In this document: positions 1 to 64,000 of the stretch, one piece after another | How the letters are laid out: the number at the start of each line of letters is the position of its first letter | Numbering within the stretch: the stretch's first letter is position 1 | From: Microthrixaceae bacterium | GTDB taxonomy: Bacteria; Actinomycetota; Acidimicrobiia; Acidimicrobiales; Microtrichaceae | Direction: 5' to 3' | Assembly: GCA_019694615.1 (NCBI GenBank) | Contig: JAIBBP010000264.1 | Location: 958-64,957, forward strand | Length of the DNA stretch: 64,000 nt | Position numbers and translations under genes: made by a program | The notes under the pieces: generated by a model | What the model was told of the DNA's origin: nothing | The model's database searches: none | Seen by the model: only the letters and a program-made list of their open reading frames with translations

Positions 1-84
1 GAGCTCGCCGCGCACCCCGACGGCGCCCGCCTCACCACCGAGTTCGACGCCCTCGCCGCCAAGCCCGCCGAAGCCCTCACATGA
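1..84 (+). CDS. 3' end of an upstream CDS (partial, product unknown)
   Basis: Open frame from the window edge to TGA at 82-84. The stop overlaps the next start (ATGA), as in coupled operon genes. Confidence 0.3.
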   Translation, partial: ELAAHPDGARLTTEFDALAAKPAEALT

Positions 85-272
85 GAGTCGTCGTCGACGC
101 CGAGCGCTGCCAGGGCCACAACCGCTGCCACGCGCTCGCCCCCGTCCTGTTCGACATCGACGACCTCGGCTACGCCACCGCCGCACCCGGGTCGGTCCCC
201 GCCGACCTCGAAGCCGCCGCCCGGCTCGCCGAAGCCAACTGCCCCGAACACGCCATCACCATCGACCCCTGA
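81..272 (+). CDS. small ferredoxin (P450 redox partner type)
   Basis: 63 aa with CQGHNRC ... CP cysteine pattern typical of actinobacterial 3Fe-4S ferredoxins. Lies immediately upstream of a P450. Confidence 0.8.
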   Translation: MRVVVDAERCQGHNRCHALAPVLFDIDDLGYATAAPGSVPADLEAAARLAEANCPEHAITIDP

Positions 273-285
273 CCGGAGACCAGCG

Positions 286-1488
286 ATGAACCGACCACCC
301 GTCACCGACTGGACCGCCGACTTCGACCACCTCGATCCCACCTTCGTCGCCGACCCCTACCCGATCTACGAGCAGCTCCGGACCGACTGCCCGATCGCGC
401 ACACCGACCGGTACCACGGCGTGTGGATCCCCACCCGCTACGAGGACCTCGCCGCCATCGCCCACGACCACCACCATTTCTCCTCCCGCACCATCCTGGT
501 CACCGACCGCCCCGAATCACCCCACGACCTCGGATTCCACGCCCCGCCCATCACCGAGGACCCCCCGTACCACACCGACATCCGCCGGCTCCTGCTCCCA
601 GTCTTCTCCCCGAAGGTCGTCGCCGACTACGAGCCCATCACCCGGGCCATGGCCAACGACCTCATCGACGGGTTCATCACCGACGGCGGATGCGACGCCG
701 CCACGGACTTCGCGCAGCACGTCCCCATCAAGGTCATCACCCGCATGCTCGGCATCCCCGACAGCGACCACGCCCAGTTCCGCGACTGGATCCACCGCCT
801 CATCGAAGAAAGCCCCATCGCCGGTGACGCCACCTTCGAAGCCATCTTCGAGATCGGCGGCTACCTTGCCGGACACGTCGACCAGCACCGGACCAGCCCC
901 CGCGACGACATCATCACCCACCTCCTCGAGGCCCGCATGCCCGACGGCCGGCCACTCACCGACGAGGAGATCCTCGGCGTGTGCATCCTGCTGCTCCTCG
1001 CCGGCATCGACACCACCTGGTCGGCCATCGGCTCCTCACTGCTGCACCTCGCCACCAACCCCGACGACCGCCGCCGCCTCCGCGACGAACCCGATCTCAT
1101 CAACTCCGCCACCGAGGAGTTCCTCCGCGTGTTCGCGCCCGTGACCATGGCCCGCGAAGTCATCGAAGACACCGAAGTCGGCGGTTGCCCCATGCGCAAA
1201 GGCGACCGCCTGCTCCTGCCGTTCCCCTCGGGCAACCGCGACCCCGAGATCTTCGACCGCCCCGACAACGTCGTCCTCGACCGCGAAGCCAACCGGCACT
1301 TCGCCTTCGGTGTCGGCATCCACCGCTGCCTCGGCTCCAACCTCGCCCGAATGGAACTACGAGTCGCCCTGCAAACCTGGCTCGAACGCATCCCCGAGTT
1401 CACCCTCACCGACCCCGACGCCGTCACCTGGTCCGCCGGCCAGGTCCGCGGCCCCCGCACCCTGCCCTTCGCGTTCACCGCCGGGTAG
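286..1488 (+). CDS. cytochrome P450 monooxygenase
   Basis: Heme-binding loop FGVGIHRCLG, I-helix LLLAGIDTTW, K-helix EEFLR. 400 aa. Confidence 0.95.
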   Translation: MNRPPVTDWTADFDHLDPTFVADPYPIYEQLRTDCPIAHTDRYHGVWIPTRYEDLAAIAHDHHHFSSRTILVTDRPESPHDLGFHAPPITEDPPYHTDIRRLLLPVFSPKVVADYEPITRAMANDLIDGFITDGGCDAATDFAQHVPIKVITRMLGIPDSDHAQFRDWIHRLIEESPIAGDATFEAIFEIGGYLAGHVDQHRTSPRDDIITHLLEARMPDGRPLTDEEILGVCILLLLAGIDTTWSAIGSSLLHLATNPDDRRRLRDEPDLINSATEEFLRVFAPVTMAREVIEDTEVGGCPMRKGDRLLLPFPSGNRDPEIFDRPDNVVLDREANRHFAFGVGIHRCLGSNLARMELRVALQTWLERIPEFTLTDPDAVTWSAGQVRGPRTLPFAFTAG

Positions 1489-1543
1489 GGAGCGACGACG
1501 GCTGATCACCCGTGCTCACACGGGGACGGAACGGAGTAGCGCA

Positions 1544-1951
1544 GTGACGAGCCTTGATCGACCCGATAGTGGATCAAGTGCGTCTCGACCAATTGGCATC
1601 GCGGCGATCGCAGGCGCCGCGTTCGCCTCCGCAGTTGTCGCTGTGTTGATGGCGACGCTCACGATCGCGACATCGCGCCCAAGCGACCACGAGCTGCAGC
1701 GGGCCGCAGCTCAGGAGATCGGCGTGCCAACGGTGCTATTCAGGGTTCCCGGTGTTCAAGCGCTCGTGGACGAAGTGAGCGACCGTGTCGCCGGGCGCGT
1801 CATCGTGGAGTCCAAGCCAAGCATCGGCCTAGGAGTGGTTGTCGGGCTGCTCTCGGGAGCTCTGGCAGCTGTCGCATCGGCGACCGCTCTCGGGCGTTTC
1901 GTGCAACGCCGCCGGCAGGGCCGGCGCGATACCAGGAGCAATGTGACGTGA
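1544..1951 (+). CDS. hypothetical membrane protein
   Basis: In-frame GTG just after the P450 stop. Two hydrophobic segments (IAAIAGAAFASAVVAVLMATL and GLGVVVGLLSGALAAVASA). No recognisable family. Confidence 0.35.
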   Translation: MTSLDRPDSGSSASRPIGIAAIAGAAFASAVVAVLMATLTIATSRPSDHELQRAAAQEIGVPTVLFRVPGVQALVDEVSDRVAGRVIVESKPSIGLGVVVGLLSGALAAVASATALGRFVQRRRQGRRDTRSNVT

Positions 1952-2065
1952 TCGGCCTGAGAGACGCCTCGGAGGTCGCGGACGGCATCCAGATCCACCC
2001 GCTCAACACGCAGCCACGCGTTGATTCCCGACCAGCTGAGCTGAGCACTCGGCGGTGACCAGGTG

Positions 2066-2689
2066 TCAGGGAGGTGGTTTGAGGGTGGGGACGAGCACCT
2101 CGGCGAGGAACGTGCCGAGGTCGCCCGGCGGTGGGGCGAGGATCAAGGTGATGCCCAGCCGGACCAGGGACTCGGCGAGCAGATCGGCGTCCCGGGTGGC
2201 GATCTGGCTCGTCGCCATCGCCGCCTGCAGCAGCGGTGCGAGGGCGGACTTGATGCGGGCGATGACCTCGGGAAGGTCGGAGGCAAGGAATGGTCCGATC
2301 ACCTCGGGTTCGTCGGCGAGGACCTTGGCCAGCACCGGGTGCTTGGAGGCATAACCGATGATCGCCGCCATCAACTCGACCACGGCCCGAGGTCCGCTCT
2401 TGTCAGCAAGCGACGCTGGCAGCTCGGCGAGCAGCCGATGCAGGTCGCGGGCGATCAGGAGGCGGATCTGATTGTCGATCGTGCCGACCTGGCGGTAGAC
2501 CGTCGTGCGATTCACGCCCAGCTCGGTCGCGACGTCCTGCACCGAGGTTCGCCGCACGCCATAGCGCACGAAACACCTGGCTGCGGCATCGAGGTACGGG
2601 TCGAGCTCCGCGCTCGGAGCACTCGGGATCCCTTGGTGGTCCACGGGCAGGGTGAACAACGACAACGTCGTCGCGGAGCTGGACTCCAT
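2066..2689 (-). CDS. TetR-family transcriptional regulator
   Basis: N-terminal HTH RRTSVQDVATELGVNRTTVYRQV. Start trimmed to the ATG at 2689 (MESSS...), divergent from the next gene. Confidence 0.85.
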   Translation of the reverse strand: MESSSATTLSLFTLPVDHQGIPSAPSAELDPYLDAAARCFVRYGVRRTSVQDVATELGVNRTTVYRQVGTIDNQIRLLIARDLHRLLAELPASLADKSGPRAVVELMAAIIGYASKHPVLAKVLADEPEVIGPFLASDLPEVIARIKSALAPLLQAAMATSQIATRDADLLAESLVRLGITLILAPPPGDLGTFLAEVLVPTLKPPP

Positions 2690-2695
2690 CCCGGC

Positions 2696-2710
2696 CAGTG
2701 TGCCACACTG
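2696..2710. promoter_or_regulatory. candidate TetR operator (palindrome CAGTGTG-C-CACACTG)
   Basis: Perfect 7-bp arms in the 55-bp divergent intergenic region between the TetR gene and the ABC1-kinase gene. Confidence 0.4.
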
Positions 2711-2744
2711 CGACAGATTCGTCGAGTTGTTGCACGGAGAGGGC

Positions 2745-4088
2745 ATGTCCAGTCCCGTCAGCGAGATCACTTCTGCACGTGTCGGGCGCACCGCAACCGC
2801 CGCCCGCGCCGCGACCACCGTGTTGATCGCCGGTCGCCATGCGGCTCGAGCGGCGGTTGGCCCGATTGTGCACCGAGGGTTGCTCTCGCGGCCGGACTGG
2901 AGTCCGACCGCGGCGCGTGAAGCCCGTCGTGCCTTCACCGAGTTGGGGCCCACCTATGTGAAGTTGGCGCAGCTCATCGCGTCGAGCCCCGGGCTGTTCC
3001 CCGAGGTGCTGTCCGACGAGTTGCGGACGTTGCTCGACCGTGTGCCGCCGCTCGCGCCGGTCGATGTGGATCACGTCATCCGCCGCGAGCTCGGCGGCGC
3101 CCCCGGTGACGTCTTCGGGCGGTTCGATCCGGTTCCGTTGGCCTCGGCGTCGATCGCACAGGTGCATGCGGCGACGCTGCACGACGGCACCGACGTCGTG
3201 GTCAAGGTGCAACGTCGCGGCATCCGAGCCCGACTCGCCGCCGACCTGTCGATCCTTGCCGGCGCTGCCCACCTGTTGGAGCGGCGGTCGGCCCGGGCAA
3301 GGATGGCAAACCCCGTCGCGGTCGTCGAGGACTTCTCAGCGACACTCGCCCATGAGCTCAACTTCGTGCTCGAAGCCCAGGCAATGGAACGCTTTGCCGA
3401 CAACCTCAAGACCTTCGGCGAAAACTCTGGCGTCCGTGTCCCCGCGGTGCATTGGCGGTTCACGACGCCGCGGGTGCTCACCATGGAGCAGATCCATGGC
3501 CACAGCATCGACGACACCGAGGCGCTCCGGGCCACCGGGTTCGATCTTGCCGAACTGTTGAAGCGGGGCGTGCGCGCTTGGATGGAAGCTGCGCTGCACC
3601 ACGGGTTCTTCCACGGCGACGTCCACGCCGGGAACCTCATGGTCGACACCGCCGGCAACGTCGTGTTCTTGGACTTCGGTATCGTCGGCCAGCTCGACGA
3701 CCGCACCAAGGCCATCATCCGCAATGGGCTCCCCGCTCTGCTCATCGACGGCGACTTCGTCGAAGTCGCCAAGTCGATCTATGACCTCGGCGCCGTCCTC
3801 AAGCCGGTTGACCTCGACCAGGCGTCGGCCGACATCGCCGAGATCGTGGAACCGATCCTCGCCAAGCCGCTGTCGGAGATCTCCTACGGCCAGGTGCTCA
3901 TCGACATCGTCCGGATCGGTACACGCTACGAGGTGCGCCTGCCCCGTGAGCTCGTCCTCGTCGCGAAGCAGCTTCTCTACTTCGAGCGTTACGCCAAGCT
4001 CATGGCCCCCGACTGGAACATCCTTGACGACCCCGAACTCATCGGCTTCCTCTTCGAGAGCGTCCACGCCGAACGGCCCGCCTCATGA
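2745..4088 (+). CDS. ABC1/UbiB-family atypical protein kinase
   Basis: LGPTYVKLAQLIASSPGLFP, ASASIAQVHAATL, VVKVQRRGI, HGDVHAGNLMV: signature blocks of the ABC1/AarF kinase family. Confidence 0.85.
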   Translation: MSSPVSEITSARVGRTATAARAATTVLIAGRHAARAAVGPIVHRGLLSRPDWSPTAAREARRAFTELGPTYVKLAQLIASSPGLFPEVLSDELRTLLDRVPPLAPVDVDHVIRRELGGAPGDVFGRFDPVPLASASIAQVHAATLHDGTDVVVKVQRRGIRARLAADLSILAGAAHLLERRSARARMANPVAVVEDFSATLAHELNFVLEAQAMERFADNLKTFGENSGVRVPAVHWRFTTPRVLTMEQIHGHSIDDTEALRATGFDLAELLKRGVRAWMEAALHHGFFHGDVHAGNLMVDTAGNVVFLDFGIVGQLDDRTKAIIRNGLPALLIDGDFVEVAKSIYDLGAVLKPVDLDQASADIAEIVEPILAKPLSEISYGQVLIDIVRIGTRYEVRLPRELVLVAKQLLYFERYAKLMAPDWNILDDPELIGFLFESVHAERPAS

Positions 4089-4957
4089 GCAACACGGCGA
4101 CGAGGATGACCCTCGAAGGGACCGACGGTGTCCGGCTCGCGGCTGACCGGCGAGGCGACCCGGACCAGCCCGTCGTCGTCCTGCTCCACGGTGCCGGGCA
4201 GACCCGCCACGCGTGGCTACGAACCACCGAACGGCTCAGCAACGAAGGGTTCTGCACCGTCGCCGTCGACTTGCGGGGCCACGGGGACAGCGACTGGGCG
4301 CCCGACGGTGACTACCGCCGACGGGCGTTCGCCGCCGACATCGAATTGATCCGCTCCCAGCTCGGCCCGATCGCCGCGGTCGTTGGCGCGTCCCTAGGTG
4401 GGATCACCGCGCTGCTCGCGCACGACCAGCGCCCTGGCGGGATCACGAACGCGCTCGTCCTCGTCGACATCGCGCCCCGCATCGAGCAAACCGGCGCCGA
4501 CCGGATACTCGCCTTCATGGCTGACCGACCCGAAGGCTTCCAATCGGTCGAAGAAGTCGCCGAAGCGGTCGCCGCCTACAACCCGCACCGCCCCGCCCCC
4601 AAAGACCTCGACGGTTTGAAGCGCAACCTTCGCCTCGGCGACGACGGTCGCTACCGCTGGCACTGGGACCCAAAGCTCATCGACGGCCCCACGAGCCTGA
4701 TCAGCGCCCGAGACCCCGAAGCCCTGCACGCCGCAGCGCGACGACTGCGCGTGCCATGCCTGCTCGTGCGGGGCCGCCACAGCGACCTGCTCACCGAAGA
4801 CGGCGCAGCGGAGTTCCGCCGGGCCGTCCCCCACGCGGAGTTCGTGGACATCAACGGTGCCGGCCACATGGTCGCCGGCGACACGAACGACCCCTTCACC
4901 GAAGCTGTTGCCGCGTTCCTCGCCCCTCTCGCACAACGCCAGCGCGAGAGCGCATGA
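4085..4957 (+). CDS. alpha/beta-fold hydrolase
   Basis: HG oxyanion (VVVLLHGAGQ), nucleophile elbow GASLGG, C-terminal GAGHMV. ATGA overlap with the upstream gene. Confidence 0.85.
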   Translation: MSNTATRMTLEGTDGVRLAADRRGDPDQPVVVLLHGAGQTRHAWLRTTERLSNEGFCTVAVDLRGHGDSDWAPDGDYRRRAFAADIELIRSQLGPIAAVVGASLGGITALLAHDQRPGGITNALVLVDIAPRIEQTGADRILAFMADRPEGFQSVEEVAEAVAAYNPHRPAPKDLDGLKRNLRLGDDGRYRWHWDPKLIDGPTSLISARDPEALHAAARRLRVPCLLVRGRHSDLLTEDGAAEFRRAVPHAEFVDINGAGHMVAGDTNDPFTEAVAAFLAPLAQRQRESA

Positions 4958-5001
4958 CCAGAGTCCACCCTCGTCGTTCACGCCTCCCAAGGAGCCCCAA
5001 C

Positions 5002-6108
5002 ATGACCACCACCTCCAACCAGGACCTCATTGGCCGCGAGGGCGTCAACGACCTCGACGCCATCCTGGCCATGACCAACACCGACATCGACTCGGCGGTG
5101 CACGCCATCACCGACAACGCGGAAGCCATCTTCACCTGGGATTACGAGAAGGGCGCTCGGCCCGGGCTCAACAAGCTCTACGAGAAGGCCAAGACCGCGC
5201 AGTGGAACGGTGAGACCGACCTTCCGTGGGACACCGACGTCGACCTCGAGCAGGTGGCCAAGCTGCTGCTGCCATCGTTCGGGCCCGACCAGATGGACGT
5301 CGCCAACACCCCGCTGGCCACCTGGGGAGACGCCGAATGGTTGCAGCTCGGCATGGAATCCCAGGTATGGGCGCTCAGCCAGTTCATGCACGGCGAACAG
5401 GGCGCTCTGCTCTGCACCGCGAAGATCGTGGAGACCGTCCCCTGGATCGACGCCAAGTACTACGCCGCCACCCAGGTCATGGACGAAGCCCGCCACGTCG
5501 AAGTGTTCGCGAAGTACCTCGACACCAAGCTCGAGGGCTACTACCCCATCAACACTCATCTCGGCATGCTGCTCGACGACATCGTCGCCGACGCCCGGTG
5601 GGACATGACCTACCTCGGCATGCAGATCATGGTCGAAGGCCTCGCCCTCGCCGCGTTCGGGTTCATGCACATGCTCACCGAGGAACCCCTCCTCAAACAG
5701 CTCCTCCGCTACGTCATGGCCGATGAAGCCCGCCACGTCGCCTTCGGCGTGCTCAGCCTCAAGGAGTACTACGCCGAGCTCACCGACAACGAGCTTGCCG
5801 AACGCCAAGAGTTCGCGTTCGAGGCCGCCGTCCGCATGCGCGACCGGTTCCTCCAACAAGAGGTCTGGGACCGCCTCGGCATCGACCCGAAGGTCGCGAT
5901 CCCGCTCACCCAAGCCTCGCCCATCCGCAGCGAGTTCCAGAAGATGCTCTTCACCAAGATCGTCCCCAACTGCAAGAAGCTCGGCCTGCTCGACGCCAAC
6001 AATGCATGGCTCCGCCGCCGCTTCGAAGAGCTGGGGGTCATCCAGTTCGAGGACTGGGTCGACACCGAAGCAGAATACGAAGCATTCGCGCTCGCCGAGA
6101 TCAAGTAG
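5002..6108 (+). CDS. ferritin-like diiron oxygenase (AurF-like family)
   Basis: Two E-x-x-H motifs (DEARHVEVF and DEARHVAFG) with upstream acidic ligands. AAGGAG Shine-Dalgarno 8 nt before the ATG at 5002. Confidence 0.7.
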   Translation: MTTTSNQDLIGREGVNDLDAILAMTNTDIDSAVHAITDNAEAIFTWDYEKGARPGLNKLYEKAKTAQWNGETDLPWDTDVDLEQVAKLLLPSFGPDQMDVANTPLATWGDAEWLQLGMESQVWALSQFMHGEQGALLCTAKIVETVPWIDAKYYAATQVMDEARHVEVFAKYLDTKLEGYYPINTHLGMLLDDIVADARWDMTYLGMQIMVEGLALAAFGFMHMLTEEPLLKQLLRYVMADEARHVAFGVLSLKEYYAELTDNELAERQEFAFEAAVRMRDRFLQQEVWDRLGIDPKVAIPLTQASPIRSEFQKMLFTKIVPNCKKLGLLDANNAWLRRRFEELGVIQFEDWVDTEAEYEAFALAEIK

Positions 6109-6220
6109 CACCCGGGGACGTGGATGACCCGACCTGTCGAAGTGGCCCCCAACAGCATTCCTCGATGGTGGCAGGGGGAACCCACCCAGCGGATCGCATT
6201 CACTACGTGAGGAGCGCGCC

Positions 6221-7252
6221 ATGAAGCTCGACCTCATGACCGGCGGCACGCGCCTAAACACCATCCAGCAGCTCGCCCGGCACGCCGCCGAGAGCGGCCA
6301 CTCCGGGCTCGTCATCACCGAAGCCGGCCGCACCGCCTACCTGTCGTGCGCGGCCGCCGCCCTCGCCGCCGACATCGACCTGCTCACCGGGATAGCCGTC
6401 GCGTTCCCCCGCAGCCCCATGGTCACCGCCCAGATCGCCTGGGAGCTCGCCGACGCCACCGACGGCCGGTTCCGCCTCGGGCTCGGCACCCAGGTCCGCG
6501 CCCACATCGAACGCCGCTACAGCGCAACCTTCGACCCGCCCGGCCCCCGCATCCGCGACTACATCGGCGCCGTCCGGGCGTGCTTCGACGCGTTTCGCGG
6601 CGCCTCCCCGCTCGACTACCACAGCGACCACTACGAGCTCACCCTCCTGCCACCCATCTGGTCCCCCGGGCCCATCAGCGCGCCGGACCCGCCCATCGAC
6701 CTCGCCGCGGTCAACCCGTGGATGCTGCGCCTCGCGGGCCGGGTCGCCGACGGGGTCCACGTCCACCCCCTCAACACCCGCACCTACCTCACCGACACCG
6801 TCGCACCGCAGCTCGCCGCCGGCGCGCAGCTCGCCGGCCGCCACCTCGACCACTTCGAGATCATCGTCCCCGCCTTCCTCGTCGTCGGCGACACCACCGA
6901 CGAACGGGACAGATGGCGCGAGCTCGCCCGCACCCAGATCGCCTTCTACGGCTCGACCCCCAACTACGCGTTCATCTTCGATGACATCGGCCACCCCGGC
7001 ACCACCGCCGCGCTGCGCGACCACCAGCGCGCCGGCGACATCGCCGGGATGAGCGCCGTCATCACCGACGACATCCTCCGCCACTTCGTCACCGAAGGAA
7101 CCTGGTCCACCATCGCTGACGCCATCGCCGACCGCTACGCCGGCCTCGCCACCCGCGTCGTCAACTACTTCGGCGCCATCGCCTGGACGGAGGACCCCCA
7201 GCACCTCTCCCGCTGGAAGCCCATCGCCGAATCGCTCGCGGCCATCCCCTGA
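6221..7252 (+). CDS. LLM-class (luciferase-like) F420-dependent oxidoreductase
   Basis: TIM-barrel LLM signature blocks (GHSGLVITE, FRLGLGTQVRAHIERRY, VNPWMLRLAGRVADGVHVHP). Confidence 0.75.
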   Translation: MKLDLMTGGTRLNTIQQLARHAAESGHSGLVITEAGRTAYLSCAAAALAADIDLLTGIAVAFPRSPMVTAQIAWELADATDGRFRLGLGTQVRAHIERRYSATFDPPGPRIRDYIGAVRACFDAFRGASPLDYHSDHYELTLLPPIWSPGPISAPDPPIDLAAVNPWMLRLAGRVADGVHVHPLNTRTYLTDTVAPQLAAGAQLAGRHLDHFEIIVPAFLVVGDTTDERDRWRELARTQIAFYGSTPNYAFIFDDIGHPGTTAALRDHQRAGDIAGMSAVITDDILRHFVTEGTWSTIADAIADRYAGLATRVVNYFGAIAWTEDPQHLSRWKPIAESLAAIP

Positions 7253-7277
7253 CGGCGCGACCCCAACGGCGCCCCCC

Positions 7278-8141
7278 ATGTCGCACCGACCATCGCCACC
7301 ACCACCCCAGGTCATCGACCTCCCCGGCCAGTCCGGCATCACCATCCGGGCACTCGACTGGGGCGGCGACGGGCCACCGGTCGTGCTGTTGCACCCCAAC
7401 GGCTTCTGCGGCGGGCTGTACGAGCCCATCGCCCACTGCATCGCCGCGGCCGCCCGCCCCATCGCCCTCGACCTGCGCGGCCACGGCGGCAGCACCGCGC
7501 CCGACCACCCCGGCGCCTACCGATTCGAGAACCTCGCCATCGACGTCCTCGAGGTCCTCGACCACCTCGACCTCCCCACGGTCGCCGGCGTCGGCGGATC
7601 TCTCGGCGGTGCCGTTGCCATCCTCGTGCACCGCCTCGACCCCCAACGCTGGACCCGGCTACTGCTCGCCGAGCCCGTGGCATTCCCCACCGACGCCTTC
7701 CCCCACCAACACGAGAACCCCATGGCCGCAGCGGCGCGGCGCCGGCGACCCACCTTCGCAACACGCGCCGAGATGACCGGCACCTACCGCAGCAAGGAAC
7801 CGCTGTCCCAGCTCGCTCCCGAAGCCCTCGACGCCTACATCCGGTGGGGAACCACCGTCGACGCCAGCGGTGTGCACCTCGCGTGCCGGCCCGAGATCGA
7901 AGCGACGATCTTCGAGGTCTCAGCCGCCGCAGGCGGCGCCGCCCACGCCTGGGACCACCTCCCCGACCTGACCTGTCCCACCACGATCGTCGCCGGCGAG
8001 CACACCTTCCTGCCCGACATCTTCGCCGCCCAGGCGAAGCGAGCCCGTGCCGACCTCATCACCGTCCCCGGCGGCCACTTCGTCCTGCACGAGAACACCA
8101 CCCGCGGCGCCGACCTCATCGCTCGCGAAGCACTTCCATGA
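7278..8141 (+). CDS. alpha/beta-fold hydrolase
   Basis: VVLLHPNGF, nucleophile elbow GGSLGG, C-terminal GGHFVLHE. Confidence 0.8.
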   Translation: MSHRPSPPPPQVIDLPGQSGITIRALDWGGDGPPVVLLHPNGFCGGLYEPIAHCIAAAARPIALDLRGHGGSTAPDHPGAYRFENLAIDVLEVLDHLDLPTVAGVGGSLGGAVAILVHRLDPQRWTRLLLAEPVAFPTDAFPHQHENPMAAAARRRRPTFATRAEMTGTYRSKEPLSQLAPEALDAYIRWGTTVDASGVHLACRPEIEATIFEVSAAAGGAAHAWDHLPDLTCPTTIVAGEHTFLPDIFAAQAKRARADLITVPGGHFVLHENTTRGADLIAREALP

Positions 8142-8253
8142 CGAGAGACCGGATCGAGTCGACCGGTGATCACTCGACGCCCAGCGGTGGAAGTCCCTGG
8201 TCACGGCACCAGCAGGCTCGTCGGGTTGGTCCCGAAGTGGCCAAGCTCGGGCG

Positions 8254-9393
8254 ATGGCCTACATCATCGAACGCAAGGACCGCTTCTACGTCGTCGCCTA
8301 CGACGGCCTCGACCCGCTCACGGGCAAGGAGCGACGCCGATGGCACCCCGCCGGCGGTGACCGCCACGAGGCCGAAGCCATGGCGGCGCGCATCGAACGC
8401 GATGCCGCCGGCACCGCTCCACGCCGCGGCGGACCCGTGCACCTCGGCGAGTTCCTCACCGACACGTGGCTACCGACCAAGCGTCGCCACGTCCGGGCAT
8501 CCACCTCGTACCGCTACTCGTGGATGGTGGACAACTACATCAACCCTTCCATCGGGCACGTCCCGCTCCGGCGCCTGCGCGCCGACCACCTCGACGGCCT
8601 CTACGACCAGCTGGCCACCACCGGCGGACGTCACCGCACCGGCCTCGCTCCCAAGACCGTGCACGAAGTCCACGTGATCGTCCGGTCCGGCCTCGACCTC
8701 GCCCGGCGCCGCCAGCTCGTCGACAGCAACGTCGCCCATGCTGCCAACGCCCGCCACAAGCGCCAGACCCGCACGGTTCCCCGGTCCTGGACCGCCGCCG
8801 AACTGGCGTCGTTCCTGGCCTCGGCTGGCCACCACCGGCTCTACCCGGCGCTGCACCTCACCGCCTGCACCGGCATGCGCCGCGGCGAGGTCGCCGGGCT
8901 CCGCTGGTCGGACCTCGACCGGGCCAACCAGCGCCTCTCGATCAGCCGCACCCTCCAGAGCATCGCCGGTCAGCCTGTCGAGGTCCCCGTCAAGACCCGC
9001 ACCAGCCGCCGCTGCATCGACCTCGACGACGCCACCATCGACGTGCTCGCCCGCTGGCGGCGACGCCTCGCCCGAGAAGGACTGCCCCACGGCGCAGATG
9101 ACTGGATGTTCGTCAACACCGGCGGCCGGTTCGTCAACCCCGAATCGCTCAGCCAGCTCTTCGACCGCCTCCAGCGAGCCATGCCCGACCTGGCCCGCAT
9201 CCGGTTCCACGACCTCCGCCACACCCACGCCTCGCTGCTCATCATGGACGGCGTACCGGTCAAGGTCGTCAGCGAACGGCTCGGCCACGCCAACGTCGCC
9301 TTCACCATCCACACCTACCAGCACCTGCTCCCCGGCATGAGCGCCGCCGCCGCGCAGCAGTTCGCGGCGCTCCTCGCCGCCCACGCCCGGTAG
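8254..9393 (+). CDS. int: tyrosine site-specific integrase (int-1, outside the ICE repeats)
   Basis: Catalytic blocks MRRGEVAGLRWSD (Arg), HDLRHTHAS (H-x-x-R), LGHANVAFTIHTYQHL (Tyr). Homologous end to end with the integrase at 58639-59868. Confidence 0.9.
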   Translation: MAYIIERKDRFYVVAYDGLDPLTGKERRRWHPAGGDRHEAEAMAARIERDAAGTAPRRGGPVHLGEFLTDTWLPTKRRHVRASTSYRYSWMVDNYINPSIGHVPLRRLRADHLDGLYDQLATTGGRHRTGLAPKTVHEVHVIVRSGLDLARRRQLVDSNVAHAANARHKRQTRTVPRSWTAAELASFLASAGHHRLYPALHLTACTGMRRGEVAGLRWSDLDRANQRLSISRTLQSIAGQPVEVPVKTRTSRRCIDLDDATIDVLARWRRRLAREGLPHGADDWMFVNTGGRFVNPESLSQLFDRLQRAMPDLARIRFHDLRHTHASLLIMDGVPVKVVSERLGHANVAFTIHTYQHLLPGMSAAAAQQFAALLAAHAR

Positions 9394-9470
9394 ACGTCTA
9401 CCGGCACGACTCCAGCGAACGCCCAGGTCAGCGGGCCAGGTCCCGCCGAGCCGGTAGATCACCCGGTAGA
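9387..9470 (+). promoter_or_regulatory. arm-type repeat array (CCGGTAGA x4, including an 18-bp perfect palindrome)
   Basis: CCGGTAGACGTCTACCGG at 9387-9404 overlaps the int-1 stop codon. Direct copies lie at 9451-9458 and 9463-9470, 12 bp apart. Confidence 0.5.
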
Positions 9471-9490
9471 CGTCACCCCAGACAAGCAGC

Positions 9491-9516
9491 AGGCCCCACT
9501 CCGAAAAGTGGGGCCT
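9491..9516 (+). terminator. stem-loop after int-1 (AGGCCCCAC-N8-GTGGGGCCT)
   Basis: Perfect 9-bp stem with an 8-nt loop, between the arm repeats and the att core. Confidence 0.45.
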
Positions 9517-9530
9517 GACCTGCACATTCA

Positions 9531-9609
<79 letters not shown>

Positions 9610-9706
9610 TCGTCCTAGCCCGTCCCAGATCGTCCCGCTGACGTGGAGGTTCGGCGGGGCGAGGTCCGCCAGCATGCCCACCCATCATCGGCTGTAACGC
9701 GGGGTT

Positions 9707-9726
9707 CGGTAGAAGGTCCGGTAGAA
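9707..9726 (+). promoter_or_regulatory. arm-type repeats (CGGTAGAA x2, 12 bp apart) at the ICE left end
   Basis: Copies at 9707-9714 and 9719-9726. Same motif and phasing as at 9451-9470 and 62939-62958. Confidence 0.45.
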
Positions 9727-10115
9727 CTTCGGCGTCGCTTCTCGCGCGCGTCGAGAAGCCGGTTGGGGTCGGAGGGAGCGATGCATCGGTGACCTTCGGG
9801 TCCCAGCGACGGCCTTCGACGCTCGGATCATCGGTGGTGGAAATGATCGACCGCCGTTGCCGCACAACCGTGGGCCGGGTAGACGGCCGCGCGGTTGCCC
9901 CAGACCTCGGCGAGCACCTCGCAGCGGGCGGTAAGGGGCGGGTGAGCCGCTGAACAGAGGCGTTCCTCGTCGATCGCGACGATACGCTCGGGGCCCATAG
10001 GTCGGTATTTTCTCCGACCGTAGACGGCGACCGACGCGCCCACTCGAACTTCGACGACCGCGGGGGCCCTCACGCGCTTTTGGCTGACCCACAACGCCAA
10101 CCCCTGCAGGTCTGA

Positions 10116-10934
10116 TCAATGCCGGTGATTCGCCAAGTAGCGCTGCCTTCCTCGTTCGCCGATTCGATTCACGATGGGGAGAAGCTTCGGGGTGAGCGCA
10201 GGGAATGCGTTGAGCAGCCGAGTGGTCAGGCTGTCGGAATAGGGCACGTAGTTCTCGAGCCGATGGCTCTCGATGGCGCGTTCGTACGCGTCGGCCACCT
10301 CATCGATGCTGCGAACAGCACCGAAGAAGTTCAGCGGGCTCCCACCTCCCTCCGCTTCCTTGAGCAACATCGGGGTGTCGACCGCGCTGGGGTAGATGCC
10401 GCTCACGTGCACGTTCGTCGCGTAGACCTCCGCGTTCACCGCCGCGAGAAAGGCTCGCAGTCCGGCCTTAGATGCTGAGTACGTCGCAGAGGTGGGAAGC
10501 GCGATGATGCCACCCATCGACACGGTCGCGAGCAGGTGGCCGCGATCCCGTTCGAGGAACTGCGGCAGTACCGCACGCGTGAGGTGGATGACACTTCGCA
10601 GCATGACGTCGAGCTGAAGGTCGATGGTGGCCGGGTCGACGTCAACGAGGTCGCCAGGGGCGATCACGCCTGCGTTGCACACGACCACATCGAGCGATTC
10701 TCGCCACGTCGTAGTGAGCTCACCAATGAGTAGTGCCAGCTGAGCCGGATCGGCGAGGTCGCAATCGATCGCGACCGTGTCGCCACCAATACGACTTGTG
10801 GCTGCCTGGAGCTGAACCGCGTTGCGGTCGACAGCGATAACTTCGTGACCCCGTCGATGGAGACGAGTGGCGACCTCGAGCCCGATGCCGCTCGCAGCAC
10901 CAGTCACCACGGCAGTAGATCTCCGCGGGGTCAT
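10116..10934 (-). CDS. short-chain dehydrogenase/reductase (SDR)
   Basis: VVTGAASGIG cofactor motif, NAG, catalytic YSASKAG. Confidence 0.9.
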   Translation of the reverse strand: MTPRRSTAVVTGAASGIGLEVATRLHRRGHEVIAVDRNAVQLQAATSRIGGDTVAIDCDLADPAQLALLIGELTTTWRESLDVVVCNAGVIAPGDLVDVDPATIDLQLDVMLRSVIHLTRAVLPQFLERDRGHLLATVSMGGIIALPTSATYSASKAGLRAFLAAVNAEVYATNVHVSGIYPSAVDTPMLLKEAEGGGSPLNFFGAVRSIDEVADAYERAIESHRLENYVPYSDSLTTRLLNAFPALTPKLLPIVNRIGERGRQRYLANHRH

Positions 10935-12379
10935 CGGCCGGCGACCGAGCGGTGTCGCAGTATCGAACCCACGGCCCCTCGACGAGGCTCGGCGGCCATG
11001 GACAACCCAACCCCATCTTGGACCTGCGCTTTCACCTGAGCGATCGTGCGCAGGTAGGCATCGACGTCGACGTAGTTGGCGTGGCGTTCGGAGTTCACGT
11101 AGTGGTGACTGCCCTTGAGATCGGGGTGATGGTTCGCCTTGAGGTCGGCGAATCGGCGCTGCACGGTTGACCCGTTGGCCGCTGTGGCATCCGCGACGAT
11201 CAGTTCGGCCATTGCCGCGTAGTTCGCGTACGCAGCGGATGCGAACTCGATGAAGCCGAGCACGGCGAGGTTCGGATGGTTGCGTGCGAACATGCCGAGA
11301 TAAAGGTCGGGTCGACCGTTTCGCATCTCGAGCACTCCTTCGTCCAGATACGGACTCGCGTGGTGGTATCCCGTCGCTGTGATGACCAGATCGATCCGTT
11401 CACGGGAGCCGTCGACGAACAGGACTTCCGGCCCGTCGAACGACGCGATGTCGGGCTTGGCGATGCAGTCGCCGTGTCCGAGGTAGTGGAGGATCTGTGT
11501 GTTCATAAGCGGATGCGATTCGAACACTCGATGGTCAGGTTTGGGGAGCCCGAGGCGAGTGAGGTCGCCGTTCATCAACCTGAGCATGACGCCGAACGCC
11601 CGCACCTCAAGCCAGTGAGGCAGTTTTGGGCCGTTGTGGGCGAAGACGTCCGCCGGAGTGCCGAAGATGTGCTTCGGGATGAAGTGGTACCCGCGCCGCA
11701 CGCTGAGGAACGCCTGGTCCGCGGCGAAGGCTGCGTCGCAGGCGATGTCGACACCGGAGTTGCCGGCCCCGACGACAAGAACGCGTTTGCCGGCGAACTC
11801 ACTCGCATCGCGATAGGTGACGGAGTGGCGGATCTCGCCGTCGAAACGGCCAGGCCATGAGATGACGTTGGGTTCCCAGGTGACGCCGTTGGCGCACACC
11901 AGGTAGCGAGCGCGGACTCGTCGGCCATCGGTCAGTTCGAGTTGCCAAGATCCGTCCTGATCGAGCGCCGCGTGGACGACGCCGGTGTCGAACTGGATGT
12001 GGCTGCGCAGATCGAACCGGTCGGCGTACGAGCGGATGTAGGCGAGGATCTGGCGGTGGTTGGGGTAGTCCGGGTAGTCCTCGGGCATCGGCAGATCGGG
12101 GAAGCCCGAGAGCGTCTTCGACGAGATGAAGTGCGCGGACTCGTACATGGGTGAACCTGGCGCGTCGATGTCCCAGATCCCGCCGACGTCCGCGTTCCGT
12201 TCCAGCACGGTGAACCGGGCGTCGGTCTCGGCCAGGCGCCGAGTCATGCAGAGCCCGGCTGGGCCCGCACCCACGACCACCACGTCGAGCAGTTCCGGAT
12301 CGGCTGTATCTGGAGTGTCCAACTCAAACCCCTTCCATACGTGAGATCTCCTCACGTATGGGACGTGAAGATACCTCAC
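10931..12379 (-). CDS. flavin-containing monooxygenase (FMO-type, FAD/NADPH)
   Basis: VVVVGAGPAGL, GGIWD, second Rossmann motif VLVVGAGNSGVDIA. The exact start is uncertain because operator palindromes overlap the annotated 5' end. Confidence 0.8.
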   Translation of the reverse strand: MRYLHVPYVRRSHVWKGFELDTPDTADPELLDVVVVGAGPAGLCMTRRLAETDARFTVLERNADVGGIWDIDAPGSPMYESAHFISSKTLSGFPDLPMPEDYPDYPNHRQILAYIRSYADRFDLRSHIQFDTGVVHAALDQDGSWQLELTDGRRVRARYLVCANGVTWEPNVISWPGRFDGEIRHSVTYRDASEFAGKRVLVVGAGNSGVDIACDAAFAADQAFLSVRRGYHFIPKHIFGTPADVFAHNGPKLPHWLEVRAFGVMLRLMNGDLTRLGLPKPDHRVFESHPLMNTQILHYLGHGDCIAKPDIASFDGPEVLFVDGSRERIDLVITATGYHHASPYLDEGVLEMRNGRPDLYLGMFARNHPNLAVLGFIEFASAAYANYAAMAELIVADATAANGSTVQRRFADLKANHHPDLKGSHHYVNSERHANYVDVDAYLRTIAQVKAQVQDGVGLSMAAEPRRGAVGSILRHRSVAGR

Positions 12380-12382
12380 GTC
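12335..12382. promoter_or_regulatory. two operator-like palindromes sharing CTCACGT
   Basis: CCATACGTGAG-ATCTC-CTCACGTATGG (12335-12361, perfect 11-bp arms) followed by GACGTGA-N7-TCACGTC (12362-12382), between the divergent FMO and TetR genes. Confidence 0.55.
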
Positions 12383-12402
12383 TTCTGTATGGTCAAAGAG
12401 CC

Positions 12403-13020
12403 ATGGCTAATGACCGCCCGAGACGCCGCCGGCCCGAGCAGGCGCGTAGCCGCCAGCGAGTGCAGGCGATCCTCACCGCAGCGACCGAGCTCATCGCCGA
12501 GCGCGGCACCGAGCCCCCATCAATGACCGAGATCGCTGAACGCGCGGGCATGGGCCTCACGGCGCTCTACCGGTACTTCCCGAACAAGCAGTCGATCCTG
12601 CGAGAGCTGTCACTTCAGGTGCTTGAGTTCAACCGGCAGAGCTTCGTCACTCCGCTGGTCGACTCCGATGCTCCGATCGAGGAGCTCATCCGCGACTCGA
12701 TCACCGCCTACTGGCACCTCCACCGCGACGAACCATTCCGACTCCGCCTGCGCGTTGCCATCCACGGCGACGCGGAACTGAGCGCCCTCGACCTCGCTGA
12801 CAGCCGGCAGAACGCACTGCTCTTCGCCGACCAGATCAGTCAGGACGGCACAGACGGTTACTCCAGCACCGTGCGTCACGTCTTCCTCATCATCTCGCTG
12901 CTCGACAGCCTGATGCTCACAGCGATCCAACTCAGCCGAGAGGAGGCGGACGCCCTCGTGGATGACTTCGCAGACATGGCCGTCTCCTTGCTAGGCGGCG
13001 CTAGTCGCAAGTCTCCATGA
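12403..13020 (+). CDS. TetR-family transcriptional regulator
   Basis: HTH PPSMTEIAERAGMGLTALYRYFPNK. Start set at MANDR. Confidence 0.85.
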   Translation: MANDRPRRRRPEQARSRQRVQAILTAATELIAERGTEPPSMTEIAERAGMGLTALYRYFPNKQSILRELSLQVLEFNRQSFVTPLVDSDAPIEELIRDSITAYWHLHRDEPFRLRLRVAIHGDAELSALDLADSRQNALLFADQISQDGTDGYSSTVRHVFLIISLLDSLMLTAIQLSREEADALVDDFADMAVSLLGGASRKSP

Positions 13021-13133
13021 GGGACAGCCCGTCAGAACAAAGGCCGACCGAGCATCTTGGGGCACACCCTTCGGCGTGGGTCTCCGTTGACAGGGTGCTG
13101 TCGCGGCGGCAGCCGTGACTTGGATGACGTCCC

Positions 13134-14090
13134 TCAGCAGAACGAAGTGACCGTCTGCCGCACGAGGTCCTCGATGGTCGCGATGAGCACCTCGGGTGCC
13201 TCGAGCGGCAGCATGTGGCCGTAGTCGGGAAGTACGTCGAGTCGCGCTGCTCGGATGCCGTCGTTGAGCTCACGGGCCCGTCGCGGCGGAGTCAGCGCGT
13301 CTCTTGTACCGACGAGGAGGCGTGTCGGCACTTGGATGTTGTCGAGGGTGGGCCGATAGTCCATACGGCTCATCGCGACGAGAAATCCGGCGCGAGCCGC
13401 GCCACTGGTCGCGAGCATCGCGGCCTGCGTGGCCTCGAGGTGGCTGCGGTGTACCTCGGCACCGACGACACGTCGATCGGACGACACCGGGCGCTTGGCC
13501 AGTCGGCGAGACCGCGCTTCTCCGAGAAATGCCTTGGCCGCGAGTGGGGGGACCCGGAGGTTGCCGGTGTGCGCGGCGGTGGAGGCCAACACCACACCAC
13601 TGACTCGACCGGCGAGCACATCGGATCTCACCTTGGCGAGTGCCTGGATCGTCATGCCCCCCATGGAGTGGCCAGCGAGTACAACATCGTTGACGTCGAG
13701 CCGCTCAAGCACGACGGCGAGGTCGAGCCCAAGGCGATCAATGGAGATAGGGCCGGTCCCAAGGGTCGAGCTGCCGTGACCGCGCTGGTCGTACAGCACT
13801 ACTCGGTGACCGCCGGCGACCAGCCCGCGGGCGACCGGAGCCCAGATGCTCATCCCGCCGGTCCAGCAGTGAGGCAGCACCACCACCGGCCCATCGCCTG
13901 CGACCAGCACGGCCAGATCTGCGCCGTCATCGGTGTGAAGAGTGAACAGCTCACCCTCGGGGAGGGTGAGCCCTTCTGACCCACAAGGATCGTCGAGGAT
14001 CGACCAGCGAATCCTCCGGCGACGAATCGCGACAGCGGCGCTCACGCCGAGTGCGACCGCGAGCACGCGACCACCCGTGTTCACCCGCAT
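13134..14090 (-). CDS. alpha/beta-fold hydrolase (esterase-like) with N-terminal hydrophobic segment
   Basis: VVVLPHCW, nucleophile elbow GHSMGG, C-terminal YGHMLPLE. Confidence 0.85.
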   Translation of the reverse strand: MRVNTGGRVLAVALGVSAAVAIRRRRIRWSILDDPCGSEGLTLPEGELFTLHTDDGADLAVLVAGDGPVVVLPHCWTGGMSIWAPVARGLVAGGHRVVLYDQRGHGSSTLGTGPISIDRLGLDLAVVLERLDVNDVVLAGHSMGGMTIQALAKVRSDVLAGRVSGVVLASTAAHTGNLRVPPLAAKAFLGEARSRRLAKRPVSSDRRVVGAEVHRSHLEATQAAMLATSGAARAGFLVAMSRMDYRPTLDNIQVPTRLLVGTRDALTPPRRARELNDGIRAARLDVLPDYGHMLPLEAPEVLIATIEDLVRQTVTSFC

Positions 14091-14292
14091 CCCCCTCCTT
14101 CCTTCCCGACGTCAGGTCGGACTCGAACGACGAGCCCGTCCGTCAGTGGCCTGACGACCAGCGCGGCGGACGAACTGTCGAGCGTCGAAAACCTGAACTC
14201 GTCGGCGGGACTCCGGTCGCCAAAGGCAGCTCGATCCGCGTGGGTGGCGGCACCGAAGTCGGAGCGATAGAGCCGGGAACCGGCTACGCCGC

Positions 14293-15135
14293 TCATCCCT
14301 GCTTGGCGGCGCGTCGTTCGGCCTGGCGTGCTCCGAAGGCGAGCGGCCCTTGGTAGATCGCGGCGGGGAGCCGGCTGAGCAGGTCGATGATCTTCCCGTC
14401 GGTGCCGATCACGACGCGTCGCTTGTCGCGCTCGACGGCGCGGAGGATCGTCTGGGCGGCCTGGTCGGGTGTGGTGCGGGCGATCTTCTCGAACGCGGCG
14501 GCGGGATCGGTGCCGGGGGCGATGCGGGTCTCGTCGTGGCGGCCGTTGCGGACGATGTTGGTCTTGACGCCGCCGGGATGCACCGTCGTGCAGGACACGG
14601 TGCTGTGGGCGCCCTTGAGCTCCATGCGCAGCGACTCGGTCATGCCGCGCACTGCGAACTTGGCGGCGTTGTAGGCCGACTGGCCGGGCACGCTGATGAG
14701 CCCGAACACGCTCGACAGGTTGACGACGTGGCCCTCGTCGGCCGCGAGCAGATGGGGGAGGAACGCCTTGGTCCCGTGCACCACTCCCCAGAAGTTGATG
14801 CCCATGAGCCATTCGAAGTCGTCGTAGCTCATGGCCTGGAAGTCGTAGCCGAGCGAGACGCCGGCGTTGTTCACCACGAGGTTGACCTTGCCGTGCTCGG
14901 ACGCGACGTCCTCGGCCCAGGCGAACACCGCATCGCGGTTGGCCACGTCGACGGGACAGGACGTCACCTTGACGCCGTGACCCTCGCACAGCACGACGGT
15001 CTCGGCGAGCGACGCCTCATCGATGTCGCTCAGAGCCAGGTGGCATCCACGTCGTGCGAGCTCGAGGGCGAGGGCACGGCCGATGCCCGAGCCCGCGCCG
15101 GTGATCGCGGCGACCTTGCCGTTGAAGTGCTTCAT
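14293..15135 (-). CDS. short-chain dehydrogenase/reductase (SDR)
   Basis: ITGAGSGIG, NNAG, catalytic YNAAKFA. Confidence 0.9.
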   Translation of the reverse strand: MKHFNGKVAAITGAGSGIGRALALELARRGCHLALSDIDEASLAETVVLCEGHGVKVTSCPVDVANRDAVFAWAEDVASEHGKVNLVVNNAGVSLGYDFQAMSYDDFEWLMGINFWGVVHGTKAFLPHLLAADEGHVVNLSSVFGLISVPGQSAYNAAKFAVRGMTESLRMELKGAHSTVSCTTVHPGGVKTNIVRNGRHDETRIAPGTDPAAAFEKIARTTPDQAAQTILRAVERDKRRVVIGTDGKIIDLLSRLPAAIYQGPLAFGARQAERRAAKQG

Positions 15136-16664
15136 CTCGGTCTGCTCCCGGTGAGGGCGGGCCCGGCCGGAGTGGCCGAGGTGTGGATGGGTGTCGGGTT
15201 GGACAGTCGGAGGACGTCGTCCTCGAGACCCTTGAGCCGCATGGCGCGGTAGTCACGCAGGTAGTTCTGGTGCACCTGCCACGGGAACGCGTCCCCCTGC
15301 TTGGGGAAGCTCTGGACCGACCGCTGGACGTAGCCCGAGGTGAGGTCGACGAACGGCAGGGGCTCGACCTCGGTGCCACTGTGCACCGGGGTGCACTGGC
15401 GGAGCCCCGTCTCCCGCATGCGCGTGAGCACGCGCGTGACGTAGTCGCAGGACAGCTCGCACTTGAGCGTCCACGAGGCGTTCGTGTAGCCGAACGCGAA
15501 CGCGAGGTTGGGAACGCCTTCGATCATGGTGCCCCGGTAGGTGAGGCGCGTCGACGGATCGACCGCCTCGTCGTCCACGGTCAGCTCGATGCCACCGAGG
15601 AAGAGCATCTCCAGTCCCGTGGCAGTGACGATGACGTCGGCCTCGAGCTCCTCGCCCGACGCGAGCCGGATCCCGGCGGGGGTGAAGGTCTCGATGTGGT
15701 CGGTGACCACCGACGCCCGACCCTCGGAGATGGCCGTGAACAGGTCGCCGTCGGGGACCATGCACATGCGCTGGTCCCACGGGTCGTAGGCGGGAGTGAA
15801 GTGGGTGTCGATGTCGTAGCCCTCGGGCAGGCGCTTCTCGACGCCCTTGCGGAGCAGCTTGCGGACCGTCTCTGGCCGGCGTCGGCTGAACTGGTATCCG
15901 GCGACCCCGCCGATGGCCAGCGCCCATCGCAGCCCCGACCGGGCCCATCGACCGTTCGGCCCGCCCCGGTTCAGCGGGTTCTTCGCCGGTGCGGATGCGA
16001 TGTAGGTCGGCGAGCGCTGGAGCATCGTGACGTGGCCGGCCGTCTCGGCCATGGCCGGGACGAGGGTGACGGCGGTGGCGCCGCTCCCGATGACCACCAC
16101 CCGCTTGCCCGCGTAGTCGAGGTCGTCGGGCCAGAACTGGGGGTGCACGATCGTGCCGTCGAAGTCGTCGTAGCCCGGGAACTCGGGGAGGTGGCCGCGG
16201 TCGTAGCGGTAGTAGCCGGTGCACGAGTAGAGGAAGCGGCACGTCAGCTCGACCGACTCGCCCGTCGACACCAGCTCGGCGGTGACGTGCCACAGGGCGT
16301 CGTCGCTCGACCAGGCCGCGGTGCGGACCTTGTGTCCGAAGCGGATCCGCTGGTCGGTGCCGTCCTCCGCTGCCGTCTCCCGGATGTAGTCACGGATCGA
16401 CGCGCCGTCGGCGATCGAGTTCTCGCCGTTCCACGGCCGGAAGCCGTAGCCGAGGGTGAACATGTCGGAGTCGGACCGCACCCCGGGGTAGCGGAAGAGG
16501 TCCCAGGTGCCGCCGATGGCGTCGCGGCCTTCGAGGATCGCGAAGGTCAGCCAGGGGGTCTTCGTGGCGATGTGGTGCGCGGCACCGATGCCCGACAGGC
16601 CGGCCCCGACGATGAGGACGTCGACGTGCTCGACCGCTCGATCCACGCCGGACGCGACGCTCAT
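15132..16664 (-). CDS. Baeyer-Villiger-type flavin monooxygenase (EthA-like)
   Basis: VLIVGAGLSGIG, GGTWDLFRYPGVRSD, BVMO fingerprint FDGTIVHPQFWP (F-x-G-x3-H-x3-W-P), VVVIGSGATAV. Start trimmed to the ATG at 16664, which overlaps the upstream stop. Confidence 0.85.
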   Translation of the reverse strand: MSVASGVDRAVEHVDVLIVGAGLSGIGAAHHIATKTPWLTFAILEGRDAIGGTWDLFRYPGVRSDSDMFTLGYGFRPWNGENSIADGASIRDYIRETAAEDGTDQRIRFGHKVRTAAWSSDDALWHVTAELVSTGESVELTCRFLYSCTGYYRYDRGHLPEFPGYDDFDGTIVHPQFWPDDLDYAGKRVVVIGSGATAVTLVPAMAETAGHVTMLQRSPTYIASAPAKNPLNRGGPNGRWARSGLRWALAIGGVAGYQFSRRRPETVRKLLRKGVEKRLPEGYDIDTHFTPAYDPWDQRMCMVPDGDLFTAISEGRASVVTDHIETFTPAGIRLASGEELEADVIVTATGLEMLFLGGIELTVDDEAVDPSTRLTYRGTMIEGVPNLAFAFGYTNASWTLKCELSCDYVTRVLTRMRETGLRQCTPVHSGTEVEPLPFVDLTSGYVQRSVQSFPKQGDAFPWQVHQNYLRDYRAMRLKGLEDDVLRLSNPTPIHTSATPAGPALTGSRPR

Positions 16665-17545
16665 ACTGCCGTGGAGCCCACGAGCCGGTCGTTGAGCGTG
16701 CCCTCGTCGCCGAAGAGCCGCTCGCGCCACTCGTCGAGCAGCGCCGTGGTGTCGCGTTGCTCGGGATGGAAGTCCTCGCGCTCGAAGTCCTTGATCGCCT
16801 CCCACATCTCCTTCCGCATCAGCGACGTCGACCGGAATCGGCGGACGCCTCGGCGCAGCACGCCAGGCCGGCGGGCGGCCGGATCGGTCACGAACACCTG
16901 CACCGGAATGAGGATGGCTATCAGGACAAGTGCCCAGCGCGTCAGCTTCATCGACCAGATGCGATTGCGCTCGCTGCCACCCATCGCGCGGTACACGTCG
17001 AAGGCGACGGCCTTGTGCTCGGATTCCTCGAGGGCGTGCCAGACGTAGATGTCCTGGACGGCCTGGTGGCCGAGGACCGCCCGGAACGACTCGTCGGTCA
17101 GCACGAGCTCGGCGAGGAGCGCGGTGAAGTGCTCGGCAACCACCGTGCTGGCGAGGTTCGTCTCCGGGCTGCACAGCCGCTCCTGGAGCGCGTTCATGCG
17201 CCGGTGCAGCCTCTCCATCCGCTCGACCGGATAGCCGAGTGCCTGAAGGCATTCGTTGAAGACGCGGTGTTCCCGACCGTGCATCGCCTCCTGGCCGATG
17301 AAGCCGGCGACCTGCCGCTTGAGCACGGGGTCGGTGATCTGATCGCGGTAGTGGCGGACCGACCGGACGAAGAAGTCCTCGCCCTCAGGGAACGACGCCG
17401 AGAGGATCGCCCAAAAGTGGCTCATGAGCACGTCGCCGTCCTCCGCGAAGTGCTTCGGAACCTGGGCCAGGTGCTCGTCGAAGGCCATCCGACGGGTCGG
17501 GACGGTCCGCGTGGGGTTGCTCGACTGACTCATGTCGGGCAACAT
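16661..17545 (-). CDS. predicted metal-dependent hydrolase family protein
   Basis: FPEGEDFFVRSVRHY ... FIGQEAMHGREH ... ALEESEHKAVAFDVY blocks resemble the predicted metal-dependent hydrolase family (PF10118-like, recalled from memory). Confidence 0.6.
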   Translation of the reverse strand: MLPDMSQSSNPTRTVPTRRMAFDEHLAQVPKHFAEDGDVLMSHFWAILSASFPEGEDFFVRSVRHYRDQITDPVLKRQVAGFIGQEAMHGREHRVFNECLQALGYPVERMERLHRRMNALQERLCSPETNLASTVVAEHFTALLAELVLTDESFRAVLGHQAVQDIYVWHALEESEHKAVAFDVYRAMGGSERNRIWSMKLTRWALVLIAILIPVQVFVTDPAARRPGVLRRGVRRFRSTSLMRKEMWEAIKDFEREDFHPEQRDTTALLDEWRERLFGDEGTLNDRLVGSTAV

Positions 17546-17585
17546 ACCGGTCGATCACTTTTTTCGCAAGAACCGGTCGATCACT
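17546..17585. repeat. tandem direct repeat ACCGGTCGATCACT (x2, 26-bp period) abutting a start codon
   Basis: Copies at 17546-17559 and 17572-17585, each followed by a T-rich tract and CAAG. Lies in the divergent region shared with the TetR gene at 17825. Confidence 0.4.
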
Positions 17586-17824
17586 ATTTTCAAGTCCCAT
17601 GCCCCTGCGGCTGGCATGACACGGAAGATGAGCAGCTGTTGCTCGGAGGTAGACCCCGACCATGATCACGACCCACGCCGCTGACCTGCCCGAGCCAGAC
17701 CCCAGGTTGCTGCAGAGGCCGCCGTGGGCAGGCCGATCGGTCGACGTGACTTCGCCGCTCAAAAGGCAAGTCCTGGCAGGCCACGTCTCGTCCTCTGTCA
17801 TCGCCCACACCGGGAACTGAATCG

Positions 17825-18418
17825 ATGGGACGCAGAGCCGGTGTGACCGCCGAGCAGACCCGGTCGACGTTGCTCTCAGCTGCCGCGGACATCTTTGCGG
17901 CGAAGGGGTACGACGGGGCGAGCATTTCGGACATCTGTACCGCCGCCAGCCTGACCAGCGGGGCGCTGTACACCCACTACAGCTCGAAGGCAGAGCTGTT
18001 CGTGGCAGTGCTCGAAGCCCATGGCCAACGCCAATTCCAGGATCTGGTCTCAGGGGCCGGGGATGTCGCCAGCTTCTTGGCGACCGCTGGTGCCGCCTAC
18101 GGTCGGCGCCAGACCGACTCATCACTCATGATCGAGGCCATTGTCGCCTCGAAGCGCCACCCCGAGGTCGCCCAACTCGTCGCCTCGTGGCTCGACGCCG
18201 ACGAAGACCTGCTCGCCGCGTCCATCCGCGAGGCGCAGCAGTCCGGAGCTCTCGCAGAAGGGCTGGAGCCCGAGGCGATCAGCCGACTCGCGACGATGAT
18301 CAGCCTGGGTTCAATCCTGATCTCTGAACTCGAGGTTCGGAACCTCGACTCCGAAGCGTGGGCGAATCTGATCGACCAGCTCGTCGACATCGTGCGCGTG
18401 ACGCGCCCAGGCGAGTGA
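17825..18418 (+). CDS. TetR-family transcriptional regulator
   Basis: HTH YDGASISDICTAASLTSGALYTHYSSK. Confidence 0.85.
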   Translation: MGRRAGVTAEQTRSTLLSAAADIFAAKGYDGASISDICTAASLTSGALYTHYSSKAELFVAVLEAHGQRQFQDLVSGAGDVASFLATAGAAYGRRQTDSSLMIEAIVASKRHPEVAQLVASWLDADEDLLAASIREAQQSGALAEGLEPEAISRLATMISLGSILISELEVRNLDSEAWANLIDQLVDIVRVTRPGE

Positions 18419-18423
18419 CCCGA

Positions 18424-18879
18424 ATGGTCTCGCAGTCTGAGCTGGCCGATCCATCCGAGAACGAGTCCGAACCCAGCGAGGTCTTGCGGCTCCGGGCACT
18501 ACCTGCCGCATCCCAGCCGGCCTTCCCGCTCGAGCACGACTACTTCGAGATCGTGTACACGCCTCTCGTTGGCCCGACAGCGGTGCTCCTTGCCCGAGCG
18601 ATGGCACGCCACCTCGATGCGGCAGGCGGCCCGACCACCGTGTGTCCGATTGAGCTGGCGCAGGAGATCGGCCTCCGTGCGAGCAGCGCGAAGCCGCTCG
18701 GCAAGAAGTCACACCTCGTCCACGCCATCGACCGCCTCGCGCACGACCACATCGTCTCCCGACTCGAAGACCGGATTCTTGGGGTGCGAGTGGCAATCCC
18801 GCCCGTGAGTGCTCAGACTCTCGCCAAGCTTCCGGTCACTGTCAGGGATGCTCACAGACGGTTGGTATCGGTCGACTGA
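18424..18879 (+). CDS. hypothetical DNA-binding-like protein, paralog of 49917-50462
   Basis: Aligns with the other ICE protein across shared blocks (Y-F/V-E, VGP-T/S, LL-x-R-x-M, EL-x4-GL, R-L-V/A). Start set at the ATG at 18424. Confidence 0.55.
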   Translation: MVSQSELADPSENESEPSEVLRLRALPAASQPAFPLEHDYFEIVYTPLVGPTAVLLARAMARHLDAAGGPTTVCPIELAQEIGLRASSAKPLGKKSHLVHAIDRLAHDHIVSRLEDRILGVRVAIPPVSAQTLAKLPVTVRDAHRRLVSVD

Positions 18880-19128
18880 ACGACCCACGAAACCCGCGAA
18901 GACCCTGTCCTGGCACCAGCTGCCACTGACATTGGCGGACATCTATCCACGCTGTCGAGTCGCTGCCGGATCTCGCCGAGGACTCGGCAGATGACGCTCT
19001 CCCGAGCGACATTTCCGCCCCGCGGTGATCCACTGCGCCGAGCTGCGGGGCAGCCGTGCCTCGGATGCCGTATGTCTCAGTCATGCCGACCCCGGGCTAG
19101 TTCGATGAACCCAGCTCCCTCGGTCTTG

Positions 19129-22100
19129 TCACAGCTCGACTCCTGGTGTGGTCGTGCTCGCCCGGTGCTGGACGATGTCGAGCCGGGCCGCTATCCGCGC
19201 TGCCGCTGCCCGGTCCGCTGCTGAGCCACCAGGCGGCGCCGATGGCGGAGTCTCGGTCGACCCGGCCCGAGGGGCCGACGTTGCTTGGTCGATCGGTGGC
19301 TCGGTCGTGGCAGCCAGCTGTTCCTCGACCTCCTGCTGGTGGCGGCGCAGGTCGACCAGCTCTTCGGTGCGGTCCCACGGCACACCGATCCGGGCCGCTG
19401 CTCGATCGGCCTCAGCCTTCGCGGAGCTGGCTTCCTGGTTCAGGTCGGCGATGGTATCCGGGAGTCGTTGCAGATGGCGCTCGAGGCGAGTGATCAGGCT
19501 GGCAGCGTCGTGCCGGGTGAGGTCTTTTGCGAGGTAGCTGACTTCGATGTGCGCGTCGGGGATGGCGACGCGGATTTCGTCCTCGATCGTGGTGATGGCT
19601 TGGGCGGTGACGGCCAGGCCGCCGAGGCGGCCGATCTCAGTTGTCGGTCCGGTGGTCTCGGGTGCCGTCTGGCCCAGGCGGCGTCGGAGCAGGCTCTGGA
19701 CATGTTCGCCGGCATCGACCCGCTTGGAGTGGGTGCGCCCGTCGATGGTCATGGCGAAGCGTTCGCCGCGGGTGTCGGTCACACGACCGACCACGGTCTG
19801 AAGGTCACCTGCACGGTGCTCGGCCTTCTCGGCGCGGAGTGTGGCGGTCTCGTAGGTGCGGCGGAGTCGGTGCTGGTCGTCGTGGTGGGCGCGTTCGAGC
19901 CGGGTGAGACGGGCGACGTCTGCGTCGACGGCGGCCTTCTCCAACACGAGGGGGTCGCCGGTGGCGAGCGCCTTCACCTCGGCGAAGGAGAGGGCTTGGT
20001 CGCCGATGTCGTCGACATCGCGGTCGGGCAGGTCGCCGCGGGTGACCTGGGCGATGAACGCGGCCTTCCTCTCCAGCGTCTGCCACATGTAGGTGTCGAA
20101 GCTGCCCTCGGTGACGTAGCGCAGCACGCGGACTTCCGGGTTCTGGTTGCCTTGTCGGAGGATTCGGCCGTCTCGTTGTTCGATGTCGGCGGGTCGCCAT
20201 GGCGCGTCGAGATGGTGCATGGCGATGGCGCGCGTCTGGACGTTGGTTCCGACACCCATGGTCTCGGTTGATCCGATCAGGACCGAGACGGTGCCGTCGC
20301 GACACGCGGCGAAGAGCTTGGCCTTGGCGACGTCGGTCTTGGCGTCTTGCATGTAGCGAATCGAGCCGTGGTCGACACCGCGGCGGACGAGCAGGGCGCG
20401 GAGCTCGTCGTAGGCGTTCCATCCGTCGGCGGCGGGGGTGGAGACGTCGCAGAACACGAGCTGGAGCGCGCCCGGGCGGAGGGTGAGCTGGTTGGTCTCG
20501 TCGGTGTAGCGATGGTCGCGGGTGGCGTGATGGATCGCGGCGATTCGCTGTGCGGCCACAGTCAGCTTGCCGCTGTCGGTCGGCGCGTCTTCGCCGACGA
20601 GTCGGAGGTCAAGCGCGGCCCGCCGGCCGTCGCCGGTGACCTTGAGCATGTTGTCCTCGCTCGGGTCGACTGCCCGATTGCGGATTCGTTCGGCACGCGA
20701 GGCAAGGTCGGCCACGTAGTCGACGAGGACGTCGCTGGGTTCCACGACGACGGTCTCGGCCTGGCCGCCGGCGAGCGATGGGACCGGAAGGTCGAGGTCC
20801 TCGTTCGTGCGGACGTCCGCGACTTGCCGGTAGAGGGTGAGCAACTCGGGGACGTTCTGGAACCGGGCGAACCGCGTCTGCATCCGGTAGGAGGCGCCGT
20901 CGGGTGCGAGCTCCAAGGCGGTGTGGGTGCGACCAAAGTTCGCCGCCCAGGCGTCGAAGGCGCGGAGGTCGACGCTGGCGAGGAGGTCGGGGTGGAGGTA
21001 GCTCTGCATGACCCACAGCTCTGCCATCGAGTTCGCCACCGGAGTGGCGGTCGCGAAGGTGACGACGCGAGGCCCGTGCAACCGACGGAGTGCCCACAGC
21101 TTGGAGTCGAGGTCCTGGGCGCGCTGGGAGCCTGTGTTGGCGACGCCGTCGATCGAGGAGTCGACGCGGCGGTTCTTGTAGGCGTGGGCTTCGTCGACGA
21201 AGAGATAGTCGATGCCGGTCTCCTCGAACCTGACGCCGTCGTCCTTGGTGTGCTCGGAGAGGAGCCGCTTGTAGGTCTCCTCCATCTGGGCGATGCGCCG
21301 CTCAAGCTTCTTGATCGAGAGTCCCTTGCCGTCCTTCGAGCCGTCGAGGGCGGTGCGAGCGGTGGCGATCTCTTCGCCGAGATAGTCGGTCATGAGGTCG
21401 CGGCCGAGAGGAAGCCGCGCAAACCCGGACTGGGTGAACACGATGCCGTCCCAGTCTCCGGTCGCGGCCCTGGCGACGAACTCCTTGCGTCGGGCTTTGG
21501 AGAGCCGATCTCGGTCGGCGACGAGGATGCGAGCGGTCGGGTAGAGCTGGAGCCACTCGCGGGAGAACTGGTCGAGCATGTGGTTCGGGACCACCACCGC
21601 GGGCTTGGACGCTGAGCCGAGTCGGCGTAGCTCCATCGCGGCCATGACCATCGTGGCGGTCTTGCCGGCGCCGACCGCGTGGGCCAGCAGGGCGCGGCCG
21701 TCGGTGAGGATGCGGGCGACCGCGGCGCGCTGGTGGTGGCGAGGGGTGAAGGTGCCGGCGAGGCCGGGCAGGGTCAGGTGGTCGCCGTCGTGGTTCGGGA
21801 GGACGGTCGAGGAGAACAGCTCGTTGTAGCGGCCAGAGAGACGGCTCGCGCGTTCGGGGTCCTCCCACACCCAGGTCGAGAACCTCGATGTGAGGGCCTC
21901 CTGCTTGTCACGGGCAGCCAGGGTCTCGGCGTCGTTGCGGACCCGCTTGCCGTCGTCGGTGACGTCAGTGACGGTGTGGAGCCGCTGGTTGAGCGCGGCA
22001 TCGAGGAGCGTGATCGCGTCGGCTCGGCCGGTGCCCCACTCCGAGGAGAGCGCGACGCTGCGGCGGCTGCCGTCGCGCAGCCGGGCTGACCAGTTGCCGA

Positions 22101-24165
22101 GCTGTGGAACGTGCTCGACATCGACGCTGGCGTCCAGCACTTCGCGGCAGAACTGTTCGATGTCATGGCTCCGTATCCACGGTGCGCCGAGCCGGGCGGT
22201 GATCTCGGTCGGTTCGAGCTGACGTGGGAGCACCCGCTCCAGCGCCGCGATGTTGGGCCGGTATCGACCATCGGGATCTTCGGTGGTGCGGCAGGCGTCG
22301 AGCTTGGTTCGGACGTTGCCCGACAGGTACTCCGACGCGGGGACGAGCCGGTTCGTGCCGGGCTCGTCGTAGACCAGTTCGCCGAGTTGCTCGCGAGCAT
22401 GGGCCGGGTCGGTGCCGAGGAGTTCCGCGACGCGGTCGACGGTGACCGTCCCGATCTCGTCGAGACACACCGCGACGGCTTCGTCGGAGCTGTCGACACC
22501 GTGTCGCTCGTGGGGTGGGTCGATGACCCGCCCATGGAAGATCGCCGCGGGTCGAGCTTGTTGGCTCTCTTCGTCGAACGCCTCCAGCGCCGCGACGAGC
22601 GGCCAGTCGGGATCTTCTCGAAAGCCGCCCATGCGCGGTCGAACCCGGCGCATGATGTCCTCGCCCGTGTCAGTGTTGCGGCGACCGGTGCGAGCCTCAC
22701 TGGACCGGTTGATCGGTCCGTAGACGCGCACATAGGTCCGGTACAGCTCACCGAGTACGCCTTGGGCAGCGTCGAGTCGTTCGTCGCTGCCGCCGTCGAT
22801 CTGCACCGCCAACACCCGGCGAGCAGCGTCACGCAGGCCGACGAGCCGTACCAGTTCGCTCTTGTCCTTCGCGACACGTGGCTTGTAGGTGACTGGGGTG
22901 CCGCCCTGGAGTTGGGCGACGTCGCCACGCTGGTTGACGACGAAGCTGCCGTCCTGAGCGTGCTCGAGGAAGAAGTCGCCTCGTGCTGCACGTCGCTCCG
23001 GGCGGTGTGCCTCGGCGTCGCGGCTGACAGCGACGTAGGTGAGGCCGCGCTCGGCCGCACCGGCGGCGAGGTCTGCGAGCGCGGCAGGGAGTTGCTCGTC
23101 AAGGTCTCCCGTCGGGGTGACGGTCAGCTCGTGGTCGCGATACATGCCCCGTGCCGCAGCGAGGTCGCCAAGGACGTGTTCGGGGTGGGCGAGGTAGTAC
23201 TCGTTGACCTCCAACGGAGCCGCGTCGGCGGCGGCCTCGATGGGCGCGGCGCCGACGCTCTCCCACGCTGGACCGGAGGCTTCGGCCCCCGGTGGACGGC
23301 GACGAAGGATCACCATGTCGACGACGACGTCGGTGCCCGACGAGCGGGCGAAGGCGCGCTCCGGCAGTCGGATCGCGCCGACGAGATCGGCCATCGAAGC
23401 CATCTCTCGGCGAGCTGCGGCGTTGCGGGCATCCAGGGTGTAGCGGGAGGTGAGCGCGACGACGAGCCCGCCAGGCCGGGTCAGGTGCAGCGACTTGATG
23501 AGGAAGTAGTTGTGCAGGGCGTGGCGTCCACGATTGTGTCGTGGGTCGTGCGGTGTGACCTTGGCGAAGGGCACGTTGCCGATCACCGTGTCGAACGCGC
23601 CGTCCTCGACACGCAACTCCTCGAACGCAGTGGCGTGGATGGTGGCCCGGGCTCCGTAGAGATGCTGAGCGATCTCGGCGGTGGTCTGATCGAGCTCGAC
23701 ACCGGTCACGCGCGCGCTGTCCGGTGCGAAGCCGATGAAGTTGCCCGACCCGCAGCCTGGCTCCAACACGCGCACCCCTTCCCCCGCGACTCCGAGTTGC
23801 TGGGCGGCGTGCCACATGGCCTTCACGACCGGAGCCGACGTGTAGTGGGCATTGAGCGTCGTTCGCCGGGCCTGCGCCCAGCCCGTCTCAGTGCGCAGTA
23901 GTTGCCGCAGCTCGGCGCGTTCGTCCGCGTAGCGATCGTCAGCGGTATCGAAGACCTGCGGGATCGCACCCCAACCCGACCAGCGGGCAAGGACTGCTTG
24001 CTCGTCGGGGGTCGCCCATCGCCCGCCCTCGTCTCGGCACCGATTGAGGACGGTGAGCGCGTCGAGATTCGCTCGCAGCTTCGCCCCTGCGCCCGCTGGG
24101 GCGAGGTCATCAGAGCTAGCCGGTCGGAACGGCTCCAGCCGGGCTGGAGGCGGGGATGGCTCGCT
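19129..24165 (-). CDS. giant N6-adenine DNA methyltransferase / SNF2-family helicase fusion
   Basis: SAM motif VLEPGCGSGNF, catalytic GNVPFA, helicase motif I AHAVGAGKTA, DEAH box FVDEAHAYKN, motif VI QRDGRILRQGN. The 5' end is unresolved (see findings), so the given start is only the first codon clear of the upstream gene. Confidence 0.8.
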   Translation of the reverse strand, partial: SEPSPPPARLEPFRPASSDDLAPAGAGAKLRANLDALTVLNRCRDEGGRWATPDEQAVLARWSGWGAIPQVFDTADDRYADERAELRQLLRTETGWAQARRTTLNAHYTSAPVVKAMWHAAQQLGVAGEGVRVLEPGCGSGNFIGFAPDSARVTGVELDQTTAEIAQHLYGARATIHATAFEELRVEDGAFDTVIGNVPFAKVTPHDPRHNRGRHALHNYFLIKSLHLTRPGGLVVALTSRYTLDARNAAARREMASMADLVGAIRLPERAFARSSGTDVVVDMVILRRRPPGAEASGPAWESVGAAPIEAAADAAPLEVNEYYLAHPEHVLGDLAAARGMYRDHELTVTPTGDLDEQLPAALADLAAGAAERGLTYVAVSRDAEAHRPERRAARGDFFLEHAQDGSFVVNQRGDVAQLQGGTPVTYKPRVAKDKSELVRLVGLRDAARRVLAVQIDGGSDERLDAAQGVLGELYRTYVRVYGPINRSSEARTGRRNTDTGEDIMRRVRPRMGGFREDPDWPLVAALEAFDEESQQARPAAIFHGRVIDPPHERHGVDSSDEAVAVCLDEIGTVTVDRVAELLGTDPAHAREQLGELVYDEPGTNRLVPASEYLSGNVRTKLDACRTTEDPDGRYRPNIAALERVLPRQLEPTEITARLGAPWIRSHDIEQFCREVLDASVDVEHVPQLGNWSARLRDGSRRSVALSSEWGTGRADAITLLDAALNQRLHTVTDVTDDGKRVRNDAETLAARDKQEALTSRFSTWVWEDPERASRLSGRYNELFSSTVLPNHDGDHLTLPGLAGTFTPRHHQRAAVARILTDGRALLAHAVGAGKTATMVMAAMELRRLGSASKPAVVVPNHMLDQFSREWLQLYPTARILVADRDRLSKARRKEFVARAATGDWDGIVFTQSGFARLPLGRDLMTDYLGEEIATARTALDGSKDGKGLSIKKLERRIAQMEETYKRLLSEHTKDDGVRFEETGIDYLFVDEAHAYKNRRVDSSIDGVANTGSQRAQDLDSKLWALRRLHGPRVVTFATATPVANSMAELWVMQSYLHPDLLASVDLRAFDAWAANFGRTHTALELAPDGASYRMQTRFARFQNVPELLTLYRQVADVRTNEDLDLPVPSLAGGQAETVVVEPSDVLVDYVADLASRAERIRNRAVDPSEDNMLKVTGDGRRAALDLRLVGEDAPTDSGKLTVAAQRIAAIHHATRDHRYTDETNQLTLRPGALQLVFCDVSTPAADGWNAYDELRALLVRRGVDHGSIRYMQDAKTDVAKAKLFAACRDGTVSVLIGSTETMGVGTNVQTRAIAMHHLDAPWRPADIEQRDGRILRQGNQNPEVRVLRYVTEGSFDTYMWQTLERKAAFIAQVTRGDLPDRDVDDIGDQALSFAEVKALATGDPLVLEKAAVDADVARLTRLERAHHDDQHRLRRTYETATLRAEKAEHRAGDLQTVVGRVTDTRGERFAMTIDGRTHSKRVDAGEHVQSLLRRRLGQTAPETTGPTTEIGRLGGLAVTAQAITTIEDEIRVAIPDAHIEVSYLAKDLTRHDAASLITRLERHLQRLPDTIADLNQEASSAKAEADRAAARIGVPWDRTEELVDLRRHQQEVEEQLAATTEPPIDQATSAPRAGSTETPPSAPPGGSAADRAAAARIAARLDIVQHRASTTTPGVEL

Positions 24166-24167
24166 GG

Positions 24168-24524
24168 CTACAGCGGGGTGTTGATCGCCTCGTTGATCTC
24201 CGCCAGATCCTGGTAGTGGCGGGCCAGGTCCGGCTCGTCGCTCCAGTCCTCGGTCTCCTCGGAGGGGTCCGGTTGGAGCAGCGGGTGGTCCGCCAGTGTC
24301 AGCTCCTCGGCCGTTGCCAACGCCTGGTAGCTGCGGAGCCGGTACTCCTCCGGCGTCTCGCCGGCCTTGGGCGGGCCGAGGATCTCGTCGCGCAGCTGGC
24401 TCACCGCCGCCGCGATCTGCTCCCCGGTCTCGGCGAAGAAGCCGGCGGGGTCCGGGATCTGCGAATAGGCGTCCGGCCGGTGCTTGCGGTTGTGGTCGAG
24501 CGCCATCTGACCGTATCGGTTCAT
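24168..24524 (-). CDS. conserved small hypothetical protein (118 aa)
   Basis: Strong AGGAGG 7 nt before the ATG and very high third-position GC. Overlaps the open N-terminal extension of the giant ORF in another frame. Confidence 0.7.
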   Translation of the reverse strand: MNRYGQMALDHNRKHRPDAYSQIPDPAGFFAETGEQIAAAVSQLRDEILGPPKAGETPEEYRLRSYQALATAEELTLADHPLLQPDPSEETEDWSDEPDLARHYQDLAEINEAINTPL

Positions 24525-24682
24525 GGGTCACCTCCTGGGTCGATGCCTCGTCGGCATCCTCGGGAGGGAGCGCTAGGTCGAACAGCGAGAGTTGTTCGGA
24601 GGGATTGCTGCGAGCGCTCCGAGCGCGTGCCATCACGCTACCCCCACCATCTCGCGGCCACCGAGCACCGACGGTGCCCGCA

Positions 24683-25006
24683 TCACAGTCCCCGGCCCTG
24701 CGCTTGGACCGCCTTGGGTGTCGCGTCGATCGACACGACACGACCCGGTGCCTGCAGAGCGGCCTCGGCGGCGCGGTTCCGCACCCACATCTCCTGCTGG
24801 CCATCGACTGCCAGGCGACGGAACCCCTCCCCCGCCAAGACTGCGCGGGTCGTGTCACCCGGCTCGTTGAGCACCATCACGATCTGGTGCTGCCGCGGGT
24901 CGAAGACGACCTCGACCTGGCGGCCTGCCCAAGTTCCCGCTGGCTCCGCGACCCATCCCACCGGAGCGAGCCGAGCGCGGTCGGTGGCCCGGAGGAACGG
25001 CTTCAT
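24683..25006 (-). CDS. hypothetical protein (107 aa)
   Basis: The start overlaps the coupling-protein stop (ATGA). Balanced amino-acid composition. Confidence 0.5.
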   Translation of the reverse strand: MKPFLRATDRARLAPVGWVAEPAGTWAGRQVEVVFDPRQHQIVMVLNEPGDTTRAVLAGEGFRRLAVDGQQEMWVRNRAAEAALQAPGRVVSIDATPKAVQAQGRGL

Positions 25007-26838
25007 GCCGTCCGCCCCTCTTCGCCGGCGGCCGTCGCGGCCCGCTTCGCCAGGTGCCGGTTGCGATAGAAGGGCCGCGTGCGCACGTGCGCTGGCGGCA
25101 GGGTGCCGTGCACCAGCAGCGCGTCACCGGGTCGCATCTGCCGCAGCACGTGCGCGGGGGCGAGGGGCACACGAGTGGTGGAGAACTGGTCCGAGCCGCC
25201 GCTGATCCGCTCGGCCGCCGAGTGGGATCGGGTGTCGACCTCGGCCTCGCCGAGCACACGATCGACGTATTGGATCGACGCCGGGTCCGACAGGCCCGCG
25301 TAGAACACCTTCGTCAGGTGGTTGGTGAGGATCGTGTCCGACGCCTTGCCGTAGGCGACCTCGATCTGCGCGAGCGACTGCCAGATCGTCACCAGCAACA
25401 CCCCGAGCCCGGCGAGGGTCGAGGCGTACTCCGGCAACGATCGCAGCGGCGTGTTCCCGGCCTCGTCGATCACCACCAGCAGCGGCGGGTCGAGGGCCTT
25501 CCCGGTGGCGGCGACGTGTCGGTACGCCTGGTTGATGAGGTCGTTGAGCAGCCCGCCGAACGCCGGGGCCAGACGGCGTTGGTCCTCGATCGGCGAGCAG
25601 AGATACACCGTGTTGGACCCCGACAGCAGCCACGGCAGGTCGACCCCGATGAATCCGCTCTTCGCGTTCTTGCCCTTCGGTGACCGCGCTGACGCGGCCA
25701 CACCGGGATCGGTCCAGGGCCAGATCACGGTCTGAGCTGTGGCGTAGATGGAAGAGCGAGTCCTCTCCTCCATCTCCCACACCGACACCAGGCCCTTGGC
25801 GACCTCGACCGCACCTCGGGAGACCGCTGCGTTGTTCGAGAGGTTCAACGAGTCGAGCGCGGCGCGGACCTCACCGGGGCCGAGCTCGCCAGGCCGGTCC
25901 TGGGTGAGCACCCACTCGCAGACCGCGTCCATGTCCCGATGGGCGTTGTGCGCAACGAACAGCAGGCCCGACAACAGGATCTCGGCCTGCGCCAACCAGA
26001 AGTCCATCCCGCCCTCGACGCCACCCCGAGGGGCGGCATCGCATAGCGCCCTCGCTGCCCGCTGCGCGCCCACGACGGTCCCGGCCTGTTGCAGAGGCGA
26101 CCACAGGGCCGAGGTGCCTTTCGGTGTGGTCGATGACGTTGGGTCGTAGACGCGAACGTCGCCGAGGGTTGAGCGCCACCCCTGTGTTGTGGACAGCAGG
26201 TCGGCCTTGACCGACGACAGCACCGCGGGACCGTCCCACTCGAGGATGCCCGCGACAGCAGCAGTGGTCTTGCCCGACCTGGACGGTCCGACCAGCGCCA
26301 CTGCACCGCGATCTCCCCGACGGGAGCGACGCGCCGACCTACCAGCTCGGCCCTGAGTTCGAGGCGGCGGCGACTCGGTGGCGACCAGGCGTCGGCCGAA
26401 GCGAGCAAGGATCAGCCGACCTGGCGTTGGACCCGACACAAGCAGCGGGTCAAGGTCTCGGCGCTTCGCGAACTTCGTCCTTCCATCGACGCCGAGGGGG
26501 CGACGCTTGGCGGTCCCCACCTTCGAACGGGTCAGCCACCGGACGACGAGCGCCACCGCGCCCCCGATGGCGATGGCCGCCAAGACGGTGCAGAGCCAGT
26601 AGAGCGGCGCACCCGGCAGGGCCTCGGCGTAGGGCTCGGCCCAGGCTTCAGCAGGCGCGCTCAAGTTCGCCGGAAGGCGCGGTGCAGCATCAGCAGCGGC
26701 GGCGAACGGCAGGTGCCCACCGCCCGAGACGGCGAGCGCCAGCCACGCGCCCGCCCACACCGCACCAACCAGCGCCAGCGCGATGCCGGCGACGATGATC
26801 ACGAGCAGCTCGAAGCCGCCGACACCTTCGCGTTCCAT
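25003..26838 (-). CDS. type IV coupling protein (VirD4/TraG/TraD family)
   Basis: Two N-terminal TM segments, Walker A GPSRSGKTT, Walker B LLVVIDEAGN. The ATG at 26838 is two codons inside the GTG used by the ORF track. Confidence 0.9.
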   Translation of the reverse strand: MEREGVGGFELLVIIVAGIALALVGAVWAGAWLALAVSGGGHLPFAAAADAAPRLPANLSAPAEAWAEPYAEALPGAPLYWLCTVLAAIAIGGAVALVVRWLTRSKVGTAKRRPLGVDGRTKFAKRRDLDPLLVSGPTPGRLILARFGRRLVATESPPPRTQGRAGRSARRSRRGDRGAVALVGPSRSGKTTAAVAGILEWDGPAVLSSVKADLLSTTQGWRSTLGDVRVYDPTSSTTPKGTSALWSPLQQAGTVVGAQRAARALCDAAPRGGVEGGMDFWLAQAEILLSGLLFVAHNAHRDMDAVCEWVLTQDRPGELGPGEVRAALDSLNLSNNAAVSRGAVEVAKGLVSVWEMEERTRSSIYATAQTVIWPWTDPGVAASARSPKGKNAKSGFIGVDLPWLLSGSNTVYLCSPIEDQRRLAPAFGGLLNDLINQAYRHVAATGKALDPPLLVVIDEAGNTPLRSLPEYASTLAGLGVLLVTIWQSLAQIEVAYGKASDTILTNHLTKVFYAGLSDPASIQYVDRVLGEAEVDTRSHSAAERISGGSDQFSTTRVPLAPAHVLRQMRPGDALLVHGTLPPAHVRTRPFYRNRHLAKRAATAAGEEGRTA

Positions 26839-26844
26839 ACCCAC

Positions 26845-26860
26845 GTAGGCCCCTCGGCGA
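26845..26860 (-). promoter_or_regulatory. conserved motif TCGCCGAGGGGCCTAC-N6-ATG (instance A)
   Basis: Read on the minus strand, the motif ends 6 nt before the coupling-protein ATG. The same motif and spacing occur at 36149-36157 and 49896-49910. Confidence 0.45.
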
Positions 26861-26972
26861 GGCGAAACTTCGCGGGCGAGATCAGCCGTTGTGGATGAGT
26901 GTCATGAGGACGAATCGCGCGGCGCCTACCGCTGTCGGCCCGTGCGGAGGGGCTTGTCCGGCGCCGGGACTA

Positions 26973-27671
26973 TCAGAGGCGCCGAGCCCCGTAGACGTCG
27001 ATCACCTTCTGGCGTGAGCTGGCGTCCCTCAGGAGTGAGCTCGTTTCGAGCAGCGCCCGTCCCAAGTCCTTCATGGCCAAGGTGATGCTTGGCACCACCA
27101 ACATCAGCGGGCCCATCGTTCCCAGCGGCGGGCGATGGTCTAGCGCGGCGTATGCCCCGTCGGAGGGGAGAGCGTCGAGGTAACCGGGTACGTCGGCGAA
27201 CACGTACGGACCGTGGTGATGGCTGACGTGAAACGGGCGCCCGGCGCGTAGTGAAGAGCTGCGGTGCTTCCAGGTGTGGTTGATGAACGCCATCAGCGGC
27301 TCAGTTGTTGAGAGCTTGCGCTTGGTCGGCTTCCCAGTCTTCGCGGCGCCTCCGATGATGCGGAGGTCGGCGACGAGCTCCTCCCAGAGCAGGAACACGA
27401 TGCCGTAGTAGCGGAAGACCATCTCTGCTTCGTCGCTGTCGTCGGTCCAAGCCGTGAGTTCCACGTGATCGCACCAGGTGCCGAACCGGAGGAGGTCATC
27501 AAGGGCCTGCAGGTGGGAGAGCACGTTGCAGTACGGGGCGACATGTGACGCCTCGCGGTATTGCTGCCAGACACACGGACGCCACTGACCGACGCGGGTT
27601 CTCGACCAACGGTCGAGCTCCGAGACCGCATTCTCTCGGATCGCCTCGAAGCAGACAGGCTCGTCCCTCAT
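26973..27671 (-). CDS. hypothetical protein (232 aa), no recognisable family
   Basis: Clean ORF with Cys/His/Trp-rich N-terminal half. Has visibly more A/T-ending codons than its neighbours. Confidence 0.55.
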   Translation of the reverse strand: MRDEPVCFEAIRENAVSELDRWSRTRVGQWRPCVWQQYREASHVAPYCNVLSHLQALDDLLRFGTWCDHVELTAWTDDSDEAEMVFRYYGIVFLLWEELVADLRIIGGAAKTGKPTKRKLSTTEPLMAFINHTWKHRSSSLRAGRPFHVSHHHGPYVFADVPGYLDALPSDGAYAALDHRPPLGTMGPLMLVVPSITLAMKDLGRALLETSSLLRDASSRQKVIDVYGARRL

Positions 27672-27761
27672 CCGACTTGAGGCTAGGTGCGCACGAGGCG
27701 CTCAGCGGTCCCGGTTCCGGCGTCGTGCCACGACGCTGGAGCCGCGCCAGTCGCCGGTTCG

Positions 27762-27787
27762 GGGTAGGCCCGCAGCCGGGCCTACCC
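27762..27787. terminator. stem-loop GGGTAGGCCCG-CAGC-CGGGCCTACCC
   Basis: Perfect 11-bp stem located 55 nt downstream of the Shedu-like gene stop. It also contains the GGGCCTAC core in both orientations. Confidence 0.4.
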
Positions 27788-27842
27788 AGCCCCTCGATCG
27801 GGCGTCGTCACCCCTGATTTCTTCCCGTGGCCGCGCGCCGAC

Positions 27843-29108
27843 TCAGTCGGCGAGGAACTCGAGGTCGGGCTGCAAGCGAGCGTCGCGTTGGAACAGCGCC
27901 GCGTTGGCCGCTGGAACCCCTTGGAACGTGATGGCAGCACGGAGCCTGTTGAGGAAACGGTCGTAGGTCATGACCTCCACACGACTCTCCACTGCGATGG
28001 TCTGCCTAACCGCACTGGCGTTCTCGTTCAGGAGGTGCTCGCGTCCGACGATGAGGTAACCGTCAGCACGAGGACTGATGTCGTACAGACCAAGTCCGCC
28101 GGCCGACCGCGGGGATTGGGCCTTGTGCAGGTTGCGTTCGAGCCACGTACGCCAGTCCTGGATCTGAGCGAGCCCGATCCGTGCGTGTTTCTCCAGAAGG
28201 TTCTGCGACTTGACCGTTGTCGAAGATCGAGGCGTTTCAATCTCGACAAGCACCCAGCGGACGCCGTTGGAATCGGCGTCAGCAACGACGAAGTCGGGTA
28301 CGTACTCGTCGCCGAGCCGGGGCTGGCCAACGACATACCGATCGGGTCCTCGGACGAGCGACGCCAGCAGTTCTGGATGGCCCTCCAAGAACGCCTGGAT
28401 CGGCTTCTCGTCCTTCGCGGTTTCAATGGTGAGTTCAAGTTCATCGACTTGGTCGATCGTTGCTCCCACAGGGGTGTGGAAAGGCGCGAGGTCTCTGTGC
28501 TTCGCCAGGGACCACGTTCGTCCCGGCCGGCCGATCGAACGATTGAGGGCCGCCTGCCTCTTCGCCTCCGCGTTCACGCCCTGCCTTGAGGCTCGTAAGG
28601 CCATCTCGATGAGGTCGGGGTAGGCCCATCGCCCTCGCCCGTGAAACCACACGCGTCCGTGTCGGTCGACCGAGCTGACCATCTCCAGCCAGTCGTCGCC
28701 TCGGTCAGGTCGTCGGACAAGGTCGCCTGGTTCAGGCTTCAGCCGCTTCAGGTTCGCTGATCGGCGGCGCATCAGGAAGTACGACACCCACGCATGCAGT
28801 TCCTCGGCCGATCGCGGGGATGGGGTCTTCCGGCCGGAGGCACTGGCGAGATCTTCGAGCCATTCAAGTGCGCCATCCCCCTTGATCGGGCGAGGCTGCG
28901 TCTGCAGAGACTCTCCGAGCGCGTCTCGCAGGCGCGCCGCTGCCACCACGAAGGGGAGACCCCTCAACGACACGCCAGCAATCGCCGCAAGCTTCTGCTG
29001 CTCGGGTGTTGCGGTGCCGATGGCGCGATCGAGGTTCTGCACTGCCGCGAGCCAGGTCCCACCCGTCATGCCAAGACCATACGAGGCAGCAACGCCTTGG
29101 CTCTTCAC
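27843..29108 (-). CDS. Shedu-like (DUF4263-like) PD-(D/E)xK-fold protein
   Basis: The C-terminal half has IQAFLEGHPELL ... YVPDFVVAD ... WVLVEIETP ... AQIQDWRTWLERN, which parallels the SduA/DUF4263 core as I recall it. The expected E-x-K reads E-I-E-T. Confidence 0.5.
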   Translation of the reverse strand: MKSQGVAASYGLGMTGGTWLAAVQNLDRAIGTATPEQQKLAAIAGVSLRGLPFVVAAARLRDALGESLQTQPRPIKGDGALEWLEDLASASGRKTPSPRSAEELHAWVSYFLMRRRSANLKRLKPEPGDLVRRPDRGDDWLEMVSSVDRHGRVWFHGRGRWAYPDLIEMALRASRQGVNAEAKRQAALNRSIGRPGRTWSLAKHRDLAPFHTPVGATIDQVDELELTIETAKDEKPIQAFLEGHPELLASLVRGPDRYVVGQPRLGDEYVPDFVVADADSNGVRWVLVEIETPRSSTTVKSQNLLEKHARIGLAQIQDWRTWLERNLHKAQSPRSAGGLGLYDISPRADGYLIVGREHLLNENASAVRQTIAVESRVEVMTYDRFLNRLRAAITFQGVPAANAALFQRDARLQPDLEFLAD

Positions 29109-29138
29109 GGTTCAGTGAGCCGGGCGTAGCATCAAGCT

Positions 29139-29720
29139 ATGGATGCGACGTGGAGTCGCGGCGACGGCGGCAGCGAGTGGACCGCCGCAACCGACCTGGC
29201 AGGGCACATTGCCGCCGGTGGGGAGTTGCCGAGCATCCCGAGCCCAGTGCTGATGGATGCGGGCGAGGTGCTCCATGCTGACCTTCCTGCTCAGGGTTGG
29301 CGGTTCCACGGCGCGGACGTCACGTATGTCGCGCCTCACGTCGTCGCGATCGGCGGTCCGCTCATGTTCGGGCTCACCGCGGCGGGCAGCGCCGTCGCTC
29401 GTCGCCGGGCGCGCCACGAGGCCGAGGCGTTGGCCGCACCGCAGTGGCGACCGTTGGGTGCGTTGCGCATCCTCGTGACCGACCGACGTTTGCTCGTGTG
29501 GCACAAGGGCGCCTGGGCGTCGGTTTGGTTCAGCGTGATCCGTGAGATCCGACCGGACCTGGCGGTGGGTCGTCTCGACATGACCTTCGAGGACGATCCG
29601 CCGTACTGCCTTGCTGGGCCGTGGGTGCCGTACCTGACGGTGATCGTGACCACGCTGCTCGCTGGTATCCGAGGTGTCCGTGCGGTCGAGGATGCTCTCG
29701 CTGTCCCGCACGGTGCCTGA
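29139..29720 (+). CDS. hypothetical membrane-associated protein (possible bacterial PH-like domain)
   Basis: The only plus-strand gene in this block. Has a hydrophobic segment (VVAIGGPLMFGLTAAGSAV) and an ILVTDRRLLVWHKG pattern. Confidence 0.4.
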   Translation: MDATWSRGDGGSEWTAATDLAGHIAAGGELPSIPSPVLMDAGEVLHADLPAQGWRFHGADVTYVAPHVVAIGGPLMFGLTAAGSAVARRRARHEAEALAAPQWRPLGALRILVTDRRLLVWHKGAWASVWFSVIREIRPDLAVGRLDMTFEDDPPYCLAGPWVPYLTVIVTTLLAGIRGVRAVEDALAVPHGA

Positions 29721-30785
29721 TCATCGGCTGACGCTGAACCCTGCTGCCGTGTACCTCACGGCGAGGTTGACCGAGCGTCCCATATCGTGGGTCCAGTCGT
29801 CGGAGCGGCGCATGGCGTCGTTCAGGTCGCCGCTGCCCAGATCGAGCACGACCGGTGGGTGTTGGCGAGCTTCGAGGAGCGATGCGAGTCGATGGGAACC
29901 AGCGTGTCCGGCGTCGTCGGCGTCGAACGCGATGACCAAGGGGTGTGGGAGCTTGGCGAGGGCGGTGGCGACGGCTTCGTCGCCGTAGGTGGCGCTCAGC
30001 ACGGCGACGGCTCGATAGCCAGCCGCGGCGGCTGAAAGCGCGTCGATGGCTCCTTCGGTGACGACGACTTCCGGATGGCGTGTCTCTACTGGTCGTGCTC
30101 GGGCGAGGCGTGGGTTGGTGGCGAGGTCCGCGGTGGGGTTGAGGTACCGGGGCCGGTCGGCCCGGGGATGCGGTACCCGGAGCTGTGCGTAGACGGCGTG
30201 GCCGTTCTCGATGGCGGGGAGGACGATGCCTGCGGCACGGGGCATGCCATCGGGGCGCGGTTGTGCGTGTGGACCGACGTCGGCGCCGATGCGGTTCTCC
30301 ACGAGGACGTCGTGTGGGAGTCCACGGCTGTTGGTGAGCCACCGTTGCATCGCTTGTCCGCCCGGTGTCCAGAGTCGTGTCGCGCAATCGTCGATGTAGC
30401 GGGCGAGTCCTTCGGGGTCACGACAACCTGCCGGGGGCAACGTCCGAGGTGGCGCGGCTCGACGTGGGGGATGCCAGTCGTCTGGTTGCTCACGGTGGCC
30501 GGAACGATCGGCGAGGTAGGTCATGGCGTCGCGTGGTGTACCGCCCCGGACGGCGAGGACGAGGTCGATGGCCGTTCCGCCATCACCGCAACCGTGGCAG
30601 CGCCAACGCTGCTCGCCGCGACGGCTGGTGAAGATGCTGACGGGAGGGGTGCGGCCGGTCTGGGCATGCTGTGCGCTGGGGCAGGGCCACATCGGGGATC
30701 TTCCGCCGCCAGACGGAGGACCAAGGAGGTCGTCGGCGAGGGCTCGAAGGTCGACGGCGGCCAGGAGTGCGTCGCGGTCGAACAT
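29721..30785 (-). CDS. DNA primase (CHC2 zinc finger + Toprim)
   Basis: CPSAQH ... RCHGCGDGGTAIDLV zinc finger. Toprim VVVTEGAIDALS and AFDADDAG. Confidence 0.85.
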   Translation of the reverse strand: MFDRDALLAAVDLRALADDLLGPPSGGGRSPMWPCPSAQHAQTGRTPPVSIFTSRRGEQRWRCHGCGDGGTAIDLVLAVRGGTPRDAMTYLADRSGHREQPDDWHPPRRAAPPRTLPPAGCRDPEGLARYIDDCATRLWTPGGQAMQRWLTNSRGLPHDVLVENRIGADVGPHAQPRPDGMPRAAGIVLPAIENGHAVYAQLRVPHPRADRPRYLNPTADLATNPRLARARPVETRHPEVVVTEGAIDALSAAAAGYRAVAVLSATYGDEAVATALAKLPHPLVIAFDADDAGHAGSHRLASLLEARQHPPVVLDLGSGDLNDAMRRSDDWTHDMGRSVNLAVRYTAAGFSVSR

Positions 30786-30788
30786 GGC

Positions 30789-32093
30789 TCACGCCGCCTC
30801 GGTCCGATCGGTCGGGCCGTTCATGCGGGCGTCGGTGTCGACGATGGGCTGCTCGCCAGGGCCGAGGATGTGGTGGACGACGGCGGTTCGGCCACCGAGC
30901 TTCCACAGCGCGCGACCGCGGGTGAGCTGGCCGACGATGGACGCTTCGGGCCCGGTGAGTCCGAAGTGGGCGACGGCGGCGTCGAGCTGGTCGGGGGCTT
31001 GGCGAAGGATGATCTTCGTGGCCGAGTCCGCGAGGAGACCGGCGGCGATCTTGCTCGTGGCGGTGCCGTCGTCGGCCTGGGCCACGAGGTCCGAGGCGCG
31101 GTGGGTGATGCAGAGGTTCGCGACGCCGTAGGTGCGGCCAAGCTTGAAGCAGCTCTGGAGGTAGGCGGCGGTGTGGCGGTTCGCGAGGAGCGCCCAGGCT
31201 TCGTCGAGGACCTGCACGCGCTGGGGGCCGGGGCAGGCCATGAGCTGTTGGAACCAGCCTGCGGCAGCGACCATGACCAACGGGAGCGCGTCGGAGTCGG
31301 TCGGCACAGCGGAGAGGTCCATCACGACACCTGGGCCGTCCCAGCGCAGCGGGACGGTGGACCGTCCGTCGAACATGCCGCGCAACGATCGGGAGAGCAG
31401 CTTGTCGAGGGCGTACGCGATCGTGCTCATCTCAGCGGCGAGATCGTGATCCGTGCCGCGAAGCCGTTCGGTCATCGCGTCGGTCGGGTTGGCGACGAGA
31501 CGGGCGACATCCGCGAGCGTGGGCTCGTCGAGCGGAGCGGCGGTGACCTGTTCGATCGCCGCGAACACCGCTGCGTCCTCGAGCTGGGTAAGTGGCCGCT
31601 CGAGCACCGTGCCGACGAGCGCGATGCACATCTCAGCTCGGCGGAGGATCTGGCGATCTTCGGGCTCGTGTTCCGCCGCGGGACCCGGGGCAAGAGGGTT
31701 GATGGTGGCCGTGCCGCCGGGGCTGAGCTTCACCGTGGTGAAACCGAGGTGCTCGGCGAGGGTCGCGTACTCCCCCTTCGGATCCGCGATTCCGACCCAC
31801 CTCCCGCTCGAGCCGGTGCCGTAGATCGCGGCTTGTCGCCACAGGAGGCACTTGACGAGCGCCGACTTGCCGTTGCCGGGCTCGCCGAGCACCCATCCGT
31901 TCGGGTTCGTGACGAGCCCGGCGGCGTAGGCCTCGAAGGGGTCCCAGCAGAACTCACTGCCACCGGCGAGGAGATCGAGACCGACGTAGGTGCCTCGGTG
32001 TCCGAAGGAGCCTTGGACCGAGAAGGGGTAGATGCTGGAGACGTGGGCGGTGGTGCCTTGGTGGTAGCGGAGCCGCAGTGATGGCCGGGTCAT
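30789..32093 (-). CDS. VirB4-like conjugative ATPase (C-terminal ATPase domain type)
   Basis: Walker A GEPGNGKSA, Walker B VQVLDEAWALL. ATGA overlap with the upstream membrane protein. Confidence 0.85.
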   Translation of the reverse strand: MTRPSLRLRYHQGTTAHVSSIYPFSVQGSFGHRGTYVGLDLLAGGSEFCWDPFEAYAAGLVTNPNGWVLGEPGNGKSALVKCLLWRQAAIYGTGSSGRWVGIADPKGEYATLAEHLGFTTVKLSPGGTATINPLAPGPAAEHEPEDRQILRRAEMCIALVGTVLERPLTQLEDAAVFAAIEQVTAAPLDEPTLADVARLVANPTDAMTERLRGTDHDLAAEMSTIAYALDKLLSRSLRGMFDGRSTVPLRWDGPGVVMDLSAVPTDSDALPLVMVAAAGWFQQLMACPGPQRVQVLDEAWALLANRHTAAYLQSCFKLGRTYGVANLCITHRASDLVAQADDGTATSKIAAGLLADSATKIILRQAPDQLDAAVAHFGLTGPEASIVGQLTRGRALWKLGGRTAVVHHILGPGEQPIVDTDARMNGPTDRTEAA

Positions 32094-33580
32094 GACGCCA
32101 GGAGGGTCGAGGGGGCGAGGCCGAGCGGGAGCGCGGCGGCCCAGCCGAGGTCTTGGCGGGCGTCGAGGACGCGCAGGTCCATGCCGCTCTCCCGTGCGAG
32201 TTGCTCGATGATCTCGGAGTGTTCGTCGAGGTCGTCGAGGCTGCGGGCCGAGACGGTGACGAGTCCGGCGTAGCCCATCTCGGGGTAGCCGGCGACGAGC
32301 TCCTCCTCGCGGTCGAGCAGCGCTTGGGTGGCGCGGCGGTGACGGGCGTCGATGCGCCGTCCCTTCTCCTCCTTCGTGACGGCATCGGATTCGAGCTTCA
32401 CGAGGTCACGTTCGATGCGTCGCCGGGACTGGTGGGTGGAGACGGGCTGGAAGTAGACGGTCATCGATCTGGTGACGCCGCCGCCGGAGAGGAACGGTTC
32501 CAGCCATGCCGGTGGCACGGCGAGGCGGGGCCAGGTGCCGACCCACCAGGTGCGGTGGAACGCTCCGTCGACGCGTAGGTGCCGCCAGTCGGTCTCCAAC
32601 GCGAGCGGCCCGGCGGTTCCGGCTCGGACGAGCGCGAGGCGTTCGACGAGACGTCCTCGGCGGGGACGGGGCTTCTCACCGACAGGGTCGATGCGTGAGC
32701 GGACGAGACGTTGCAGCCCGGTGGGGTCGAGCGGGTTGGATGCGGCGAGGTCCGCTGAGCGCAGGCCGCGAAGGAGCGCCTCGACCGAGGTGACGAGCGC
32801 TCGGCGGAGTTGCTCGTCGACGCCTCCCATTCCGGTCCGGCGGCGCGAGAGGCGCTCGCGGGCAACGGTGATCGTGACGACCGCTTCGTGGTTGATGGCT
32901 GACGCGGTGCCGACTTCGAGGAGGTCGCGGTAGGACGTCGCTGCCGGTTCGTTGGGGATGCCCCTTGATTCGGAGTTCAGCCAGGCGATGTGGTCGGCCA
33001 TCCCGGACGGTTGGGCGAGGTCTGACCACGACAGGTGGGAGACGACGCCCCGTTCGACGGCGTACTGGCCGAGCAGGTCGCCCCATCCAGTGAGGAGGCG
33101 CTCCTGCTCGCCGCGGGGTTCGACCACGAACTGCGGCCCCGACGCGGGAACGACTGCGGTGAGGGTGTGACGGTGCCGGTCACGAATCGCTCCGAGGGCC
33201 ACACCGCCGCGCCAGTCGAGGCCGACGATGTCGAGCCCGTCGAGGCACGGCGGCATCGGCGCTGGGCCCTCGGCGGTGGACCACAGCGGGAGCGGGGCGT
33301 TCCAGCGTCGACCGCGTCGCAGGCGCGTCCAGGACCAGCCTGCCAGCAGGGGTACCCACTCCCAGGTGGCGTGGCCGCCGATGCGGGTGAAGCTCACCGC
33401 GGCACCGACGAATACGGGGACCGCTGCAACCGGTAGCGGGGCTCCTCCGCTGAGGGTGACGACCGCCAGGCCGATGCCACCGCCGAGGAGGATGCACTGG
33501 ACCAAGCCGAGACCGAGGAAGATCCCTGAGCTGTCGAGTGGTTCGAGCCGGTAGGACCGGTCGACGCGCTCAGGAGACAT
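32090..33580 (-). CDS. conjugation membrane protein (possible VirB3/VirB4 N-terminal equivalent)
   Basis: Two N-terminal TM segments followed by a ~400-aa soluble domain. Translationally coupled to the ATPase. Confidence 0.55.
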   Translation of the reverse strand: MSPERVDRSYRLEPLDSSGIFLGLGLVQCILLGGGIGLAVVTLSGGAPLPVAAVPVFVGAAVSFTRIGGHATWEWVPLLAGWSWTRLRRGRRWNAPLPLWSTAEGPAPMPPCLDGLDIVGLDWRGGVALGAIRDRHRHTLTAVVPASGPQFVVEPRGEQERLLTGWGDLLGQYAVERGVVSHLSWSDLAQPSGMADHIAWLNSESRGIPNEPAATSYRDLLEVGTASAINHEAVVTITVARERLSRRRTGMGGVDEQLRRALVTSVEALLRGLRSADLAASNPLDPTGLQRLVRSRIDPVGEKPRPRRGRLVERLALVRAGTAGPLALETDWRHLRVDGAFHRTWWVGTWPRLAVPPAWLEPFLSGGGVTRSMTVYFQPVSTHQSRRRIERDLVKLESDAVTKEEKGRRIDARHRRATQALLDREEELVAGYPEMGYAGLVTVSARSLDDLDEHSEIIEQLARESGMDLRVLDARQDLGWAAALPLGLAPSTLLAS

Positions 33581-35039
33581 TGCCAGGCCCCTTTGGTGGT
33601 GCCGAGTCGGAGCCGCCAGATGGGCGCGAGGAACCGGACGGCCGCTCCGGCGGCGGAGATGGATCCGGTGTCGGGCGACCGCCCGCGGGGTGGTCCGAGC
33701 GGGGTGTGCTTCTGGCCGGTGGTCTCGCGCCCCGGGTGGACTCGGCGGTGTCGGTCGCTTCGCTGGCGGTCTCCGCCGCGACGCGCGCTCCGGTGTCGAT
33801 ACCCTTCTTGGTCGTCTCGACGACCTTGGCGGCGGCTACCACTGCGGCGCCCACCCCTGTTGCTGCCGCGCCCGCACCTGCCGCCCCGGCTCCAGCGCTG
33901 CCAGACCCGCCGGCGGTGGGTGCGCCAGCTCCCCCTGGTGGAGCGCCTCCTTGTGGTCCGGCACCCGCTCCTCCTGCTTCGCCGCCGCCGGCACGGCCGC
34001 TGGCGAGCTGGCTGTATCGGCGGCCGGTGACCATCTGCAGGGTGTTGGCCATCATCAGGCCCTGGTGCCCGGCACGGACTGGGGAGCCGGGGATGCCCTG
34101 GGCGACGAGCGCCGCCTCGGTGAGGGGCAGCAGGCGGGCGACGAGCAGCGGGGAGAACGCGGCGACGCCAAACGCAGCCGCGGCGGTCAGCAGGATGCCG
34201 ACGGCCTGGGTGACCGACCCGCCGGGATCTTCGGCGAACACCTCAGGCTCGGGAAGCGAGGTCACCTCGCCGCCCGAGCCCGTGCCGACCGCGGCCGCCG
34301 CTGCGACCGAGAGGGCGACGGCGATGACGAGCTTGGAGACGATGAGGGCGACGAGTAGGTCGAGGAGCTTGCGGCTTGCTCCCTTGGTGGCTGGCCACAG
34401 ACGAGTGGCGAAGACGATCGGGGCGAGCGCCACGACGATGTAGATCAGCGCGGACCGCACGACGAGCACGGCGACGAGCACGAGCCCAGCGAGCACGGCG
34501 ACGAGTCCGAGGACGAACACGACGAACGCCGTCGACGTGCCACCGGAGAGGTGGCTGAGCGTGAGGATCACCGCTGTGAAGTCGGAGATGTCGTCTTGGA
34601 AGTTGCCGATGATCTCGCCGGACAGCGCGTCGGTGAGCCGGATCAGCACTTGGATGATGGTCACGAGCCCGACCATGCCGAGCACCGACACCGGCAGCTC
34701 GAGGGCCATCCGGCGGAGCATCCCGCCGACGTCGCCGCTCAAGGTTCCTTGGACGATCCCTGCGAGGACGAACAGCAGCAGGAGTGTGGCGCCGATGCTG
34801 ACGGTGGTGGCGTAGGGGCCGGTGCCGGTGATGAACCAGTCGGCTTGGACGTTCGGGTCGGTCGAGTCGATGAAGAAGTTGAAGACGCCACCGACGACCC
34901 AGATCACCGCGTCGACGACCCAGGCGACAAGGCCGCCGATGATCACTTCGAAGCCCGCTGTGGCGACATCGCCGACGAAGCCGGTGACCTTGTCGATAGC
35001 CCAGCCGACCGGGTTGGGAAAGCTGATGCCGAGGATCAC
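33570..35039 (-). CDS. polytopic T4SS membrane protein (VirB6/TrbL-like) with G/A/P-rich tail
   Basis: At least six hydrophobic helices. GTGA start-stop overlap at 35036-35039. Low-complexity C-terminal tail. Confidence 0.55.
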   Translation of the reverse strand: MILGISFPNPVGWAIDKVTGFVGDVATAGFEVIIGGLVAWVVDAVIWVVGGVFNFFIDSTDPNVQADWFITGTGPYATTVSIGATLLLLFVLAGIVQGTLSGDVGGMLRRMALELPVSVLGMVGLVTIIQVLIRLTDALSGEIIGNFQDDISDFTAVILTLSHLSGGTSTAFVVFVLGLVAVLAGLVLVAVLVVRSALIYIVVALAPIVFATRLWPATKGASRKLLDLLVALIVSKLVIAVALSVAAAAAVGTGSGGEVTSLPEPEVFAEDPGGSVTQAVGILLTAAAAFGVAAFSPLLVARLLPLTEAALVAQGIPGSPVRAGHQGLMMANTLQMVTGRRYSQLASGRAGGGEAGGAGAGPQGGAPPGGAGAPTAGGSGSAGAGAAGAGAAATGVGAAVVAAAKVVETTKKGIDTGARVAAETASEATDTAESTRGARPPARSTPRSDHPAGGRPTPDPSPPPERPSGSSRPSGGSDSAPPKGPGNVS

Positions 35040-35758
35040 GAGACCGGCTCCCCATCCATGCGGGTGAACCCGTCGAGCGCGCTGTCGAACGGCTCCGCGT
35101 CCCACGGCTGGTCCTTGGGGCCGGTGATCGGCGTCGGCCCCGGTGTGTCGCGTACGCCGTCGACTCGCCAGTCACCGTCGACCCACGAGAGGTCCAAGGT
35201 AACCGTGAGGAACTCCGACTGCGGTGCCGCCACGCTCGCAGCGGACAGGATCGTGACGGTCCACACGGACACTCGGGCCTCGGTGTCGCGGTAGTCGTCG
35301 ACGCGCCAGGCGAGTGGGCGGACGAGCCACCAGATCCGCCCGGAGGATTGGGCGAGCTGCTCGCGGGCCATCGACACATCAGCGACCACGTCCTCGGCCA
35401 GCCGTGACGCGGCAACTGGGGTCGCGATCTCGGCGATCGCAGCTTCGATCTCCTCGTCGGTGAAGTAGAGCCACCGCTGCGAAGCCGTCGCGTAGGCGAC
35501 CGCCGCTGCGACCGCGCCGGGTTCGTCGGCCGAGAAGCCGACCGGAACACCAGCGGCGTCGCCAGCCGGTCCGGCCACGCCAGCGGGCACGGTCGGCCGG
35601 GGTGCCTCCGCGGCCGACGGGGTTTCGTTGCCGTCATCGCTGGGTCGGCTGCCTTGGCCGAGGCGGACGAGGAGCACACCGGCGACGAGGGCGACGACGA
35701 TGACCGTCGCGATGATCGCGGTGCGCCGGGATGGAGGTGCGCTGTCGTGGCGGCTCAT
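35036..35758 (-). CDS. membrane-anchored conjugation protein (VirB8/TcpC-like role, tentative)
   Basis: Single N-terminal TM segment (IIATVIVVALVAGVLLV), a proline-rich linker and a ~150-aa globular domain. The role is inferred from position in the T4SS operon. Confidence 0.4.
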   Translation of the reverse strand: MSRHDSAPPSRRTAIIATVIVVALVAGVLLVRLGQGSRPSDDGNETPSAAEAPRPTVPAGVAGPAGDAAGVPVGFSADEPGAVAAAVAYATASQRWLYFTDEEIEAAIAEIATPVAASRLAEDVVADVSMAREQLAQSSGRIWWLVRPLAWRVDDYRDTEARVSVWTVTILSAASVAAPQSEFLTVTLDLSWVDGDWRVDGVRDTPGPTPITGPKDQPWDAEPFDSALDGFTRMDGEPVS

Positions 35759-36048
35759 CAGCTCGCCGCCTCGAACAGCATGTTGACCGCCGTCGGCGCG
35801 ACGCCGGCGAGGATCGCGCCGACGACACCGCCGAGGGCGAGGGTCTTGCCGCGGCTGGCGCCGCCGTAGCTGCCACCTTCACGGGCCAGGCCGTACATGG
35901 CGGCACCGATCAACAGGGCGGCGAGGCTGCCCCACAGGGCGAGCATCTGGGCCCAGTTCAGCAACTGCTGGATCAGGTCGGCGCCGGGCATGCCGTCGGT
36001 GCTCGGGTCGACCTCGACCTGGGCGAGGACACCGGGGATGCGGATCAT
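35758..36048 (-). CDS. small two-TM protein (VirB2/TrbC-like, tentative)
   Basis: GAGGAGG 8 nt before the ATG at 36048. Two hydrophobic helices (MLALWGSLAALLIGAAMYGL and LALGGVVGAILAGVAP). Confidence 0.5.
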   Translation of the reverse strand: MIRIPGVLAQVEVDPSTDGMPGADLIQQLLNWAQMLALWGSLAALLIGAAMYGLAREGGSYGGASRGKTLALGGVVGAILAGVAPTAVNMLFEAAS

Positions 36049-36091
36049 GAGGGAACCTCCTCGGAAGCGGTGAGACGTTGTCGTCACCCCC

Positions 36092-36107
36092 GTAGGCCCC
36101 TCGGCGA
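36092..36107 (-). promoter_or_regulatory. conserved motif TCGCCGAGGGGCCTAC (instance B)
   Basis: Same 16-mer as instance A, here 37 nt upstream of an SD-led ATG. Back to back with instance D in a 115-bp divergent region. Confidence 0.45.
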
Positions 36108-36148
36108 TCGAAAACTCTCCACGCGTCCGCGAAGAATCCGCGCGTCAC

Positions 36149-36157
36149 GGGGCCTAC
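36149..36157 (+). promoter_or_regulatory. conserved motif GGGGCCTAC-N6-ATG (instance D)
   Basis: The motif ends 6 nt before the wall-hydrolase ATG at 36164. Confidence 0.45.
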
Positions 36158-36163
36158 CTGGGC

Positions 36164-37300
36164 ATGAAGCTCCCAGCAGCGGCCGCACTCGCCTGCCTCG
36201 TGACCATCGGGGGGTTCACCTCCCTGCCGATCCTCGCCATCGGTGTCGGCGGCACGTCACCACCCGGTTGTGGGGAGGTCGGCGAGGTCGCCGACGACGG
36301 CACCCCCAGCATCCTCGGCCCCTCAGCCCTGAGGGTGAGCGGCCTGCGCGCCTGGTGGAACAGCACCGGCCGCGGCCAGCCGCCGCGCCTTCGCATCGCC
36401 ATCGAGGACCTCATCGCGCTCTACGTCACCGAAGGCGACGCCGAAGGAGTCCGAGGCGACGTGGCCCTCGCCCAAGCGGTGCTGGAGACGGGCCACTTCA
36501 CCAACAGCGACACCGCCATCAACAACTTCGCCGGAATCGCCCACTACGACGGCACCGCGTCCGGGTCCGGGTTCGCCGATCCGATCATCGGCGTGCGCGC
36601 GCAGATCCAGCTGCTGAAGAAGTACGCACTCGGCAACGACGCTCCGCTCGCCAACCCCAACGTCGCGCCGCGGGCTGGGGCATCCGCGACGACGTGGGGT
36701 GGCCTCGCCGGGACGTGGGCGTCAGCAACGACCTATTGGACCTCGCTCAGCTCGGTGTACGAGTCGATGCTCACCCACGCAGGCTCGACGCCCGACCCAG
36801 CCGACCCCTTCGCGTCACTCGGTCCACTGACGTGTGGAAGCGGGGACCTCGCCGTCAGCGGCGACTATGCCCTACCGGTCGAACGGCGCTGGTACGACGA
36901 GAACCCCCGCTGGTTCACCAAGCCCCACCACGACTACCCGGCCGCCGACATCCCCGTGCCCGTCGGGACACCGCTCTACGCCGTCACCAACGGCGTCGTC
37001 GTCGGGACGCCGACGAGCGGGAAGTGCGGGATCGGGGTCATCTTCAACGGCGACGACGGAGCCCAGTACACCTACTGCCACGGCAACCCCGGCACCCAAG
37101 CTGTCGCGATCGGTGACCGCGTCAACGTCGGGCAGCGCCTCCTCGACAGCGCCTCCACGGGCAAAAGCACCGGACCCCACCTCCACTTCGGCATCCGCAT
37201 CGACGGCACCCAACGTTGCCCGCAGCCGTTCTTCGTCGCGATCGCCGACGGTCAACCCCTCGCACCGCAGGGTCTCCCCACGAGCGGCTGCTCCTACTGA
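36164..37300 (+). CDS. secreted cell-wall hydrolase (glucosaminidase-like domain + M23 peptidase)
   Basis: Signal-like N-terminus, LETGHFTNSDTAINNFAGI (glucosaminidase-like), M23 motifs HHDYPAADI and GPHLHFGIRIDG. Confidence 0.85.
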   Translation: MKLPAAAALACLVTIGGFTSLPILAIGVGGTSPPGCGEVGEVADDGTPSILGPSALRVSGLRAWWNSTGRGQPPRLRIAIEDLIALYVTEGDAEGVRGDVALAQAVLETGHFTNSDTAINNFAGIAHYDGTASGSGFADPIIGVRAQIQLLKKYALGNDAPLANPNVAPRAGASATTWGGLAGTWASATTYWTSLSSVYESMLTHAGSTPDPADPFASLGPLTCGSGDLAVSGDYALPVERRWYDENPRWFTKPHHDYPAADIPVPVGTPLYAVTNGVVVGTPTSGKCGIGVIFNGDDGAQYTYCHGNPGTQAVAIGDRVNVGQRLLDSASTGKSTGPHLHFGIRIDGTQRCPQPFFVAIADGQPLAPQGLPTSGCSY

Positions 37301-37375
37301 CGGGATCCGTAAGAGTTCCGTGTGCAGAGGTGCCCTTCACCGCATCGCTGCGCTGCGACGTTTAGGTTCCCAGCT

Positions 37376-38245
37376 ATGCCAACACCGCGATGGCCCTGGT
37401 GGCACCAGACCGATGGCCCGGATGACTACCGCATCAGAGAGTTGCTGCGCGCAGTATGGGATCTGCACGCGCTCTACGGCCAGCACACCTGGCTTTGGAG
37501 GGGACAGCCGAACTACACGCACGATCTCACGGCCGGCATACACACACGAGTAGCTGCAGGCGGCCTCGCGAACGAGTGCGTCGTTGAGTGCACGACTGAC
37601 CTGATCGGTGCGGCGCGAGATGCTCGACTCGACCTGCACGAAGATGCCCGACTACCGGACCTCGCACTGTTGGCGATGCTGCAGCACCACGGTGCGGCAA
37701 CGCCGCTCCTAGACGTTTCACTCGATCCGCTCGTGGCGTTGTACATGGCCGTCGTCAGCCCGAACCCAGCAGATGACGACAACGACGGAGTGCTATTCGC
37801 AATCCGCCGCCCGCAGTCGACGTTGATGGCGTTCGACAGCGGGCCCTTCAACGAGGTCTACAACCAGTTGCCAGACGATGCCGCCGTGCTCTACACCGCC
37901 CCTGATGTGAGCGAGCGACTGCGGATTCAGCGCGGCCACTTCTTGTTGGCAAAGGTGGCGGACAAGTTTCGGACCACCCTCCCCCTCACGATCGACAACC
38001 CGAGTCAGGGCCTCGCCAACGCGTGGATCTACAAGCTGATGGCGGCGCGGGGAGTTCAGGGACAGCCGGCAGTTACTTCCGACGTCGCCGTGTTCCGGGT
38101 GACGGCGAAGTTCAAGTCAGCCCTCCGCGGGTGGCTTGAGGCGCGGTCAGGCCTCACACCTGCCTTCGTGCTGCCGACCGCCTGGCATCGTCCACACCTC
38201 GATGCCTTCTGCTCGGCTCACGGTCGTGGTGCCACTTGGCCGTAG
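37376..38245 (+). CDS. FRG-domain protein
   Basis: LWRGQ and LAMLQHHGAATPLLDVSLDPLVALYMAV match the FRG-domain signature (FRGQ ... QHYGxPTxLLDxT). Confidence 0.7.
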   Translation: MPTPRWPWWHQTDGPDDYRIRELLRAVWDLHALYGQHTWLWRGQPNYTHDLTAGIHTRVAAGGLANECVVECTTDLIGAARDARLDLHEDARLPDLALLAMLQHHGAATPLLDVSLDPLVALYMAVVSPNPADDDNDGVLFAIRRPQSTLMAFDSGPFNEVYNQLPDDAAVLYTAPDVSERLRIQRGHFLLAKVADKFRTTLPLTIDNPSQGLANAWIYKLMAARGVQGQPAVTSDVAVFRVTAKFKSALRGWLEARSGLTPAFVLPTAWHRPHLDAFCSAHGRGATWP

Positions 38246-38252
38246 GAACCCT

Positions 38253-41200
38253 TCACATCGAAGCCCTGAGCTCGATCCGCAACTGTTCGATGGCATCGGC
38301 CGGATCACCGAGCTTGGCTTGGACGAGAGCGTCGGTGTGTTCTTTGTAGACCTTCTCGGCTCCGACGCGGTCGTCGGCGGCGAAGTGCGCCCGCATGAGC
38401 GACTCGACCACCCCGCTGTTGAGCGGGATCGCATGGACAATGCGGCGAAGCATGGAGATCGCTTCCGCGGGTTCGCCGAGGTCGAGGTGCATGGCGGCAC
38501 ACGCCTGCGCGACCCCCGCGACTCGTTGCTCCCAGGTCGTCGCGTAGTGCTCGAAGTCGACCCAGCCGTAGGAGTTCCGAGCGGCGTTCGAGTAGGTGAA
38601 CGGTTTGCCGGTGACCAGGTCGAGCGCGGCGCGGTAGTGAACGATCGCCTCAGCCGGTTCAAGGTTGGCGGCACGGTGGACGTGCCAGTCGAAGACCTCG
38701 AGGTCGGTTCGTAGGCGCGGTCCGGCGACATAGGTGCCCTTGCGGTTGGCCGGTAGGTGCTGGGACCCGATCGCTGCGCGAGCCTCGGTCATGGTGTCGT
38801 GGAGTCGCTTGATGTGGGAGGCCCCGTCGGAGCCGAACCAACACGCCTCCTCGAGGCGCTCGGTGCTGACAGATCGCTTCAGTGCGATGTAGGCCACGAC
38901 CGCTGTCGCCTTCGGCTTGACGGGTCGGTCGCCATCGACGGCGACGTCGCCGAGCAGTCGAACGAGCACGTCGAAGTCCGGCGGTGAGTCGTCGTGCTCC
39001 TCATCGGCGTCGTCGCTGGTGGCTTTGTGCGCAGATGTCGTGGAGCCGTTCGACGACACGAGGCTTTCGTACTCGCCGAGCAACTCCTCCATCACGAGTT
39101 GTTCTTCGGGGCTGTCAGCAGCGACGACGATCCGGCTGAGGTCGGCGAGCTCGTCGCCGTCGAGGACTTGGGGTGTGCAGGCGAGGTCGACGGAGTCGAA
39201 GTTGAGCGTGTCTGGCTCGCACCGCAGGTTCGCCACGGCCGCGTCGAAGTCGCCGACGACCACCACAGCAACCGCTGAGGGCTGGCACGAGCGCAGCTCG
39301 TCGGCCAGTTCCGGGGGAGGTGGCCGGTCGGCCACGATGGCGATAGGGACGAGTGCGTCGTGGTCCGGGTCATGTCCGCGGCCGACGAAGGCGTTCGCCC
39401 AGTCGGAGTCCGCCAACGCGTCATGCGATTGTCTGGCCCATGCCCGGACGTCCTCGGCGATGCCGTCCCAGGAGTCGACCACGGTGAGGTGCTCCAGGAC
39501 CTTCGCGTCCTCGTTCACGACTTCGCCGATGCCGATGACCCGCAGGGTCTCAGCGAGGGGACTGAGCGTCAGCTCCGTGAGGATGGAGCGCGCGAGGTCC
39601 TCAGCGGTCGCCCGGTCGCCGGTCAAGGCGGTGAGTCCGTCAGCTTCGAGGTCGAGGTACATCTGCGCGTCATCTTCGGGTTGGCCGACGGTCACCAGGA
39701 GCGGCGCGGGGGTCAGCGGCCCCTCATACTGGTCGTCTGGGTCTGGAGGCTCGGCGAGGCTCCAGACGGTGCCATCGTCGGAGCTGACCCAGCCGGAGGG
39801 TGCGTTGGTGTCGGGCTGGTCGATGAGGACTTCGAGGCTGTCGGCGGCGTGGCGGACCATGCGGGGCCGTCTGTCGGAGGCAGCTGTGGCGAGAGCGGCG
39901 GCGAGCCGACCGAGCGCTCCTTGTAGATCGTCGATGCGCTCCTCGTCGGCCTGGGCGACGATCGCCTGGTGCAGCTCGCGTCGATCGAGCTGTGTGCGGC
40001 CGGGGAGTTGGCCTTCGTGGTTCTCGATGTAGTGGCGGCGGCGGCGGTCGATGAGGCGTTTGAGCCCGACGGCGAGCGCGATGCTCGTGAGCCCTCCGAG
40101 CGCTACCGCGATCGGCAGGGTGTCAGACGACTCCCGATCGTCCGTGTCGTCGGCCGCGGCCGCGGCCGGTGTCGCCGTGGTCGGCGACACTGTCGGAGTC
40201 GACGTCGGCGCAGCGGTGGTCGGTGTCGGGGTCGTCGTGGATGAGGTGGGCGGCTCTGGTGCCTGCGCTTCGGGTTCCGCTTCTATGGGCAGTTCGACGG
40301 GGACCGGGGTCTCCTCGGCTTCAGGTGGGGCGAGTGGTTCGTGGCCCGTGGGCGGAAGGTCGATGACCTGGCCGGGAAGGATCAGGCTGGGGTTGCCGGG
40401 TTGGACGTAGCGGTCCTGGTTGGTGTCGATGACCTCTTGCCAGTAGGGGGCTACTTCTGCGTCGGTCGCGTCTCGGCCGAGGTCGTCCTCGAGTCGGTCC
40501 TCGGAGATGTCCCAGAGGTTGTCGCCTCGCTCCACCACGATGCTCGAGCGTTCCGTGGCCGCCGATGTTGGCTGGCCAGGATCTGCCACCGGGTCCGGTG
40601 ACGCGGGTTCGCCGGTCGCGTCGGCGGGCAACAGGAGGACCCAGCCGGTGTGGAGGGTGTCGTCTCCGGCGGTGATGACACTCCCGTCGGGAAGGACGCG
40701 TCCAGCGTTGAGGTCGAGGATCTCCTGCCATCGGAACCCGTCGCCGAGCGTGCGTTCAGCGATGGCCCAGTAGCTGTCGTGGCGCTGCACGGTGACGGTC
40801 GGATGTCCGGTACCCGGTGTGGGCGCTGGCGTGTCGACTACGTGTCCGATGAGCTGGATCTGGTGTCCGTCGACGCTGTTCAGGAACGGGGACTGCGTGT
40901 GGACGGCGGCGTCGACCATCGCTTCGGCGACGACCGGTATCGGTTGGGGTGCAGAGGCGTGGGCGCGGACTGGCTGCACGGTGGAAGCGATCATCAGCAC
41001 ACCGGCAACGAGTCGGGCAGCGGTGATCTGGAAGCCGGGAACGACTGGCAGGCGGATCGCCTGGCGTCCTCGGGCCACGGCGAGTACCTCGACCGCGAGC
41101 GCGAGGGCGAGCTGCGCCCAGGCGAGCCATGCGATGACGGCGAGGGTGTTGACGACGACCTGGTCGCTCACGCCGGTGCGGGCAGCGCTTTCCAAGGAGT

Positions 41201-41336
41201 CGACGCTCGGGAGGCTGGCGGGGAGCGGCCAGCCCACGAGGGTTGCCAGCAGGACGGGCACGCCGACGAGCAGGAAGAGGGTTGCGGCCAGCGAGGTGAT
41301 GCCTCGTAGGAGCCGAGCGGATCGTCGGCCGGTCAT
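38253..41336 (-). CDS. large membrane protein with LysM-like repeats and C-terminal BTAD/TPR-like domain
   Basis: N-terminal TM helices, two LysM-like blocks (HDSYWAIAERTLGDG ... LLLP and VERGDNLWDISE ... LPGQVIDLP), a Thr/Pro linker, a further TM segment, and a C-terminal SARP-type BTAD-like helical region. Confidence 0.7.
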   Translation of the reverse strand: MTGRRSARLLRGITSLAATLFLLVGVPVLLATLVGWPLPASLPSVDSLESAARTGVSDQVVVNTLAVIAWLAWAQLALALAVEVLAVARGRQAIRLPVVPGFQITAARLVAGVLMIASTVQPVRAHASAPQPIPVVAEAMVDAAVHTQSPFLNSVDGHQIQLIGHVVDTPAPTPGTGHPTVTVQRHDSYWAIAERTLGDGFRWQEILDLNAGRVLPDGSVITAGDDTLHTGWVLLLPADATGEPASPDPVADPGQPTSAATERSSIVVERGDNLWDISEDRLEDDLGRDATDAEVAPYWQEVIDTNQDRYVQPGNPSLILPGQVIDLPPTGHEPLAPPEAEETPVPVELPIEAEPEAQAPEPPTSSTTTPTPTTAAPTSTPTVSPTTATPAAAAADDTDDRESSDTLPIAVALGGLTSIALAVGLKRLIDRRRRHYIENHEGQLPGRTQLDRRELHQAIVAQADEERIDDLQGALGRLAAALATAASDRRPRMVRHAADSLEVLIDQPDTNAPSGWVSSDDGTVWSLAEPPDPDDQYEGPLTPAPLLVTVGQPEDDAQMYLDLEADGLTALTGDRATAEDLARSILTELTLSPLAETLRVIGIGEVVNEDAKVLEHLTVVDSWDGIAEDVRAWARQSHDALADSDWANAFVGRGHDPDHDALVPIAIVADRPPPPELADELRSCQPSAVAVVVVGDFDAAVANLRCEPDTLNFDSVDLACTPQVLDGDELADLSRIVVAADSPEEQLVMEELLGEYESLVSSNGSTTSAHKATSDDADEEHDDSPPDFDVLVRLLGDVAVDGDRPVKPKATAVVAYIALKRSVSTERLEEACWFGSDGASHIKRLHDTMTEARAAIGSQHLPANRKGTYVAGPRLRTDLEVFDWHVHRAANLEPAEAIVHYRAALDLVTGKPFTYSNAARNSYGWVDFEHYATTWEQRVAGVAQACAAMHLDLGEPAEAISMLRRIVHAIPLNSGVVESLMRAHFAADDRVGAEKVYKEHTDALVQAKLGDPADAIEQLRIELRASM

Positions 41337-41731
41337 GGTTGGGCCTCGTCGACGGCGGTGGCGGTCTCGCGAACGACGATGGTCCGGTCTGCGCCGGGGA
41401 TGATCCGCATGGGTTGGACGCGGGTGACCGTCACGGTGATCGACGCGTCGGTGACGGTTGCGGTTCCGGTGGCGCCGACGCGCTGGAGGTAGGCGACCGC
41501 AGCGGCTTCGGCGGCGACGGGATCAAGTCGTGGTTCGTTCGCGGAGCGGAGGTGGTCGAGGTCGATCTGCTGGGCACCAGCTCGCGCAGCTCGCTCGGCG
41601 TCGTTGCGAGCGGCGTTGTGTGCAGCGATGACCTGGCCGCCGTCGTAGGCCATACCTGCGACCAGGACGAGTGCAGTGGCGACGACCGCGACGAAGGCGG
41701 TGATGCTTCCTCGCTCGTCGCGGGGGTTCAC
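41333..41731 (-). CDS. TadE/TadG-like pseudopilin
   Basis: N-terminal RDERGSITAFVAVVATALVLV prepilin-like segment. GTGA overlap with the upstream gene. Confidence 0.7.
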   Translation of the reverse strand: MNPRDERGSITAFVAVVATALVLVAGMAYDGGQVIAAHNAARNDAERAARAGAQQIDLDHLRSANEPRLDPVAAEAAAVAYLQRVGATGTATVTDASITVTVTRVQPMRIIPGADRTIVVRETATAVDEAQP

Positions 41732-42153
41732 GATCCGCTCCGGTAGGTGTCGATGACCTCGGTGGCCGTGGCGGTGAAGGTGCGTCGTCCGGGAACGCCG
41801 AGCAGCGTGACGTCGGCCATTGAGGCTTCGCAGGCGACGGTGACGGTGACGGTGCCGCCTGGGGCGAAGTCCGTGGTGTCGACGGTGGTGGTGAGGGTGA
41901 GGCAGGGCACGCCGGCGGCGGCGAGGTTGGCGGTAGCGGACGCTTGTGCGTCGTCGGTGGCGTCGGCGGGGTGTTGGCGGAGGGATGCGGCGCGGGCGGC
42001 GTCGGACGCGGCGCGTTCGACGTTGCCGTCGGCCTCGGAGACCTTGCCCGCGTAGACCACGAGGAGCACGAGGAACAGCAGAGCGGGTGCGATGACTGCG
42101 ACCTCGACAGCGATCGATCCTCGTTCGTCGCGGAGTCGTCCTCGCAGGGTCAT
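41728..42153 (-). CDS. TadE-like pseudopilin
   Basis: N-terminal RDERGSIAVEVAVIAPALLFLVLL. Confidence 0.75.
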   Translation of the reverse strand: MTLRGRLRDERGSIAVEVAVIAPALLFLVLLVVYAGKVSEADGNVERAASDAARAASLRQHPADATDDAQASATANLAAAGVPCLTLTTTVDTTDFAPGGTVTVTVACEASMADVTLLGVPGRRTFTATATEVIDTYRSGS

Positions 42154-42536
42154 CGTTCTGGCTCGGGGATGAAGCGTTCGACCGGGGCGGTGCTGCGGGC
42201 GGTGACCGCCCACTCAAAGCCAGGGACGAGCTGGGGTGCGTCACCGTGGACTTCGACGGTGACCGCGGTTGGCTCGCGGGACACGGTGATGGTGACGTTG
42301 TCGAGGTTGCCTGACTGCGCGAGGTACGACGACGCGGCGTCCTCGCCGTCGCGGGCGGTGCCCGACGAGACCTGGGCGGCGTCGACGGCCTCGGCCGCGG
42401 CGGCGTTGGCGACCTGCTTGGCATGCCACCACAGCCCGTACTGGACGATGAGCATGATCCAGAACAGGACGACCGGGAACAAGATGGCGACCTGGATAGT
42501 CGTCATCCCTCGTTCGTCACGCGCCCTGTGGCCCAT
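42150..42536 (-). CDS. TadE-like pseudopilin
   Basis: N-terminal RDERGMTTIQVAILFPVVLF. Confidence 0.75.
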   Translation of the reverse strand: MGHRARDERGMTTIQVAILFPVVLFWIMLIVQYGLWWHAKQVANAAAAEAVDAAQVSSGTARDGEDAASSYLAQSGNLDNVTITVSREPTAVTVEVHGDAPQLVPGFEWAVTARSTAPVERFIPEPER

Positions 42537-42542
42537 GGGGGC

Positions 42543-42752
42543 TCAGCCGCCGGGCTGCTCGGGTGTCGGGATGTTGTCGGCGTTGCCCTTCGCGGCGTTG
42601 TAGATGATGCCGAGCACGACGATGGCCGCGCCGACGAGGAGGAAGGTGATGACGGCGACCTCGGTGGTCGTCATCCCTCGTTCGTCGTGCGGGTCGATGC
42701 CGAGCCTCGCGCAGCAGTAGGCGAAGAGGATTCTGGGGTCGGGTACGGGCAT
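42543..42752 (-). CDS. flp: Flp-type prepilin
   Basis: 69 aa with leader ...HDERG followed by MTTTEVAVITFLLVGAAIVVLGII (Gly cleavage site, Glu at +5, hydrophobic helix). Confidence 0.7.
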   Translation of the reverse strand: MPVPDPRILFAYCCARLGIDPHDERGMTTTEVAVITFLLVGAAIVVLGIIYNAAKGNADNIPTPEQPGG

Positions 42753-42777
42753 GGTGGCCTCCTTGTGTTGGCTCCGT

Positions 42778-43689
42778 TCAGGGCTGGGGTCCGCTGACCG
42801 AGGTGATCTGGACGACTGCCGGGTAGGCGATGAACACGAGGAACCCGAACAGCAAGACGGCCACCGGGACCGTCATGCGCTCGGTGGCCGCTTCCGCGGC
42901 TGCTTCGGTTTCGGCCACTTGGTGACCTCGGAGGGTGTCGGCCTTCGCGGCGAGGGAGGCCCGAATGCGTGCGCCGTGGGATCCGGCGAGCGACACGCTG
43001 GCGGCGAGTTCGGCGAGTTCGTTGATGCCGAGGCGCGCGTCGAGCTGGGCGAACGTGTCCCATGGAGACTGGCCGGTGAGCCGGGCGCGTCGCAGCTCCG
43101 CGCGGATGGTCTGGTAGCCCCAACCATCCCCGGCGTCCGCGGCGGCGTGCAGCGCTGTCTCGATGCCCGCTCCTCCGGCGAGCAGCACGTTCACGAGGTC
43201 CAGGTAGGAGGACAGGGTGTGGCGGAAGGCTCGCCTGCGCTTGTCGGCTTCGTCACGCAGCAACATGTCAGGCAGGAGGAACCCGGCGACGGCGGTGACC
43301 AGGGAGAAGATGGCGATGAGTCCGAGGGGAGCAGGGATCCCCATGACCACCAGGGCAGCGGCGGCGAGGTTGGGGACGAGGAGTCCGGCGACGGCTCCGA
43401 GGAGCTTGTCGAACGCGTGCCGTTCCGGTGTGCGCCCGACCAGCTCGAGTTCTTGGTGGTGGCGTTCGGTGTCGTAGCCGAGCGATTCGACCAGGCGTCG
43501 TGCCGTGCTGCCGATCCGGTCGAACTCGTCGCGCGTTGTCGGTGCCGCCGTGTCGATGGCGATGCCAGGCCGAGCGAGTCCGGCGAGGACCGCGTCGATG
43601 CTCGGAGGCCGGGGGGCGAGCGCTCGCCACGTGAGCAACACGCCGAGCCCGACACCGGCGCCGAGCAGGACCATGACCACGGCCGTCAT
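42778..43689 (-). CDS. tadC: Tad platform protein TadC (T2SS-F family)
   Basis: Polytopic protein with T2SSF-like helices. Overlaps tadB. Confidence 0.8.
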   Translation of the reverse strand: MTAVVMVLLGAGVGLGVLLTWRALAPRPPSIDAVLAGLARPGIAIDTAAPTTRDEFDRIGSTARRLVESLGYDTERHHQELELVGRTPERHAFDKLLGAVAGLLVPNLAAAALVVMGIPAPLGLIAIFSLVTAVAGFLLPDMLLRDEADKRRRAFRHTLSSYLDLVNVLLAGGAGIETALHAAADAGDGWGYQTIRAELRRARLTGQSPWDTFAQLDARLGINELAELAASVSLAGSHGARIRASLAAKADTLRGHQVAETEAAAEAATERMTVPVAVLLFGFLVFIAYPAVVQITSVSGPQP

Positions 43690-44549
43690 GTCTCTGCTCC
43701 GATGCTGGTGGGCCCTCCGGCCCGTGCGGTGAACCGTTCGGGCAGCTCGATGTCGGCCATGCGGGTGAGGAGCCAGCCGCCGGCAGCGAAGATGCCACCG
43801 ACGATCGCCAGCATGACTTGGCCGCCAGCGCTGTCGTAGACGGTGAGGTAGTCGCGGTTGGCGATGGCGAGGAACACCACGGCGGCGATGACGACGCCGA
43901 CGATCACCTTCGTCGCGGTGCGGACGCGAGTCCGACCGACCTCCACTCGGATGCGCATCCGTGCGTCTCCTCGGGTGGCCTCGGCGAGGCGGGACAGAAG
44001 CCCGGAGAGATCAGCGGCTTCCATGCGGGATGCGATCACGAGGGCCGCGACGACAAGGTCGCCGGAGGGGTGGTCGAGATCCTCGCCGAAGGCGACGAGT
44101 GCCTCGGGGAGTCGTTCGTGGTCGAGGCGTCTCACCATCGTGCGTACCTCGCTGGAGATCGGTGGTGGCGCGACAGGGGCGGTGGCGACGATCGCCTCTT
44201 CGAGGCCGGACGCGGCGACGATCGAGTCGCGGATCATCTCGGTCCACGAGGCGATGGCCTCGGTGCGGTCGATGGCCTGCTGTCGAGCGGCCTTGCCGCC
44301 GAGGATTCCAGGCAGGACGAGGACGGCTACGGCGGCCAGGATCCCGCCGACGAGCCACCCGGTCGCGGCCATCGCCAGAAGCGCCGCCACGGCCGCAACC
44401 GTGACCTTCGGCAGAAGCGAGCTGGAGCGCACGCGCTGGACATAGCTCGACGGTGCGTCGAAGAGTCGGCGACCGGTGAGGCCAGCGAGGACCAAGAGCA
44501 GCCCCAGGGCTACGCCTGCGGCGAGGGCTGCGAAGACGAGTGTGCTCAT
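43686..44549 (-). CDS. tadB: Tad platform protein TadB (T2SS-F family)
   Basis: Start trimmed to MSTLVFAAL (ATGA overlap with the tadA stop). T2SSF-like topology. Confidence 0.8.
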   Translation of the reverse strand: MSTLVFAALAAGVALGLLLVLAGLTGRRLFDAPSSYVQRVRSSSLLPKVTVAAVAALLAMAATGWLVGGILAAVAVLVLPGILGGKAARQQAIDRTEAIASWTEMIRDSIVAASGLEEAIVATAPVAPPPISSEVRTMVRRLDHERLPEALVAFGEDLDHPSGDLVVAALVIASRMEAADLSGLLSRLAEATRGDARMRIRVEVGRTRVRTATKVIVGVVIAAVVFLAIANRDYLTVYDSAGGQVMLAIVGGIFAAGGWLLTRMADIELPERFTARAGGPTSIGAET

Positions 44550-45898
44550 CGCCACCACCCCTGCGCGGCGGCGTGGGCGGTCGCGTCGAAGCCGTGCACC
44601 TCGAGCTGCGCGGCGAACTCCGGTGTGGGCGGCGCGGCCGGGACACCCGATCCGGATGCGTCTGGTCGCCACAGTTCGTTGGAGACGACCTGGCCACCCT
44701 CGACGGCGCCGACGACCTGACGCACGCTGGTCACGCGGCGCTCGCCGTTGACCCAACCGAGGTGCACGATCAGATCGACGGCGTTCGCTACCAGCAGGTT
44801 GGTGACATCGGGGACCAGTCGCTCGGGGGTCATGGCCGCATACATGGCGAGGCGTCCGAACACGCCCTTGGATGAGTCAGCGTGGATCGAACACATCGAT
44901 CCGTCGTTGCCCTGGCTCATGGCGAGGAGCATCGGGAGGACCTCGGCGCCGCGAACCTCGCCGACGATGACCCGTTGCGGGTCCATGCGCAGCGCCGAGC
45001 GGACGAGCTCGGCGAGGCTGAAGGACCCGACGCCTTCGGTGTTGGCTTCACGGGCTTCGAGCGTCTCGTGGTCGGGGTGGAGGTCCTCGAAGCGCTCGAG
45101 TCCGATCTCCAAGGAGTCCTCGACTGTGATGAGGCGCTCGTCGGCTGGGATCTCGTTGATCAGGCACCGCAAGGTCGTGGTCTTCCCGGTGCCGGTTCCG
45201 CCGGCCACGATGATGTTGGCCCGAGCCCGCACCGCAGCAGACAGGAAGCTGGCCGTCAGGTCGTCGCACACGCCGAGCTCGACGAGTTGGGACACGCGGT
45301 GGATGTCGAAGTCGTGGCGGCGGATCGTCACCGTCGGGCGACCCGACACCGCCATGAGGGCATGAAGGCGATCACCGTTCGGGAGCTGCAGGTTCAGCTC
45401 CGGGTGCGCGTGATCCCAGCGACGCTCGCTGCGACCGATGCGCCGCGCCGCGGTGGAGATCAGCTCGACGAGATCCTCGTCGGAGTCCGCCACGGCGGGC
45501 CCGCGGACCTTCGTGCCGTCGCGCAGGTTGAGCCAGACCCGCAGCGCGCCCGAGATGTGGATGTCCCGGATGTCTGGGTCGTCGAGCAGTGGTTGGAGGC
45601 GGGCGAGCCCGTGGATGCGGTCCAGGACAGCCGCGGTGACCTTCGCTTCGGTGGCCTCGTCGAGAGGCACGCGCCCGTCCGAGTACGCGGACGCTGCCAA
45701 CTTGCGAAGTTCGTCGGTCACCAACTTGCGAGCCAGCGCACGTTCATCGGCTGGAGAGAACCGCCCCCGCCCAGCCTCCTCGTGCGCCACATGGGCCGTG
45801 GTCAGTGCCTCGCCAACGCGGTGGTGCAGGTCGGCAACCAGCGCAGGATCGATCCCGTCGCGCTGCCACGCCCCCGAGCCGTTCAGTGCCGTGGTCAT
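44546..45898 (-). CDS. tadA: Tad secretion ATPase TadA/CpaF
   Basis: Walker A GGTGTGKTT, Asp box ERLITVEDSLE, Walker B VIVGEVRG, His box. Confidence 0.95.
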   Translation of the reverse strand: MTTALNGSGAWQRDGIDPALVADLHHRVGEALTTAHVAHEEAGRGRFSPADERALARKLVTDELRKLAASAYSDGRVPLDEATEAKVTAAVLDRIHGLARLQPLLDDPDIRDIHISGALRVWLNLRDGTKVRGPAVADSDEDLVELISTAARRIGRSERRWDHAHPELNLQLPNGDRLHALMAVSGRPTVTIRRHDFDIHRVSQLVELGVCDDLTASFLSAAVRARANIIVAGGTGTGKTTTLRCLINEIPADERLITVEDSLEIGLERFEDLHPDHETLEAREANTEGVGSFSLAELVRSALRMDPQRVIVGEVRGAEVLPMLLAMSQGNDGSMCSIHADSSKGVFGRLAMYAAMTPERLVPDVTNLLVANAVDLIVHLGWVNGERRVTSVRQVVGAVEGGQVVSNELWRPDASGSGVPAAPPTPEFAAQLEVHGFDATAHAAAQGWWR

Positions 45899-46605
45899 GA
45901 CGCCGCCACCGCTGTCGTCGGCTCAAGCAGCACCGAACTCAGCGCAACTCCGAGGGCACCCACCGCACGAGCGAGCTGTGAACGGGCCAGATGGGAGCGA
46001 GAGCCGCCCACCCGCAGCACCTCGGCGGCATCGGGGTCGTTGGGCAGCTGACCGATCACCGAAACCCCAACGGCCCGCTCGACATCTTCCACCCCGTAGG
46101 GGCCGTCGCCGACGAGCACGACGGCCACCCGACCCCGGACCGCCTGGCGCAGTGTCGGCACGAGATGGGTCAACGCGACGAGCTGATCGGCGACCGGGTT
46201 CACGAACACCGCCAGGAGATCGGAGGCGGCGACGATCGGTACCGGTGAGCGGAGACGTCCAGCGTCTACGATCGCGACTCCGTCAGCCGCAACGAGCTTG
46301 TGAGTGATCCGCTCTCCCGCGGTCCGCCACACCGACGTGCTCGCAGCGGGGGCATCGGGACCCACCAGCACGGGGACGCCACCGGCATCCTGCGCGTGTG
46401 CTCGCCAACCGCCGTCAGCGTCGGGCCCGTCGGCCGCGAACGTCGTCAGGCCAGGTTCACGGCCGAGCCCGTATCGCACCGCGAGAACCCCGCCGTCGAG
46501 GTCAGCCTCGACCACCAGGGCATCGGTGAAGGTCGACGCGAGCAGGATCGCGGTGGTCGTCACACCGGGTGCGCCCCGGACCGAAGCCAAGCTGATGACC
46601 TTCAT
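45895..46605 (-). CDS. TadZ/CpaE-like degenerate ParA/MinD-fold protein
   Basis: N-terminal VISLASVRGAPGVTTTA replaces a canonical deviant Walker A. Position and operon coupling match TadZ. Confidence 0.55.
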   Translation of the reverse strand: MKVISLASVRGAPGVTTTAILLASTFTDALVVEADLDGGVLAVRYGLGREPGLTTFAADGPDADGGWRAHAQDAGGVPVLVGPDAPAASTSVWRTAGERITHKLVAADGVAIVDAGRLRSPVPIVAASDLLAVFVNPVADQLVALTHLVPTLRQAVRGRVAVVLVGDGPYGVEDVERAVGVSVIGQLPNDPDAAEVLRVGGSRSHLARSQLARAVGALGVALSSVLLEPTTAVAAS

Positions 46606-47273
46606 GGCGAGACCAGCACCAACCTCAGCCCACCAGCACTCGCCGCGGCCGCGACCGCCTCAGCGTCAGCCTCGGTTGCGAGTACCGACACCAAGAGCCG
46701 GTCACTGGCCAGCTCATCGACGGCGAACACGGTCGCATCTCGGGCGATGACCGCAGGATCCGCCTCGAGCTCGGCGACGTCGGCCGAGCGAACGACGTTG
46801 ACCCGATCGCCCGGGGCCAGGCCACGTGCCGGGTACGCACCAGGGTCGAGCGAGAGGCCGACCACGCCGTCGCCGTCCTGGACCGTTGCAGCATCGGCGA
46901 TCACCGAGGTCGTGAGGAGCGTGCCCTCGGCCAGGTCGACCAGCGCCACGCGACCCACCACTCGGTCGAGCTGGGAGCCGTCGAGCCGAGCCAACGCATC
47001 GTCGCTCGACACGTACGCCACCTTCACGTCGTTCGCGTCGATCACCTCGCCCCGCTCAACGCTCGACACCAAGACCAATGCAGGAACCTTCTCGACAGCG
47101 CTCAAGTGCCAGAGCACCGCGCCCAGCGCGAACACGGCCATGACCAACACGCCGACGACAAGCTCAGGCACTCGCACTCGCCTACCGGGCGGGCGAACGT
47201 CAACGCTGCGCCGAGCACCTTGGCCGTTGGACGACGGCGCATCGGGCCGAGTCGCGGTTCGAGGAGCGGCCAC
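46602..47273 (-). CDS. CpaB/RcpC-like SAF-domain pilus assembly protein
   Basis: N-terminal TM anchor followed by a SAF-like block VLVSSVERGEVIDANDVKVAYV. Confidence 0.65.
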   Translation of the reverse strand: MAAPRTATRPDAPSSNGQGARRSVDVRPPGRRVRVPELVVGVLVMAVFALGAVLWHLSAVEKVPALVLVSSVERGEVIDANDVKVAYVSSDDALARLDGSQLDRVVGRVALVDLAEGTLLTTSVIADAATVQDGDGVVGLSLDPGAYPARGLAPGDRVNVVRSADVAELEADPAVIARDATVFAVDELASDRLLVSVLATEADAEAVAAAASAGGLRLVLVSP

Positions 47274-47275
47274 TG

Positions 47276-48151
47276 CTACCGGCCTCCCCGCGTCCCGATC
47301 GCTTGGATCTCACCGACCTCGACATCGAGCGTCGACGAGCGCGTGATCGCCGGGAGCGCGCCGCCACCGGCGGCGTTCGACGTCCACGACACCTCGAGCG
47401 TCACCGTCGCCTCCAGGTTGAAGGTGCCACCCGGCCGCGTCGCTGACGAGCTGCGGTAGGTGTGGGTGCAAGACGACGCGCCCTCCGACGAGCCAGGTCG
47501 CCACGGGGTGCCCGGACCGCGACACGACACCGACCCGCCGTCGCCGAGTTCCCAAGTCGTAGCGACCGGTGTCGCTCGCACCGTGGACCAAACACGACCG
47601 GTGTTGGCTGTCGCTTCGTAGGTCTGCCACCACGTCGAGTCCAGCCACAGCCAGGTCGGCACCTGGACGTACAGGCGCCCGTTCTCCGACGGGCTCGTGC
47701 GGATCGCCGGTGGCGCGATCTGAACCGAGGCGAGCGCGTCGAGCGCGAGCTGGTGGGGATCGACCAACCCACCTTCGGGGATGAGGAAGAAGCCGTCGAC
47801 CGCTACGGCTCCGACTCCGGGGCACCACCGTTCCAACCATCGGCCGGTCGCCGAGTGTTGGGTCTCAAGTGTGTCGACGTCGTAGATGCCGAACTCGAAG
47901 TCATCTTCGATCACCACGTGCCACTCGCAGGGGTCCTCTGAGCCCGATCCGCCACCGCCCGACCCTCCGCCACCACCAGACCCGCCTTCCTCGGCGACTG
48001 CGGTCGGATCTCCGTCAGGGTCGACAAACGCGCCACCGTCGCCGTCCGGTCGTTCGCCGGCTCCGGCCTGACCCGCCGAGACGACCACGATTGAGAGCGC
48101 TGTGAGTAGCGCGACTACGAGGCGTGTGCGCATCCCGCGACTCCTTCCCAC
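47276..48151 (-). CDS. secreted hypothetical protein of the Tad operon
   Basis: Signal peptide LVVALLTALSIVVVSAGQAGA, a Gly/Ser linker and a Cys-containing beta-rich domain. Confidence 0.5.
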   Translation of the reverse strand: MGRSRGMRTRLVVALLTALSIVVVSAGQAGAGERPDGDGGAFVDPDGDPTAVAEEGGSGGGGGSGGGGSGSEDPCEWHVVIEDDFEFGIYDVDTLETQHSATGRWLERWCPGVGAVAVDGFFLIPEGGLVDPHQLALDALASVQIAPPAIRTSPSENGRLYVQVPTWLWLDSTWWQTYEATANTGRVWSTVRATPVATTWELGDGGSVSCRGPGTPWRPGSSEGASSCTHTYRSSSATRPGGTFNLEATVTLEVSWTSNAAGGGALPAITRSSTLDVEVGEIQAIGTRGGR

Positions 48152-48783
48152 TGTTGAATGAGGCGGGCAGAGGACACTCGCCAGGCACCGTCGACGTGCT
48201 GCAGCTCTCCTCTGATGTTCTGTGTGTAGACCTCGCCGTCAACGACCTCGCCTGTGTTCCGGCGGTAGATCACCCCGTCCGTGACAACGCACTCCTGCAC
48301 CACGGCGTGATCGCCTTCCAGATCGATGACGTCGACGCGCTGGATGTCGCTCGGGTTCGCCGCAGGCCGGAACGCGAGACCGTTCTCGAGGTTGCTGCGT
48401 GTCTCCGCGATCACCGCGTCCAATTGGGCACCAGTGGCGAAGTCCCGGAGCGCTGGGTCATCCGGGTTTGGGGTGCCACTGTTGGCGGCGAAGCGAGCGT
48501 CCCAGTAGCCGATATAGCGGGCGACGATCTCTTCTTCGGCGGTCTGGCCGTTCGGCGTCGACGCCGAGGTGGTGGAAGCGGTCGACTCGGGGGTCGATGT
48601 CGAGCTCGTCGTGTCGGTGGTGGTCGACGATCCCCTCGGCTCGGTCGTACTGGTCGAGGTTGTCGCTGCGTCGTCGGAGCATCCGACCACGCCGAGACCG
48701 ATGAGGATGGCGAGCGCGATCGTCCAGCCGCTGACATGCCGCCGGTGTGCTGCTGCTCGATCGATCCGATCGGACCTGACCAT
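48115..48783 (-). CDS. lipoprotein of the Tad operon
   Basis: Lipobox LGVVGC after a TM-like leader, followed by a Ser/Thr-rich linker. Start trimmed to MVRSD. Confidence 0.55.
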   Translation of the reverse strand: MVRSDRIDRAAAHRRHVSGWTIALAILIGLGVVGCSDDAATTSTSTTEPRGSSTTTDTTSSTSTPESTASTTSASTPNGQTAEEEIVARYIGYWDARFAANSGTPNPDDPALRDFATGAQLDAVIAETRSNLENGLAFRPAANPSDIQRVDVIDLEGDHAVVQECVVTDGVIYRRNTGEVVDGEVYTQNIRGELQHVDGAWRVSSARLIQQWEGVAGCAHAS

Positions 48784-49037
48784 GGTCACGCCTCCTCGTT
48801 CGGGACGACCCCCTTCCGGCATCGCTGAGTTGGGCACCCAGCGAATCCCGCAGTTCCACGTCGGCGCGACGATCGCACTGCGAGTCAGGTGGAGGAGGTC
48901 AGCCCCGTAACGGTCGGGCAGACGAGACCGGGCATCGACGAGTCGATGTCGCACACAACGGTAGCGAGCCTGTGTCGATCTTGCTCGACGAGCACGGGCA
49001 ACGCGCGGGAGTGACAGCGGCCGCATGGCGGGTCGGT

Positions 49038-49715
49038 TCAGCTCGCTAGGGGGAGTTCACGGAGGCGAGCCTCGGCGCGCCACCGGCGATGCCACAGCAC
49101 TTTGAGCGACACCTGCTGCTCGGCGGCGAGCTCGGCCATGGACTCTCCACCAACCCGGCTGCGCAGGATCGTCGCGAGGACCTCGTCGGATATCCCCGAC
49201 GAGGAGCTTGCGGTGGCGAGCTCTTCGAGGAAGGCGTGGCTGACGAACTGCTCCTCTGCGGAGGGCGCCTCTGTCGCCACACACGATCCGATCTGGCGCC
49301 TAGCCTTGTCCTGCTCGCGGCGGTAGCGCTTGCGGACGTCGAGCAGGACGTTGGCCGACACCGATCCGGGTCGGCTCGCGGGGTAGGTGCGGATGCGTTC
49401 CCATGCGAGCCTGACGATGTCGTCGATCGCGTCGTCGTCGCGCCCGACACGGTGGGCAAGGTTGCACAGACCGCCGAGCAGTCCTTGGAGCAGAGTTCGG
49501 GCCGCGAGATGATCAGCGGGCGCCAAGGCTGCGAGTGCCCGTCGGACCGCTGGCCCATCGTCGGGGTTGAAGCCGAGGTCGATCACGTCGTCGAGGTCTG
49601 CGGCTGACGTGAGCACTGGGTGGGTAGCCGACCAGCGCATCAGCGCTCGCCTTGCGGATGGAGAGCCGGCGATCGCCGACCACTCCCTGTTGAGGGATCG
49701 CAGGATCTCTGCCAT
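49038..49715 (-). CDS. sigma-70-family-like (ECF-like) factor
   Basis: AGGAGG 6 nt before the ATG. Region-2-like IVRLAWERIRTY and region-4 HTH ESMAELAAEQQVSLKVLWHRRWRAEARLREL. Confidence 0.55.
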   Translation of the reverse strand: MAEILRSLNREWSAIAGSPSARRALMRWSATHPVLTSAADLDDVIDLGFNPDDGPAVRRALAALAPADHLAARTLLQGLLGGLCNLAHRVGRDDDAIDDIVRLAWERIRTYPASRPGSVSANVLLDVRKRYRREQDKARRQIGSCVATEAPSAEEQFVSHAFLEELATASSSSGISDEVLATILRSRVGGESMAELAAEQQVSLKVLWHRRWRAEARLRELPLAS

Positions 49716-49760
49716 CGGAAGCCTCCTGGTGTCGTTGAGCACCAGCAGGGTCCGCGTGGC

Positions 49761-49855
49761 ACCTCCCGTGCGACCTCCCGTTCGACCTCCCGTTTCGAAG
49801 ATTTCTGGTCGGTTGCCTCCCGTCCGAGGGGTCCGGCCTCCCGTTCGACCTCCCG
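49761..49855 (+). repeat. iteron cluster 1: six copies of (A/G)CCTCCCG, mostly 12-bp phased
   Basis: Copies start at 49761, 49773, 49785, 49815, 49836 and 49848. Longer consensus CGACCTCCCGTT. Intergenic, between the sigma-like gene and 49917. Confidence 0.8.
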
Positions 49856-49895
49856 TCCACGGGATTTCGCTGCTGCCAACGCGCGCTATCGACCC

Positions 49896-49910
49896 CGCCG
49901 AGGGGCCTAC
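49896..49910 (+). promoter_or_regulatory. conserved motif CGCCGAGGGGCCTAC-N6-ATG (instance C)
   Basis: Ends 6 nt before the ATG at 49917. Confidence 0.45.
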
Positions 49911-49916
49911 GGGGGC

Positions 49917-50462
49917 ATGGAACGTGATCGGATACTGAGGTTCACCCCCGTCGACCACCCCGACGACCGGGTGCAACGTGTCGGCTTCGATCTGACCGAC
50001 CCCTACGTCGAGCAGTGCTGGTCGGCTGTCGTCGGGCCGAGCTCGACCTTGCTGCTCCGTCGGATGCCGGACCTGTGGGCCGTCAACTCGCCCCGCGAGA
50101 TCCAGGCCACTGAGCTGTCTCGTTCGCTCGGCCTCGGTCGCGGTGTGGGCGAGCGCAGCCGCCTCATGAGCACCATGAATCGGCTCGTCCAGTACCGGCT
50201 TGCCCGGCCAGCTCCGGACGGCGCCGGGCTGGAGGTCTTCCGCCAGGTCTCACCACTCACCCCCCATCAGCTCGACCGGGTGCCGCAGTTGACCCGCGAC
50301 ACCCACGAACGGCTCTTCGGCACCCACCTCGAGCAGATCGACGACCTGGCCCAGCACCAGGCGAGCGTCGCGTCGATCACGGCTCGTCTCGACCGCATCC
50401 AGAACAGTTCCGGCCGACCAACCAACGGGCTCGCGCCTCAGGGCAAGGCGCTCGGGCGATGA
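49917..50462 (+). CDS. hypothetical DNA-binding-like protein, paralog of 18424-18879
   Basis: Shares blocks with the 18424 protein. First gene of the relaxase operon, directly downstream of the iterons. Confidence 0.6.
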   Translation: MERDRILRFTPVDHPDDRVQRVGFDLTDPYVEQCWSAVVGPSSTLLLRRMPDLWAVNSPREIQATELSRSLGLGRGVGERSRLMSTMNRLVQYRLARPAPDGAGLEVFRQVSPLTPHQLDRVPQLTRDTHERLFGTHLEQIDDLAQHQASVASITARLDRIQNSSGRPTNGLAPQGKALGR

Positions 50463-50552
50463 GCTTCACTCGCCGGAACGGCTCTCCCGGAACACCCGTC
50501 GGCCCGGTCCCGTTCATCGGTGCCGAACAGCAGATCCGGCGCGCACACATTT

Positions 50553-50577
50553 GCAGGTTTCCCTCCGGGAAACCTGC
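50553..50577. promoter_or_regulatory. oriT candidate hairpin GCAGGTTTCCC-TCC-GGGAAACCTGC
   Basis: Perfect 11-bp inverted repeat 25 nt upstream of the relaxase GTG, followed by iteron-like GTCTCCCG at 50581-50588. Confidence 0.5.
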
Positions 50578-50601
50578 TGCGTCTCCCGTTGGCGGTCTCC
50601 G

Positions 50602-53600
50602 GTGAAGTTCACGGTCACTCCGCTGGGCGGAGGCCGGGGGGACGCTGCGCGTGTGGTGGACGCGATCGTGCGCTACCTCCAGCCGCCTCCGAAGGCCGCC
50701 CCGTCGAGCAGCACTCCAGCGCCGGACGCTGGTGGTCCCGAGCGGTACTACGCGGATCGCGGGGAGGAGCCGGGGCGGTGGCTCGGTCGCGCTGCTCACG
50801 GTGCCGGGCTCACGGGGGCGGTGCTGCGGCCGGACTTCGCATCGGTTCTGGCTGGTCGGGACCCTTACACCGACGAACGGCTCATCACTGCCCAGGGCTC
50901 TGCGGGGCGGCGACCGACGTTGGGTTCGGGCGCCCACACCAAGGTCGGAGCCGATGGGGAGCAGCTCTATGACGTGGCCGACGCTGCTGCGGCCCTCGGG
51001 TTGTCGCACCGGGAGGTCGAGCGGATGCTCGACGTCGGCACGGCGGTCGCTCTCGGCACCTTTACACAGGCCGTGGGTGTCCAAGCCACGCCGGGAGACG
51101 AGGCAGGACCTCCCGCGCGACCTCCCGACGCGTCTCCCGAATCGGTGGGACCTCCCGTTCCACCTCCCGCGCGACCTCCCGTTTGGTCTCCCGTTGGCGC
51201 TGTGACCAGGCAGTTCTGGCAGCCGGGAGGTTCCTACCTCGTGCCCTTGGTCGAAGGTGACGGGTCGCGGTGGGTGCGGGCCGGCGAGCTGGCCCGTTGC
51301 GCCCATGCCCGCGACGCGGGAATCGACCCCGGGGACATCCGATCGCTGGGAGCACCCGACGACCAGCTGAGCCTGGCCGAAGCCGCCCGGCTGGTCGGCC
51401 TCACCAAGCAGTACCTGCGCGGCCTCGCCCGCTACCACGAGAACTACCAGGTGGAGATCGAGCGATCCCTCGCGGCCGGGCGGCACCCGCGCCGGGCGTT
51501 CCTGGTCGCTCACCGTGGCACCAAGGGCCGGTGGTTGGTCACCCGTGAACACCTGGCCGAGTTCGTGGAACGGCGCCGCCCTCCGGCGGTGCGAGTCGGC
51601 TACGACCTGACCTTGACCACAGAGAAGTCCCTCGGCGTGCTCGCGCTCCTCGGCGACGCGACGACCCGTTCCGCGGTGCTGGGGTCGATCCAGGCCGGGA
51701 ACGACTGGGCGCTCGGCTGGCTCGAAGATCACGCCGCGGTCGGCCGGGTCGACGGCAAGCCAGTGACCGGTGAGGGGTGGATGGTGGCGTCCTTCCGGCA
51801 CCTCACCTCCCGCGCGCTCGACCCGTTCCCGCACCATCACAACGTGATCGCCAACACCGTCCGCCTCTCCGACGGCACCAACCGGGCGCTCGACGCCCGT
51901 GCCCTGTATCGCCACGCTCAGGCCGCCTCCGCGCTCGCGACCGCCGAGATGCGCCACCAGCTCACCAACGACCTCGGCGTGAGGTGGCGTCCGGGCCGCA
52001 AGTCCGGTTGGGAGATCGAGGGCATCACCAACCAAGTGGTCGGCGAATTCTCCAAGCGCCGCAACGAGATCGACGACGCCCTACGGGAGCTCGAAGAAGA
52101 GATCGGTCGAGGCGCGCATCCTGGCGAGGTCGAGCACATCGTGCTGCGAACGCGCCCGGCCAAGAACCACACGCCCGCGGATGACTTGATCGCTTCGTGG
52201 CGTGACCGCGCCGCCCGCCACGGCCTCACCCCCGACACGCTCGCCGACCTCTCCGGGCACGACACCCAGGCCCAGGCGGTTGATGAGGCGGCGTTGTTCG
52301 AGTCGCTCGCCGGGGCAGAGGGAATCTGCTCGGGTGGATCGGTCTTCTCGCGGTCCGAGGCACTCGTCGCCATGGCGAACCATCCCGTGCCTGGCGCCGA
52401 TGGCGAACAGGCGCAGCCGCTGCTGTGTGGCGCGTCTCGATTGATCGAGCTGACCGATCAGTTCCTCGCGTCGGAGCAGGTGGTCGCGCTCACCGACGCC
52501 GACGAACCGCTCTACACGACCGTGGAGATGCTCGGCGTGCAGGACCGCATCGCGGCCCGCTTCACCAAGGGACTTCATCGGGGCGCGCACCTCGTCCCCG
52601 ATGGCCACGTCGAGGCCGCGCTCGAACGGCACGCGCACCTCACCGGCGAACAGCGGCGGCTTGTCACGGAGTGGTGCCAACGCGGGCATCGCTTCCAAGC
52701 CGCCATCGGACGCGCCGGGGCTGGCAAGACCACAACCGTCGCCGCGTGCGCGGATGCGTGGACTGCCGCCGGCTACCGGGTCCTCGGTGCAGCCGTGAAG
52801 GGCGAAGCGACGCGGACCCTGGCCGCGGCGACCGGGATCGACTGCGAGACCGTCGCTTGGTATCTCGTCCACACCGATCCCCAGTCGTTGCCGCTGGACT
52901 CGCGGACGATCCTCGTCGTCGACGAAGCCTCCACGCTGTCGGACCGTGACCTCGACACCTTGATGGAGATGGCCGCGACCACCGGGGCGAGCCTCCGGCT
53001 GATCGGCGACCCAGCCCAGCACGGTGCCATCGCTGCGGGGGGCATGTTCCGCGTCCTTTGCGAGCGCCACGAACGCGACACCCCCGAGTTGGTGACCACC
53101 CACCGGCTCCAAGACCCCCACGACCGTGCGGCGGCCCAGGCACTGCGCGAGGGTCGGATCGACGAAGCGTTCGACCAGCTCGCTGCGGCCGGTCACCTCC
53201 ACATCGTCGCCGACGACCTCGCCATGTACCGCGAGGTGCTCGGCCGCTGGTGGGACGCCCACCGCGACGGGCTCGAGCATCCGATGGTCGACCGGCGCAA
53301 CAGCACCCGCCGCCAGCTCAACCGTCTCGCCCACCTCCTCCGACGCGTGAACGGCGAACTCGACGGCGACGAGATCACCGCCAGCGGAGACCGACACTTC
53401 GCCGTCGGCGACCGGATCACCGCCCGCGCCCCCAACCGCGACCTCCACGTCGACGGCGACCGGCACGCGTATGTCCGCAATGGTGCGCTCGGCACGATCG
53501 TCGCCGTGCGCCCCGACCGACGTGACCCAGCCGACGACACGCTGACCGTCGACTTCGACGGCATCGGCACGATCGACATCCCGAGGTCGTTCTTCGATCA

Positions 53601-53952
53601 TCACCGCACCCCCGCTGGTCGACCCGAGGTCGGTATCGACCACGCCTACGCCCTCACCTCCTACGCGGTGCAGGGTTCGACCCGCGACGTGTCCACCAGC
53701 CGCGTCGACGCGACCGCCACCCGCTCGGAGACCTACGTCGACATCACCCGCGGACGCCACGCCAACCACCTCTACCTCACCGCCTCGGTCGACCCCCTCG
53801 ACGGCGAAGCCCTCCCACGCGTCCCAGCCGCACCCGCAGACCTCGCCGTCGCCGAACGCCTCCAACGCTCCACCGGCGAACTCACCGCCTGGGAACTTGC
53901 CCACCCCGCCGACCAAGCGCAGTCCGTGGCAGACCAAGCCGTCGGAATCTGA
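50602..53952 (+). CDS. MOBF-type relaxase/helicase (TrwC/TraA-like)
   Basis: N-terminal TrwC-like block (ERYYADRGEEPGRWLG...LAGRDP), His triad FPHHHNVIAN, Walker A GRAGAGKTT, Walker B LVVDEASTL, C-terminal UvrD-like YALTSYAVQGST. Confidence 0.9.
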   Translation: MKFTVTPLGGGRGDAARVVDAIVRYLQPPPKAAPSSSTPAPDAGGPERYYADRGEEPGRWLGRAAHGAGLTGAVLRPDFASVLAGRDPYTDERLITAQGSAGRRPTLGSGAHTKVGADGEQLYDVADAAAALGLSHREVERMLDVGTAVALGTFTQAVGVQATPGDEAGPPARPPDASPESVGPPVPPPARPPVWSPVGAVTRQFWQPGGSYLVPLVEGDGSRWVRAGELARCAHARDAGIDPGDIRSLGAPDDQLSLAEAARLVGLTKQYLRGLARYHENYQVEIERSLAAGRHPRRAFLVAHRGTKGRWLVTREHLAEFVERRRPPAVRVGYDLTLTTEKSLGVLALLGDATTRSAVLGSIQAGNDWALGWLEDHAAVGRVDGKPVTGEGWMVASFRHLTSRALDPFPHHHNVIANTVRLSDGTNRALDARALYRHAQAASALATAEMRHQLTNDLGVRWRPGRKSGWEIEGITNQVVGEFSKRRNEIDDALRELEEEIGRGAHPGEVEHIVLRTRPAKNHTPADDLIASWRDRAARHGLTPDTLADLSGHDTQAQAVDEAALFESLAGAEGICSGGSVFSRSEALVAMANHPVPGADGEQAQPLLCGASRLIELTDQFLASEQVVALTDADEPLYTTVEMLGVQDRIAARFTKGLHRGAHLVPDGHVEAALERHAHLTGEQRRLVTEWCQRGHRFQAAIGRAGAGKTTTVAACADAWTAAGYRVLGAAVKGEATRTLAAATGIDCETVAWYLVHTDPQSLPLDSRTILVVDEASTLSDRDLDTLMEMAATTGASLRLIGDPAQHGAIAAGGMFRVLCERHERDTPELVTTHRLQDPHDRAAAQALREGRIDEAFDQLAAAGHLHIVADDLAMYREVLGRWWDAHRDGLEHPMVDRRNSTRRQLNRLAHLLRRVNGELDGDEITASGDRHFAVGDRITARAPNRDLHVDGDRHAYVRNGALGTIVAVRPDRRDPADDTLTVDFDGIGTIDIPRSFFDHHRTPAGRPEVGIDHAYALTSYAVQGSTRDVSTSRVDATATRSETYVDITRGRHANHLYLTASVDPLDGEALPRVPAAPADLAVAERLQRSTGELTAWELAHPADQAQSVADQAVGI
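51108..51193 (+). repeat. iteron cluster 2: seven copies of (A/G)(C/T)CTCCCG inside the relaxase ORF
   Basis: Copies start at 51108, 51120, 51132, 51150, 51162, 51174 and 51186. In frame, the stretch encodes GPPARPPDASPESVGPPVPPPARPPVWSPV. Confidence 0.8.
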
Positions 53953-53980
53953 GAATCCCCGCGAAGTCCTGGCCCGTCAA

Positions 53981-53989
53981 AGGGCCTAC
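53981..53989 (+). promoter_or_regulatory. conserved motif AGGGCCTAC (instance E)
   Basis: One-mismatch copy 37 nt upstream of the SD-led ATG at 54026. Confidence 0.35.
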
Positions 53990-54025
53990 ATAGGCAGACC
54001 CCACCCACCGACCGAGGAGGACCCG

Positions 54026-54235
54026 ATGTCCACCACCGAGACCGACGCCCCGGCAGAAGTCCTCACCATCGACGAAGCCGCAGCCATCCTGCGCATCAGC
54101 CGCAACGCCGCCTACGCCGCGGCCCGCGAGTGGCGAGCCACCGGCGGAAAGGTGGGTATCCCCTGCATCGAGATCGGCCGCACCCTCCGAGTCCCCCGCG
54201 CCGAGTTCGAACGGCTCCTTGGCCGCCCGGCGTGA
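54026..54235 (+). CDS. excisionase-family / MerR-like HTH DNA-binding protein
   Basis: 69 aa. LTIDEAAAILRISRNAAYAAAR ... IPCIEIGRTLRVPR is the excisionase-type HTH pattern. GAGGAGG SD upstream. Confidence 0.7.
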   Translation: MSTTETDAPAEVLTIDEAAAILRISRNAAYAAAREWRATGGKVGIPCIEIGRTLRVPRAEFERLLGRPA

Positions 54236-54289
54236 CCATCGTTGCCTCGACGTCGACCGTCTCCACGGCCCGCTCGGTCCCCGGTCCTG

Positions 54290-55042
54290 TCAGTTGAGCT
54301 GAACCACTAGCTCGCCTACCGCGAGCAAGTCGGATCGCTCGACATCCGACACCGCCGATCGGCTGTCCATACGAAGCCACCGAAACGAGCGATCGACTTC
54401 ATCAACGAAGTACCGTTTGCACATCGTCGCGGTGCTCGAGACGAGGATCCGTGGAGCGGTCCTTCTCAGTTCGGCAGCAATGGAGGCGGCACCGAATGCC
54501 CCGACAATGCGGACCACGTCGTAGATGTCGCCGCTGCGCTTGTCTGGTCGCGAGTCACGGCGGCCCTCGACCGAATGAAGCTTCATTGCGACGATGGCAG
54601 TCGGAGTTGCGACTGGGACTGTCACCTCAACCAGCGTCTCTCGAGAACTCGAGCTCACGACGCGCAGCAGACGGTTGACAGCCGTCTCGAGCGCGAACGA
54701 GTGAGCGAGGTACGCACCGCTGTGCGGGTCCCCACCGGACACGTCAATGATGTCCACGTCGACGAACGTCGAGCCCGATGCGATCGTGACTCCATTCCTC
54801 GACTGCTGCGCACCTTGCTCGACAAGGAGCTCCAGCGCACTGTCAGCGTCAATCGACACTGTGTCGAGATCGCCAGTTGGCCGGTGGAACCCGTTGAGGT
54901 TCACGGCTACAGACACACCACCGACGAGTGCCCATGTGGGCAATCTGGCTGGAAGCGCTCCTAGAGCTGAGAGGGCCTTGACGGCGAAGGCGTCCGGTGT
55001 GGTGGCGACGAAGACGACCGCCGCCCTGTCAACGCCAGACAT
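54290..55042 (-). CDS. AbiEii/AbiGii-like nucleotidyltransferase (toxin-type)
   Basis: N-terminal ALVGGVSVAVNLNGFHRPTGDLDTV (GG ... R-x-T-x-D-x-D) NTase motif. Overlaps the upstream gene by 14 nt. Confidence 0.6.
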   Translation of the reverse strand: MSGVDRAAVVFVATTPDAFAVKALSALGALPARLPTWALVGGVSVAVNLNGFHRPTGDLDTVSIDADSALELLVEQGAQQSRNGVTIASGSTFVDVDIIDVSGGDPHSGAYLAHSFALETAVNRLLRVVSSSSRETLVEVTVPVATPTAIVAMKLHSVEGRRDSRPDKRSGDIYDVVRIVGAFGAASIAAELRRTAPRILVSSTATMCKRYFVDEVDRSFRWLRMDSRSAVSDVERSDLLAVGELVVQLN

Positions 55043-57425
55043 CGCGGTATCCGACGAGTTGGGCCGGAAATTCTGGGTATTCCGGAGGCTCCGATTCGGG
55101 TTCATGGGCCTTGGCGTCGGCGCCCTGTCGTTGTCGCCATGCTGTCTCGGTTCTCGCTTCACTTACGAACAACGCGGCAAGTTCGAGGCTCCCGTCGCGG
55201 AGTGCCGGCCACGCTCCCATGGCCAGATAGCCCTCAAGCGCATTGCCCTCGTCTCCGGCTACCCGTCGAAGCCCCTGGAAGACACGACGGAGTTCAGCGG
55301 CCATGTCACTGCTCGCGAGCATCCGGACGAGCGGAAGAGTGCTGTCACCACCAGAGTGGAACATCATTCGCCGGTCACGCCGACGTTGTTTCCTGTCGCC
55401 AGCGTCGTCTTCGGCGCCGACCCATCTCAGCCATGCGCTGGTTGCCTCCTTCAGCGCGGTTCGCCGGAACTCACCGTCTGCCTCGTCAGCGACCTCGAGC
55501 AGGCCGCGGATGCCGCCGGGCTCAGGCCCGCCCAGCAGGCTGGGCCCCGGTTGTTCGACGGCAGCTCGGGCGGCTACCAAGGCCTGGTCGAGCAGGACTT
55601 CGCGTCTGCGTGCATCGCCGTAGCGGCTCGCGACCGCTAGAACCTTGGCCCTCACGTGAAGGTCGGCGACAGCAGGCGCGGATTGCTCGATGCCGGCCAG
55701 CGCTCGTTCGAGCGCGTCGCCATCCAAGACGGGGAGGAGCTCGGCTATCGGCATGGCTCGGCCGTCGATGTCGGCGGTCAGCAATTCGTTCAGGAGCCTT
55801 CGGCGATCCGCCGGCGAGTTGTCAACGCTCGATCGTGCCCGGGAGCAGAATTCGTACCACCACGGGTCGTCGCCGGAAGACCACTCCGACCACCGACGCG
55901 TGCCCTCATGGTGCCAGACCGGCTTCGGCCGGCGAACGACCTCTTCGAGATGCGCCCTGACGGGTCCCTCGTACACGGCGATCGGATCGAGCCTGAGCAG
56001 GTAGTGCGCCTCTCCAGCTGTCGCCCAAGCGTCCCGCTCGGGCTCGTCTGTCTCCAGCCATTCCTGCGCGATGTCCCGAAGGACCGATCGAGGTGCCCCC
56101 GAACGAACCGCTTCCTCGACAGCGCTACGCAGACCGGAGTCTGGCGGGTCAATGTCGCGAGACCGGACCGGTTCCTCCAGGAGGAGACTTGGGGCGTAGT
56201 CGACAAGACGACGGAGTCCCCACCGTCCCCGAGACTCCATGGCGCCGATGACGTCGAGGAGTCGCCGTCGCACTGTGACGCGTAGGTCATCCGGGCAGCC
56301 TGGGTGCTGATAGAGCACGGCAAGGCCCTCGGCATGCGAGTCCCAGCAGGCCGCCGCTGCAGCGCGCCACAACGGCTCTGGCGTTGCATCGGTAAGAATG
56401 TCCTCGAGCCAGTTCGCCTGAACCCAACCCGCACGTCGATAGACCTCCAGTACCGCGAGCGTTCCCAGCTCCGTGCTCGCAGGGCGCCAGACTTCGACCG
56501 TTTCACGGCCACGTTGATCCTCGGCGAGATCGAGCGCCACGACGACCGGGTGAGCGAACCGCACACCCGACACAGGGTTGGTGATCACGACGCTCTCGAA
56601 GTTCGACTCAACACGGACGGCGACTTGACTGCTATCGGGGTCGAGAGCGCCCGCCTTGCGGGATTTGGAAAGCCGCCGGAGCAAGGCCTCGGACCCGACA
56701 ATCAGGTTGATCGGTCCACCCGCACCAAGGAGGACCGGCGCACCCAGTGCCTCAGCAGCGCCATTGCCCGTTGCCACGGCAACGCCGTCGAGTCTCAGAT
56801 CCTCCAGCGCGTCATCGACCTGCATCCACTCGCCAGGCCACGCATCCGCGAGAGCCCAGAACAGCTCGGGAAGGAGAGGCTTCCCATCGGCCCGAAGCAG
56901 TCCATCCTCCTCGAGACCAGCGAGAATCGTGGAGACATACCCTGCTGAGCGGTCGACGCTTCGGGCCAGAGCGCGAGGCGAACCCGACTCATCTGGCCTC
57001 AAGAGGAGGCCGAGTACCACGTCGCGCACGGCAGGAGTGAACGAGCGTGGCGCGCGCCTGTCGGGCAAGCCGTAGCCCGGATTGAACGAGACATCCAGTC
57101 TCAGTCGCTCGGTCCAGATCCGTACGCTTCCGCGCCGATCCAGCCAACCGATCCCGAGCGAACGGAGCGCAGCGCGTGCCGCGTCGCTGAGGCGATCAGA
57201 AACGACGACCGCTATCTCCCCTTTGTCGACTGGATCGAGTGCTGCCAGCTCTGCGGGGGTCGGGTGCGCTCGGTTCACCAACCTCACATCGATGGATTCC
57301 CCGTCCACCACGAGACGCCGCGGACCAAGGACCGTCGTAGGGATGCCTGACTCTGTCAGGGCGTCAGCCAGCTCCTCGAGCGAGGCGTTTGGCGATTGGG
57401 ACGGCACAGACACTGATGGTACCAC
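55029..57425 (-). CDS. 798-aa protein with an internal AbiEi-like antitoxin region and a long helical C-terminal extension
   Basis: wHTH-like SPRALARSVDRSAGYVSTILAGLEEDGLL followed by ...FAHPVVVALDLAEDQRGRE, resembling AbiEi. About 470 further residues have no recognisable motif. Confidence 0.5.
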   Translation of the reverse strand: MVPSVSVPSQSPNASLEELADALTESGIPTTVLGPRRLVVDGESIDVRLVNRAHPTPAELAALDPVDKGEIAVVVSDRLSDAARAALRSLGIGWLDRRGSVRIWTERLRLDVSFNPGYGLPDRRAPRSFTPAVRDVVLGLLLRPDESGSPRALARSVDRSAGYVSTILAGLEEDGLLRADGKPLLPELFWALADAWPGEWMQVDDALEDLRLDGVAVATGNGAAEALGAPVLLGAGGPINLIVGSEALLRRLSKSRKAGALDPDSSQVAVRVESNFESVVITNPVSGVRFAHPVVVALDLAEDQRGRETVEVWRPASTELGTLAVLEVYRRAGWVQANWLEDILTDATPEPLWRAAAAACWDSHAEGLAVLYQHPGCPDDLRVTVRRRLLDVIGAMESRGRWGLRRLVDYAPSLLLEEPVRSRDIDPPDSGLRSAVEEAVRSGAPRSVLRDIAQEWLETDEPERDAWATAGEAHYLLRLDPIAVYEGPVRAHLEEVVRRPKPVWHHEGTRRWSEWSSGDDPWWYEFCSRARSSVDNSPADRRRLLNELLTADIDGRAMPIAELLPVLDGDALERALAGIEQSAPAVADLHVRAKVLAVASRYGDARRREVLLDQALVAARAAVEQPGPSLLGGPEPGGIRGLLEVADEADGEFRRTALKEATSAWLRWVGAEDDAGDRKQRRRDRRMMFHSGGDSTLPLVRMLASSDMAAELRRVFQGLRRVAGDEGNALEGYLAMGAWPALRDGSLELAALFVSEARTETAWRQRQGADAKAHEPESEPPEYPEFPAQLVGYRDVWR

Positions 57426-57484
57426 CGTTTGGCGTTTGTGACGGCACCCAACACCACCGACAGCCCCTCGAACCGCGACTCACC

Positions 57485-58192
57485 TCAACCGTCCACGACC
57501 CACGTGTGCCAGTCGACCCCGTGGCCGGTAACTACGGGACGCTCCGCGAGAGTGGGGTCGCCTGCGTCGATCCGGGCCAGCGCTTCGTCGATCCATCCTT
57601 TGCTCAGCGCCGGGTCGATGGCCTGGTAGGCGTCGTCGGACATGACGTGCACGACGGCGTTCACGACGTAGGTCTGGGATCGGAACCCGCGGCGGCGCAG
57701 GTGCTTGCGGGTGGACCGCCGCACCGACTCGAGGTGCTCGCCTGGGACGCCGGTGATGTGGGCGGAGCCGAACGTCTCGACGGTGTCGGCAACGACCGAG
57801 GCCAGCAGCTCGACACCGCGAGGCGCTTCGGTCGTGGGGAACCAGGCATCGACAAGTCGTAGGCACGATCGGCAGGTCGGTGCCAAGGCGACCTCTTGCC
57901 AGCGCCGGAACGTCCCGCCCTCACCGGCAGTCATCTCCCACCAGGCCCGGCCGCACAACGTCGACGGCGCCCACCGCCGAGCGAGCAGTGCTCCTTGGTC
58001 GTACCCGGCGGCAACAGCTCTGCTCGCCGAGTCGGTGCGACCTTCGGCGAGGGCAGCCCGCGCGGTCGGCTGGTCGTCGGTGGCGGCGAGGTGCGTCTCC
58101 GCGCCGCCACCGACATCGACCAGCAACAGTTCACGGCCGAGCACCGAGACCGAGTTCACGCCCACGTCGGGCATCACAACCTCCTCGGCCAC
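57485..58192 (-). CDS. hypothetical protein (235 aa)
   Basis: Clean ORF with possible Cys cluster (C-x30-C-x2-C). Same strand as its neighbours. Confidence 0.45.
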   Translation of the reverse strand: MAEEVVMPDVGVNSVSVLGRELLLVDVGGGAETHLAATDDQPTARAALAEGRTDSASRAVAAGYDQGALLARRWAPSTLCGRAWWEMTAGEGGTFRRWQEVALAPTCRSCLRLVDAWFPTTEAPRGVELLASVVADTVETFGSAHITGVPGEHLESVRRSTRKHLRRRGFRSQTYVVNAVVHVMSDDAYQAIDPALSKGWIDEALARIDAGDPTLAERPVVTGHGVDWHTWVVDG

Positions 58193-58252
58193 ATCGTGTC
58201 ACTCAGACCACCGCGACGCCCGGAGGCCGCCAGCGGATCACCGGTCGTCAGG

Positions 58253-58642
58253 TCACCTCGGGGCCAAGCGGGAGACGGCCCCCTGCGCACAGGCCAGACG
58301 GTCACCCGCCCGCTCTACCGTGGCCTGGGCCTCGCGAAGCGACCCGGCTGCAAGGGCAACCAATTCGTCTGGGGCCGTCTCGGTGGCGGCGTCGCAGCGG
58401 TAGCCGTCGCCTTCTGGGTGTTCGAGGTGCTGCGCCAGTTGGCCGAGAGCCTGGGGGAGGCGCTCGGCCAGGAGACGGAGTTCGGTGAGCACCCCATAGA
58501 GGTCAGCCACGTCCTCCCAGCCCGGCGTTCCCGGAGACGGTCGGCTGAGCGTGAGGTGGTTGAGCGTCCGAACCGCGTCGGCGGCGTGCTCCGCAGCGAG
58601 GTCCGGACCCCGCCCATCCTCCCCGCACAGGGCGGCGGTCAC
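58253..58642 (-). CDS. hypothetical helical protein (129 aa)
   Basis: The GTG start overlaps the integrase stop (GTGA). Confidence 0.4.
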   Translation of the reverse strand: MTAALCGEDGRGPDLAAEHAADAVRTLNHLTLSRPSPGTPGWEDVADLYGVLTELRLLAERLPQALGQLAQHLEHPEGDGYRCDAATETAPDELVALAAGSLREAQATVERAGDRLACAQGAVSRLAPR

Positions 58643-59868
58643 TGGTCCTCCTCGGGCGAGTCGCTCTCGTCGGTCTCGTCGGAGTCCGAGGTCGCCTCCG
58701 AGCGGGCATTGCGGATCAGGAGGGAGAAGGTGTCCGCGGCTGCGGCCTGCATGCCGGGCAGGACGTGCTGGTACACGTTCATCGTGAAAGCGACGTTGGC
58801 GTGCCCGAGCCGCTCGCTGACCACCTTCACGTGCACACCAGCCTTCAGCAACAGGGTGGCATGGGTGTGGCGGAGATCGTGCAGCGAGATCACCGGGACC
58901 TTGATCCTGGCGACCGTGCGGTCGAAGAGCTGGCTGAACGTGTCCGGGTGCAACCACGACCCGTCGTCCTTGGTGAACACCAGATCATCCGCCGCCGGTT
59001 CGGTGCCCTCGCGTTCCTCGGTGCGAGTCTTGAACCAGTCCCGCAGCACCCCGACGACATCGGCGTCGATGTCGATCGTGCGACGGCTCGTCCCCGTCTT
59101 CACGTCCGAGATCGACACCTCGTACGCGACCGACACCAACGCCTGTCGGACCGCGACACGGTTGGCATCCAGGTCGAGATCACGCCACCGCAACCCGAGC
59201 ACTTCGCCCCGGCGCATCCCGGTGTGAGCAGCAAGGAAGAACGCCGGCGACAGCCGGTGCGGGGCGATCGCGCCGAGGAACGTGACGAGCTGATCGATGT
59301 CCCACGCCTTGATCTCGTTGCGCTTGCGGGCCTGCAACGACGGGGGATCAGCCAACGCGACGACGTTGCGGACGACAGTGCCCTTGCGGGCGGCGTCGCT
59401 GAGTGCCTTGTTCAGCATCACGTGGATGTTGTGCACGGTCTTGGGTGCCAGGCCCTTGGCGTCGACCTTCTCGCCAGGGCTCTTCTTCTTGCGTCCCTCC
59501 TTCAGCAGCGACGCGTAGAACAGGTCGATGTCCTCCGCCGTCAGTCGGTCGAGGAGTCGCTCCCCCAGGGCCGGGATGACGTGCAGGTCGATGTTGCGCC
59601 TGTAGGAGTCGTACGTGCTCGCCCGCAGCCGGCTCTCCTGGACGGGCAGCCACCGCGTCGTCAGGTACTGGCCCAGCGTCAGCTTCTCGCTCACCACCGT
59701 CTCGCCACGGTGGCTCCGCTTGGTCAGCTCGGTCACGAGCTTGTCGGCGTCGTCGCGCCGGTTGCCAGCGGCGACCCAGCGCCGCTTCTCCTTGCCCGTC
59801 GCCGGGTCGATGCCGTCGTAGATGACGACGTAGTACTTCTTGCCCTTCTTGGTCACGTAGCCGCGCAT
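58639..59868 (-). CDS. int: tyrosine site-specific integrase (int-2, ICE integrase)
   Basis: MRRGEVLGLRWRD, HDLRHTHAT, LGHANVAFTMNVYQHV. The N-terminal KKYYVVIYDGIDPATGKEKRRW block is shared with int-1. Confidence 0.9.
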   Translation of the reverse strand: MRGYVTKKGKKYYVVIYDGIDPATGKEKRRWVAAGNRRDDADKLVTELTKRSHRGETVVSEKLTLGQYLTTRWLPVQESRLRASTYDSYRRNIDLHVIPALGERLLDRLTAEDIDLFYASLLKEGRKKKSPGEKVDAKGLAPKTVHNIHVMLNKALSDAARKGTVVRNVVALADPPSLQARKRNEIKAWDIDQLVTFLGAIAPHRLSPAFFLAAHTGMRRGEVLGLRWRDLDLDANRVAVRQALVSVAYEVSISDVKTGTSRRTIDIDADVVGVLRDWFKTRTEEREGTEPAADDLVFTKDDGSWLHPDTFSQLFDRTVARIKVPVISLHDLRHTHATLLLKAGVHVKVVSERLGHANVAFTMNVYQHVLPGMQAAAADTFSLLIRNARSEATSDSDETDESDSPEEDQ

Positions 59869-60262
59869 GATGCGGGTCCCTTCGAATCACAGGTTCAGAA
59901 GGGACGCCGACGCAGCCACGAAGGCCGGACCCGGGGCGTCAACGGGAGGACCGGCGCTGCGACGACCACTCTAACCCCACCGAATCCCGAAGGTCGATCG
60001 CCCCATCCACCTAAGACCACTGAGATCCGGCGCGACACCACCACCAGCGTGAGGCACCTCTGACTGGCCGCCGTAGACGCGGCGGAGAGCGTGTACGAGC
60101 TGAAGGCTTCGGAAGCACGTTCGCGCTCCGCGCCAACCTGCGCTCGAAGCGTCTGGTTCCCCCACGCACCGCCAGAGGTGCGAAGATCAACCCGACGAGC
60201 GCAGGCGCGTACAGGAACTCGCCCGTCAAGGTGCCGGGCGTCGAGGTGAGAGGAGGGACCCG

Positions 60263-61186
60263 ATGACCAAGGAGATGACGGTCGTCGCCTCGCGCCGCTA
60301 CGGCACCCTATCCCCGCTGCGCTACCCCGGAGGGAAGGCCTCGCTGGCTGGGTTCTTCGCCGACATCATCGAGCACATCGGCATACGCGGTGCCCGCTAC
60401 GTCGAACCCTACGCAGGAGGAGCTGGCGCCGGTATCGCCCTCCTGCGACAGGGACTCGTCGACCACCTCGTGATCAATGACATCGATCCAGCTGTCTACG
60501 CGTTCTGGACCTCTGCCGTGCACGACAACCGACGCTTCATCCGCCTCGTCGACAAGACACCGCTCACGATCGAGGAGTGGCGACGTCAGCGAGCGATCTA
60601 CCAAGCCGGCGACACAAGCGACCTGCTCCGGCTTGGGCTTGCGTTCTTCTACCTGAACCGGACCAACCGATCCGGCATCCTGAACGCCGGGGTCATCGGC
60701 GGCCAGGCGCAGAAGGGCAAGTACCTCATCGACGCACGGTTCAATCGGGCGACGCTCACCGAACGCCTAACTGCCCTCGGCGACCTCGCCGACCAGATCA
60801 CCGTCTCTGACCTAGACGGTCGCAGCGTCATCCAAACCTACGCAGACGATCCCTCGACGTTCATGTACATCGACCCGCCCTACGTACACGCTGGCTCTCA
60901 GCTTTACCTCAACGCCTTCGACGGACGCGACCATCAAGCCCTCGCCGCCGTCGTGACCGCTGTATCCAAAGCGCACTGGCTCGTGACCTACGACACCGCA
61001 CCGCTCATCGAACGAACCTACAAAGGCCAGTTCCAGTGCAAGCTCGCCATCAGCTACTCGGCTCGTCATCCCGGCAAGGCGGAGGAACTCCTCATCGGGT
61101 CTCCCGCCGTCGCCACCGCGATCAAGGAACAGATGAAGCGCCGGAAGCAGGGGCCTGCCGCAGCAGGTGCCGCAGCAACGGGTTGA
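60263..61186 (+). CDS. D12-class (Dam-family) N6-adenine DNA methyltransferase
   Basis: LRYPGGK, EPYAGGAG, FYLNRTNRSG, catalytic DPPY (YIDPPYV). Confidence 0.9.
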   Translation: MTKEMTVVASRRYGTLSPLRYPGGKASLAGFFADIIEHIGIRGARYVEPYAGGAGAGIALLRQGLVDHLVINDIDPAVYAFWTSAVHDNRRFIRLVDKTPLTIEEWRRQRAIYQAGDTSDLLRLGLAFFYLNRTNRSGILNAGVIGGQAQKGKYLIDARFNRATLTERLTALGDLADQITVSDLDGRSVIQTYADDPSTFMYIDPPYVHAGSQLYLNAFDGRDHQALAAVVTAVSKAHWLVTYDTAPLIERTYKGQFQCKLAISYSARHPGKAEELLIGSPAVATAIKEQMKRRKQGPAAAGAAATG

Positions 61187-62744
61187 TCAGGTCCCACGCC
61201 GCCCGCACCTCGGACTCTGATGGGGCAGCGTCGCCATCGTGCACGATCCCGTTGAACCAGGTGATCGAACCCGGCTGACTTGCACCACCTGAATCAACCT
61301 TGCCGATCGCCGACTTGAGTGCCTTGTCCCCGGAGTAGTCGGCCTTCACACGAGCAAACACCTGCTTCAGCTCCCCATGGGCGCGGGTTCCTGATGCCTC
61401 GTAGTGCCACTTGATAGTCGACTCCAACACTGACCGCATCACCATGGCTGCTGCGATCGGGACCACTCGCACCTCCAGCTTCCGCAGCTCCTGATATCGA
61501 CGGTTGAGGTTCACGTGTGTGTCGCCGTACGAAAGTCCCGAGAGGTCGAGCGTGGGCTTCGTGTCGGGGTGGTTCGGGCCACGTTCGCCAGACCCGGTCC
61601 CACCGGATCCGCTCCCACCCTCGGAGCCATCACCGTTTCCACGGCCGGATGACCCGGCCCCGCTGTCACCGCCACCGGAGCCACCCTGGGCGCCGGCCGA
61701 CCCACTAGTGCCGGCGCTCCCGTCGCCATCGCCGTCTTTCGGATCGGGGTCTGAGGATCGCCCTTCCAGCCGAGCGATCAGCGAAGCCTGTTCGGATGCA
61801 CCACGCTTGAACTCAGGCGAGCGGGTGTTCAAGCGCTCCGCACGGAACTCGCTCACAAGGTGCTCGAGCGCGACTAGCTGGTCACCTCCGAGCGCCTTGC
61901 CGATCCGCTCCGGAGTCTTTGTCCGCGGTTCGATCAGCCCGTCACGATCGAACGACAGGCCGATCGCTGCAGCGATCTCCTTCACCTTGTAGGCGTACTC
62001 GAACGCTGACATCTTGAGCTCGCCGTCGACCCCGCCGCCCTGACCGCTCACCCACGACCGCAAGCTGCGGTCGGTGAACTTGGCATTCGCCACGAACCGG
62101 CGCACGGCCGCCATCTTCAGCAGACGCGTCACGTTCACGTCCGGGTAGTGCGCCCGAACATCCTCAGGCGTCGTGGACGCATCGAGTAACGAGTAGTAGA
62201 AGGTCGCCTGCTGGTCGAGCGACCATGCCTTCTTCGAACGACCGGTGTGCAGTCGGGCGATTCGAGGTGCCACCTGGCTGCGGCTCTCGGCGACCATCAC
62301 CCGGATGCGAGCCGGCAACTGTTCGGCCTCCACTGCGAATCGCTTCAGCAGGCCCCGCATGTCGGCGTCGTGCCCAGGGATCACTGTGGGGTCCAGTAGC
62401 GCCTTCAGGGCGCTGACCCGCCGGTTCCCTTCCAACACCACATACCCGCCGGGGTCATCAGCGACCACGACCGGTACCTCGTTGTCGAAGTATCCGTCTC
62501 GAACGATCATGCGCGCCGCGCCGAGCACATCCTCGGACGCGAACAGGTACTTCAGCGCCGCCTCCTCATCGTCGCGGCGAGTCGGGATCCGGTAGTTGTC
62601 GAGGTCCAACCGAAGATCATCGACGTCGACCTCAACGATCGGCAACGGCTCGTACCCCACCCAACACCCCTTCGTCCCGAGGCCACCCACCCGGGCAGAA
62701 CGGGGACCGACAGCCCCGCCACCGTAGCGAGCAGTGGGATCCAC
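61122..62744 (-). CDS. ParB N-terminal (ParB/Srx-fold) domain protein with G/S/D-rich linker and unknown C-terminal domain
   Basis: YVVLEGNRRVSALKAL is the ParB-box GxxR motif. Low-complexity linker at about 61560-61740. The 3' end overlaps the methylase 3' end by 65 nt (convergent). The true start is probably internal. Confidence 0.65.
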   Translation of the reverse strand: MDPTARYGGGAVGPRSARVGGLGTKGCWVGYEPLPIVEVDVDDLRLDLDNYRIPTRRDDEEAALKYLFASEDVLGAARMIVRDGYFDNEVPVVVADDPGGYVVLEGNRRVSALKALLDPTVIPGHDADMRGLLKRFAVEAEQLPARIRVMVAESRSQVAPRIARLHTGRSKKAWSLDQQATFYYSLLDASTTPEDVRAHYPDVNVTRLLKMAAVRRFVANAKFTDRSLRSWVSGQGGGVDGELKMSAFEYAYKVKEIAAAIGLSFDRDGLIEPRTKTPERIGKALGGDQLVALEHLVSEFRAERLNTRSPEFKRGASEQASLIARLEGRSSDPDPKDGDGDGSAGTSGSAGAQGGSGGGDSGAGSSGRGNGDGSEGGSGSGGTGSGERGPNHPDTKPTLDLSGLSYGDTHVNLNRRYQELRKLEVRVVPIAAAMVMRSVLESTIKWHYEASGTRAHGELKQVFARVKADYSGDKALKSAIGKVDSGGASQPGSITWFNGIVHDGDAAPSESEVRAAWDLINPLLRHLLRQAPASGASSVP

Positions 62745-62938
62745 CGCCGAACGACTTCATGCGTTGGGCTCCGCGCGAGCGGTCACGCCGTCCAACTCAT
62801 TCCGGGTGTCCTTGCCATGAGCCTCAAGAGCCTTCGGGACCACGAACCCGAAGGTCACCTCAGACCATGCCCACCGAAGCGCCTCGTGCCCGCTCGACCG
62901 GCTCTGTGGCGACCCGGCGTCGGCTGTCCCAGACGACT

Positions 62939-62958
62939 CGGTAGAAAACCCGGTAGAA
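62939..62958 (+). promoter_or_regulatory. arm-type repeats (CGGTAGAA x2, 12 bp apart) at the ICE right end
   Basis: Copies at 62939-62946 and 62951-62958, followed by a hairpin at 62979-63011 and then the att core. Same layout as next to int-1. Confidence 0.45.
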
Positions 62959-63025
62959 GAATCGCCGAAAACGTGGGAACGGCCCTCTCCGAATCTCTCG
63001 GAAAGGGCCGTCCACCAGGGTTTTC

Positions 63026-63104
<79 letters not shown>

Positions 63105-63174
63105 GCGGAGAGGCCACCATATCGCGGGCCCCACAAGCCCTTCCAGTCAGTATCGCTCAGTAGCCTCGATCGCC

Positions 63175-64000
63175 ATGACGATGCCTACACCGTCCGACGC
63201 CGAGGCGGTGCTCGACCTCCTCTCCCCGGGCACCAACGTCGTGGTGCCGCTCGCCAACGGCGAGCCCGTGTCCGTCCTCAACGCCATCGACTCTGCTGCT
63301 GACCGCCTCGTCGGAATCCGTGTCCACCAGATGCACGCGCTCCACGACCATCCGTACCTCCACCACACCGACCGGGGCCGGCTCGATCACGTCTCCTACT
63401 TCCTCTCCGACACCACCCGCGAGCCGTTCCGTCGCGGAACCGTCGACCTCGTGCCCACCCATTTCAGCGAGATGCCGCTCCTCCTCCGACAACTCGAGGG
63501 TCCGCTGGTCGTGACCGCAAGCGTCTCGCCGCCTGACCATCACGGCTACTTCACCCTCGGCACCAACGCCGACTACGCCGCGAGCCTGATCGGCACGGTG
63601 CCGTTCTTCGTCGAGGTCAACGCACGAATGCCCCGTACCAACGGTCGGAATCAGATCCACGTGAGTCAGGTGGCCGGATGGTGCGAGGCCGACTACCCGC
63701 TGGTCGAAGTGCCGGTTCCCGATCCCACCGATGTCGAGCGGCACATCGGAGAACTCGTCGCCGAACGCATCGACAACCGGTCGACGATCCAGGCCGGGAT
63801 CGGCGCTGTGCCTACGGCTGTGCTCGAGTTCCTCGGCGGCCACACCGATCTCGGCATCCACACTGAGGTCATGTCCGACCCGATGATCGATCTCATCGAG
63901 TCAGGGGTGGTCACTGGCGTTCACAAGGTGCGTGTGGCGTCCAAGGCAGTCGCGACCTTCGCGCTCGGGACACGCCGGCTCTACGACTTCCTGGACGAGC
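63175..64000 (+). CDS. acetyl-CoA hydrolase/transferase family protein (4-hydroxybutyrate CoA-transferase-like), 3'-truncated by the window
   Basis: Open frame from the ATG at 63175 to the window end (absent from the ORF track because it has no stop). Family-typical blocks VVVPLANGEP, GYFTLGTNADY, IQAGIGAVP, HTEVMSD. Confidence 0.7.
   Translation, partial: MTMPTPSDAEAVLDLLSPGTNVVVPLANGEPVSVLNAIDSAADRLVGIRVHQMHALHDHPYLHHTDRGRLDHVSYFLSDTTREPFRRGTVDLVPTHFSEMPLLLRQLEGPLVVTASVSPPDHHGYFTLGTNADYAASLIGTVPFFVEVNARMPRTNGRNQIHVSQVAGWCEADYPLVEVPVPDPTDVERHIGELVAERIDNRSTIQAGIGAVPTAVLEFLGGHTDLGIHTEVMSDPMIDLIESGVVTGVHKVRVASKAVATFALGTRRLYDFLDE

What the first reader, a model, noticed from the sequence alone, without database searches (positions are those of the whole stretch)
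26973..29720. Three-gene islet with a Shedu-like protein inserted between two T4SS transcription units
An islet lies between the coupling-protein unit and the primase end of the T4SS operon. It holds a 232-aa orphan, a 421-aa protein and a divergent 193-aa membrane-associated protein. The C-terminal half of the 421-aa protein parallels the Shedu SduA/DUF4263 nuclease core (PDF ... VEIETP ... AQIQDW). The islet uses more A/T-ending codons than its neighbours, and a strong hairpin (27762-27787) separates two of its genes. Where Shedu has the E-x-K catalytic triad element, this protein reads E-I-E-T. It is therefore either a variant active site or an inactivated sensor. The long N-terminal region (~230 aa) and both neighbours match nothing I recognise, so the three genes could be a new Shedu-derived defence or exclusion module carried by the ICE.
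Basis: partly seen in the sequence, partly recalled or inferred. Interest (0 to 1): 0.65.

Follow-up and report, generated by a model that had tools for sequence, protein, structure and literature searches.

The report
Stand-alone Shedu nuclease as ICE cargo
The 421-aa gene is a genuine but atypical Shedu anti-phage nuclease that works as a single gene, sits in a swap-in defence slot of a conjugative element, and does not form a three-gene system with its neighbours.

Summary
The three ORFs, the PDF/VEIETP/AQIQDW motifs and the hairpin are all present as described. The 421-aa protein is a clear Shedu homologue: Pfam SduA_C scores 55 bits against a cut-off of 27, eight PADLOC SduA models match, and the top Foldseek hit is the B. 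cereus Shedu nuclease. All six catalytic positions align with E. coli SduA except the lysine, which is Glu (E289-x-E291). That Glu is nearly invariant in 150 diverse relatives from a subfamily of hundreds of clusters, so it is a conserved variant active site and not decay. The three-gene module is not supported. A related Iamia ICE has the same backbone with the T4CP and the 193-aa gene 230 bp apart, so the insert is window 26877-29121 and holds two genes only. The 193-aa gene is ICE backbone, with more than 300 homologues. One close relative carries Shedu without the 232-aa gene. The 232-aa family occurs elsewhere beside other defence genes and never beside Shedu. No neighbour recurs in 33 loci of the Shedu clade. 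In sister ICEs the same slot holds a Type ISP restriction enzyme, an Iet system or PDC-M09, so it is a defence-cargo hotspot. The finding is correctly spotted but is a variant member of a known defence family and of modest interest.

The parts
26877..29121 (.). Cargo insert of 2,245 bp relative to the sister ICE of Iamia majanohamensis, where 180 bp occupy this position. It contains only the 232-aa gene and sduA.
   Evidence: blastn: window 19294-26876 and 29122-36000 are collinear with L014 at about 82% identity, and the stretch between them has no counterpart. In the L014 gene table the T4CP and the 193-aa gene are adjacent.
27843..29108 (-). sduA, a Type-1 Shedu nuclease. It is 421 aa from the GTG at 29108; the more likely start is the ATG at 29069, giving 408 aa.
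   Evidence: Pfam SduA_C 55 bits against a cut-off of 27, whole profile covered. Eight PADLOC SduA models match. The top Foldseek hit is 8ti9, the B. cereus Shedu nuclease domain (E 8.5e-5, prob 1.00, TM 0.64). P0001, the 408-aa form, is 100% identical.
27951..28415 (-). SduA_C / DUF4263 PD-(D/E)xK nuclease domain (residues 232-386). Motif I is E234/Q238, motif II D272, motif III E289-I-E291, motif IV Q315.
   Evidence: Pfam coordinates. In-silico probing of the Pfam HMM: D272A -7.5, Q315A -6.6, E289A -5.8, Q238A -4.1, E234A -3.9 bits. The AF2 secondary structure places D272 at the start of one beta strand and E289/E291 on the next.
28236..28244 (-). Codons GAG ATT GAA, which encode E289-I290-E291. 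This is motif III with Glu where characterised Shedu proteins have the essential Lys.
   Evidence: Read directly from the sequence. E291 is conserved in 136 of 144 aligned diverse relatives, and K occurs once. E. coli SduA K285A is inactive.
28464..29108 (-). N-terminal region (residues 1 to about 215): a helical bundle (about 18-123), a small beta domain (about 128-172) and linker helices. It is the presumed sensor/regulator domain and its type is not identified.
   Evidence: AF2 pLDDT is mostly 80-94 over residues 20-190. There is no Pfam hit at E<=1 and no significant Foldseek PDB hit outside the nuclease domain. It is conserved in full-length relatives.
27762..27787 (-). Perfect 11-bp GC-rich hairpin with a 4-nt loop, 56 nt downstream of the sduA stop. 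It may be a U-tract-less terminator, but this is unproven.
   Evidence: the repeat finder I17; RNA fold; it does not fit the terminator consensus.
26973..27671 (-). 232-aa gene, a second and independent cargo gene. It belongs to a conserved, mostly helical family with an invariant Cys/His-rich motif (C33, H43, C48, C67, H136, H148, H151-H153), no known fold and no known function.
   Evidence: 18 homologues. Invariant columns. AF2 pLDDT 86.6, pTM 0.86. No match in Pfam, PADLOC, NCBIfam, PHROGs, PDB or BFVD. Found without Shedu elsewhere. Absent from L004.
29139..29720 (+). 193-aa gene, which is ICE backbone and not part of the islet. It has two hydrophobic segments (about 61-87 and 156-183) and lies next to the primase in all sister ICEs.
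   Evidence: More than 300 homologues across Acidimicrobiia. Present beside the primase in 25 sister loci that lack Shedu. Hydropathy.
25003..26844 (-). VirD4/TraG-type T4SS coupling protein, the left border of the cargo slot.
   Evidence: Pfam T4SS-DNA_transf 103 bits and TraG-D_C 68 bits.
29721..30785 (-). Toprim/zinc-ribbon primase of the ICE backbone.
   Evidence: Pfam Toprim_2, Toprim_3 and Toprim_4.
9531..63084 (.). Probable extent of the whole ICE (about 53.5 kb). It is bounded by an exact 59-bp direct repeat that is the 3' part of tRNA-Met. A tyrosine integrase lies at 58639-59868(-).
   Evidence: Exact repeat at 9531-9589 and 63026-63084. tRNA-Met calls. Phage_integrase 91 bits.

Best explanation
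Window 27843-29108(-) encodes a stand-alone Type-1 Shedu (SduA) nuclease. It belongs to a large and so far uncharacterised subfamily whose PD-(D/E)xK site reads E-x3-Q ... D ... E-x-E ... Q, with Glu replacing the catalytic Lys. The gene sits, with an unrelated 232-aa gene, in a variable cargo slot between the coupling-protein gene and a conserved 193-aa backbone gene. The host element is a tRNA-Met-integrated conjugative element of about 53.5 kb from an activated-sludge Acidimicrobiia bacterium. In sister elements the same slot carries other defence systems.

The mechanism is inferred by analogy with B. cereus and E. coli SduA. The protein probably assembles through its DUF4263 domain. The N-terminal domain of about 215 aa holds the nuclease in check until it senses a feature of invading DNA. 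The metal-dependent site (E234, Q238, D272, E289, E291, Q315) then cuts that DNA, which protects the host and therefore the ICE.

E291 probably acts as a third acidic ligand or general base, as in BamHI-type ExE sites. The clade-specific R310, five residues before Q315 on the same helix, is a candidate supplier of the missing positive charge.

Shown here: homology, fold, motif register, clade-wide conservation, cargo status and independence from the neighbours. Inferred: nuclease activity, oligomeric state, trigger, anti-phage phenotype and the role of R310.
For: Family: Pfam SduA_C 55 bits; PADLOC SduA x8; Foldseek 8ti9 prob 1.00.

Register: alanine substitutions at E234, Q238, D272, E289 and Q315 each cost 3.9-7.5 bits against the Pfam HMM. 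The spacing mirrors EcSduA E226/Q230/D269/E283/K285/Q314 and BcSduA E204/D249/E264/K266/Q295.

Conservation: in 150 mutually diverse relatives, E234 142, Q238 142, D272 142, E289 140, E291 136 (K 1), Q315 135, R310 133. R310A and R320A cost nothing against the general Shedu HMM, so these residues are clade-specific. The subfamily is large: 356 representatives at E<=1e-30, mostly full length.

Cargo status: collinear Iamia ICE without the insert; 24 more sister ICEs without it. The slot holds Type ISP/IIG RM (1,904 bits), IetA+IetS and PDC-M09A in L021, L025 and L027.

Single-gene status: L004 has Shedu without the 232-aa gene. No recurrent neighbour in 33 clade loci. Shedu is described as a single-gene system that often rides on mobile elements.

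ICE: T4CP, primase, integrase and 59-bp att repeats.

Presence in the field: the insert is in about 20 sludge/wastewater metagenomes and in sludge RNA libraries at depth comparable to its flanks.
Against: No activity data exist for any ExE Shedu, and in E. coli SduA the K285A mutant is dead. Sequence profiles of the clade do not reach the solved Shedu proteins, so the residue register rests on HMM probing, spacing and predicted secondary structure, not on a superposition of coordinates. The N-terminal domain has no identified fold, so the trigger is unknown. The RNA evidence comes from unstranded assembler contigs that may include DNA. The role of R310 is conjecture.
Confidence: 0.78

Rival explanations
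1. Inactive pseudo-nuclease. The K-to-E change abolishes catalysis, and the protein acts only as a DNA binder or sensor, or is a relic.
For: The motif III Lys is essential in EcSduA (K285A abolishes cleavage and immunity). No ExE Shedu has been assayed.
Against: Every other catalytic residue is nearly invariant across 150 diverse relatives, and position 291 is itself fixed as Glu and is not drifting. The Pfam model scores E almost as well as K at that column (E291K +1.0 bit, E291A -3.3 bits), so ExE forms make up a large and maintained part of the family. PD-(D/E)xK enzymes with Glu or Gln in place of the Lys are active (BamHI D94/E111/E113, BglII; my own knowledge).
Confidence: 0.12
2. Two-gene system. 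Shedu and the downstream 232-aa protein work together, as in the two-component KELShedu.
For: The two genes are on the same strand, 171 bp apart, and were inserted together relative to the Iamia ICE. They are also together in L015. A two-component Shedu precedent exists.
Against: L004 (84% identical Shedu, same slot) lacks the 232-aa gene. None of 33 other clade loci has a 232-aa homologue nearby. The 232-aa family occurs without Shedu beside a Type I RM system, STAND NTPases, NERD and a T4CP. KELA is a 110-aa protein encoded in a bicistronic operon with a 3-bp intergenic gap, and its partner KELB has only a short N-terminal domain. Here the Shedu has its own 215-aa N-domain, and a perfect hairpin lies between the genes.
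Confidence: 0.08
3. Three-gene module, that includes the divergent 193-aa membrane protein.
For: Adjacency and divergent orientation, with only 30-69 bp between the start codons.
Against: The 193-aa gene has more than 300 homologues. It is present next to the primase in 25 sister ICEs that have no Shedu. It lies outside the inserted DNA.
Confidence: 0.02
4. The Shedu mainly serves competition between mobile elements, by excluding or degrading incoming conjugative or linear DNA, and not phage defence.
For: It is located inside the conjugation gene cluster of an ICE. EcSduA acts on linear DNA ends independently of phage. Gu et al. suggest a role in superinfection exclusion for Shedu carried on mobile elements.
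Against: The same slot in sister ICEs carries classical anti-phage systems (RM, Iet). Most clade members are not in ICE contexts. EcSduA does not target circular plasmids.
Confidence: 0.1

Closest known systems
Bacillus cereus B4264 Shedu (SduA, Type 1A; PDB 8ti9; Gu et al., bioRxiv 10.1101/2023.08.10.552793)
   Same: C-terminal DUF4263 PD-(D/E)xK nuclease domain with the same fold (Foldseek prob 1.00). Motifs I, II, IV and the Glu of motif III are present. It has the N-terminal domain plus linker plus nuclease architecture and is a single-gene system.
   Different: About 20% identity, so sequence profiles do not connect the two. The motif III Lys (K266) is Glu here. The N-terminal domain is not the sPC4/Whirly fold and is unidentified.
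Escherichia coli SduA (PDB 8ps4; Loeff et al., bioRxiv 10.1101/2023.08.10.552762)
   Same: The active-site residues E226/Q230/D269/E283/Q314 run in parallel with E234/Q238/D272/E289/Q315 at almost the same spacing. There is a weak sequence match in the C-terminal strand/helix.
   Different: K285, which is essential there, corresponds to E291 here. The end-binding N-terminal clamp of EcSduA has no detectable counterpart.
KELShedu two-component system (Sci Adv 2025, PMC12577705)
   Same: A DUF4263 nuclease encoded next to a second small gene.
   Different: KELA is a 110-aa dsDNA binder in a bicistronic operon with a 3-bp gap, and it binds the short N-domain of KELB. Here the neighbour is downstream, 232 aa long, separated by 171 bp and a hairpin, dispensable in a close relative, and not co-distributed with the Shedu.
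BamHI/BglII-type PD-(D/E)xK sites in which the Lys is replaced (D94/E111/E113 in BamHI; my own knowledge, not tested here)
   Same: A D...E-x-E arrangement on the same two beta strands, which shows that an ExE site can be catalytically competent.
   Different: There is no homology beyond the superfamily fold. Whether E291 plays the role of E113 is inference.
Defence-cargo hotspots of conjugative elements, for example hotspot 5 of SXT/R391 ICEs (my own knowledge)
   Same: A fixed backbone position, here between the T4CP and the 193-aa gene, holds different defence systems in different relatives: Shedu, Type ISP RM, Iet, PDC-M09A, or nothing.
   Different: The ICE family (Acidimicrobiia, actinobacterial-type T4SS) and the hosts are different. 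This hotspot has not been described, as far as the papers I read show.

Membership tests
Shedu (SduA / DUF4263) | DUF4263 / SduA_C domain above the curated threshold | tested here: met
   PF14082 scores 55 bits against a cut-off of 27, residues 232-386, profile positions 2-159 of 159. Eight PADLOC SduA models match down to 6.9e-14.
Shedu (SduA / DUF4263) | PD-(D/E)xK fold resembling solved Shedu nuclease domains | tested here: met
   Foldseek ranks 1-2 are 8ti9_B and 8ti9_C, E 8.5e-5, prob 1.00, TM (target) 0.64-0.65. The model has a mean pLDDT of 77.9.
Shedu (SduA / DUF4263) | Motif I Glu (and Gln), motif II Asp, motif III Glu, motif IV Gln | tested here: met
   E234, Q238, D272, E289 and Q315 are invariant or nearly invariant. 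Each alanine substitution lowers the Pfam score by 3.9-7.5 bits.
Shedu (SduA / DUF4263) | Motif III Lys (E-x-K), essential in EcSduA and listed as an active-site residue in BcSduA | tested here: not met
   Position 291 is Glu here and in 136 of 144 aligned relatives. However, the Pfam column scores K and E about equally (E291K +1.0 bit, E291A -3.3 bits). The Lys therefore characterises the studied members and does not define the sequence family.
Shedu (SduA / DUF4263) | Single-gene system with no obligatory partner | tested here: met
   No recurrent neighbour in 33 loci. L004 carries the gene without the 232-aa neighbour. L001 and L005 have unrelated neighbours.
Shedu (SduA / DUF4263) | Type 1 architecture: N-terminal regulatory/sensor domain of a catalogued class | tested here: inconclusive
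   A folded N-terminal region of about 215 aa is present, but it has no Pfam or PDB match. The published table of 79 N-domain families is not held, so it could not be compared.
Shedu (SduA / DUF4263) | Homotetramer through the DUF4263 domain; metal-dependent DNA cleavage; anti-phage protection | not testable with these tools
   This needs multimer modelling or experiments.
KELShedu-type two-component Shedu | Small partner gene co-transcribed and co-distributed with the nuclease | tested here: not met
   The 232-aa gene is absent from L004 and from 33 clade loci, and it is found without Shedu elsewhere.
Integrative conjugative element with a defence-cargo hotspot | Integrase, att repeats and T4SS/T4CP genes, plus a fixed backbone position with variable cargo among relatives | tested here: met
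   59-bp repeats of the tRNA-Met 3' end, 53,495 bp apart. Integrase. T4CP and primase. The gap at this position ranges from 104 bp to 6.3 kb and holds RM, Iet, PDC-M09A or Shedu.

The most novel reading that the evidence does not exclude
The E-x-E Shedu subfamily may be a mechanistically distinct branch of Shedu. It would cleave with a BamHI-like all-acidic motif III and use the clade-specific R310 (or R320) in place of the canonical Lys. It would also sense infection through an N-terminal helical-bundle plus beta-domain module of a type not yet described. Separately, the adjacent 232-aa Cys/His-rich protein may be the founding member of a new defence-island-associated metalloprotein family. 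It has a confident fold with no match in the PDB or BFVD, and it recurs next to Shedu, Type I RM, STAND NTPases and NERD on mobile elements.
Probability: 0.3. Interest if true: 0.55.

Novelty: new variant of a known kind. Interest (0 to 1): 0.33.

Why it matters
Both mechanistic studies of Shedu treat the motif III lysine as part of the active site, and one shows directly that it is essential. This locus belongs to a branch of hundreds of sequence clusters in which that lysine is a conserved glutamate while every other catalytic residue is kept. If these proteins are active, the family's catalytic definition needs widening, and E291 and R310 become obvious targets for mutagenesis. The locus also documents a previously unremarked defence-cargo slot in a family of Acidimicrobiia conjugative elements that are common in activated sludge. 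That slot is useful for finding further defence genes by position, such as the unknown cargo in L024 and L039 and the 232-aa family. Standard tools (PADLOC, DefenseFinder, Pfam) would already label the gene as Shedu, so this refines a known family and is not a discovery of a new kind of system.

Tried and rejected
(1) Sequence bridges to solved Shedu structures failed. phmmer found nothing. The 8-sequence profile gave only a marginal C-terminal match to 8ps4 (E 0.42). The 82-sequence profile found nothing relevant. I replaced this approach with Foldseek and with substitution probing of the Pfam HMM.
(2) I tested whether the 236-aa gene downstream of the Shedu in L001 is a homologue of the 232-aa gene. 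It is not (E 0.44).
(3) NCBIfam and PHROGs gave nothing for any of the three proteins.
(4) I found no flanking direct repeats or other insertion scars around 26877/29121.
(5) The consensus scan found no promoters in the region and no terminator at the hairpin; its one terminator-like site (29508-29521, + strand) is within chance expectation.
I repeated it with A1.
(7) The supplementary tables of Gu et al. are not held, and cluster members carry no accessions, so the N-domain could not be matched to their N1-N59 classes.
(8) RNA libraries are available only as unstranded assembler contigs. They show that the sequence is present in the libraries but cannot test whether the hairpin terminates transcription.
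(9) The word-index homologue search suggested only 10 relatives. The exhaustive search showed that this was a sensitivity artefact.
Full report
**Observation.** The three ORFs are present exactly as listed: 26973-27671(-) of 232 aa, 27843-29108(-) of 421 aa and 29139-29720(+) of 193 aa. The quoted peptide motifs are in the 421-aa translation. The hairpin is a perfect 11-bp stem with a 4-nt loop at 27762-27787. The flanking genes are a VirD4/TraG-type coupling protein (25003-26844) and a Toprim primase (29721-30785).

The composition claim holds only in part. Overall GC of the two leftward genes is 0.637-0.639 against about 0.69-0.70 for the neighbours. Third-position GC, however, is 0.730 for the 421-aa gene, similar to the primase at 0.738. 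It is an ordinary 0.815 for the 232-aa gene and 0.784 for the 193-aa gene. The hairpin lacks a U-tract and is not picked up by the terminator scan, and the intergenic region as a whole folds no better than shuffles. The likely start of the 421-aa gene is the ATG at 29069 (408 aa), which is the form called in an identical metagenomic protein and the point where the homologues begin.

**The 421-aa protein is a Shedu homologue.**
- Pfam SduA_C (PF14082, formerly DUF4263) matches residues 232-386 over the whole profile at 55 bits, against a gathering score of 27.
- Eight PADLOC SduA models match.
- An AlphaFold2 model built on an 8-sequence alignment (mean pLDDT 77.9) finds the B. cereus Shedu nuclease domain (8ti9) as its top two PDB hits. 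The values are E 8.5e-5, probability 1.00 and TM 0.64-0.65 on the target.
- Nothing else in the PDB is significant, and the N-terminal 215 residues have no Pfam or structural match.

**Active site.** The two mechanistic papers define the Shedu site. In B. cereus SduA it is motif I E204, motif II D249, motif III E264/K266 and motif IV Q295. In E. coli SduA it is E226, Q230, D269, E283, K285 and Q314, and the K285A mutant is inactive.

Sequence profiles of this clade do not reach the solved proteins. I therefore fixed the register in three ways:
1. Spacing. E234-x3-Q238, D272, E289-x-E291 and Q315 mirror the E. coli residues almost position for position.
2. Predicted secondary structure. D272 opens one strand of a beta hairpin, E289/E291 lie on the next strand, and Q315 lies on the following long helix. 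This is the canonical PD-(D/E)xK layout.
3. Probing the Pfam HMM with single substitutions of the nuclease domain (wild type 57.9 bits). The changes were D272A -7.5, Q315A -6.6, E289A -5.8, Q238A -4.1 and E234A -3.9 bits. These residues therefore sit on the conserved columns.

At position 291, E-to-K gains only 1.0 bit, E-to-A loses 3.3 and E-to-Q loses 2.0. The family model already accepts both Lys and Glu there.

**The change is a clade character, not decay.** The word-index search returned only 10 relatives. The exhaustive profile search found 2,662 representatives at E<=0.001 and 356 at E<=1e-30, and most of the best 150 are full length at about 400 aa.

In those 150 proteins, the window residue is found in this many of them at each position:

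| Position | Count |
|---|---|
| E234 | 142 |
| Q238 | 142 |
| D272 | 142 |
| E289 | 140 |
| E291 | 136 (Lys once, Gln three times) |
| P293 | 138 |
| R310 | 133 |
| Q315 | 135 |

These counts are, and the 82-sequence alignment gives the same picture. A site under relaxed selection would not keep all metal ligands and also fix Glu at the Lys position.

R310 and R320 are nearly invariant in the clade, yet they contribute nothing to the general Shedu HMM score (R310A +0.2, R320A -0.1 bits). They are therefore clade-specific. R310 lies five residues before Q315 on the same helix and could supply the missing positive charge, but this is conjecture. From my own knowledge, PD-(D/E)xK enzymes with Glu (BamHI) or Gln (BglII) at this position are active. 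I therefore favour a working variant site (about 0.65-0.7) over a pseudo-nuclease.

**The islet has two genes, not three.** Iamia majanohamensis (CP116942) carries the same ICE backbone in the same order: helicase/methylase, 118 aa, 107 aa, 613-aa coupling protein, 193-aa gene, Toprim primase, VirB4-like, 496 aa and TrbL-like. There the coupling protein and the 193-aa gene are neighbours.

blastn aligns window 19294-26876 and 29122-36000 to that ICE at about 82% identity. Window 26877-29121 (2,245 bp) stands in place of 180 bp. The 193-aa gene therefore lies outside the insert. It has more than 300 homologues across Acidimicrobiia. It sits beside the primase in 24 further sister ICEs from sequenced genomes, and none of these has Shedu or the 232-aa gene. 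It has two hydrophobic segments, so 'membrane-associated' is plausible, but it is backbone.

**The 232-aa gene is an independent passenger.**
- A metagenomic relative with an 84% identical Shedu in the same slot (L004) runs from the Shedu stop through about 210 bp straight into the coupling-protein start. It has no 232-aa gene.
- The slot therefore exists in three states: empty (L014), Shedu only (L004), and Shedu plus the 232-aa gene (window, L015).
- The 232-aa protein is not an orphan. It has 18 homologues at 39-100% identity.
- Where the homologues' surroundings could be read (L007-L013, L071, L072), they lie on other mobile or island-like DNA without Shedu. Neighbours include an M78 peptidase and a coupling protein with a TIR-NACHT gene nearby (L007), an integrase and a 2,046-aa STAND ATPase (L010), NERD and FtsK-like genes (L013), sigma factors and a Prim-Pol (L071), and a Type I RM system 9 bp downstream plus an AAA_15/21 ATPase (L072).
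- Conversely, 31 metagenomic loci of the Shedu clade plus L001 and L005 share no flanking gene family except among near-identical contigs. None has a relative of the 232-aa, 193-aa, coupling-protein or primase genes. The gene downstream of the Shedu in L001 is unrelated to the 232-aa protein.

This fits the published description of Shedu as a single-gene system that is often carried on mobile elements. It differs from the two-component KELShedu, whose 110-aa partner lies in a bicistronic operon with a 3-bp gap and binds a short N-domain.

**The slot is a defence hotspot.** Among sister ICEs the distance from the coupling protein to the 193-aa gene ranges from 104 bp to 6.3 kb. The larger gaps encode:
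- a 1,627-aa Type ISP/IIG restriction-modification enzyme in L021 (PADLOC 1,904 bits; Pfam Type_ISP_C, Mrr_cat_2);
- IetA plus IetS in L025;
- the candidate system PDC-M09A in L027;
- unknown proteins in L024 and L039.

The element itself appears to be a 53.5-kb ICE. It is bounded by an exact 59-bp repeat of the 3' part of tRNA-Met (9531-9589 and 63026-63084) and has a tyrosine integrase at 58639-59868. The insert occurs at full word identity in about 20 activated-sludge and wastewater metagenomes. It is also in sludge RNA libraries at contig depths comparable to the flanks. Those data are unstranded contigs, may include DNA, and cannot test the hairpin.

**The 232-aa protein.** The family has a striking set of invariant residues: C33, W35, H43, C48, N49, W66, C67, D68, R87, D102, R104, N131, H136, R137, H148, H151-H153, G154, P155, Y156 and D160. 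Its predicted fold is confident and mostly helical (pLDDT 86.6, pTM 0.86). It matches nothing in Pfam, PADLOC, NCBIfam, PHROGs, PDB sequences, PDB structures (best E 2.4) or viral structures (best E 2.6). A metal-binding enzyme or sensor is a reasonable guess. Its recurrence next to different defence systems makes it a candidate defence-associated gene, but nothing links it functionally to Shedu.

**Verdict.** The interpretation as a new three-gene module is not supported.

The best description is a stand-alone Type-1 Shedu of a large, uncharacterised E-x-E subfamily. It is carried with an unrelated gene of unknown function in a defence-cargo hotspot of an Acidimicrobiia ICE.

Because one feature of the characterised family, the motif III Lys, was tested and not met, I file it as a variant of a known kind and not as a plain member. 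Standard annotation tools already call it Shedu, and mobile-element hotspots that exchange defence systems are a familiar theme, so interest is modest (0.33).

Noticed in passing
L021:1946-6829; L025:3387-6628; L027:3783-4772; L024:5499-6914; L039:3757-4506: In sister ICEs the slot between the coupling protein and the 193-aa gene carries a Type ISP/IIG RM enzyme (L021), IetA+IetS (L025; IetS is split into two ORFs) and PDC-M09A (L027). L024 carries a 471-aa protein and L039 a 249-aa protein with no Pfam or PADLOC match. These two unknowns are candidate new defence genes by position.
   Followed up: partly
window 26973-27671; L007, L010, L013, L071, L072: The 232-aa family has an invariant Cys/His-rich signature (RPCxWQ, YCN, WCD, DLR, KHR, FH..HHHGPY) and a confident helical fold with no PDB or BFVD match. 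It recurs on mobile elements next to different defence genes: Type I RM, STAND ATPases, NERD, and a TIR-NACHT gene nearby.
   Followed up: partly
window 9531-9589 and 63026-63084: An exact 59-bp direct repeat equals the 3' part of tRNA-Met. The copy at 63028-63104 is an intact tRNA (66 bits), and the copy at 9533-9604 is a weaker tRNA call (41 bits) with a divergent 5' half. With the integrase at 58639-59868, this suggests attL/attR of an ICE of about 53.5 kb. That element would also include the FMO, SDR and hydrolase genes at 10-17 kb.
   Followed up: partly
window 24562-24647: ARAGORN calls an 86-nt tRNA-Ala(cgc) between the 118-aa and 107-aa genes. Rfam does not support it at the gathering threshold, so it is probably a false positive.
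   Followed up: partly
window 19129-24858: The mechanical 1,909-aa ORF is over-extended at its 5' end and swallows the 118-aa gene (24168-24524). The Iamia orthologue is 1,646 aa (methyltransferase, ResIII and helicase domains), which implies a true start near 24070.
   Followed up: no
L026:7547-9156; L032:6984-9514; L035:1370-3093: There is a second variable position in the same ICE family, between the 193-aa gene and the primase. It holds 1.6-2.5 kb inserts, including a DUF4236 protein (L026) and an FG-GAP/HYR repeat protein (L032).
   Followed up: partly
window 24800-31000 in runs X31-X33, X40: In sludge RNA-library assemblies the insert is one unbranched unitig (for example 26828-29332, depth about 21). 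The backbone on both sides is cut into many short branching unitigs at higher depth (30-60). This suggests that several ICE variants with different cargo coexist in the same communities.
   Followed up: partly
L015:10001-11311: A 77.8-kb ENA contig is collinear with the window at 89.7% identity over 18 kb and carries the same two cargo genes. Its gene calls are fragmented and frame-shifted (P0010, P0027). This is most likely an error-prone long-read assembly and not true pseudogenes.
   Followed up: partly
L014:19640-20080: The Iamia ICE encodes a protein with a weak E2-CBASS Pfam hit about 9 kb beyond the slot. I did not examine it or check for its counterpart in the window.
   Followed up: no

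What the first reader, a model, noticed from the sequence alone, without database searches (positions are those of the whole stretch)
36085..36166. Shared GGGGCCTAC-N6-ATG motif in front of the conjugation transcription units
The 9-mer GGGGCCTAC, often extended to CGCCGAGGGGCCTAC, occurs upstream of five ICE units in the sense orientation. The units are the coupling protein (26845-26860, minus strand), the VirB2-like/T4SS operon (36092-36107, minus strand), the wall hydrolase (36149-36157), the 49917-relaxase operon (49896-49910) and, with one mismatch, the excisionase-like gene (53981-53989). In three cases the ATG follows after exactly 6 nt (GTGGGT, CTGGGC, GGGGGC), leaving no room for a Shine-Dalgarno sequence. 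In the other two cases the same offset is followed by a 30-40-nt leader with a strong GAGGAGG. This fits a promoter whose transcription start lies 7 nt downstream of the motif, giving leaderless mRNAs in three cases, although the motif does not resemble the usual TANNNT -10 element. The ICE-encoded sigma-like protein (49038-49715) is a candidate reader. A transfer repressor binding over the start sites is the alternative.
Basis: seen in the sequence. Interest (0 to 1): 0.7.

Follow-up and report, generated by a model that had tools for sequence, protein, structure and literature searches.

The report
Shared promoter of ICE conjugation genes
Five conjugation and excision operons of a 53-kb mobile element in an Acidimicrobiia-type genome carry the same two-part promoter (GCGAAG-N17-GCCTAC), placed so that three genes would be transcribed without any leader. 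The promoter is most likely read by a divergent ECF-type sigma factor that the element itself encodes.

Summary
GGGGCCTAC occurs four times (0.33 expected) and AGGGCCTAC once. Each copy lies in sense orientation just upstream of an ICE backbone unit: coupling protein, T4SS operon, wall hydrolase, 181-aa gene plus relaxase, and excisionase.

The last six bases (GCCTAC) sit in the -12..-7 slot. A second hexamer (GCGAAG; weaker GGAGAG or GCGCGC at two sites) lies 17-18 nt upstream. The base 7 nt downstream is always a purine preceded by a pyrimidine, and in three units it is the A of the ATG.

About 70 related elements keep both hexamers and the 6-nt distance to the start codon, while the spacer sequence diverges. 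Distant lineages use GCCTAG, GCGTAG or GCTTAC, and the same variant recurs at several promoters of one element.

The neighbouring 225-aa protein has no Pfam hit. A profile of 75 diverse relatives matches only ECF sigma factors in the PDB (E 9e-6), and fold search agrees.

Best reading: an ICE-encoded ECF-like sigma with its own promoter class, switching on transfer genes, partly as leaderless mRNAs. This is an undescribed member of a known kind. It is supported by comparative evidence only; no transcription start has been mapped.

The parts
26838..26873 (-). Coupling-protein (VirD4) promoter. -35 GCGAAG at 26873-26868, 17-nt spacer, -10 GCCTAC at 26850-26845, N6 gtgggt. Predicted +1 is the A of the ATG at 26838 (leaderless).
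   Evidence: Orthologues in L062, L063, L065, L186 and L187 keep GCGAA(G/T)-N17-GCCTAC-N6-ATG.
36085..36120 (-). T4SS operon promoter. -35 slot GGAGAG at 36120-36115, -10 GCCTAC at 36097-36092, N6 gggggt. Predicted +1 is G at 36085, followed by a 37-nt leader with GAGGAGG and the ATG at 36048.
   Evidence: 14.5 bits, weak -35. Orthologues keep TGGAGAGTT and GGCCTAC, or GGCTTAC in L064, L065, L188 and L189.
36129..36166 (+). Wall-hydrolase promoter, divergent from the T4SS promoter. -35 GCGAAG at 36129-36134, -10 GCCTAC at 36152-36157, N6 ctgggc. Predicted +1 is the A of the ATG at 36164 (leaderless). The product starts with a signal-peptide-like MKLPAAAALACLV.
   Evidence: Eight orthologous loci keep GCGAA(G/C)-N17-GCCTAC-N6-ATG, or the CGCGGG variant.
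49881..49919 (+). Promoter of the 181-aa gene plus relaxase operon. -35 region GCGCGC at 49881-49886 (18-nt spacer here, 17 nt in L006 and others), -10 GCCTAC at 49905-49910, N6 gggggc. Predicted +1 is the A of the ATG at 49917 (leaderless).
   Evidence: The -10 hexamer followed by N6 and ATG/GTG is found in 26 loci by a strict pattern, plus 4 loci with GCGTAG.
53961..54028 (+). Excisionase-gene promoter, directly after the relaxase stop codon. -35 GCGAAG at 53961-53966, -10 GCCTAC at 53984-53989, N6 ataggc. Predicted +1 is A at 53996, followed by a 30-nt leader with GAGGAGG and the ATG at 54026.
   Evidence: Conserved in L006, L010, L016 and L017. Relatives that use a different -10 hexamer carry that same variant at this promoter too: GCCTAG in L021, L029 and L036, GCGTAG in L025.
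49038..49715 (-). Gene for the 225-aa divergent ECF-type sigma factor, the proposed reader. It has a ~60-aa N-terminal extension followed by sigma2-like and sigma4-like parts. It is the first gene of the minus-strand unit that continues into the Tad-pilus genes.

Best explanation
The motif is the -10 half of a bipartite, ICE-specific promoter: GCGAAG(-35)-N17-GCCTAC(-12..-7)-N6-R(+1). RNA polymerase carrying the element's own divergent ECF-type sigma factor (49038-49715) recognises it.

When that sigma is made, it switches on five backbone units together: coupling protein, T4SS operon, cell-wall hydrolase, 181-aa protein plus relaxase, and excisionase. In three units transcription starts on the A of the ATG, so the mRNAs are leaderless, as is common in Actinomycetota. 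In the other two units the same start is followed by a 30-37-nt leader with a strong Shine-Dalgarno sequence.

The sigma gene has no copy of this promoter upstream, so it sits at the top of the cascade. It is probably controlled separately, through the iteron-like repeats and the hairpin that sequesters the Shine-Dalgarno sequence in its upstream region.

Shown: the sequence architecture, its conservation, and the sigma homology. Inferred: the start sites, which protein reads the promoter, and the cascade.
For: (1) Enrichment and placement. There are 4 exact 9-mers against 0.33 expected and 3 full GCGAAG-N17-GCCTAC matches against 0.37 expected. The five sites score 14.5-44 bits against 8.3 for the next best position. 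All five are in sense orientation at the 5' ends of backbone units.

(2) Geometry. The hexamer ends 6 nt before +1 and the spacer to the -35 hexamer is 17-18 nt. Position -1 is a pyrimidine and +1 a purine at 5 of 5 sites. This matches the geometry mapped for mycobacterial promoters, where the -10 element lies 7-12 bp upstream of the start, 85% of starts are purines, and C or T is the commonest base at -1 (PMC3898074).

(3) Phylogenetic footprint. Orthologous promoters of the coupling protein, hydrolase, T4SS operon, 181-aa gene and excisionase keep both hexamers and the N6-ATG distance. The spacer differs in sequence and, at one promoter, by 1 nt in length. The -10 element followed by N6 and a start codon is present upstream of the divergent gene in about 30 of 33 loci whose sigma is at least 38% identical.

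(4) Concerted variants. Other lineages use GCCTAG (L021, L029, L030, L036, with -35 GCGAGA or GTGAGA), GCGTAG (two promoters in L025; L022, L028) or GCTTAC with a GCGG-type -35 (L064, L188). Each variant recurs at two or more promoters of the same element. One MAG carries both a GCCTAC-type and a GCCTAG-type element (L011 and L020).

A profile of 75 diverse family members matches only ECF sigma factors in the PDB: RpoE 2q1z at E 8.6e-6 over residues 62-227, CnrH at 8.7e-6, and M. tuberculosis SigE at 2.5e-4. All top Foldseek hits are ECF sigmas. Sigma70_r4 or r4_2 is found in 6-7 of the 75 members. In the loci where the neighbours were examined the gene lies divergent from the 181-aa/relaxase operon, whose start codon carries the promoter in 26 loci by a strict pattern plus 4 with GCGTAG.
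Against: No transcription start, RNA polymerase binding or sigma activity has been measured.

The window protein itself has no Pfam or NCBIfam hit. The AlphaFold model is of low confidence (pLDDT 66), and the Foldseek E-values are weak (8e-3 or higher).

The hexamers lack the usual ECF AAC and CGT signatures. The sigma gene is not preceded by its own promoter, whereas most ECF sigmas are autoregulated. No anti-sigma factor was identified.

I found no sigma residue that tracks the -10 variants. The concerted changes could therefore partly reflect shared ancestry, or a host factor.

Two of the five sites have poor -35 hexamers (GGAGAG, GCGCGC). One orthologue (L189) and L030 show N7 rather than N6.

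Specificity to the ICE could not be tested on a whole genome.
Confidence: 0.7

Rival explanations
1. It is a genuine bipartite, partly leaderless promoter, but a host-encoded alternative sigma factor reads it. The ICE would then tie transfer to a host stress or developmental regulon, and the ICE sigma-like protein would do something else, for example control the Tad-pilus genes.
For: There is no copy of the promoter upstream of the ICE sigma gene, which is atypical for an ECF sigma. No residue-level covariation between the sigma and the -10 variant was found. ICEclc is a precedent for dependence on a host sigma, RpoS (PMC5812530).
Against: -10 and -35 variants change together at several promoters within an element and differ between elements. 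Two variants occur in contigs binned to one MAG (L011 and L020). In the roughly 30 loci that carry the promoter it lies within about 130-430 nt of the sigma gene. No site was found in the roughly 10 kb of non-ICE DNA in the window, or elsewhere in about 966 kb of related loci beyond the backbone promoters.
Confidence: 0.17
2. The conserved block is an operator for an ICE-encoded repressor or activator that binds over the start sites. The true promoter elements would lie elsewhere or overlap it.
For: The conserved block extends beyond a hexamer, roughly GGGGCCTAC..GGGY. The ICE encodes several DNA-binding candidates: an excisionase-family HTH protein, a BTAD protein, and the unknown binder of the iterons.
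Against: The motif has no dyad symmetry and is strictly co-oriented with the downstream gene at 5 of 5 sites and in all orthologues. There are two conserved blocks separated by a variable 17-18-nt spacer, and the distance to the start codon is fixed at 6 nt. That is promoter geometry, not operator geometry. No TANNNT or other alternative -10 element is available between the motif and the leaderless start codons.
Confidence: 0.08
3. The motif acts at the RNA level, as a 5'-UTR or translation-initiation signal that replaces a Shine-Dalgarno sequence at a fixed distance from the AUG. Alternatively, it is a chance or repeat-derived similarity with no function.
For: The distance to the ATG is fixed at 6 nt, and three genes have no Shine-Dalgarno sequence.
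Against: Two units carry the same motif 30-37 nt upstream of a canonical GAGGAGG-ATG, so the motif is not tied to the start codon. GGGGCCUAC is not complementary to the anti-Shine-Dalgarno sequence. The -35 partner 17 nt upstream has no RNA-level rationale. Chance is excluded by the shuffles and by conservation across about 70 loci.
Confidence: 0.03

Closest known systems
ECF (group 4) sigma factor and cognate promoter pairs, e.g. R. sphaeroides RpoE, C. metallidurans CnrH, M. tuberculosis SigE/SigH/SigL
   Same: A two-domain sigma2-sigma4 protein, shown by profile hits at E about 1e-5 and by fold hits. The promoter is bipartite with a 17-18-nt spacer and a short, G/C-rich -10 element that lacks the A-11/T-7 of housekeeping promoters. 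It controls a small dedicated regulon. One lineage's -10 element (GCGTAG) contains the ECF-typical CGTA.
   Different: The protein is too divergent for Pfam or NCBIfam to recognise. It has a ~60-aa N-terminal extension. The hexamers GCGAAG and GCCTAC are not the usual AAC and CGT. There is no autoregulatory promoter and no recognisable anti-sigma partner. It is encoded on an ICE and controls conjugation rather than envelope or oxidative stress. The 2021 ECF re-classification paper does not mention conjugation, plasmids or mobile elements (PMC7826278).
Leaderless housekeeping (SigA) promoters of Actinomycetota: TANNNT, 6 nt, then ATG/GTG
   Same: The geometry is identical. The hexamer ends 6 nt before a start codon whose first base is +1, with a purine at +1 and a pyrimidine at -1 (PMC3898074).
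   Different: The hexamer is GCCTAC (C at -11, C or G at -7) rather than TANNNT. It is accompanied by a conserved -35 hexamer, whereas mycobacterial SigA promoters show no -35 consensus.
Master activators of transfer regulons encoded by mobile elements: Tn916 Orf7/Orf8 and SXT SetCD
   Same: An element-encoded factor at the top of a cascade turns on excision and transfer operons, either through a shared promoter-proximal motif (SetCD) or by read-through from one activated promoter (Tn916) (PMC5812530; PMC4344509 listed).
   Different: Here the factor appears to be a bona fide sigma with its own -35 and -10 elements, rather than an activator of sigma70-dependent promoters. Each unit has its own copy of the promoter, in contrast to the read-through used by Tn916.
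Repressor systems of conjugative elements in Gram-positive bacteria (KorSA of pSAM2, ImmR of ICEBs1)
   Same: They control the promoters of transfer or excision genes.
   Different: By general knowledge of repressor operators (not checked in these papers), such sites are usually dyad-symmetric and bound by a dimer. This motif is asymmetric, directional, bipartite with promoter spacing, and at a fixed distance from the start codons.

Membership tests
Sigma70-family promoter (bipartite -35/-10) | Two conserved hexamers separated by 16-19 nt, with the downstream one ending about 6-7 nt before the start | tested here: met
   GCGAAG-N17-GCCTAC-N6-R at three sites, and 17-18 nt at the other two. The same arrangement is seen in 40 distinct orthologous sites.
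Sigma70-family promoter (bipartite -35/-10) | Transcription actually initiates at the predicted +1 | not testable with these tools
   No transcriptome or 5'-end data are available for this organism or element.
Actinobacterial housekeeping (SigA) -10 element | TANNNT, with A at -11 and T at -7 | tested here: not met
   The hexamer is GCCTAC (variants GCCTAG, GCGTAG, GCTTAC), with C at -11 and C or G at -7 in all sites.
ECF (group 4) sigma factor (the proposed reader) | Sigma2 and sigma4 domains only, with detectable homology to known ECF sigmas | tested here: met
   Profile A4 against PDB sequences returns almost only sigma factors; the one exception is the weakest of 11 hits (1s7o, E 1.5). RpoE 2q1z scores E 8.6e-6 over residues 62-227, covering both domains, and CnrH scores 8.7e-6. 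The top 50 Foldseek hits are nearly all sigma-factor chains, led by ECF sigmas. The window protein alone fails Pfam and NCBIfam.
ECF (group 4) sigma factor (the proposed reader) | Typical ECF promoter signature (-35 AAC, -10 CGT) | tested here: not met
   The -35 hexamer is GCGAAG or GCGAGA and the -10 hexamer is GCCTAC. Only the GCGTAG lineage contains CGTA.
ECF (group 4) sigma factor (the proposed reader) | Autoregulation: the cognate promoter lies upstream of the sigma gene | tested here: not met
   The weight-matrix scan finds no site on the minus strand upstream of 49715. The 200-nt upstream region instead holds direct repeats and a hairpin.
ECF (group 4) sigma factor (the proposed reader) | Co-encoded anti-sigma factor | tested here: inconclusive
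   The downstream 303-aa protein gives only low-complexity hits. No anti-sigma domain was found, and no dedicated search was made.
Repressor operator | Dyad symmetry, and function independent of orientation | tested here: not met
   GGGGCCTAC..GGGY is asymmetric. All five sites and all orthologues are co-oriented with the downstream gene.
Leaderless mRNA genes | The start codon coincides with the transcription start, and there is no Shine-Dalgarno sequence | tested here: inconclusive
   No Shine-Dalgarno sequence fits in the 6 nt. The ATG position and the N-terminal peptides (MEREG.., MERDR.., MK(R/L)P..) are conserved. The transcription start itself has not been mapped.

The most novel reading that the evidence does not exclude
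The 225-aa protein would found a large, uncharacterised, ICE-borne clade of ECF-like sigma factors (1384 clusters at 50% identity). These would recognise a -10 element lacking both A-11 and T-7 (GCCTAC, GCCTAG or GCGTAG) through a recognition mode not yet seen in sigma structures. Lineage-specific sigma/promoter pairs would be mutually orthogonal, so that several related ICEs could coexist in one cell without cross-activation. The sigma itself would be gated by a two-array iteron complex and by a hairpin sequestering its Shine-Dalgarno sequence, forming the on/off switch of the element.
Probability: 0.2. Interest if true: 0.7.

Novelty: new member of a known kind. Interest (0 to 1): 0.5.

Why it matters
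T4SS-type ICEs of Actinomycetota were catalogued in 2011 (PMC3218068). My searches found no description of their regulation.

This finding gives a concrete and testable model for a widespread family: one element-encoded sigma, one promoter class, five transfer units. It makes it possible to predict the transfer regulon from sequence alone. It fixes three leaderless start codons that gene callers tend to extend; the ORF listing, for example, starts the coupling protein at a GTG inside the promoter. It also offers candidate orthogonal sigma/promoter pairs for high-GC hosts.

A cultured species, Iamia majanohamensis (CP116942.1, locus L062), carries the same promoters, so the experiments are feasible.

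Tried and rejected
(1) Metagenome-wide scan with GCGAAG-N17-GCCTAC-N6-ATG. All were chance matches inside unrelated coding DNA and none resembled an ICE protein.

(2) PDB profile search with the shallow alignment A1 (20 sequences, at least 62% identical) found no sigma factor. Only the diverse alignment A4 did.

(3) Pfam on the window protein and on the members of A1 gave at best Sigma70_r2 in 2 of 20 members, at E 0.016. NCBIfam gave nothing.

(4) hhalign of A1 against a single bona fide ECF sigma from L063 was not significant (probability 0.14). It did align the expected region 4.2 helix.

(5) The AlphaFold model was poor (pLDDT 66, pTM 0.35). It was used only for the pattern of fold hits.

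(6) I looked for a sigma residue that tracks the TAC, TAG or CGTAG -10 variants and found no clean correlate.

(7) RNAalifold on the sigma 5'-UTR returned no structure. Counting pairs for a hand-specified helix gave moderate support.

(8) Rfam found only the two tRNA-Met copies.

(9) Literature searches for the motif, for ICE-encoded sigmas in Actinobacteria and for Acidimicrobiia ICEs found nothing relevant.

(10) I considered whether the palindrome at 27762-27787 is a sixth site. I rejected it because it has no -35 hexamer, no gene start at the right distance and a low matrix score.

(11) I considered that the motif might be an oriT or nic site. I rejected this because it occurs at five dispersed operon starts.
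Full report
**Context.** The window is high-GC DNA (about 68%). It carries an integrated element bounded by a 59-bp direct repeat, 9531-9589 and 63026-63084. The repeat is the 3' part of a tRNA-Met gene. A tyrosine integrase lies at 58639-59868.

The backbone of the element is as follows:
- VirD4-type coupling protein (25003-26838, -), followed by a 1909-aa SNF2/methylase protein
- a minus-strand T4SS operon starting at 36048: DUF6112, a 240-aa protein, a TrbL/VirB6-like protein, an SCO6880-family protein, a VirB4-like ATPase and a Toprim primase
- a divergent M23/glucosaminidase wall hydrolase (36164-37300)
- a long minus-strand unit headed by a 225-aa protein (49038-49715), running through Tad-pilus genes to a 1027-aa BTAD/LysM protein
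- a 181-aa gene (49917-50462) followed by a TrwC relaxase
- an excisionase-family gene (54026-54235)

Cargo includes Shedu and AbiEii. The closest relatives are in Microthrixaceae, Aquihabitans and Iamia, all Acidimicrobiia.

GGGGCCTAC occurs four times against 0.33 expected, and none of 100 shuffles reached four. The fifth site, AGGGCCTAC, is one of 22 one-mismatch hits and is not significant alone. Its context qualifies it. The ATG follows after exactly 6 nt at 26838, 36164 and 49917. At the other two sites, leaders of 37 and 30 nt containing GAGGAGG follow.

**The motif is the -10 half of a bipartite promoter.** Aligning the sites on the motif shows a second conserved hexamer. GCGAAG lies exactly 17 nt upstream of GCCTAC at the coupling-protein, hydrolase and excisionase sites. 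That is 3 matches against 0.37 expected, even with one mismatch allowed. The T4SS operon has GGAGAG in this slot, and the 49917 unit has GCGCGC with an 18-nt spacer.

If the A of the leaderless ATGs is +1, then GCCTAC occupies -12 to -7 and GCGAAG occupies -35 to -30. This is the canonical sigma70-family geometry. At all five sites -1 is a pyrimidine and +1 a purine. This matches the start-site context mapped in M. tuberculosis, where the -10 element lies 7-12 bp upstream of the start and a quarter of genes are leaderless (PMC3898074). The hexamer is not TANNNT, however, because C occupies -11 and C occupies -7. The principal sigma is therefore an unlikely reader.

A weight matrix built from 40 distinct orthologous sites scores the five window sites at 44, 42, 37, 29 and 14.5 bits. 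Nothing else in the window scores above 8.3 bits. The window sites were in the training set, so the informative result is the empty gap below them.

**Comparative evidence.** I fetched 61 genomic loci through the 225-aa protein and eight loci through the hydrolase. The hydrolase loci share the same backbone order, with different cargo (CBASS, toxin-antitoxin modules and others) inserted at the same places.

In the hydrolase loci, the hydrolase and coupling-protein genes keep GCGAA(G/C/T)-N17-GCCTAC-N6-ATG, while the 17-nt spacers differ almost completely. The T4SS operon keeps TGGAGAGTT ... GGC(C/T)TAC followed by a leader with a Shine-Dalgarno sequence.

Upstream of the orthologues of the 49917 gene, GCCTA(C/G)-N6-(A/G)TG is found in 26 loci by a strict pattern. 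Four more loci have GCGTAG, and L012 has a further variant, ACTTAC. This amounts to about 30 of 33 loci whose sigma is at least 38% identical and that have enough upstream sequence. An alignment of 13 such intergenic regions shows invariant GCGCG and GGCCTAC..CATG blocks separated by a variable spacer with a 1-nt length polymorphism. Exceptions with N7 exist, in the L189 coupling-protein promoter and in L030.

Two short conserved blocks at fixed distances from each other and from the start codon, with free sequence in between and strict co-orientation, are the signature of a promoter. They are not the signature of a dyad operator or an RNA element.

**Concerted variants.** More distant elements use other -10 hexamers, and each variant recurs at several promoters of the same element:
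- GCCTAG with -35 GCGAGA or GTGAGA (L021, L029 at three sites, L030, L036)
- GCGTAG (L025 at both its 181-aa-gene and excisionase promoters; L022, L028)
- GCTTAC or GCCTAC with a GCGG-type -35 (L064, L188)

Contigs binned to one MAG (Nocardioides sp. SMAG_U7460) carry a GCCTAC-type element (L011) and a GCCTAG-type element (L020). This pattern is what a reader encoded by, and evolving with, the element would produce. MAG binning and shared ancestry limit how much weight it can bear. I also found no single sigma residue that tracks the variants.

The 225-aa protein has no Pfam or NCBIfam hit, and a shallow profile found nothing in the PDB. It belongs to a large family, with 1384 clusters at 50% identity at E of 1e-3 or better.

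A profile of 75 diverse members hits only ECF sigma factors among PDB sequences. R. sphaeroides RpoE scores E 8.6e-6, aligned over residues 62-227, which covers both the sigma2 and sigma4 domains. CnrH scores 8.7e-6, and M. tuberculosis SigE scores 2.5e-4. Six or seven of the 75 members individually hit Sigma70_r4 or r4_2, and one hits Sigma70_ECF.

The AlphaFold model is weak (pLDDT 66). Even so, its top Foldseek matches are ECF sigma factors almost without exception: SigH, SigL, sigmaE, SigK, SigW and AlgU, with probabilities up to 1.0 but E-values of 8e-3 or higher. The protein is therefore a divergent ECF-type sigma with an extra N-terminal segment of about 60 aa.

Three typical ECF features are absent. 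The promoter lacks the AAC and CGT signatures, there is no autoregulatory promoter upstream of the sigma gene, and no anti-sigma factor is recognisable.

**Model.** The sigma gene heads the Tad-pilus unit and has no copy of the promoter. Its 200-nt upstream region contains no TA dinucleotide in the proximal 90 nt, so no TANNNT element is visible. It does contain arrays of 12-bp-period direct repeats (CGACCTCCCGyy) and a conserved hairpin that pairs the Shine-Dalgarno sequence with an upstream CCTCCT. I infer that the sigma is the master switch. Once made, it activates the five promoters, giving coordinated expression of excision, DNA processing, coupling, the channel and wall lysis.

Confidence that the motif is a promoter with the stated geometry is about 0.85. 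Confidence that the ICE sigma reads it is about 0.7. The rivals are a host alternative sigma (about 0.17), an operator for a regulator (about 0.08), and an RNA-level signal or chance (about 0.03).

**Novelty.** Alternative-sigma promoters, leaderless actinobacterial mRNAs and element-encoded master activators (Tn916 Orf7/8, SetCD) are all known (PMC5812530). I found no description of this ICE family's regulation, of this sigma clade or of this consensus. I file it as a new member of a known kind. It is of moderate interest because it makes the regulation of a widespread actinobacterial ICE family directly testable.

**Dead ends.** The single metagenome scan used too loose a pattern and returned only chance matches. 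Whole-genome ICE specificity therefore remains untested.

Noticed in passing
window 49761-49866 and 51108-51181: There are two arrays of 12-bp-period direct repeats of CGACCTCCCGyy (ACCTCCCG: 14 copies in the window against 5.2 expected). Array A lies between the sigma gene and the 49917 gene. Array B lies inside the relaxase ORF, where it encodes a Pro-rich linker (GPPARPP...). Both arrays are conserved in relatives and change together: CCTCCCG in L006, L008 and L017, and GTTCCCG in both arrays of L025 and L024. This points to DNA-level iterons for an unidentified binding protein that flank the 181-aa gene and the oriT-like region.
   Followed up: partly
window 49722-49752 (minus strand, 5'-UTR of the sigma gene): A conserved hairpin pairs the Shine-Dalgarno sequence AGGAGG of the sigma-like gene with an upstream CCTCCT. 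Across 19 diverged loci, 79% of cells are paired, against 38-63% for slid controls. One GC-to-CG compensatory pair occurs in 7 sequences. This may gate translation of the master regulator. Support is moderate only.
   Followed up: partly
window 50553-50577: A perfect 11-bp inverted repeat, GCAGGTTTCCC-tcc-GGGAAACCTGC, lies between the 181-aa gene and the likely relaxase start (GTG near 50604). It could be the oriT inverted repeat or a terminator/attenuator.
   Followed up: no
window 27762-27787: The perfect palindrome GGGGTAGGCCCG-cagc-CGGGCCTACCCC lies downstream of the Shedu gene and carries the GGCCTAC heptamer on both strands. It has no -35 partner and a low matrix score. It is probably a terminator hairpin, and its resemblance to the -10 element may be coincidental.
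   Followed up: partly
window 9531-9589 and 63026-63084: A 59-bp direct repeat, the 3' part of tRNA-Met, bounds an element of about 53.5 kb. The left 9 kb of the element (about 10-18.5 kb) carries metabolic cargo (SDR, flavin monooxygenase, metal hydrolase, TetR) rather than ICE backbone genes. It could be a second island in tandem.
   Followed up: partly
window 27843-29108, 54290-55162; loci L062, L065, L188: Related ICEs share cargo hot-spots, between the coupling-protein gene and the T4SS operon and after the hydrolase gene. These hold different defence systems: Shedu and AbiEii here, CBASS/SMODS plus patatin in L065, E2-CBASS in L062, and a kinase/helicase with PLD in L188.
   Followed up: no
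window 38253-49026: A complete Tad/Flp-type pilus gene set (TadE/G-like, two T2SSF, a T2SSE ATPase, a SAF/CpaB-like protein) and a 1027-aa BTAD/LysM protein form part of the conserved ICE backbone. They appear to be co-transcribed downstream of the sigma gene, which suggests a pilus-assisted mating step in this monoderm conjugation system.
   Followed up: no
window 24562-24647: ARAGORN calls an 86-nt tRNA-Ala(cgc) inside the 1909-aa SNF2/methylase ORF. Rfam does not confirm it, so it is probably a false positive.
   Followed up: partly
loci L042-L049 (Solirubrobacterales; sigma 32-33% identical): The most distant relatives of the sigma lack the GCCTA(C/G) motif. Their upstream regions carry different repeats (GCTGAC) and a divergent gene that has a leader. 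Their cognate promoter, if there is one, must differ.
   Followed up: no

Follow-up and report, generated by a model that had tools for sequence, protein, structure and literature searches.

The window, by which we mean the whole 64,000-nt stretch of DNA analysed, contains a self-transmissible mobile element (ICE) of ~53.5 kb, from a Gram-positive-type bacterium, whose ends are 59-nt tRNA-Met repeats (Table 1). Within its backbone, 12 densely packed genes occupy the minus strand at 38253-48783. None of the 12 ORFs is interrupted, and they are translationally coupled, with overlap at 8 of the 11 gene junctions, usually by 4 nt, in keeping with the original prediction of about twelve co-directional, mostly overlapping Tad genes; counting the sigma-like gene ahead of the block the total is 13, and some gene starts had to be corrected (to 48783 for the lipoprotein, 48133 for the secreted protein, 44549 for TadB and 41731 for the TadG-like protein). 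VirD4 and a split VirB4, with the hydrolase, VirB6-like and Toprim primase genes, lie on one side of the block and the MOBF relaxase on the other, so that the placement between T4SS/wall-hydrolase and DNA-processing modules, rather than at a cargo edge, was correctly foreseen. Gene calls in the DNA-processing module match those of Iamia majanohamensis. The T4SS itself is minimal: neither a pilin nor VirB8/TcpC was recognised among the ICE proteins scanned. We read the 12 genes as a Tad (type IVc) pilus operon of monoderm type, carried by the ICE.

Table 1. Features of the Tad block, its flanking modules and the element borders.
Feature	Position	Strand	Details
att repeat, 59 nt	9531..9589		copy of tRNA-Met 3' part
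T4SS and wall-hydrolase module	29721..37300		adjoins Tad block; Toprim primase, VirB4 ATPase, SCO6880-family protein (VirB4 N-terminal half), VirB6-like protein, hyp240, DUF6112 protein, M23+glucosaminidase hydrolase
LysM-TM-BTAD giant, 1027 aa	38253..41336	-	Pfam BTAD E=3e-11; LysM
TadG-like minor pilin	41333-41731	-	PF13400 E=2e-6
TadE minor pilin, second	41728-42153	-	PF07811
TadE minor pilin	42150-42536	-	PF07811
Flp-type prepilin, 69 aa	42543..42752	-	leader ending in HDERG, followed by MTTTEVAVITFLLVG; strong RBS
TadC platform protein	42778..43689	-	T2SSF E=3e-9, 37 bits
TadB platform protein, multi-TM	43686..44549	-	T2SSF 22.8 bits, slightly below cutoff
TadA/CpaF secretion ATPase	44546..45898	-	Pfam T2SSE E=1e-34, 120 bits
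TadZ analogue, MinD/ParA fold	45895..46605	-	degenerate Walker A GAPGVTT
CpaB/RcpC-like SAF-domain protein	46602..47273	-	N-terminal TM anchor; Pfam SAF E=3.7e-7
sec291, secreted beta-rich protein, 285 aa	47276..48133	-	signal peptide
Lipoprotein, 222 aa, first gene of operon	48115..48783	-	signal peptide, lipobox LGVVGC
Promoter-like pair and structured 5' leader, intergenic	48784..49037	-	alignment of 15 loci
ECF-sigma-like regulator gene, 225 aa	49038..49715	-	directly upstream of Tad operon
Iteron array A	49757..49858		~6 copies of xxCCTCCCGTxx, period 12
DNA-processing module	49917..54235	+	hyp49917 (181 aa), TrwC/MOBF relaxase-helicase, HTH_17 protein
Partner att repeat	63026-63084		inside intact tRNA-Met gene 63028-63104

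Pfam and NCBIfam profile searches recovered the predicted T2SSE, T2SSF, TadE (E=3e-11 and 1e-8 for the two genes) and SAF domains, with TadB falling below the cutoff and the Flp candidate reaching just a weak DUF4244 match. TadA carries a Walker A (GGTGTGKTT), a Walker B-like motif (VIVGEVR) and a His box (SIHA), and TadB is 30-36% identical to the TadB proteins of plasmids pNOCA01 and pTC1. The SAF protein matches RcpC weakly and the CpaB family TIGR03177 at E=7e-9, below its cutoff. The TadZ-like call found no match in Pfam, but a profile built from 25 homologues matches MinD (1hyq) over its full length at E=2.5e-7, as well as ParA and FleN. A Ser/Thr-rich linker follows the lipobox of the lipoprotein, which is 47-80% identical in relatives. 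sec291 has homologues at the equivalent position in pTC1 and pNOCA01 (27-28% identity) and on 184 plasmids in all, Micrococcus plasmids included; its C-terminal domain, confidently modelled, returned no match in a PDB fold search. We regard sec291 as a signature component of a cassette carried by mobile elements. By hydropathy and composition, the LysM giant begins with three N-terminal TM segments, after which come LysM repeats outside the cell, a Pro/Thr-rich linker, a fourth TM segment and an acidic cytoplasmic region with BTAD at its end.

A common leader, (R/H)DERG, marks all four pilin-like proteins, and in the Flp candidate the G is followed by MTTTE and then a hydrophobic helix. No prepilin peptidase was found on the ICE between the att repeats, and a complete Tad set therefore requires a host TadV: of the full apparatus originally proposed, the components are borne out by profile matches and motifs, the completeness is not.

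The sigma-like gene, on the same strand as the Tad operon and divergent from the iteron region, is as predicted, at the level of fold. Pfam and PDB sequence searches with its product gave no match, but the top Foldseek matches to an AF2 model (pLDDT 85) are about 30 ECF sigma factors, SigH (6kop_F, E=8e-4) among them. Some sources name its homologues sigma-24 or sigma-70 family, and an AGGAGG RBS precedes its ATG at 49715. On this model-based evidence the product is an ECF-sigma-like regulator. Ahead of the Tad operon, a promoter-like pair (GAGCAA-17 nt-TACCGT) is conserved among the 15 aligned loci, and RNAalifold predicts two hairpins in the leader, 10 of the 17 pairs showing compensatory changes; an Rfam search found no matching family. 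Three transfer operons have the leader CGCCGAGGGGCCTACG in common, a motif absent from the Tad operon. Iteron array A lies between the sigma-like gene and hyp49917, and is found in the same place in close relatives.

In all loci that qualified for comparison (TadA identity of at least 65% and sufficient flank), the order M23-[cargo slot]-LysM giant...Tad...lipoprotein-sigma-hyp-relaxase-HTH is kept; the same order is found when the search starts from VirB4, and in cultured I. majanohamensis. Cargo differs between relatives at the slot adjoining the Tad block, while the block keeps its place. Identities of TadA and relaxase co-vary across these elements (Spearman rho 0.84, n=13, p=3e-4). We found no insertion-type repeats around the block, whose sole flanking repeat is an operon-start leader also present at VirD4, and conclude that it is not an independent insertion. 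Taken together, the missing repeats, the fixed gene order and the co-variation support the predicted status of the Tad block as a conserved backbone module of a tRNA-integrating, T4SS-type ICE. More broadly, MOBF/T4SS elements of Acidimicrobiia and related actinobacterial plasmids form a large family in which the block is a fixed module. TadA relatives from several actinobacterial classes are 72-97% identical; at 71-97% TadA identity the hosts include Acidimicrobiia, Nocardioides, Gordonia, Actinomyces, Propionibacteriales and one Chloroflexota bin, a spread indicating that the unit moves horizontally as a whole. Altered copies exist: L001 has an additional 1413-aa ORF, L019 lacks three genes, and the one relative that lost the Tad block, an Iamia sp. 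plasmid, has suffered an IS3-flanked deletion and has a broken VirB4 too.

The same cassette also occurs on actinobacterial plasmids. In all eight plasmids examined, from seven genera (pTC1 of Paenarthrobacter aurescens TC1, pNOCA01 of Nocardioides JS614, pKRAD01 of Kineococcus, pSTRVI01, and plasmids from S. albidoflavus, Kitasatospora, Curtobacterium and Microbacterium), T4SS genes lie at most ~15 kb from a cassette that includes sec291 and has the LysM giant as its last gene. Plasmids and ICE share the homologous order (lipoprotein)-sec291-SAF-MinD-like protein-TadA-TadB-TadC-Flp-three minor pilins-LysM giant, with VirB4, wall hydrolase and coupling protein within the same ~15 kb; pTC1 and pNOCA01 further resemble the ICE in having the SCO6880/split-VirB4 type of T4SS and a giant methyltransferase-helicase. 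Unlike the tRNA-Met-integrating ICE of Acidimicrobiia, however, these are plasmids, with protein identities of just 23-49%; several of their cassettes close with a prepilin peptidase, which the ICE lacks, and most accompany the other of the two T4SS types represented, TcpC/large-VirB4. We found no functional study of these plasmid cassettes in the literature. No Tad adjoins the nearest T4SS cores, which are those of Streptomyces and Kitasatospora plasmids with VirB4 33-39% identical, and on some plasmids Tad and T4SS modules are 65-75 kb apart, from which it follows that this class of T4SS needs no Tad as a rule.

The proposal that pairing T4SS with Tad would be a new architecture is not supported: besides occurring on the eight plasmids, the pairing was discussed in 2017 for Cutibacterium acnes plasmids, where a functional link was explicitly left open (PMC5696575), and 'type II secretion' genes were filed in 2012 as cargo of actinobacterial T4SS ICEs by Bordeleau et al. 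(PMC3429521). By their published description, the linear C. acnes tad plasmids pIMPLE-HL096PA1, p15.1.R1 and pTP-CU411 resemble the ICE as actinobacterial mobile elements with a tad locus beside VirB4, TcpC and FtsK-like genes. Both appendages and a TadE protein have been detected at the cell surface, and one such plasmid was reported transferable, its authors asking about a link between pili and conjugation; the element is nevertheless a plasmid and not an ICE, and its locus was read as an adhesin or virulence factor (PMC5696575, PMC9119108). The ICEs of Ghinet et al. (2011) and Bordeleau et al. (2012) share with ours a tyrosine integrase, TrwC/MOBF relaxase, VirD4, VirB4 and integration at a tRNA gene 3' end, and contain 'LysM domain protein' and 'type II secretion system' genes; there, Tad-type genes are auxiliary cargo, and the Acidimicrobiia elements, the conserved Tad position and the cassette-specific genes do not appear (PMC3218068, PMC3429521). 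Chromosomal Tad loci, as in Micrococcus luteus and Ilumatobacteraceae, likewise encode CpaB, TadA, TadB, TadC, Flp, TadE and TadG but sit among housekeeping genes, and the Ilumatobacteraceae locus (TadA ~49% identical to that of the ICE) lacks the lipoprotein, sec291, the MinD-like TadZ analogue, the LysM/BTAD giant and the sigma gene.

Type IV-family pilus operons inside conjugative elements, beside a separate T4SS, also occur on R64 (IncI1) and the Pseudomonas aeruginosa island PAPI-1, whose thin pili and type IVb pili, respectively, promote transfer; experiments have shown these pili to be recipient-contact devices that raise transfer, whereas for the ICE Tad pilus such a role is inferred. 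The pili differ as well, R64 and PAPI-1 having IVb PilS/PilV with a shufflon in a diderm envelope with a secretin, and the ICE having Flp/Tad IVc. Tad pili are able to retract.

Our best reading, to which we assign a probability of roughly 0.45, is that the Tad pilus has a putative part in mating-pair formation, forming or stabilising pairs and so aiding transfer, chiefly in liquid or flocs, and not necessarily as an essential component. In an active element the ICE's own ECF-like sigma factor would be made from the iteron-bearing divergent region and may control transcription of the Tad operon, which has its own conserved promoter-like site and structured leader. Because the ICE lacks a peptidase, a host enzyme would process Flp, and likewise the three minor pilins, behind the DERG motif; TadA, TadB, TadC and the TadZ analogue would then build a thin filament, which CpaB, the LysM-TM-BTAD scaffold, the lipoprotein and the secreted beta-rich protein would steer across the wall. 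The filament would bind nearby cells and pull or hold them together, after which the T4SS, made up of split VirB4, VirB6-like protein, VirD4 and wall hydrolase and having no pilus of its own, could pass the relaxase-bound DNA. On many plasmids of actinobacteria the cassette travels in the company of conjugation genes, which suggests such help with mating contact, as do the constant gene order, the co-variation of TadA with relaxase, the wide host spread of the unit, the intact and coupled ORFs, the proximity to two T4SS types in 8/8 plasmids, the simpler make-up and housekeeping surroundings of ordinary chromosomal Tad loci and the loss of both Tad and an intact VirB4 in the Iamia sp. plasmid; R64 and PAPI-1 offer a precedent by analogy. 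A literature search returned no mating assays of tad mutants. The Tad-less Streptomyces and Kitasatospora cores and the separate promoter and leader, devoid of the motif common to the transfer operons, argue against an obligatory role, and the missing prepilin peptidase, the altered copies L001 and L019 and the canonical adhesive role of Tad count against a mating role.

That canonical role is the basis of an alternative that we hold to be less likely: the pilus may serve host fitness by surface or floc attachment or biofilm formation, as in a 'widespread colonisation island', riding on mobile elements without taking part directly in DNA transfer; the fixed position of the block would then be a mere legacy of element-family history. 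The C. acnes tad plasmids were so interpreted (PMC5696575, PMC9119108), Bordeleau et al. list Tad-type genes as cargo (PMC3429521), a related Streptomyces T4SS works without adjacent Tad, the Tad operon, with a promoter and leader to itself, is without the transfer-operon motif, and the hosts belong to the floc formers among Microthrixaceae and Iamiaceae, sampled from sludge-type material. However, the family shows no variation in the block, whereas its true cargo varies in the neighbouring slot; the block co-diverges with the relaxase; history alone hardly explains eight of eight plasmid cassettes near two unrelated T4SS types; and related hosts carry a simpler, different kind of Tad locus on their chromosomes.

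Com and T2SS pseudopili act in a wall-spanning or export manner, and by analogy a short Tad fibre with the LysM-BTAD scaffold as its anchor could be integral to the transfer channel, helping the T4SS by opening or spanning the thick wall or by exporting its hydrolase, in place of the missing VirB2/VirB5 pilus and VirB7-10 core. The minimal T4SS, the adjoining wall hydrolase and the LysM giant fit this proposal, which we judge improbable, given that elements of Streptomyces sharing this T4SS core do without adjacent Tad and that the Tad and transfer operons have no common regulatory motif. Still less probable is a competence pilus taking up DNA for the host or a new recipient. The original prediction was right that Tad has been linked to DNA uptake in an actinobacterium, since transformation of M. 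luteus requires Tad genes (PMC4322843), and Micrococcus plasmids are among those with sec291 homologues, but a scan of ICE proteins turned up no ComEA, ComEC or DprA, and the cassette's constant partner, T4SS plus relaxase, is an export machine. We give very little credence to a decaying relic without present function: L001, L019 and the Iamia sp. plasmid are indeed altered, yet the operon here retains 12 of 12 intact, overlapping ORFs, TadA is conserved at 72-97% across classes, and compensatory changes have kept the structure of the leader.

Across an abundant ICE family, the gene order of related loci identifies the Tad block as a fixed module. A TadA scan with one genome per species yielded 53 loci, which we then searched by tblastn with 35 window proteins; wherever TadA is at least ~65% identical and there is enough flank, the full order and orientation are kept. 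From the hydrolase side this order runs M23 hydrolase, a variable slot, LysM giant (a LysM-TM-BTAD protein), TadG, TadE, TadE, Flp, TadC, TadB, TadA, MinD-like protein, CpaB, the secreted beta-rich protein sec291, lipoprotein and sigma-like gene, followed at the far end by the divergent hyp49917 (first gene of the relaxase operon), the relaxase and HTH_17. The identity of TadA rises and falls with that of the relaxase (Spearman 0.84, n=13). Because hosts at 71-97% TadA identity are as varied as Microthrixaceae, Iamiaceae, Ilumatobacteraceae, Nocardioides, Gordonia, Actinomyces, Propionibacteriales, Egicoccus and a Chloroflexota bin, the whole unit appears to move horizontally. VirB4 as a query returned 1061 homologues, the best 120 of which are all at least 79% identical, and both of the VirB4-anchored contexts examined contain the Tad block. 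The cultured Iamia majanohamensis has the same layout, on an ICE near 890-930 kb of CP116942.1. At 57-61% TadA identity, two Nitriliruptorales loci are flanked by hypothetical proteins, a transposase and a RES toxin alone. The original prediction had placed the block in the conjugation backbone and not at the cargo edge, and had taken two findings to speak against this: related ICEs lacking the block, or flanking repeats of its own. Related ICEs carry it, it has no insertion-type flanking repeats, and the TadA- and VirB4-anchored contexts agree on its place.

We considered whether the block might be an independent insertion. No direct repeats flank it, but a perfect 20-nt inverted repeat with copies 13.8 kb apart brackets the M23-FRG-Tad-sigma segment. 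This pair belongs to a motif, CGCCGAGGGGCCTACG(G/T)GGG, that occurs three times and stops each time 5-6 nt short of a start codon: that of VirD4, that of the DUF6112 gene, which opens the T4SS operon, and that of hyp49917. We rejected the pair as a transposon end because its 17-nt core also lies upstream of VirD4, because both copies stop so close to start codons, and because relatives hold the motif at the same operon starts. The cargo hot spot of these elements is the gap between LysM giant and M23 hydrolase. In the window this slot holds an FRG-domain gene found in no relative; in the loci compared (L007, L009, L011, L012, L016, L019, L021, L033 and L067-L070) it holds Hypoth_Ymh, Kelch, DUF2726, Gp49 or hydrolase+TetR genes, and in one relative a 7797-aa RHS/Laminin_G/PKD giant.

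The element that carries the block is a T4SS-type, tRNA-integrating ICE of ~53.5 kb, in a window of high-GC (~68%) actinobacterial DNA. All genes expected of a T4SS-type actinobacterial ICE (Ghinet et al. 2011) are present, namely integrase, TrwC/MOBF relaxase, VirD4 and VirB4, as are the direct repeats at a tRNA 3' end. A VirB6-like membrane protein, a DUF6112 protein, a Toprim primase and a 1909-aa methyltransferase-helicase are also encoded between the att repeats, and the left 10 kb is catabolic cargo. Near-identical modules in hosts of different classes lend indirect support to excision and self-transfer. An ARAGORN call of tRNA-Ala (24562-24647, minus) inside the methyltransferase-helicase ORF, without Rfam support, is probably a false positive.

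Positions of features of the element in the window
Feature	Position	Strand	Observation
att repeats	9531-9589 and 63026-63084		59 nt, identical; second copy inside intact tRNA-Met gene
Cargo genes	9600-19100		two SDRs, flavin monooxygenase, alpha/beta hydrolase, metal-dependent hydrolase, two TetR regulators
VirD4 coupling protein	25003-26844		T4SS-DNA_transf match
Motif CGCCGAGGGGCCTACG(G/T)GGG	26844-26860, 36087-36106, 49896-49915		last two copies form the 20-nt inverted repeat
Shedu SduA-domain protein	27843-29108	minus	
VirB4 ATPase (split VirB4 part)	30789-32093	minus	434 aa
SCO6880-family protein (split VirB4 part)	32090-33580	minus	496 aa; NCBIfam E=6e-65
M23+glucosaminidase wall hydrolase	36164-37300		
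Cargo hot spot	37322-38245	plus	
LysM giant	38253-41336	minus	LysM and BTAD matches in HMM searches
MinD-like protein	45895-46605	minus	
sec291	47276-48133	minus	
Tad leader	48784-49037	minus	
Sigma-like gene	49038-49715	minus	
Iteron arrays	49757-49858 and 51103-51196		12-nt period, xxCCTCCCGTxx
TrwC/MOBF relaxase-helicase	50551-53952		TrwC and AAA_30 matches
AbiEii toxin	54290-55162	minus	
Tyrosine integrase	58639-59868		Phage_integrase match
tRNA-Met gene, intact	63028-63104	minus	Rfam 66 bits; 59-nt repeat is its 3' part

Judged by its gene content, the block is a true Tad operon and, by the standards of a monoderm cell, almost complete. Its 12 genes, from 48783 down to 38253 on the minus strand, begin with a lipoprotein gene and one for a signal-peptide protein; they meet at 11 junctions, 8 of which are overlaps, for the most part ATGA or GTGA. 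Most of the predicted assignments were borne out by HMM searches: TadA (T2SSE PF00437, 120 bits against a cutoff of 24.9, with Walker A, Walker B-like motif and His box), TadC (T2SSF, 37.3 bits, above cutoff), three minor pilins, each above cutoff (two PF07811 TadE, one PF13400 Tad/TadG-like), the LysM+BTAD giant, and a CpaB/RcpC-type protein with SAF above cutoff and with RcpC and TIGR03177 below their cutoffs at full-length coverage. TadB scores 22.8 bits against a T2SSF cutoff of 25.2, and is multi-TM, adjacent and 30-36% identical to plasmid TadB. The call of a TadZ-like protein holds as to fold, a profile of 25 homologues matching MinD (1hyq, E=2.5e-7) over the whole length, but this MinD-like protein has no CpaE or Pfam match, no receiver-like N-domain, and a degenerate Walker A that has lost its lysines. 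Likewise, the 69-aa Flp candidate has the motif G|MTTTEV and a hydrophobic helix, but the Pfam search gave no Flp_Fap match, and its DUF4244 hit (17 bits) is below cutoff. The apparatus had also been described as full-looking, which holds with one gap: a prepilin peptidase (TadV/CpaA, A24) is absent among the ~50 predicted proteins scanned between the att repeats, and from the equivalent cargo slot beside the LysM giant in relatives, so a host enzyme would be needed. A leader (R/H)DERG| common to the Flp candidate and all three minor pilins suggests that a single peptidase serves all four. By hydropathy, the LysM repeats of the giant lie outside the cell and its acidic 600-residue, BTAD-ending tail inside, a layout we take to be reminiscent of the FimV/HubP-type scaffolds of type IV pili. 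In sec291, the beta-rich C-terminal domain (residues ~125-275) is confidently modelled and has a conserved Cys pair and several invariant Trp; its fold has no PDB match better than E=0.05, and a profile search for distant relatives returned the same ICE family alone.

The same cassette is found by tblastn on eight actinobacterial plasmids: pNOCA01 (Nocardioides JS614), pTC1 (P. aurescens TC1), pKRAD01, pSTRVI01, Curtobacterium pC1b, a Kitasatospora plasmid, an S. albidoflavus linear plasmid and a Microbacterium plasmid. All eight cassettes have the signature of sec291 and a terminal LysM giant, and in all eight cases T4SS genes (VirB4, wall hydrolase, TcpC-like protein or coupling protein) lie within ~15 kb. 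The T4SS of pTC1 and pNOCA01 is of the window's SCO6880/split-VirB4 kind, and that of the other six is TcpC/large-VirB4. Identities of the window proteins to those of pTC1 and pNOCA01 are 39% for TadA, 27-28% for sec291, 29-31% for the LysM giant and, in pTC1, 28% for VirB4. The cassettes of pKRAD01, Curtobacterium and Microbacterium include an A24 peptidase. Homologues of sec291 occur on 184 plasmids, 146 of them from Streptomyces; their PGAP name, 'ATP/GTP-binding protein', seems to be a misnomer carried over from older annotation. The chromosomal Tad loci of Ilumatobacteraceae (TadA ~49%) differ: they have housekeeping neighbours and lack the lipoprotein, sec291, MinD-like protein, LysM/BTAD giant and sigma gene, all of which the ICE block has. 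These comparisons indicate that the block belongs to a mobile-element-specific cassette type, repeatedly partnered with T4SSs. A link of the pTC1 cassette to pAO1, reportedly conjugative in experiments, gained no support: only the pNOCA01 cassette is close, and pAO1 is not among the matches.

The original prediction regarded a joint T4SS-Tad machine as a new architecture, a claim that the plasmid cassettes and the literature do not support. 'LysM domain protein' and 'type II secretion system' genes appear in the cargo that Bordeleau, Ghinet and Burrus catalogued for T4SS ICEs of actinobacteria (PMC3429521). For C. acnes, Davidsson et al. report linear plasmids on which tad adjoins VirB4, TcpC and FtsK-like genes, and they raise the question of a link between the pili and conjugation (PMC5696575); one C. 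acnes tad plasmid has been reported transferable (PMC9119108). As a sequence feature, the block adds an ICE-borne member from Acidimicrobiia to a pairing that public plasmids already show and that has been remarked on in print. We found no experimental test of a Tad role in transfer in the literature.

Ahead of the Tad operon lie a conserved promoter-like pair of its own, GAGCAA-17 nt-TACCGT, and then a structured 5' leader of two hairpins, in which 10 of 17 pairs show compensatory changes and a loop, TGACCGTTACGG, is invariant; downstream of the hairpins, a CCTCC(T)C stretch is complementary to the RBS of the lipoprotein gene. The leader, for which Rfam returned no family (tRNAs were its sole matches), may be a new cis-regulatory RNA. 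The CGCCGAGGGGCCTACG(G/T)GGG motif is missing from the Tad operon, and we found no cis-element common to the Tad and T4SS operons; a consensus scan for sigma-70 promoters and terminators performed no better than on shuffled sequence. Close relatives retain both iteron arrays, and the motif is absent in more distant ones; the second array falls within the relaxase ORF, on a ~190-aa insertion that has an HTH_17 match and interrupts the TrwC domain. The likeness of GACCTCC in the leader to the iteron core is too short to carry weight. The sigma-like gene predicted ahead of the block probably encodes an ECF sigma factor: of the 30 PDB structures that rank nearest to its confident AF2 model (pLDDT 85), essentially all are ECF sigma factors. 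This identity comes from the fold search, since Pfam at E≤1, phmmer against PDB and profile against PDB all returned nothing; homologues are called sigma-24 in some databases.

Gram-positive-type conjugation is thought to depend on surface adhesins, not pili. As the most likely function of the Tad block we favour donor-recipient contact, in mating-pair formation or stabilisation, at a probability of roughly 0.45, by analogy with the thin pili of R64 and the pili of PAPI-1. As in those systems, the pilus operon lies inside the conjugative element and separate from the T4SS; unlike their type IVb PilS pilin and PilV-type adhesin, the ICE pilins are of Flp/TadE type, and a Pfam search of the ICE Tad proteins showed no PilS/PilV-type match. 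The main rival, that the block is plain adhesion cargo, we consider less likely; against it stand the constant place of the block in the backbone and its recurrence near T4SS genes. On the other side, the T4SS cores nearest to this one, on plasmids of Streptomyces and Kitasatospora (C40 peptidase, DUF6112, VirB6-like protein, SCO6880-family protein, VirB4, VirD4) have no adjacent Tad, and on some plasmids the Tad and T4SS modules are tens of kb apart, both of which count against an obligatory Tad role, as do the operon's own promoter-like site and leader without the transfer-operon motif. A decayed relative, plasmid unnamed1 of Iamia sp. SCSIO 61187 (NZ_CP050949.1), has two IS3 copies in place of the block and retains only the BTAD end of the giant; VirB4 there is also broken (two pieces, unannotated), so this loss says little either way.

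A stronger reading, which we regard as improbable, is that Tad filament, LysM-TM-BTAD scaffold and sec291 together form the long-missing conjugative pilus of monoderm bacteria: a dedicated 'conjugative Tad' subtype, kept on plasmids and ICEs throughout Actinomycetota, which two different T4SS types would need in order to form mating pairs efficiently. The transfer machine of these elements would in that case be a real hybrid of T4SS and type IVc pilus, under the control of an ECF sigma factor encoded on the element and of a new structured RNA leader. Returning to the favoured contact role, one Tad cassette, marked by its LysM-BTAD giant and conserved secreted protein, accompanies T4SS genes on many actinobacterial plasmids and in an abundant family of ICEs from wastewater and soil Acidimicrobiia. 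What had been a passing remark in the literature thereby becomes a concrete hypothesis on Tad in conjugation, testable in tractable hosts (Iamia majanohamensis, P. aurescens TC1, Nocardioides JS614 and C. acnes). Should the pilus promote transfer, it would be relevant to gene flow in activated sludge and soil and to the spread of Cutibacterium resistance plasmids; if it does not, the cassette would be a widely mobile adhesion module with extra components to explain.

The split VirB4 pair (30789-33580, minus) also occurs on hundreds of actinobacterial plasmids and is akin to the SCO6878-6881/cmd clusters of Streptomyces coelicolor, which have been investigated for differentiation, not conjugation. 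Two defence-type genes sit in the transfer backbone, the Shedu SduA-domain protein between VirD4 and primase and the AbiEii toxin adjoining the relaxase module. In the closest relative (L001, TadA 97%), an extra co-directional ORF of 1413 aa (13125-17366, plus), with no Pfam domain, lies between tadC and flp. A single MAG, Acidimicrobiia FR_1, holds three copies of the element (L019, L021 and L033), of which L019 is without sec291, lipoprotein and sigma gene.
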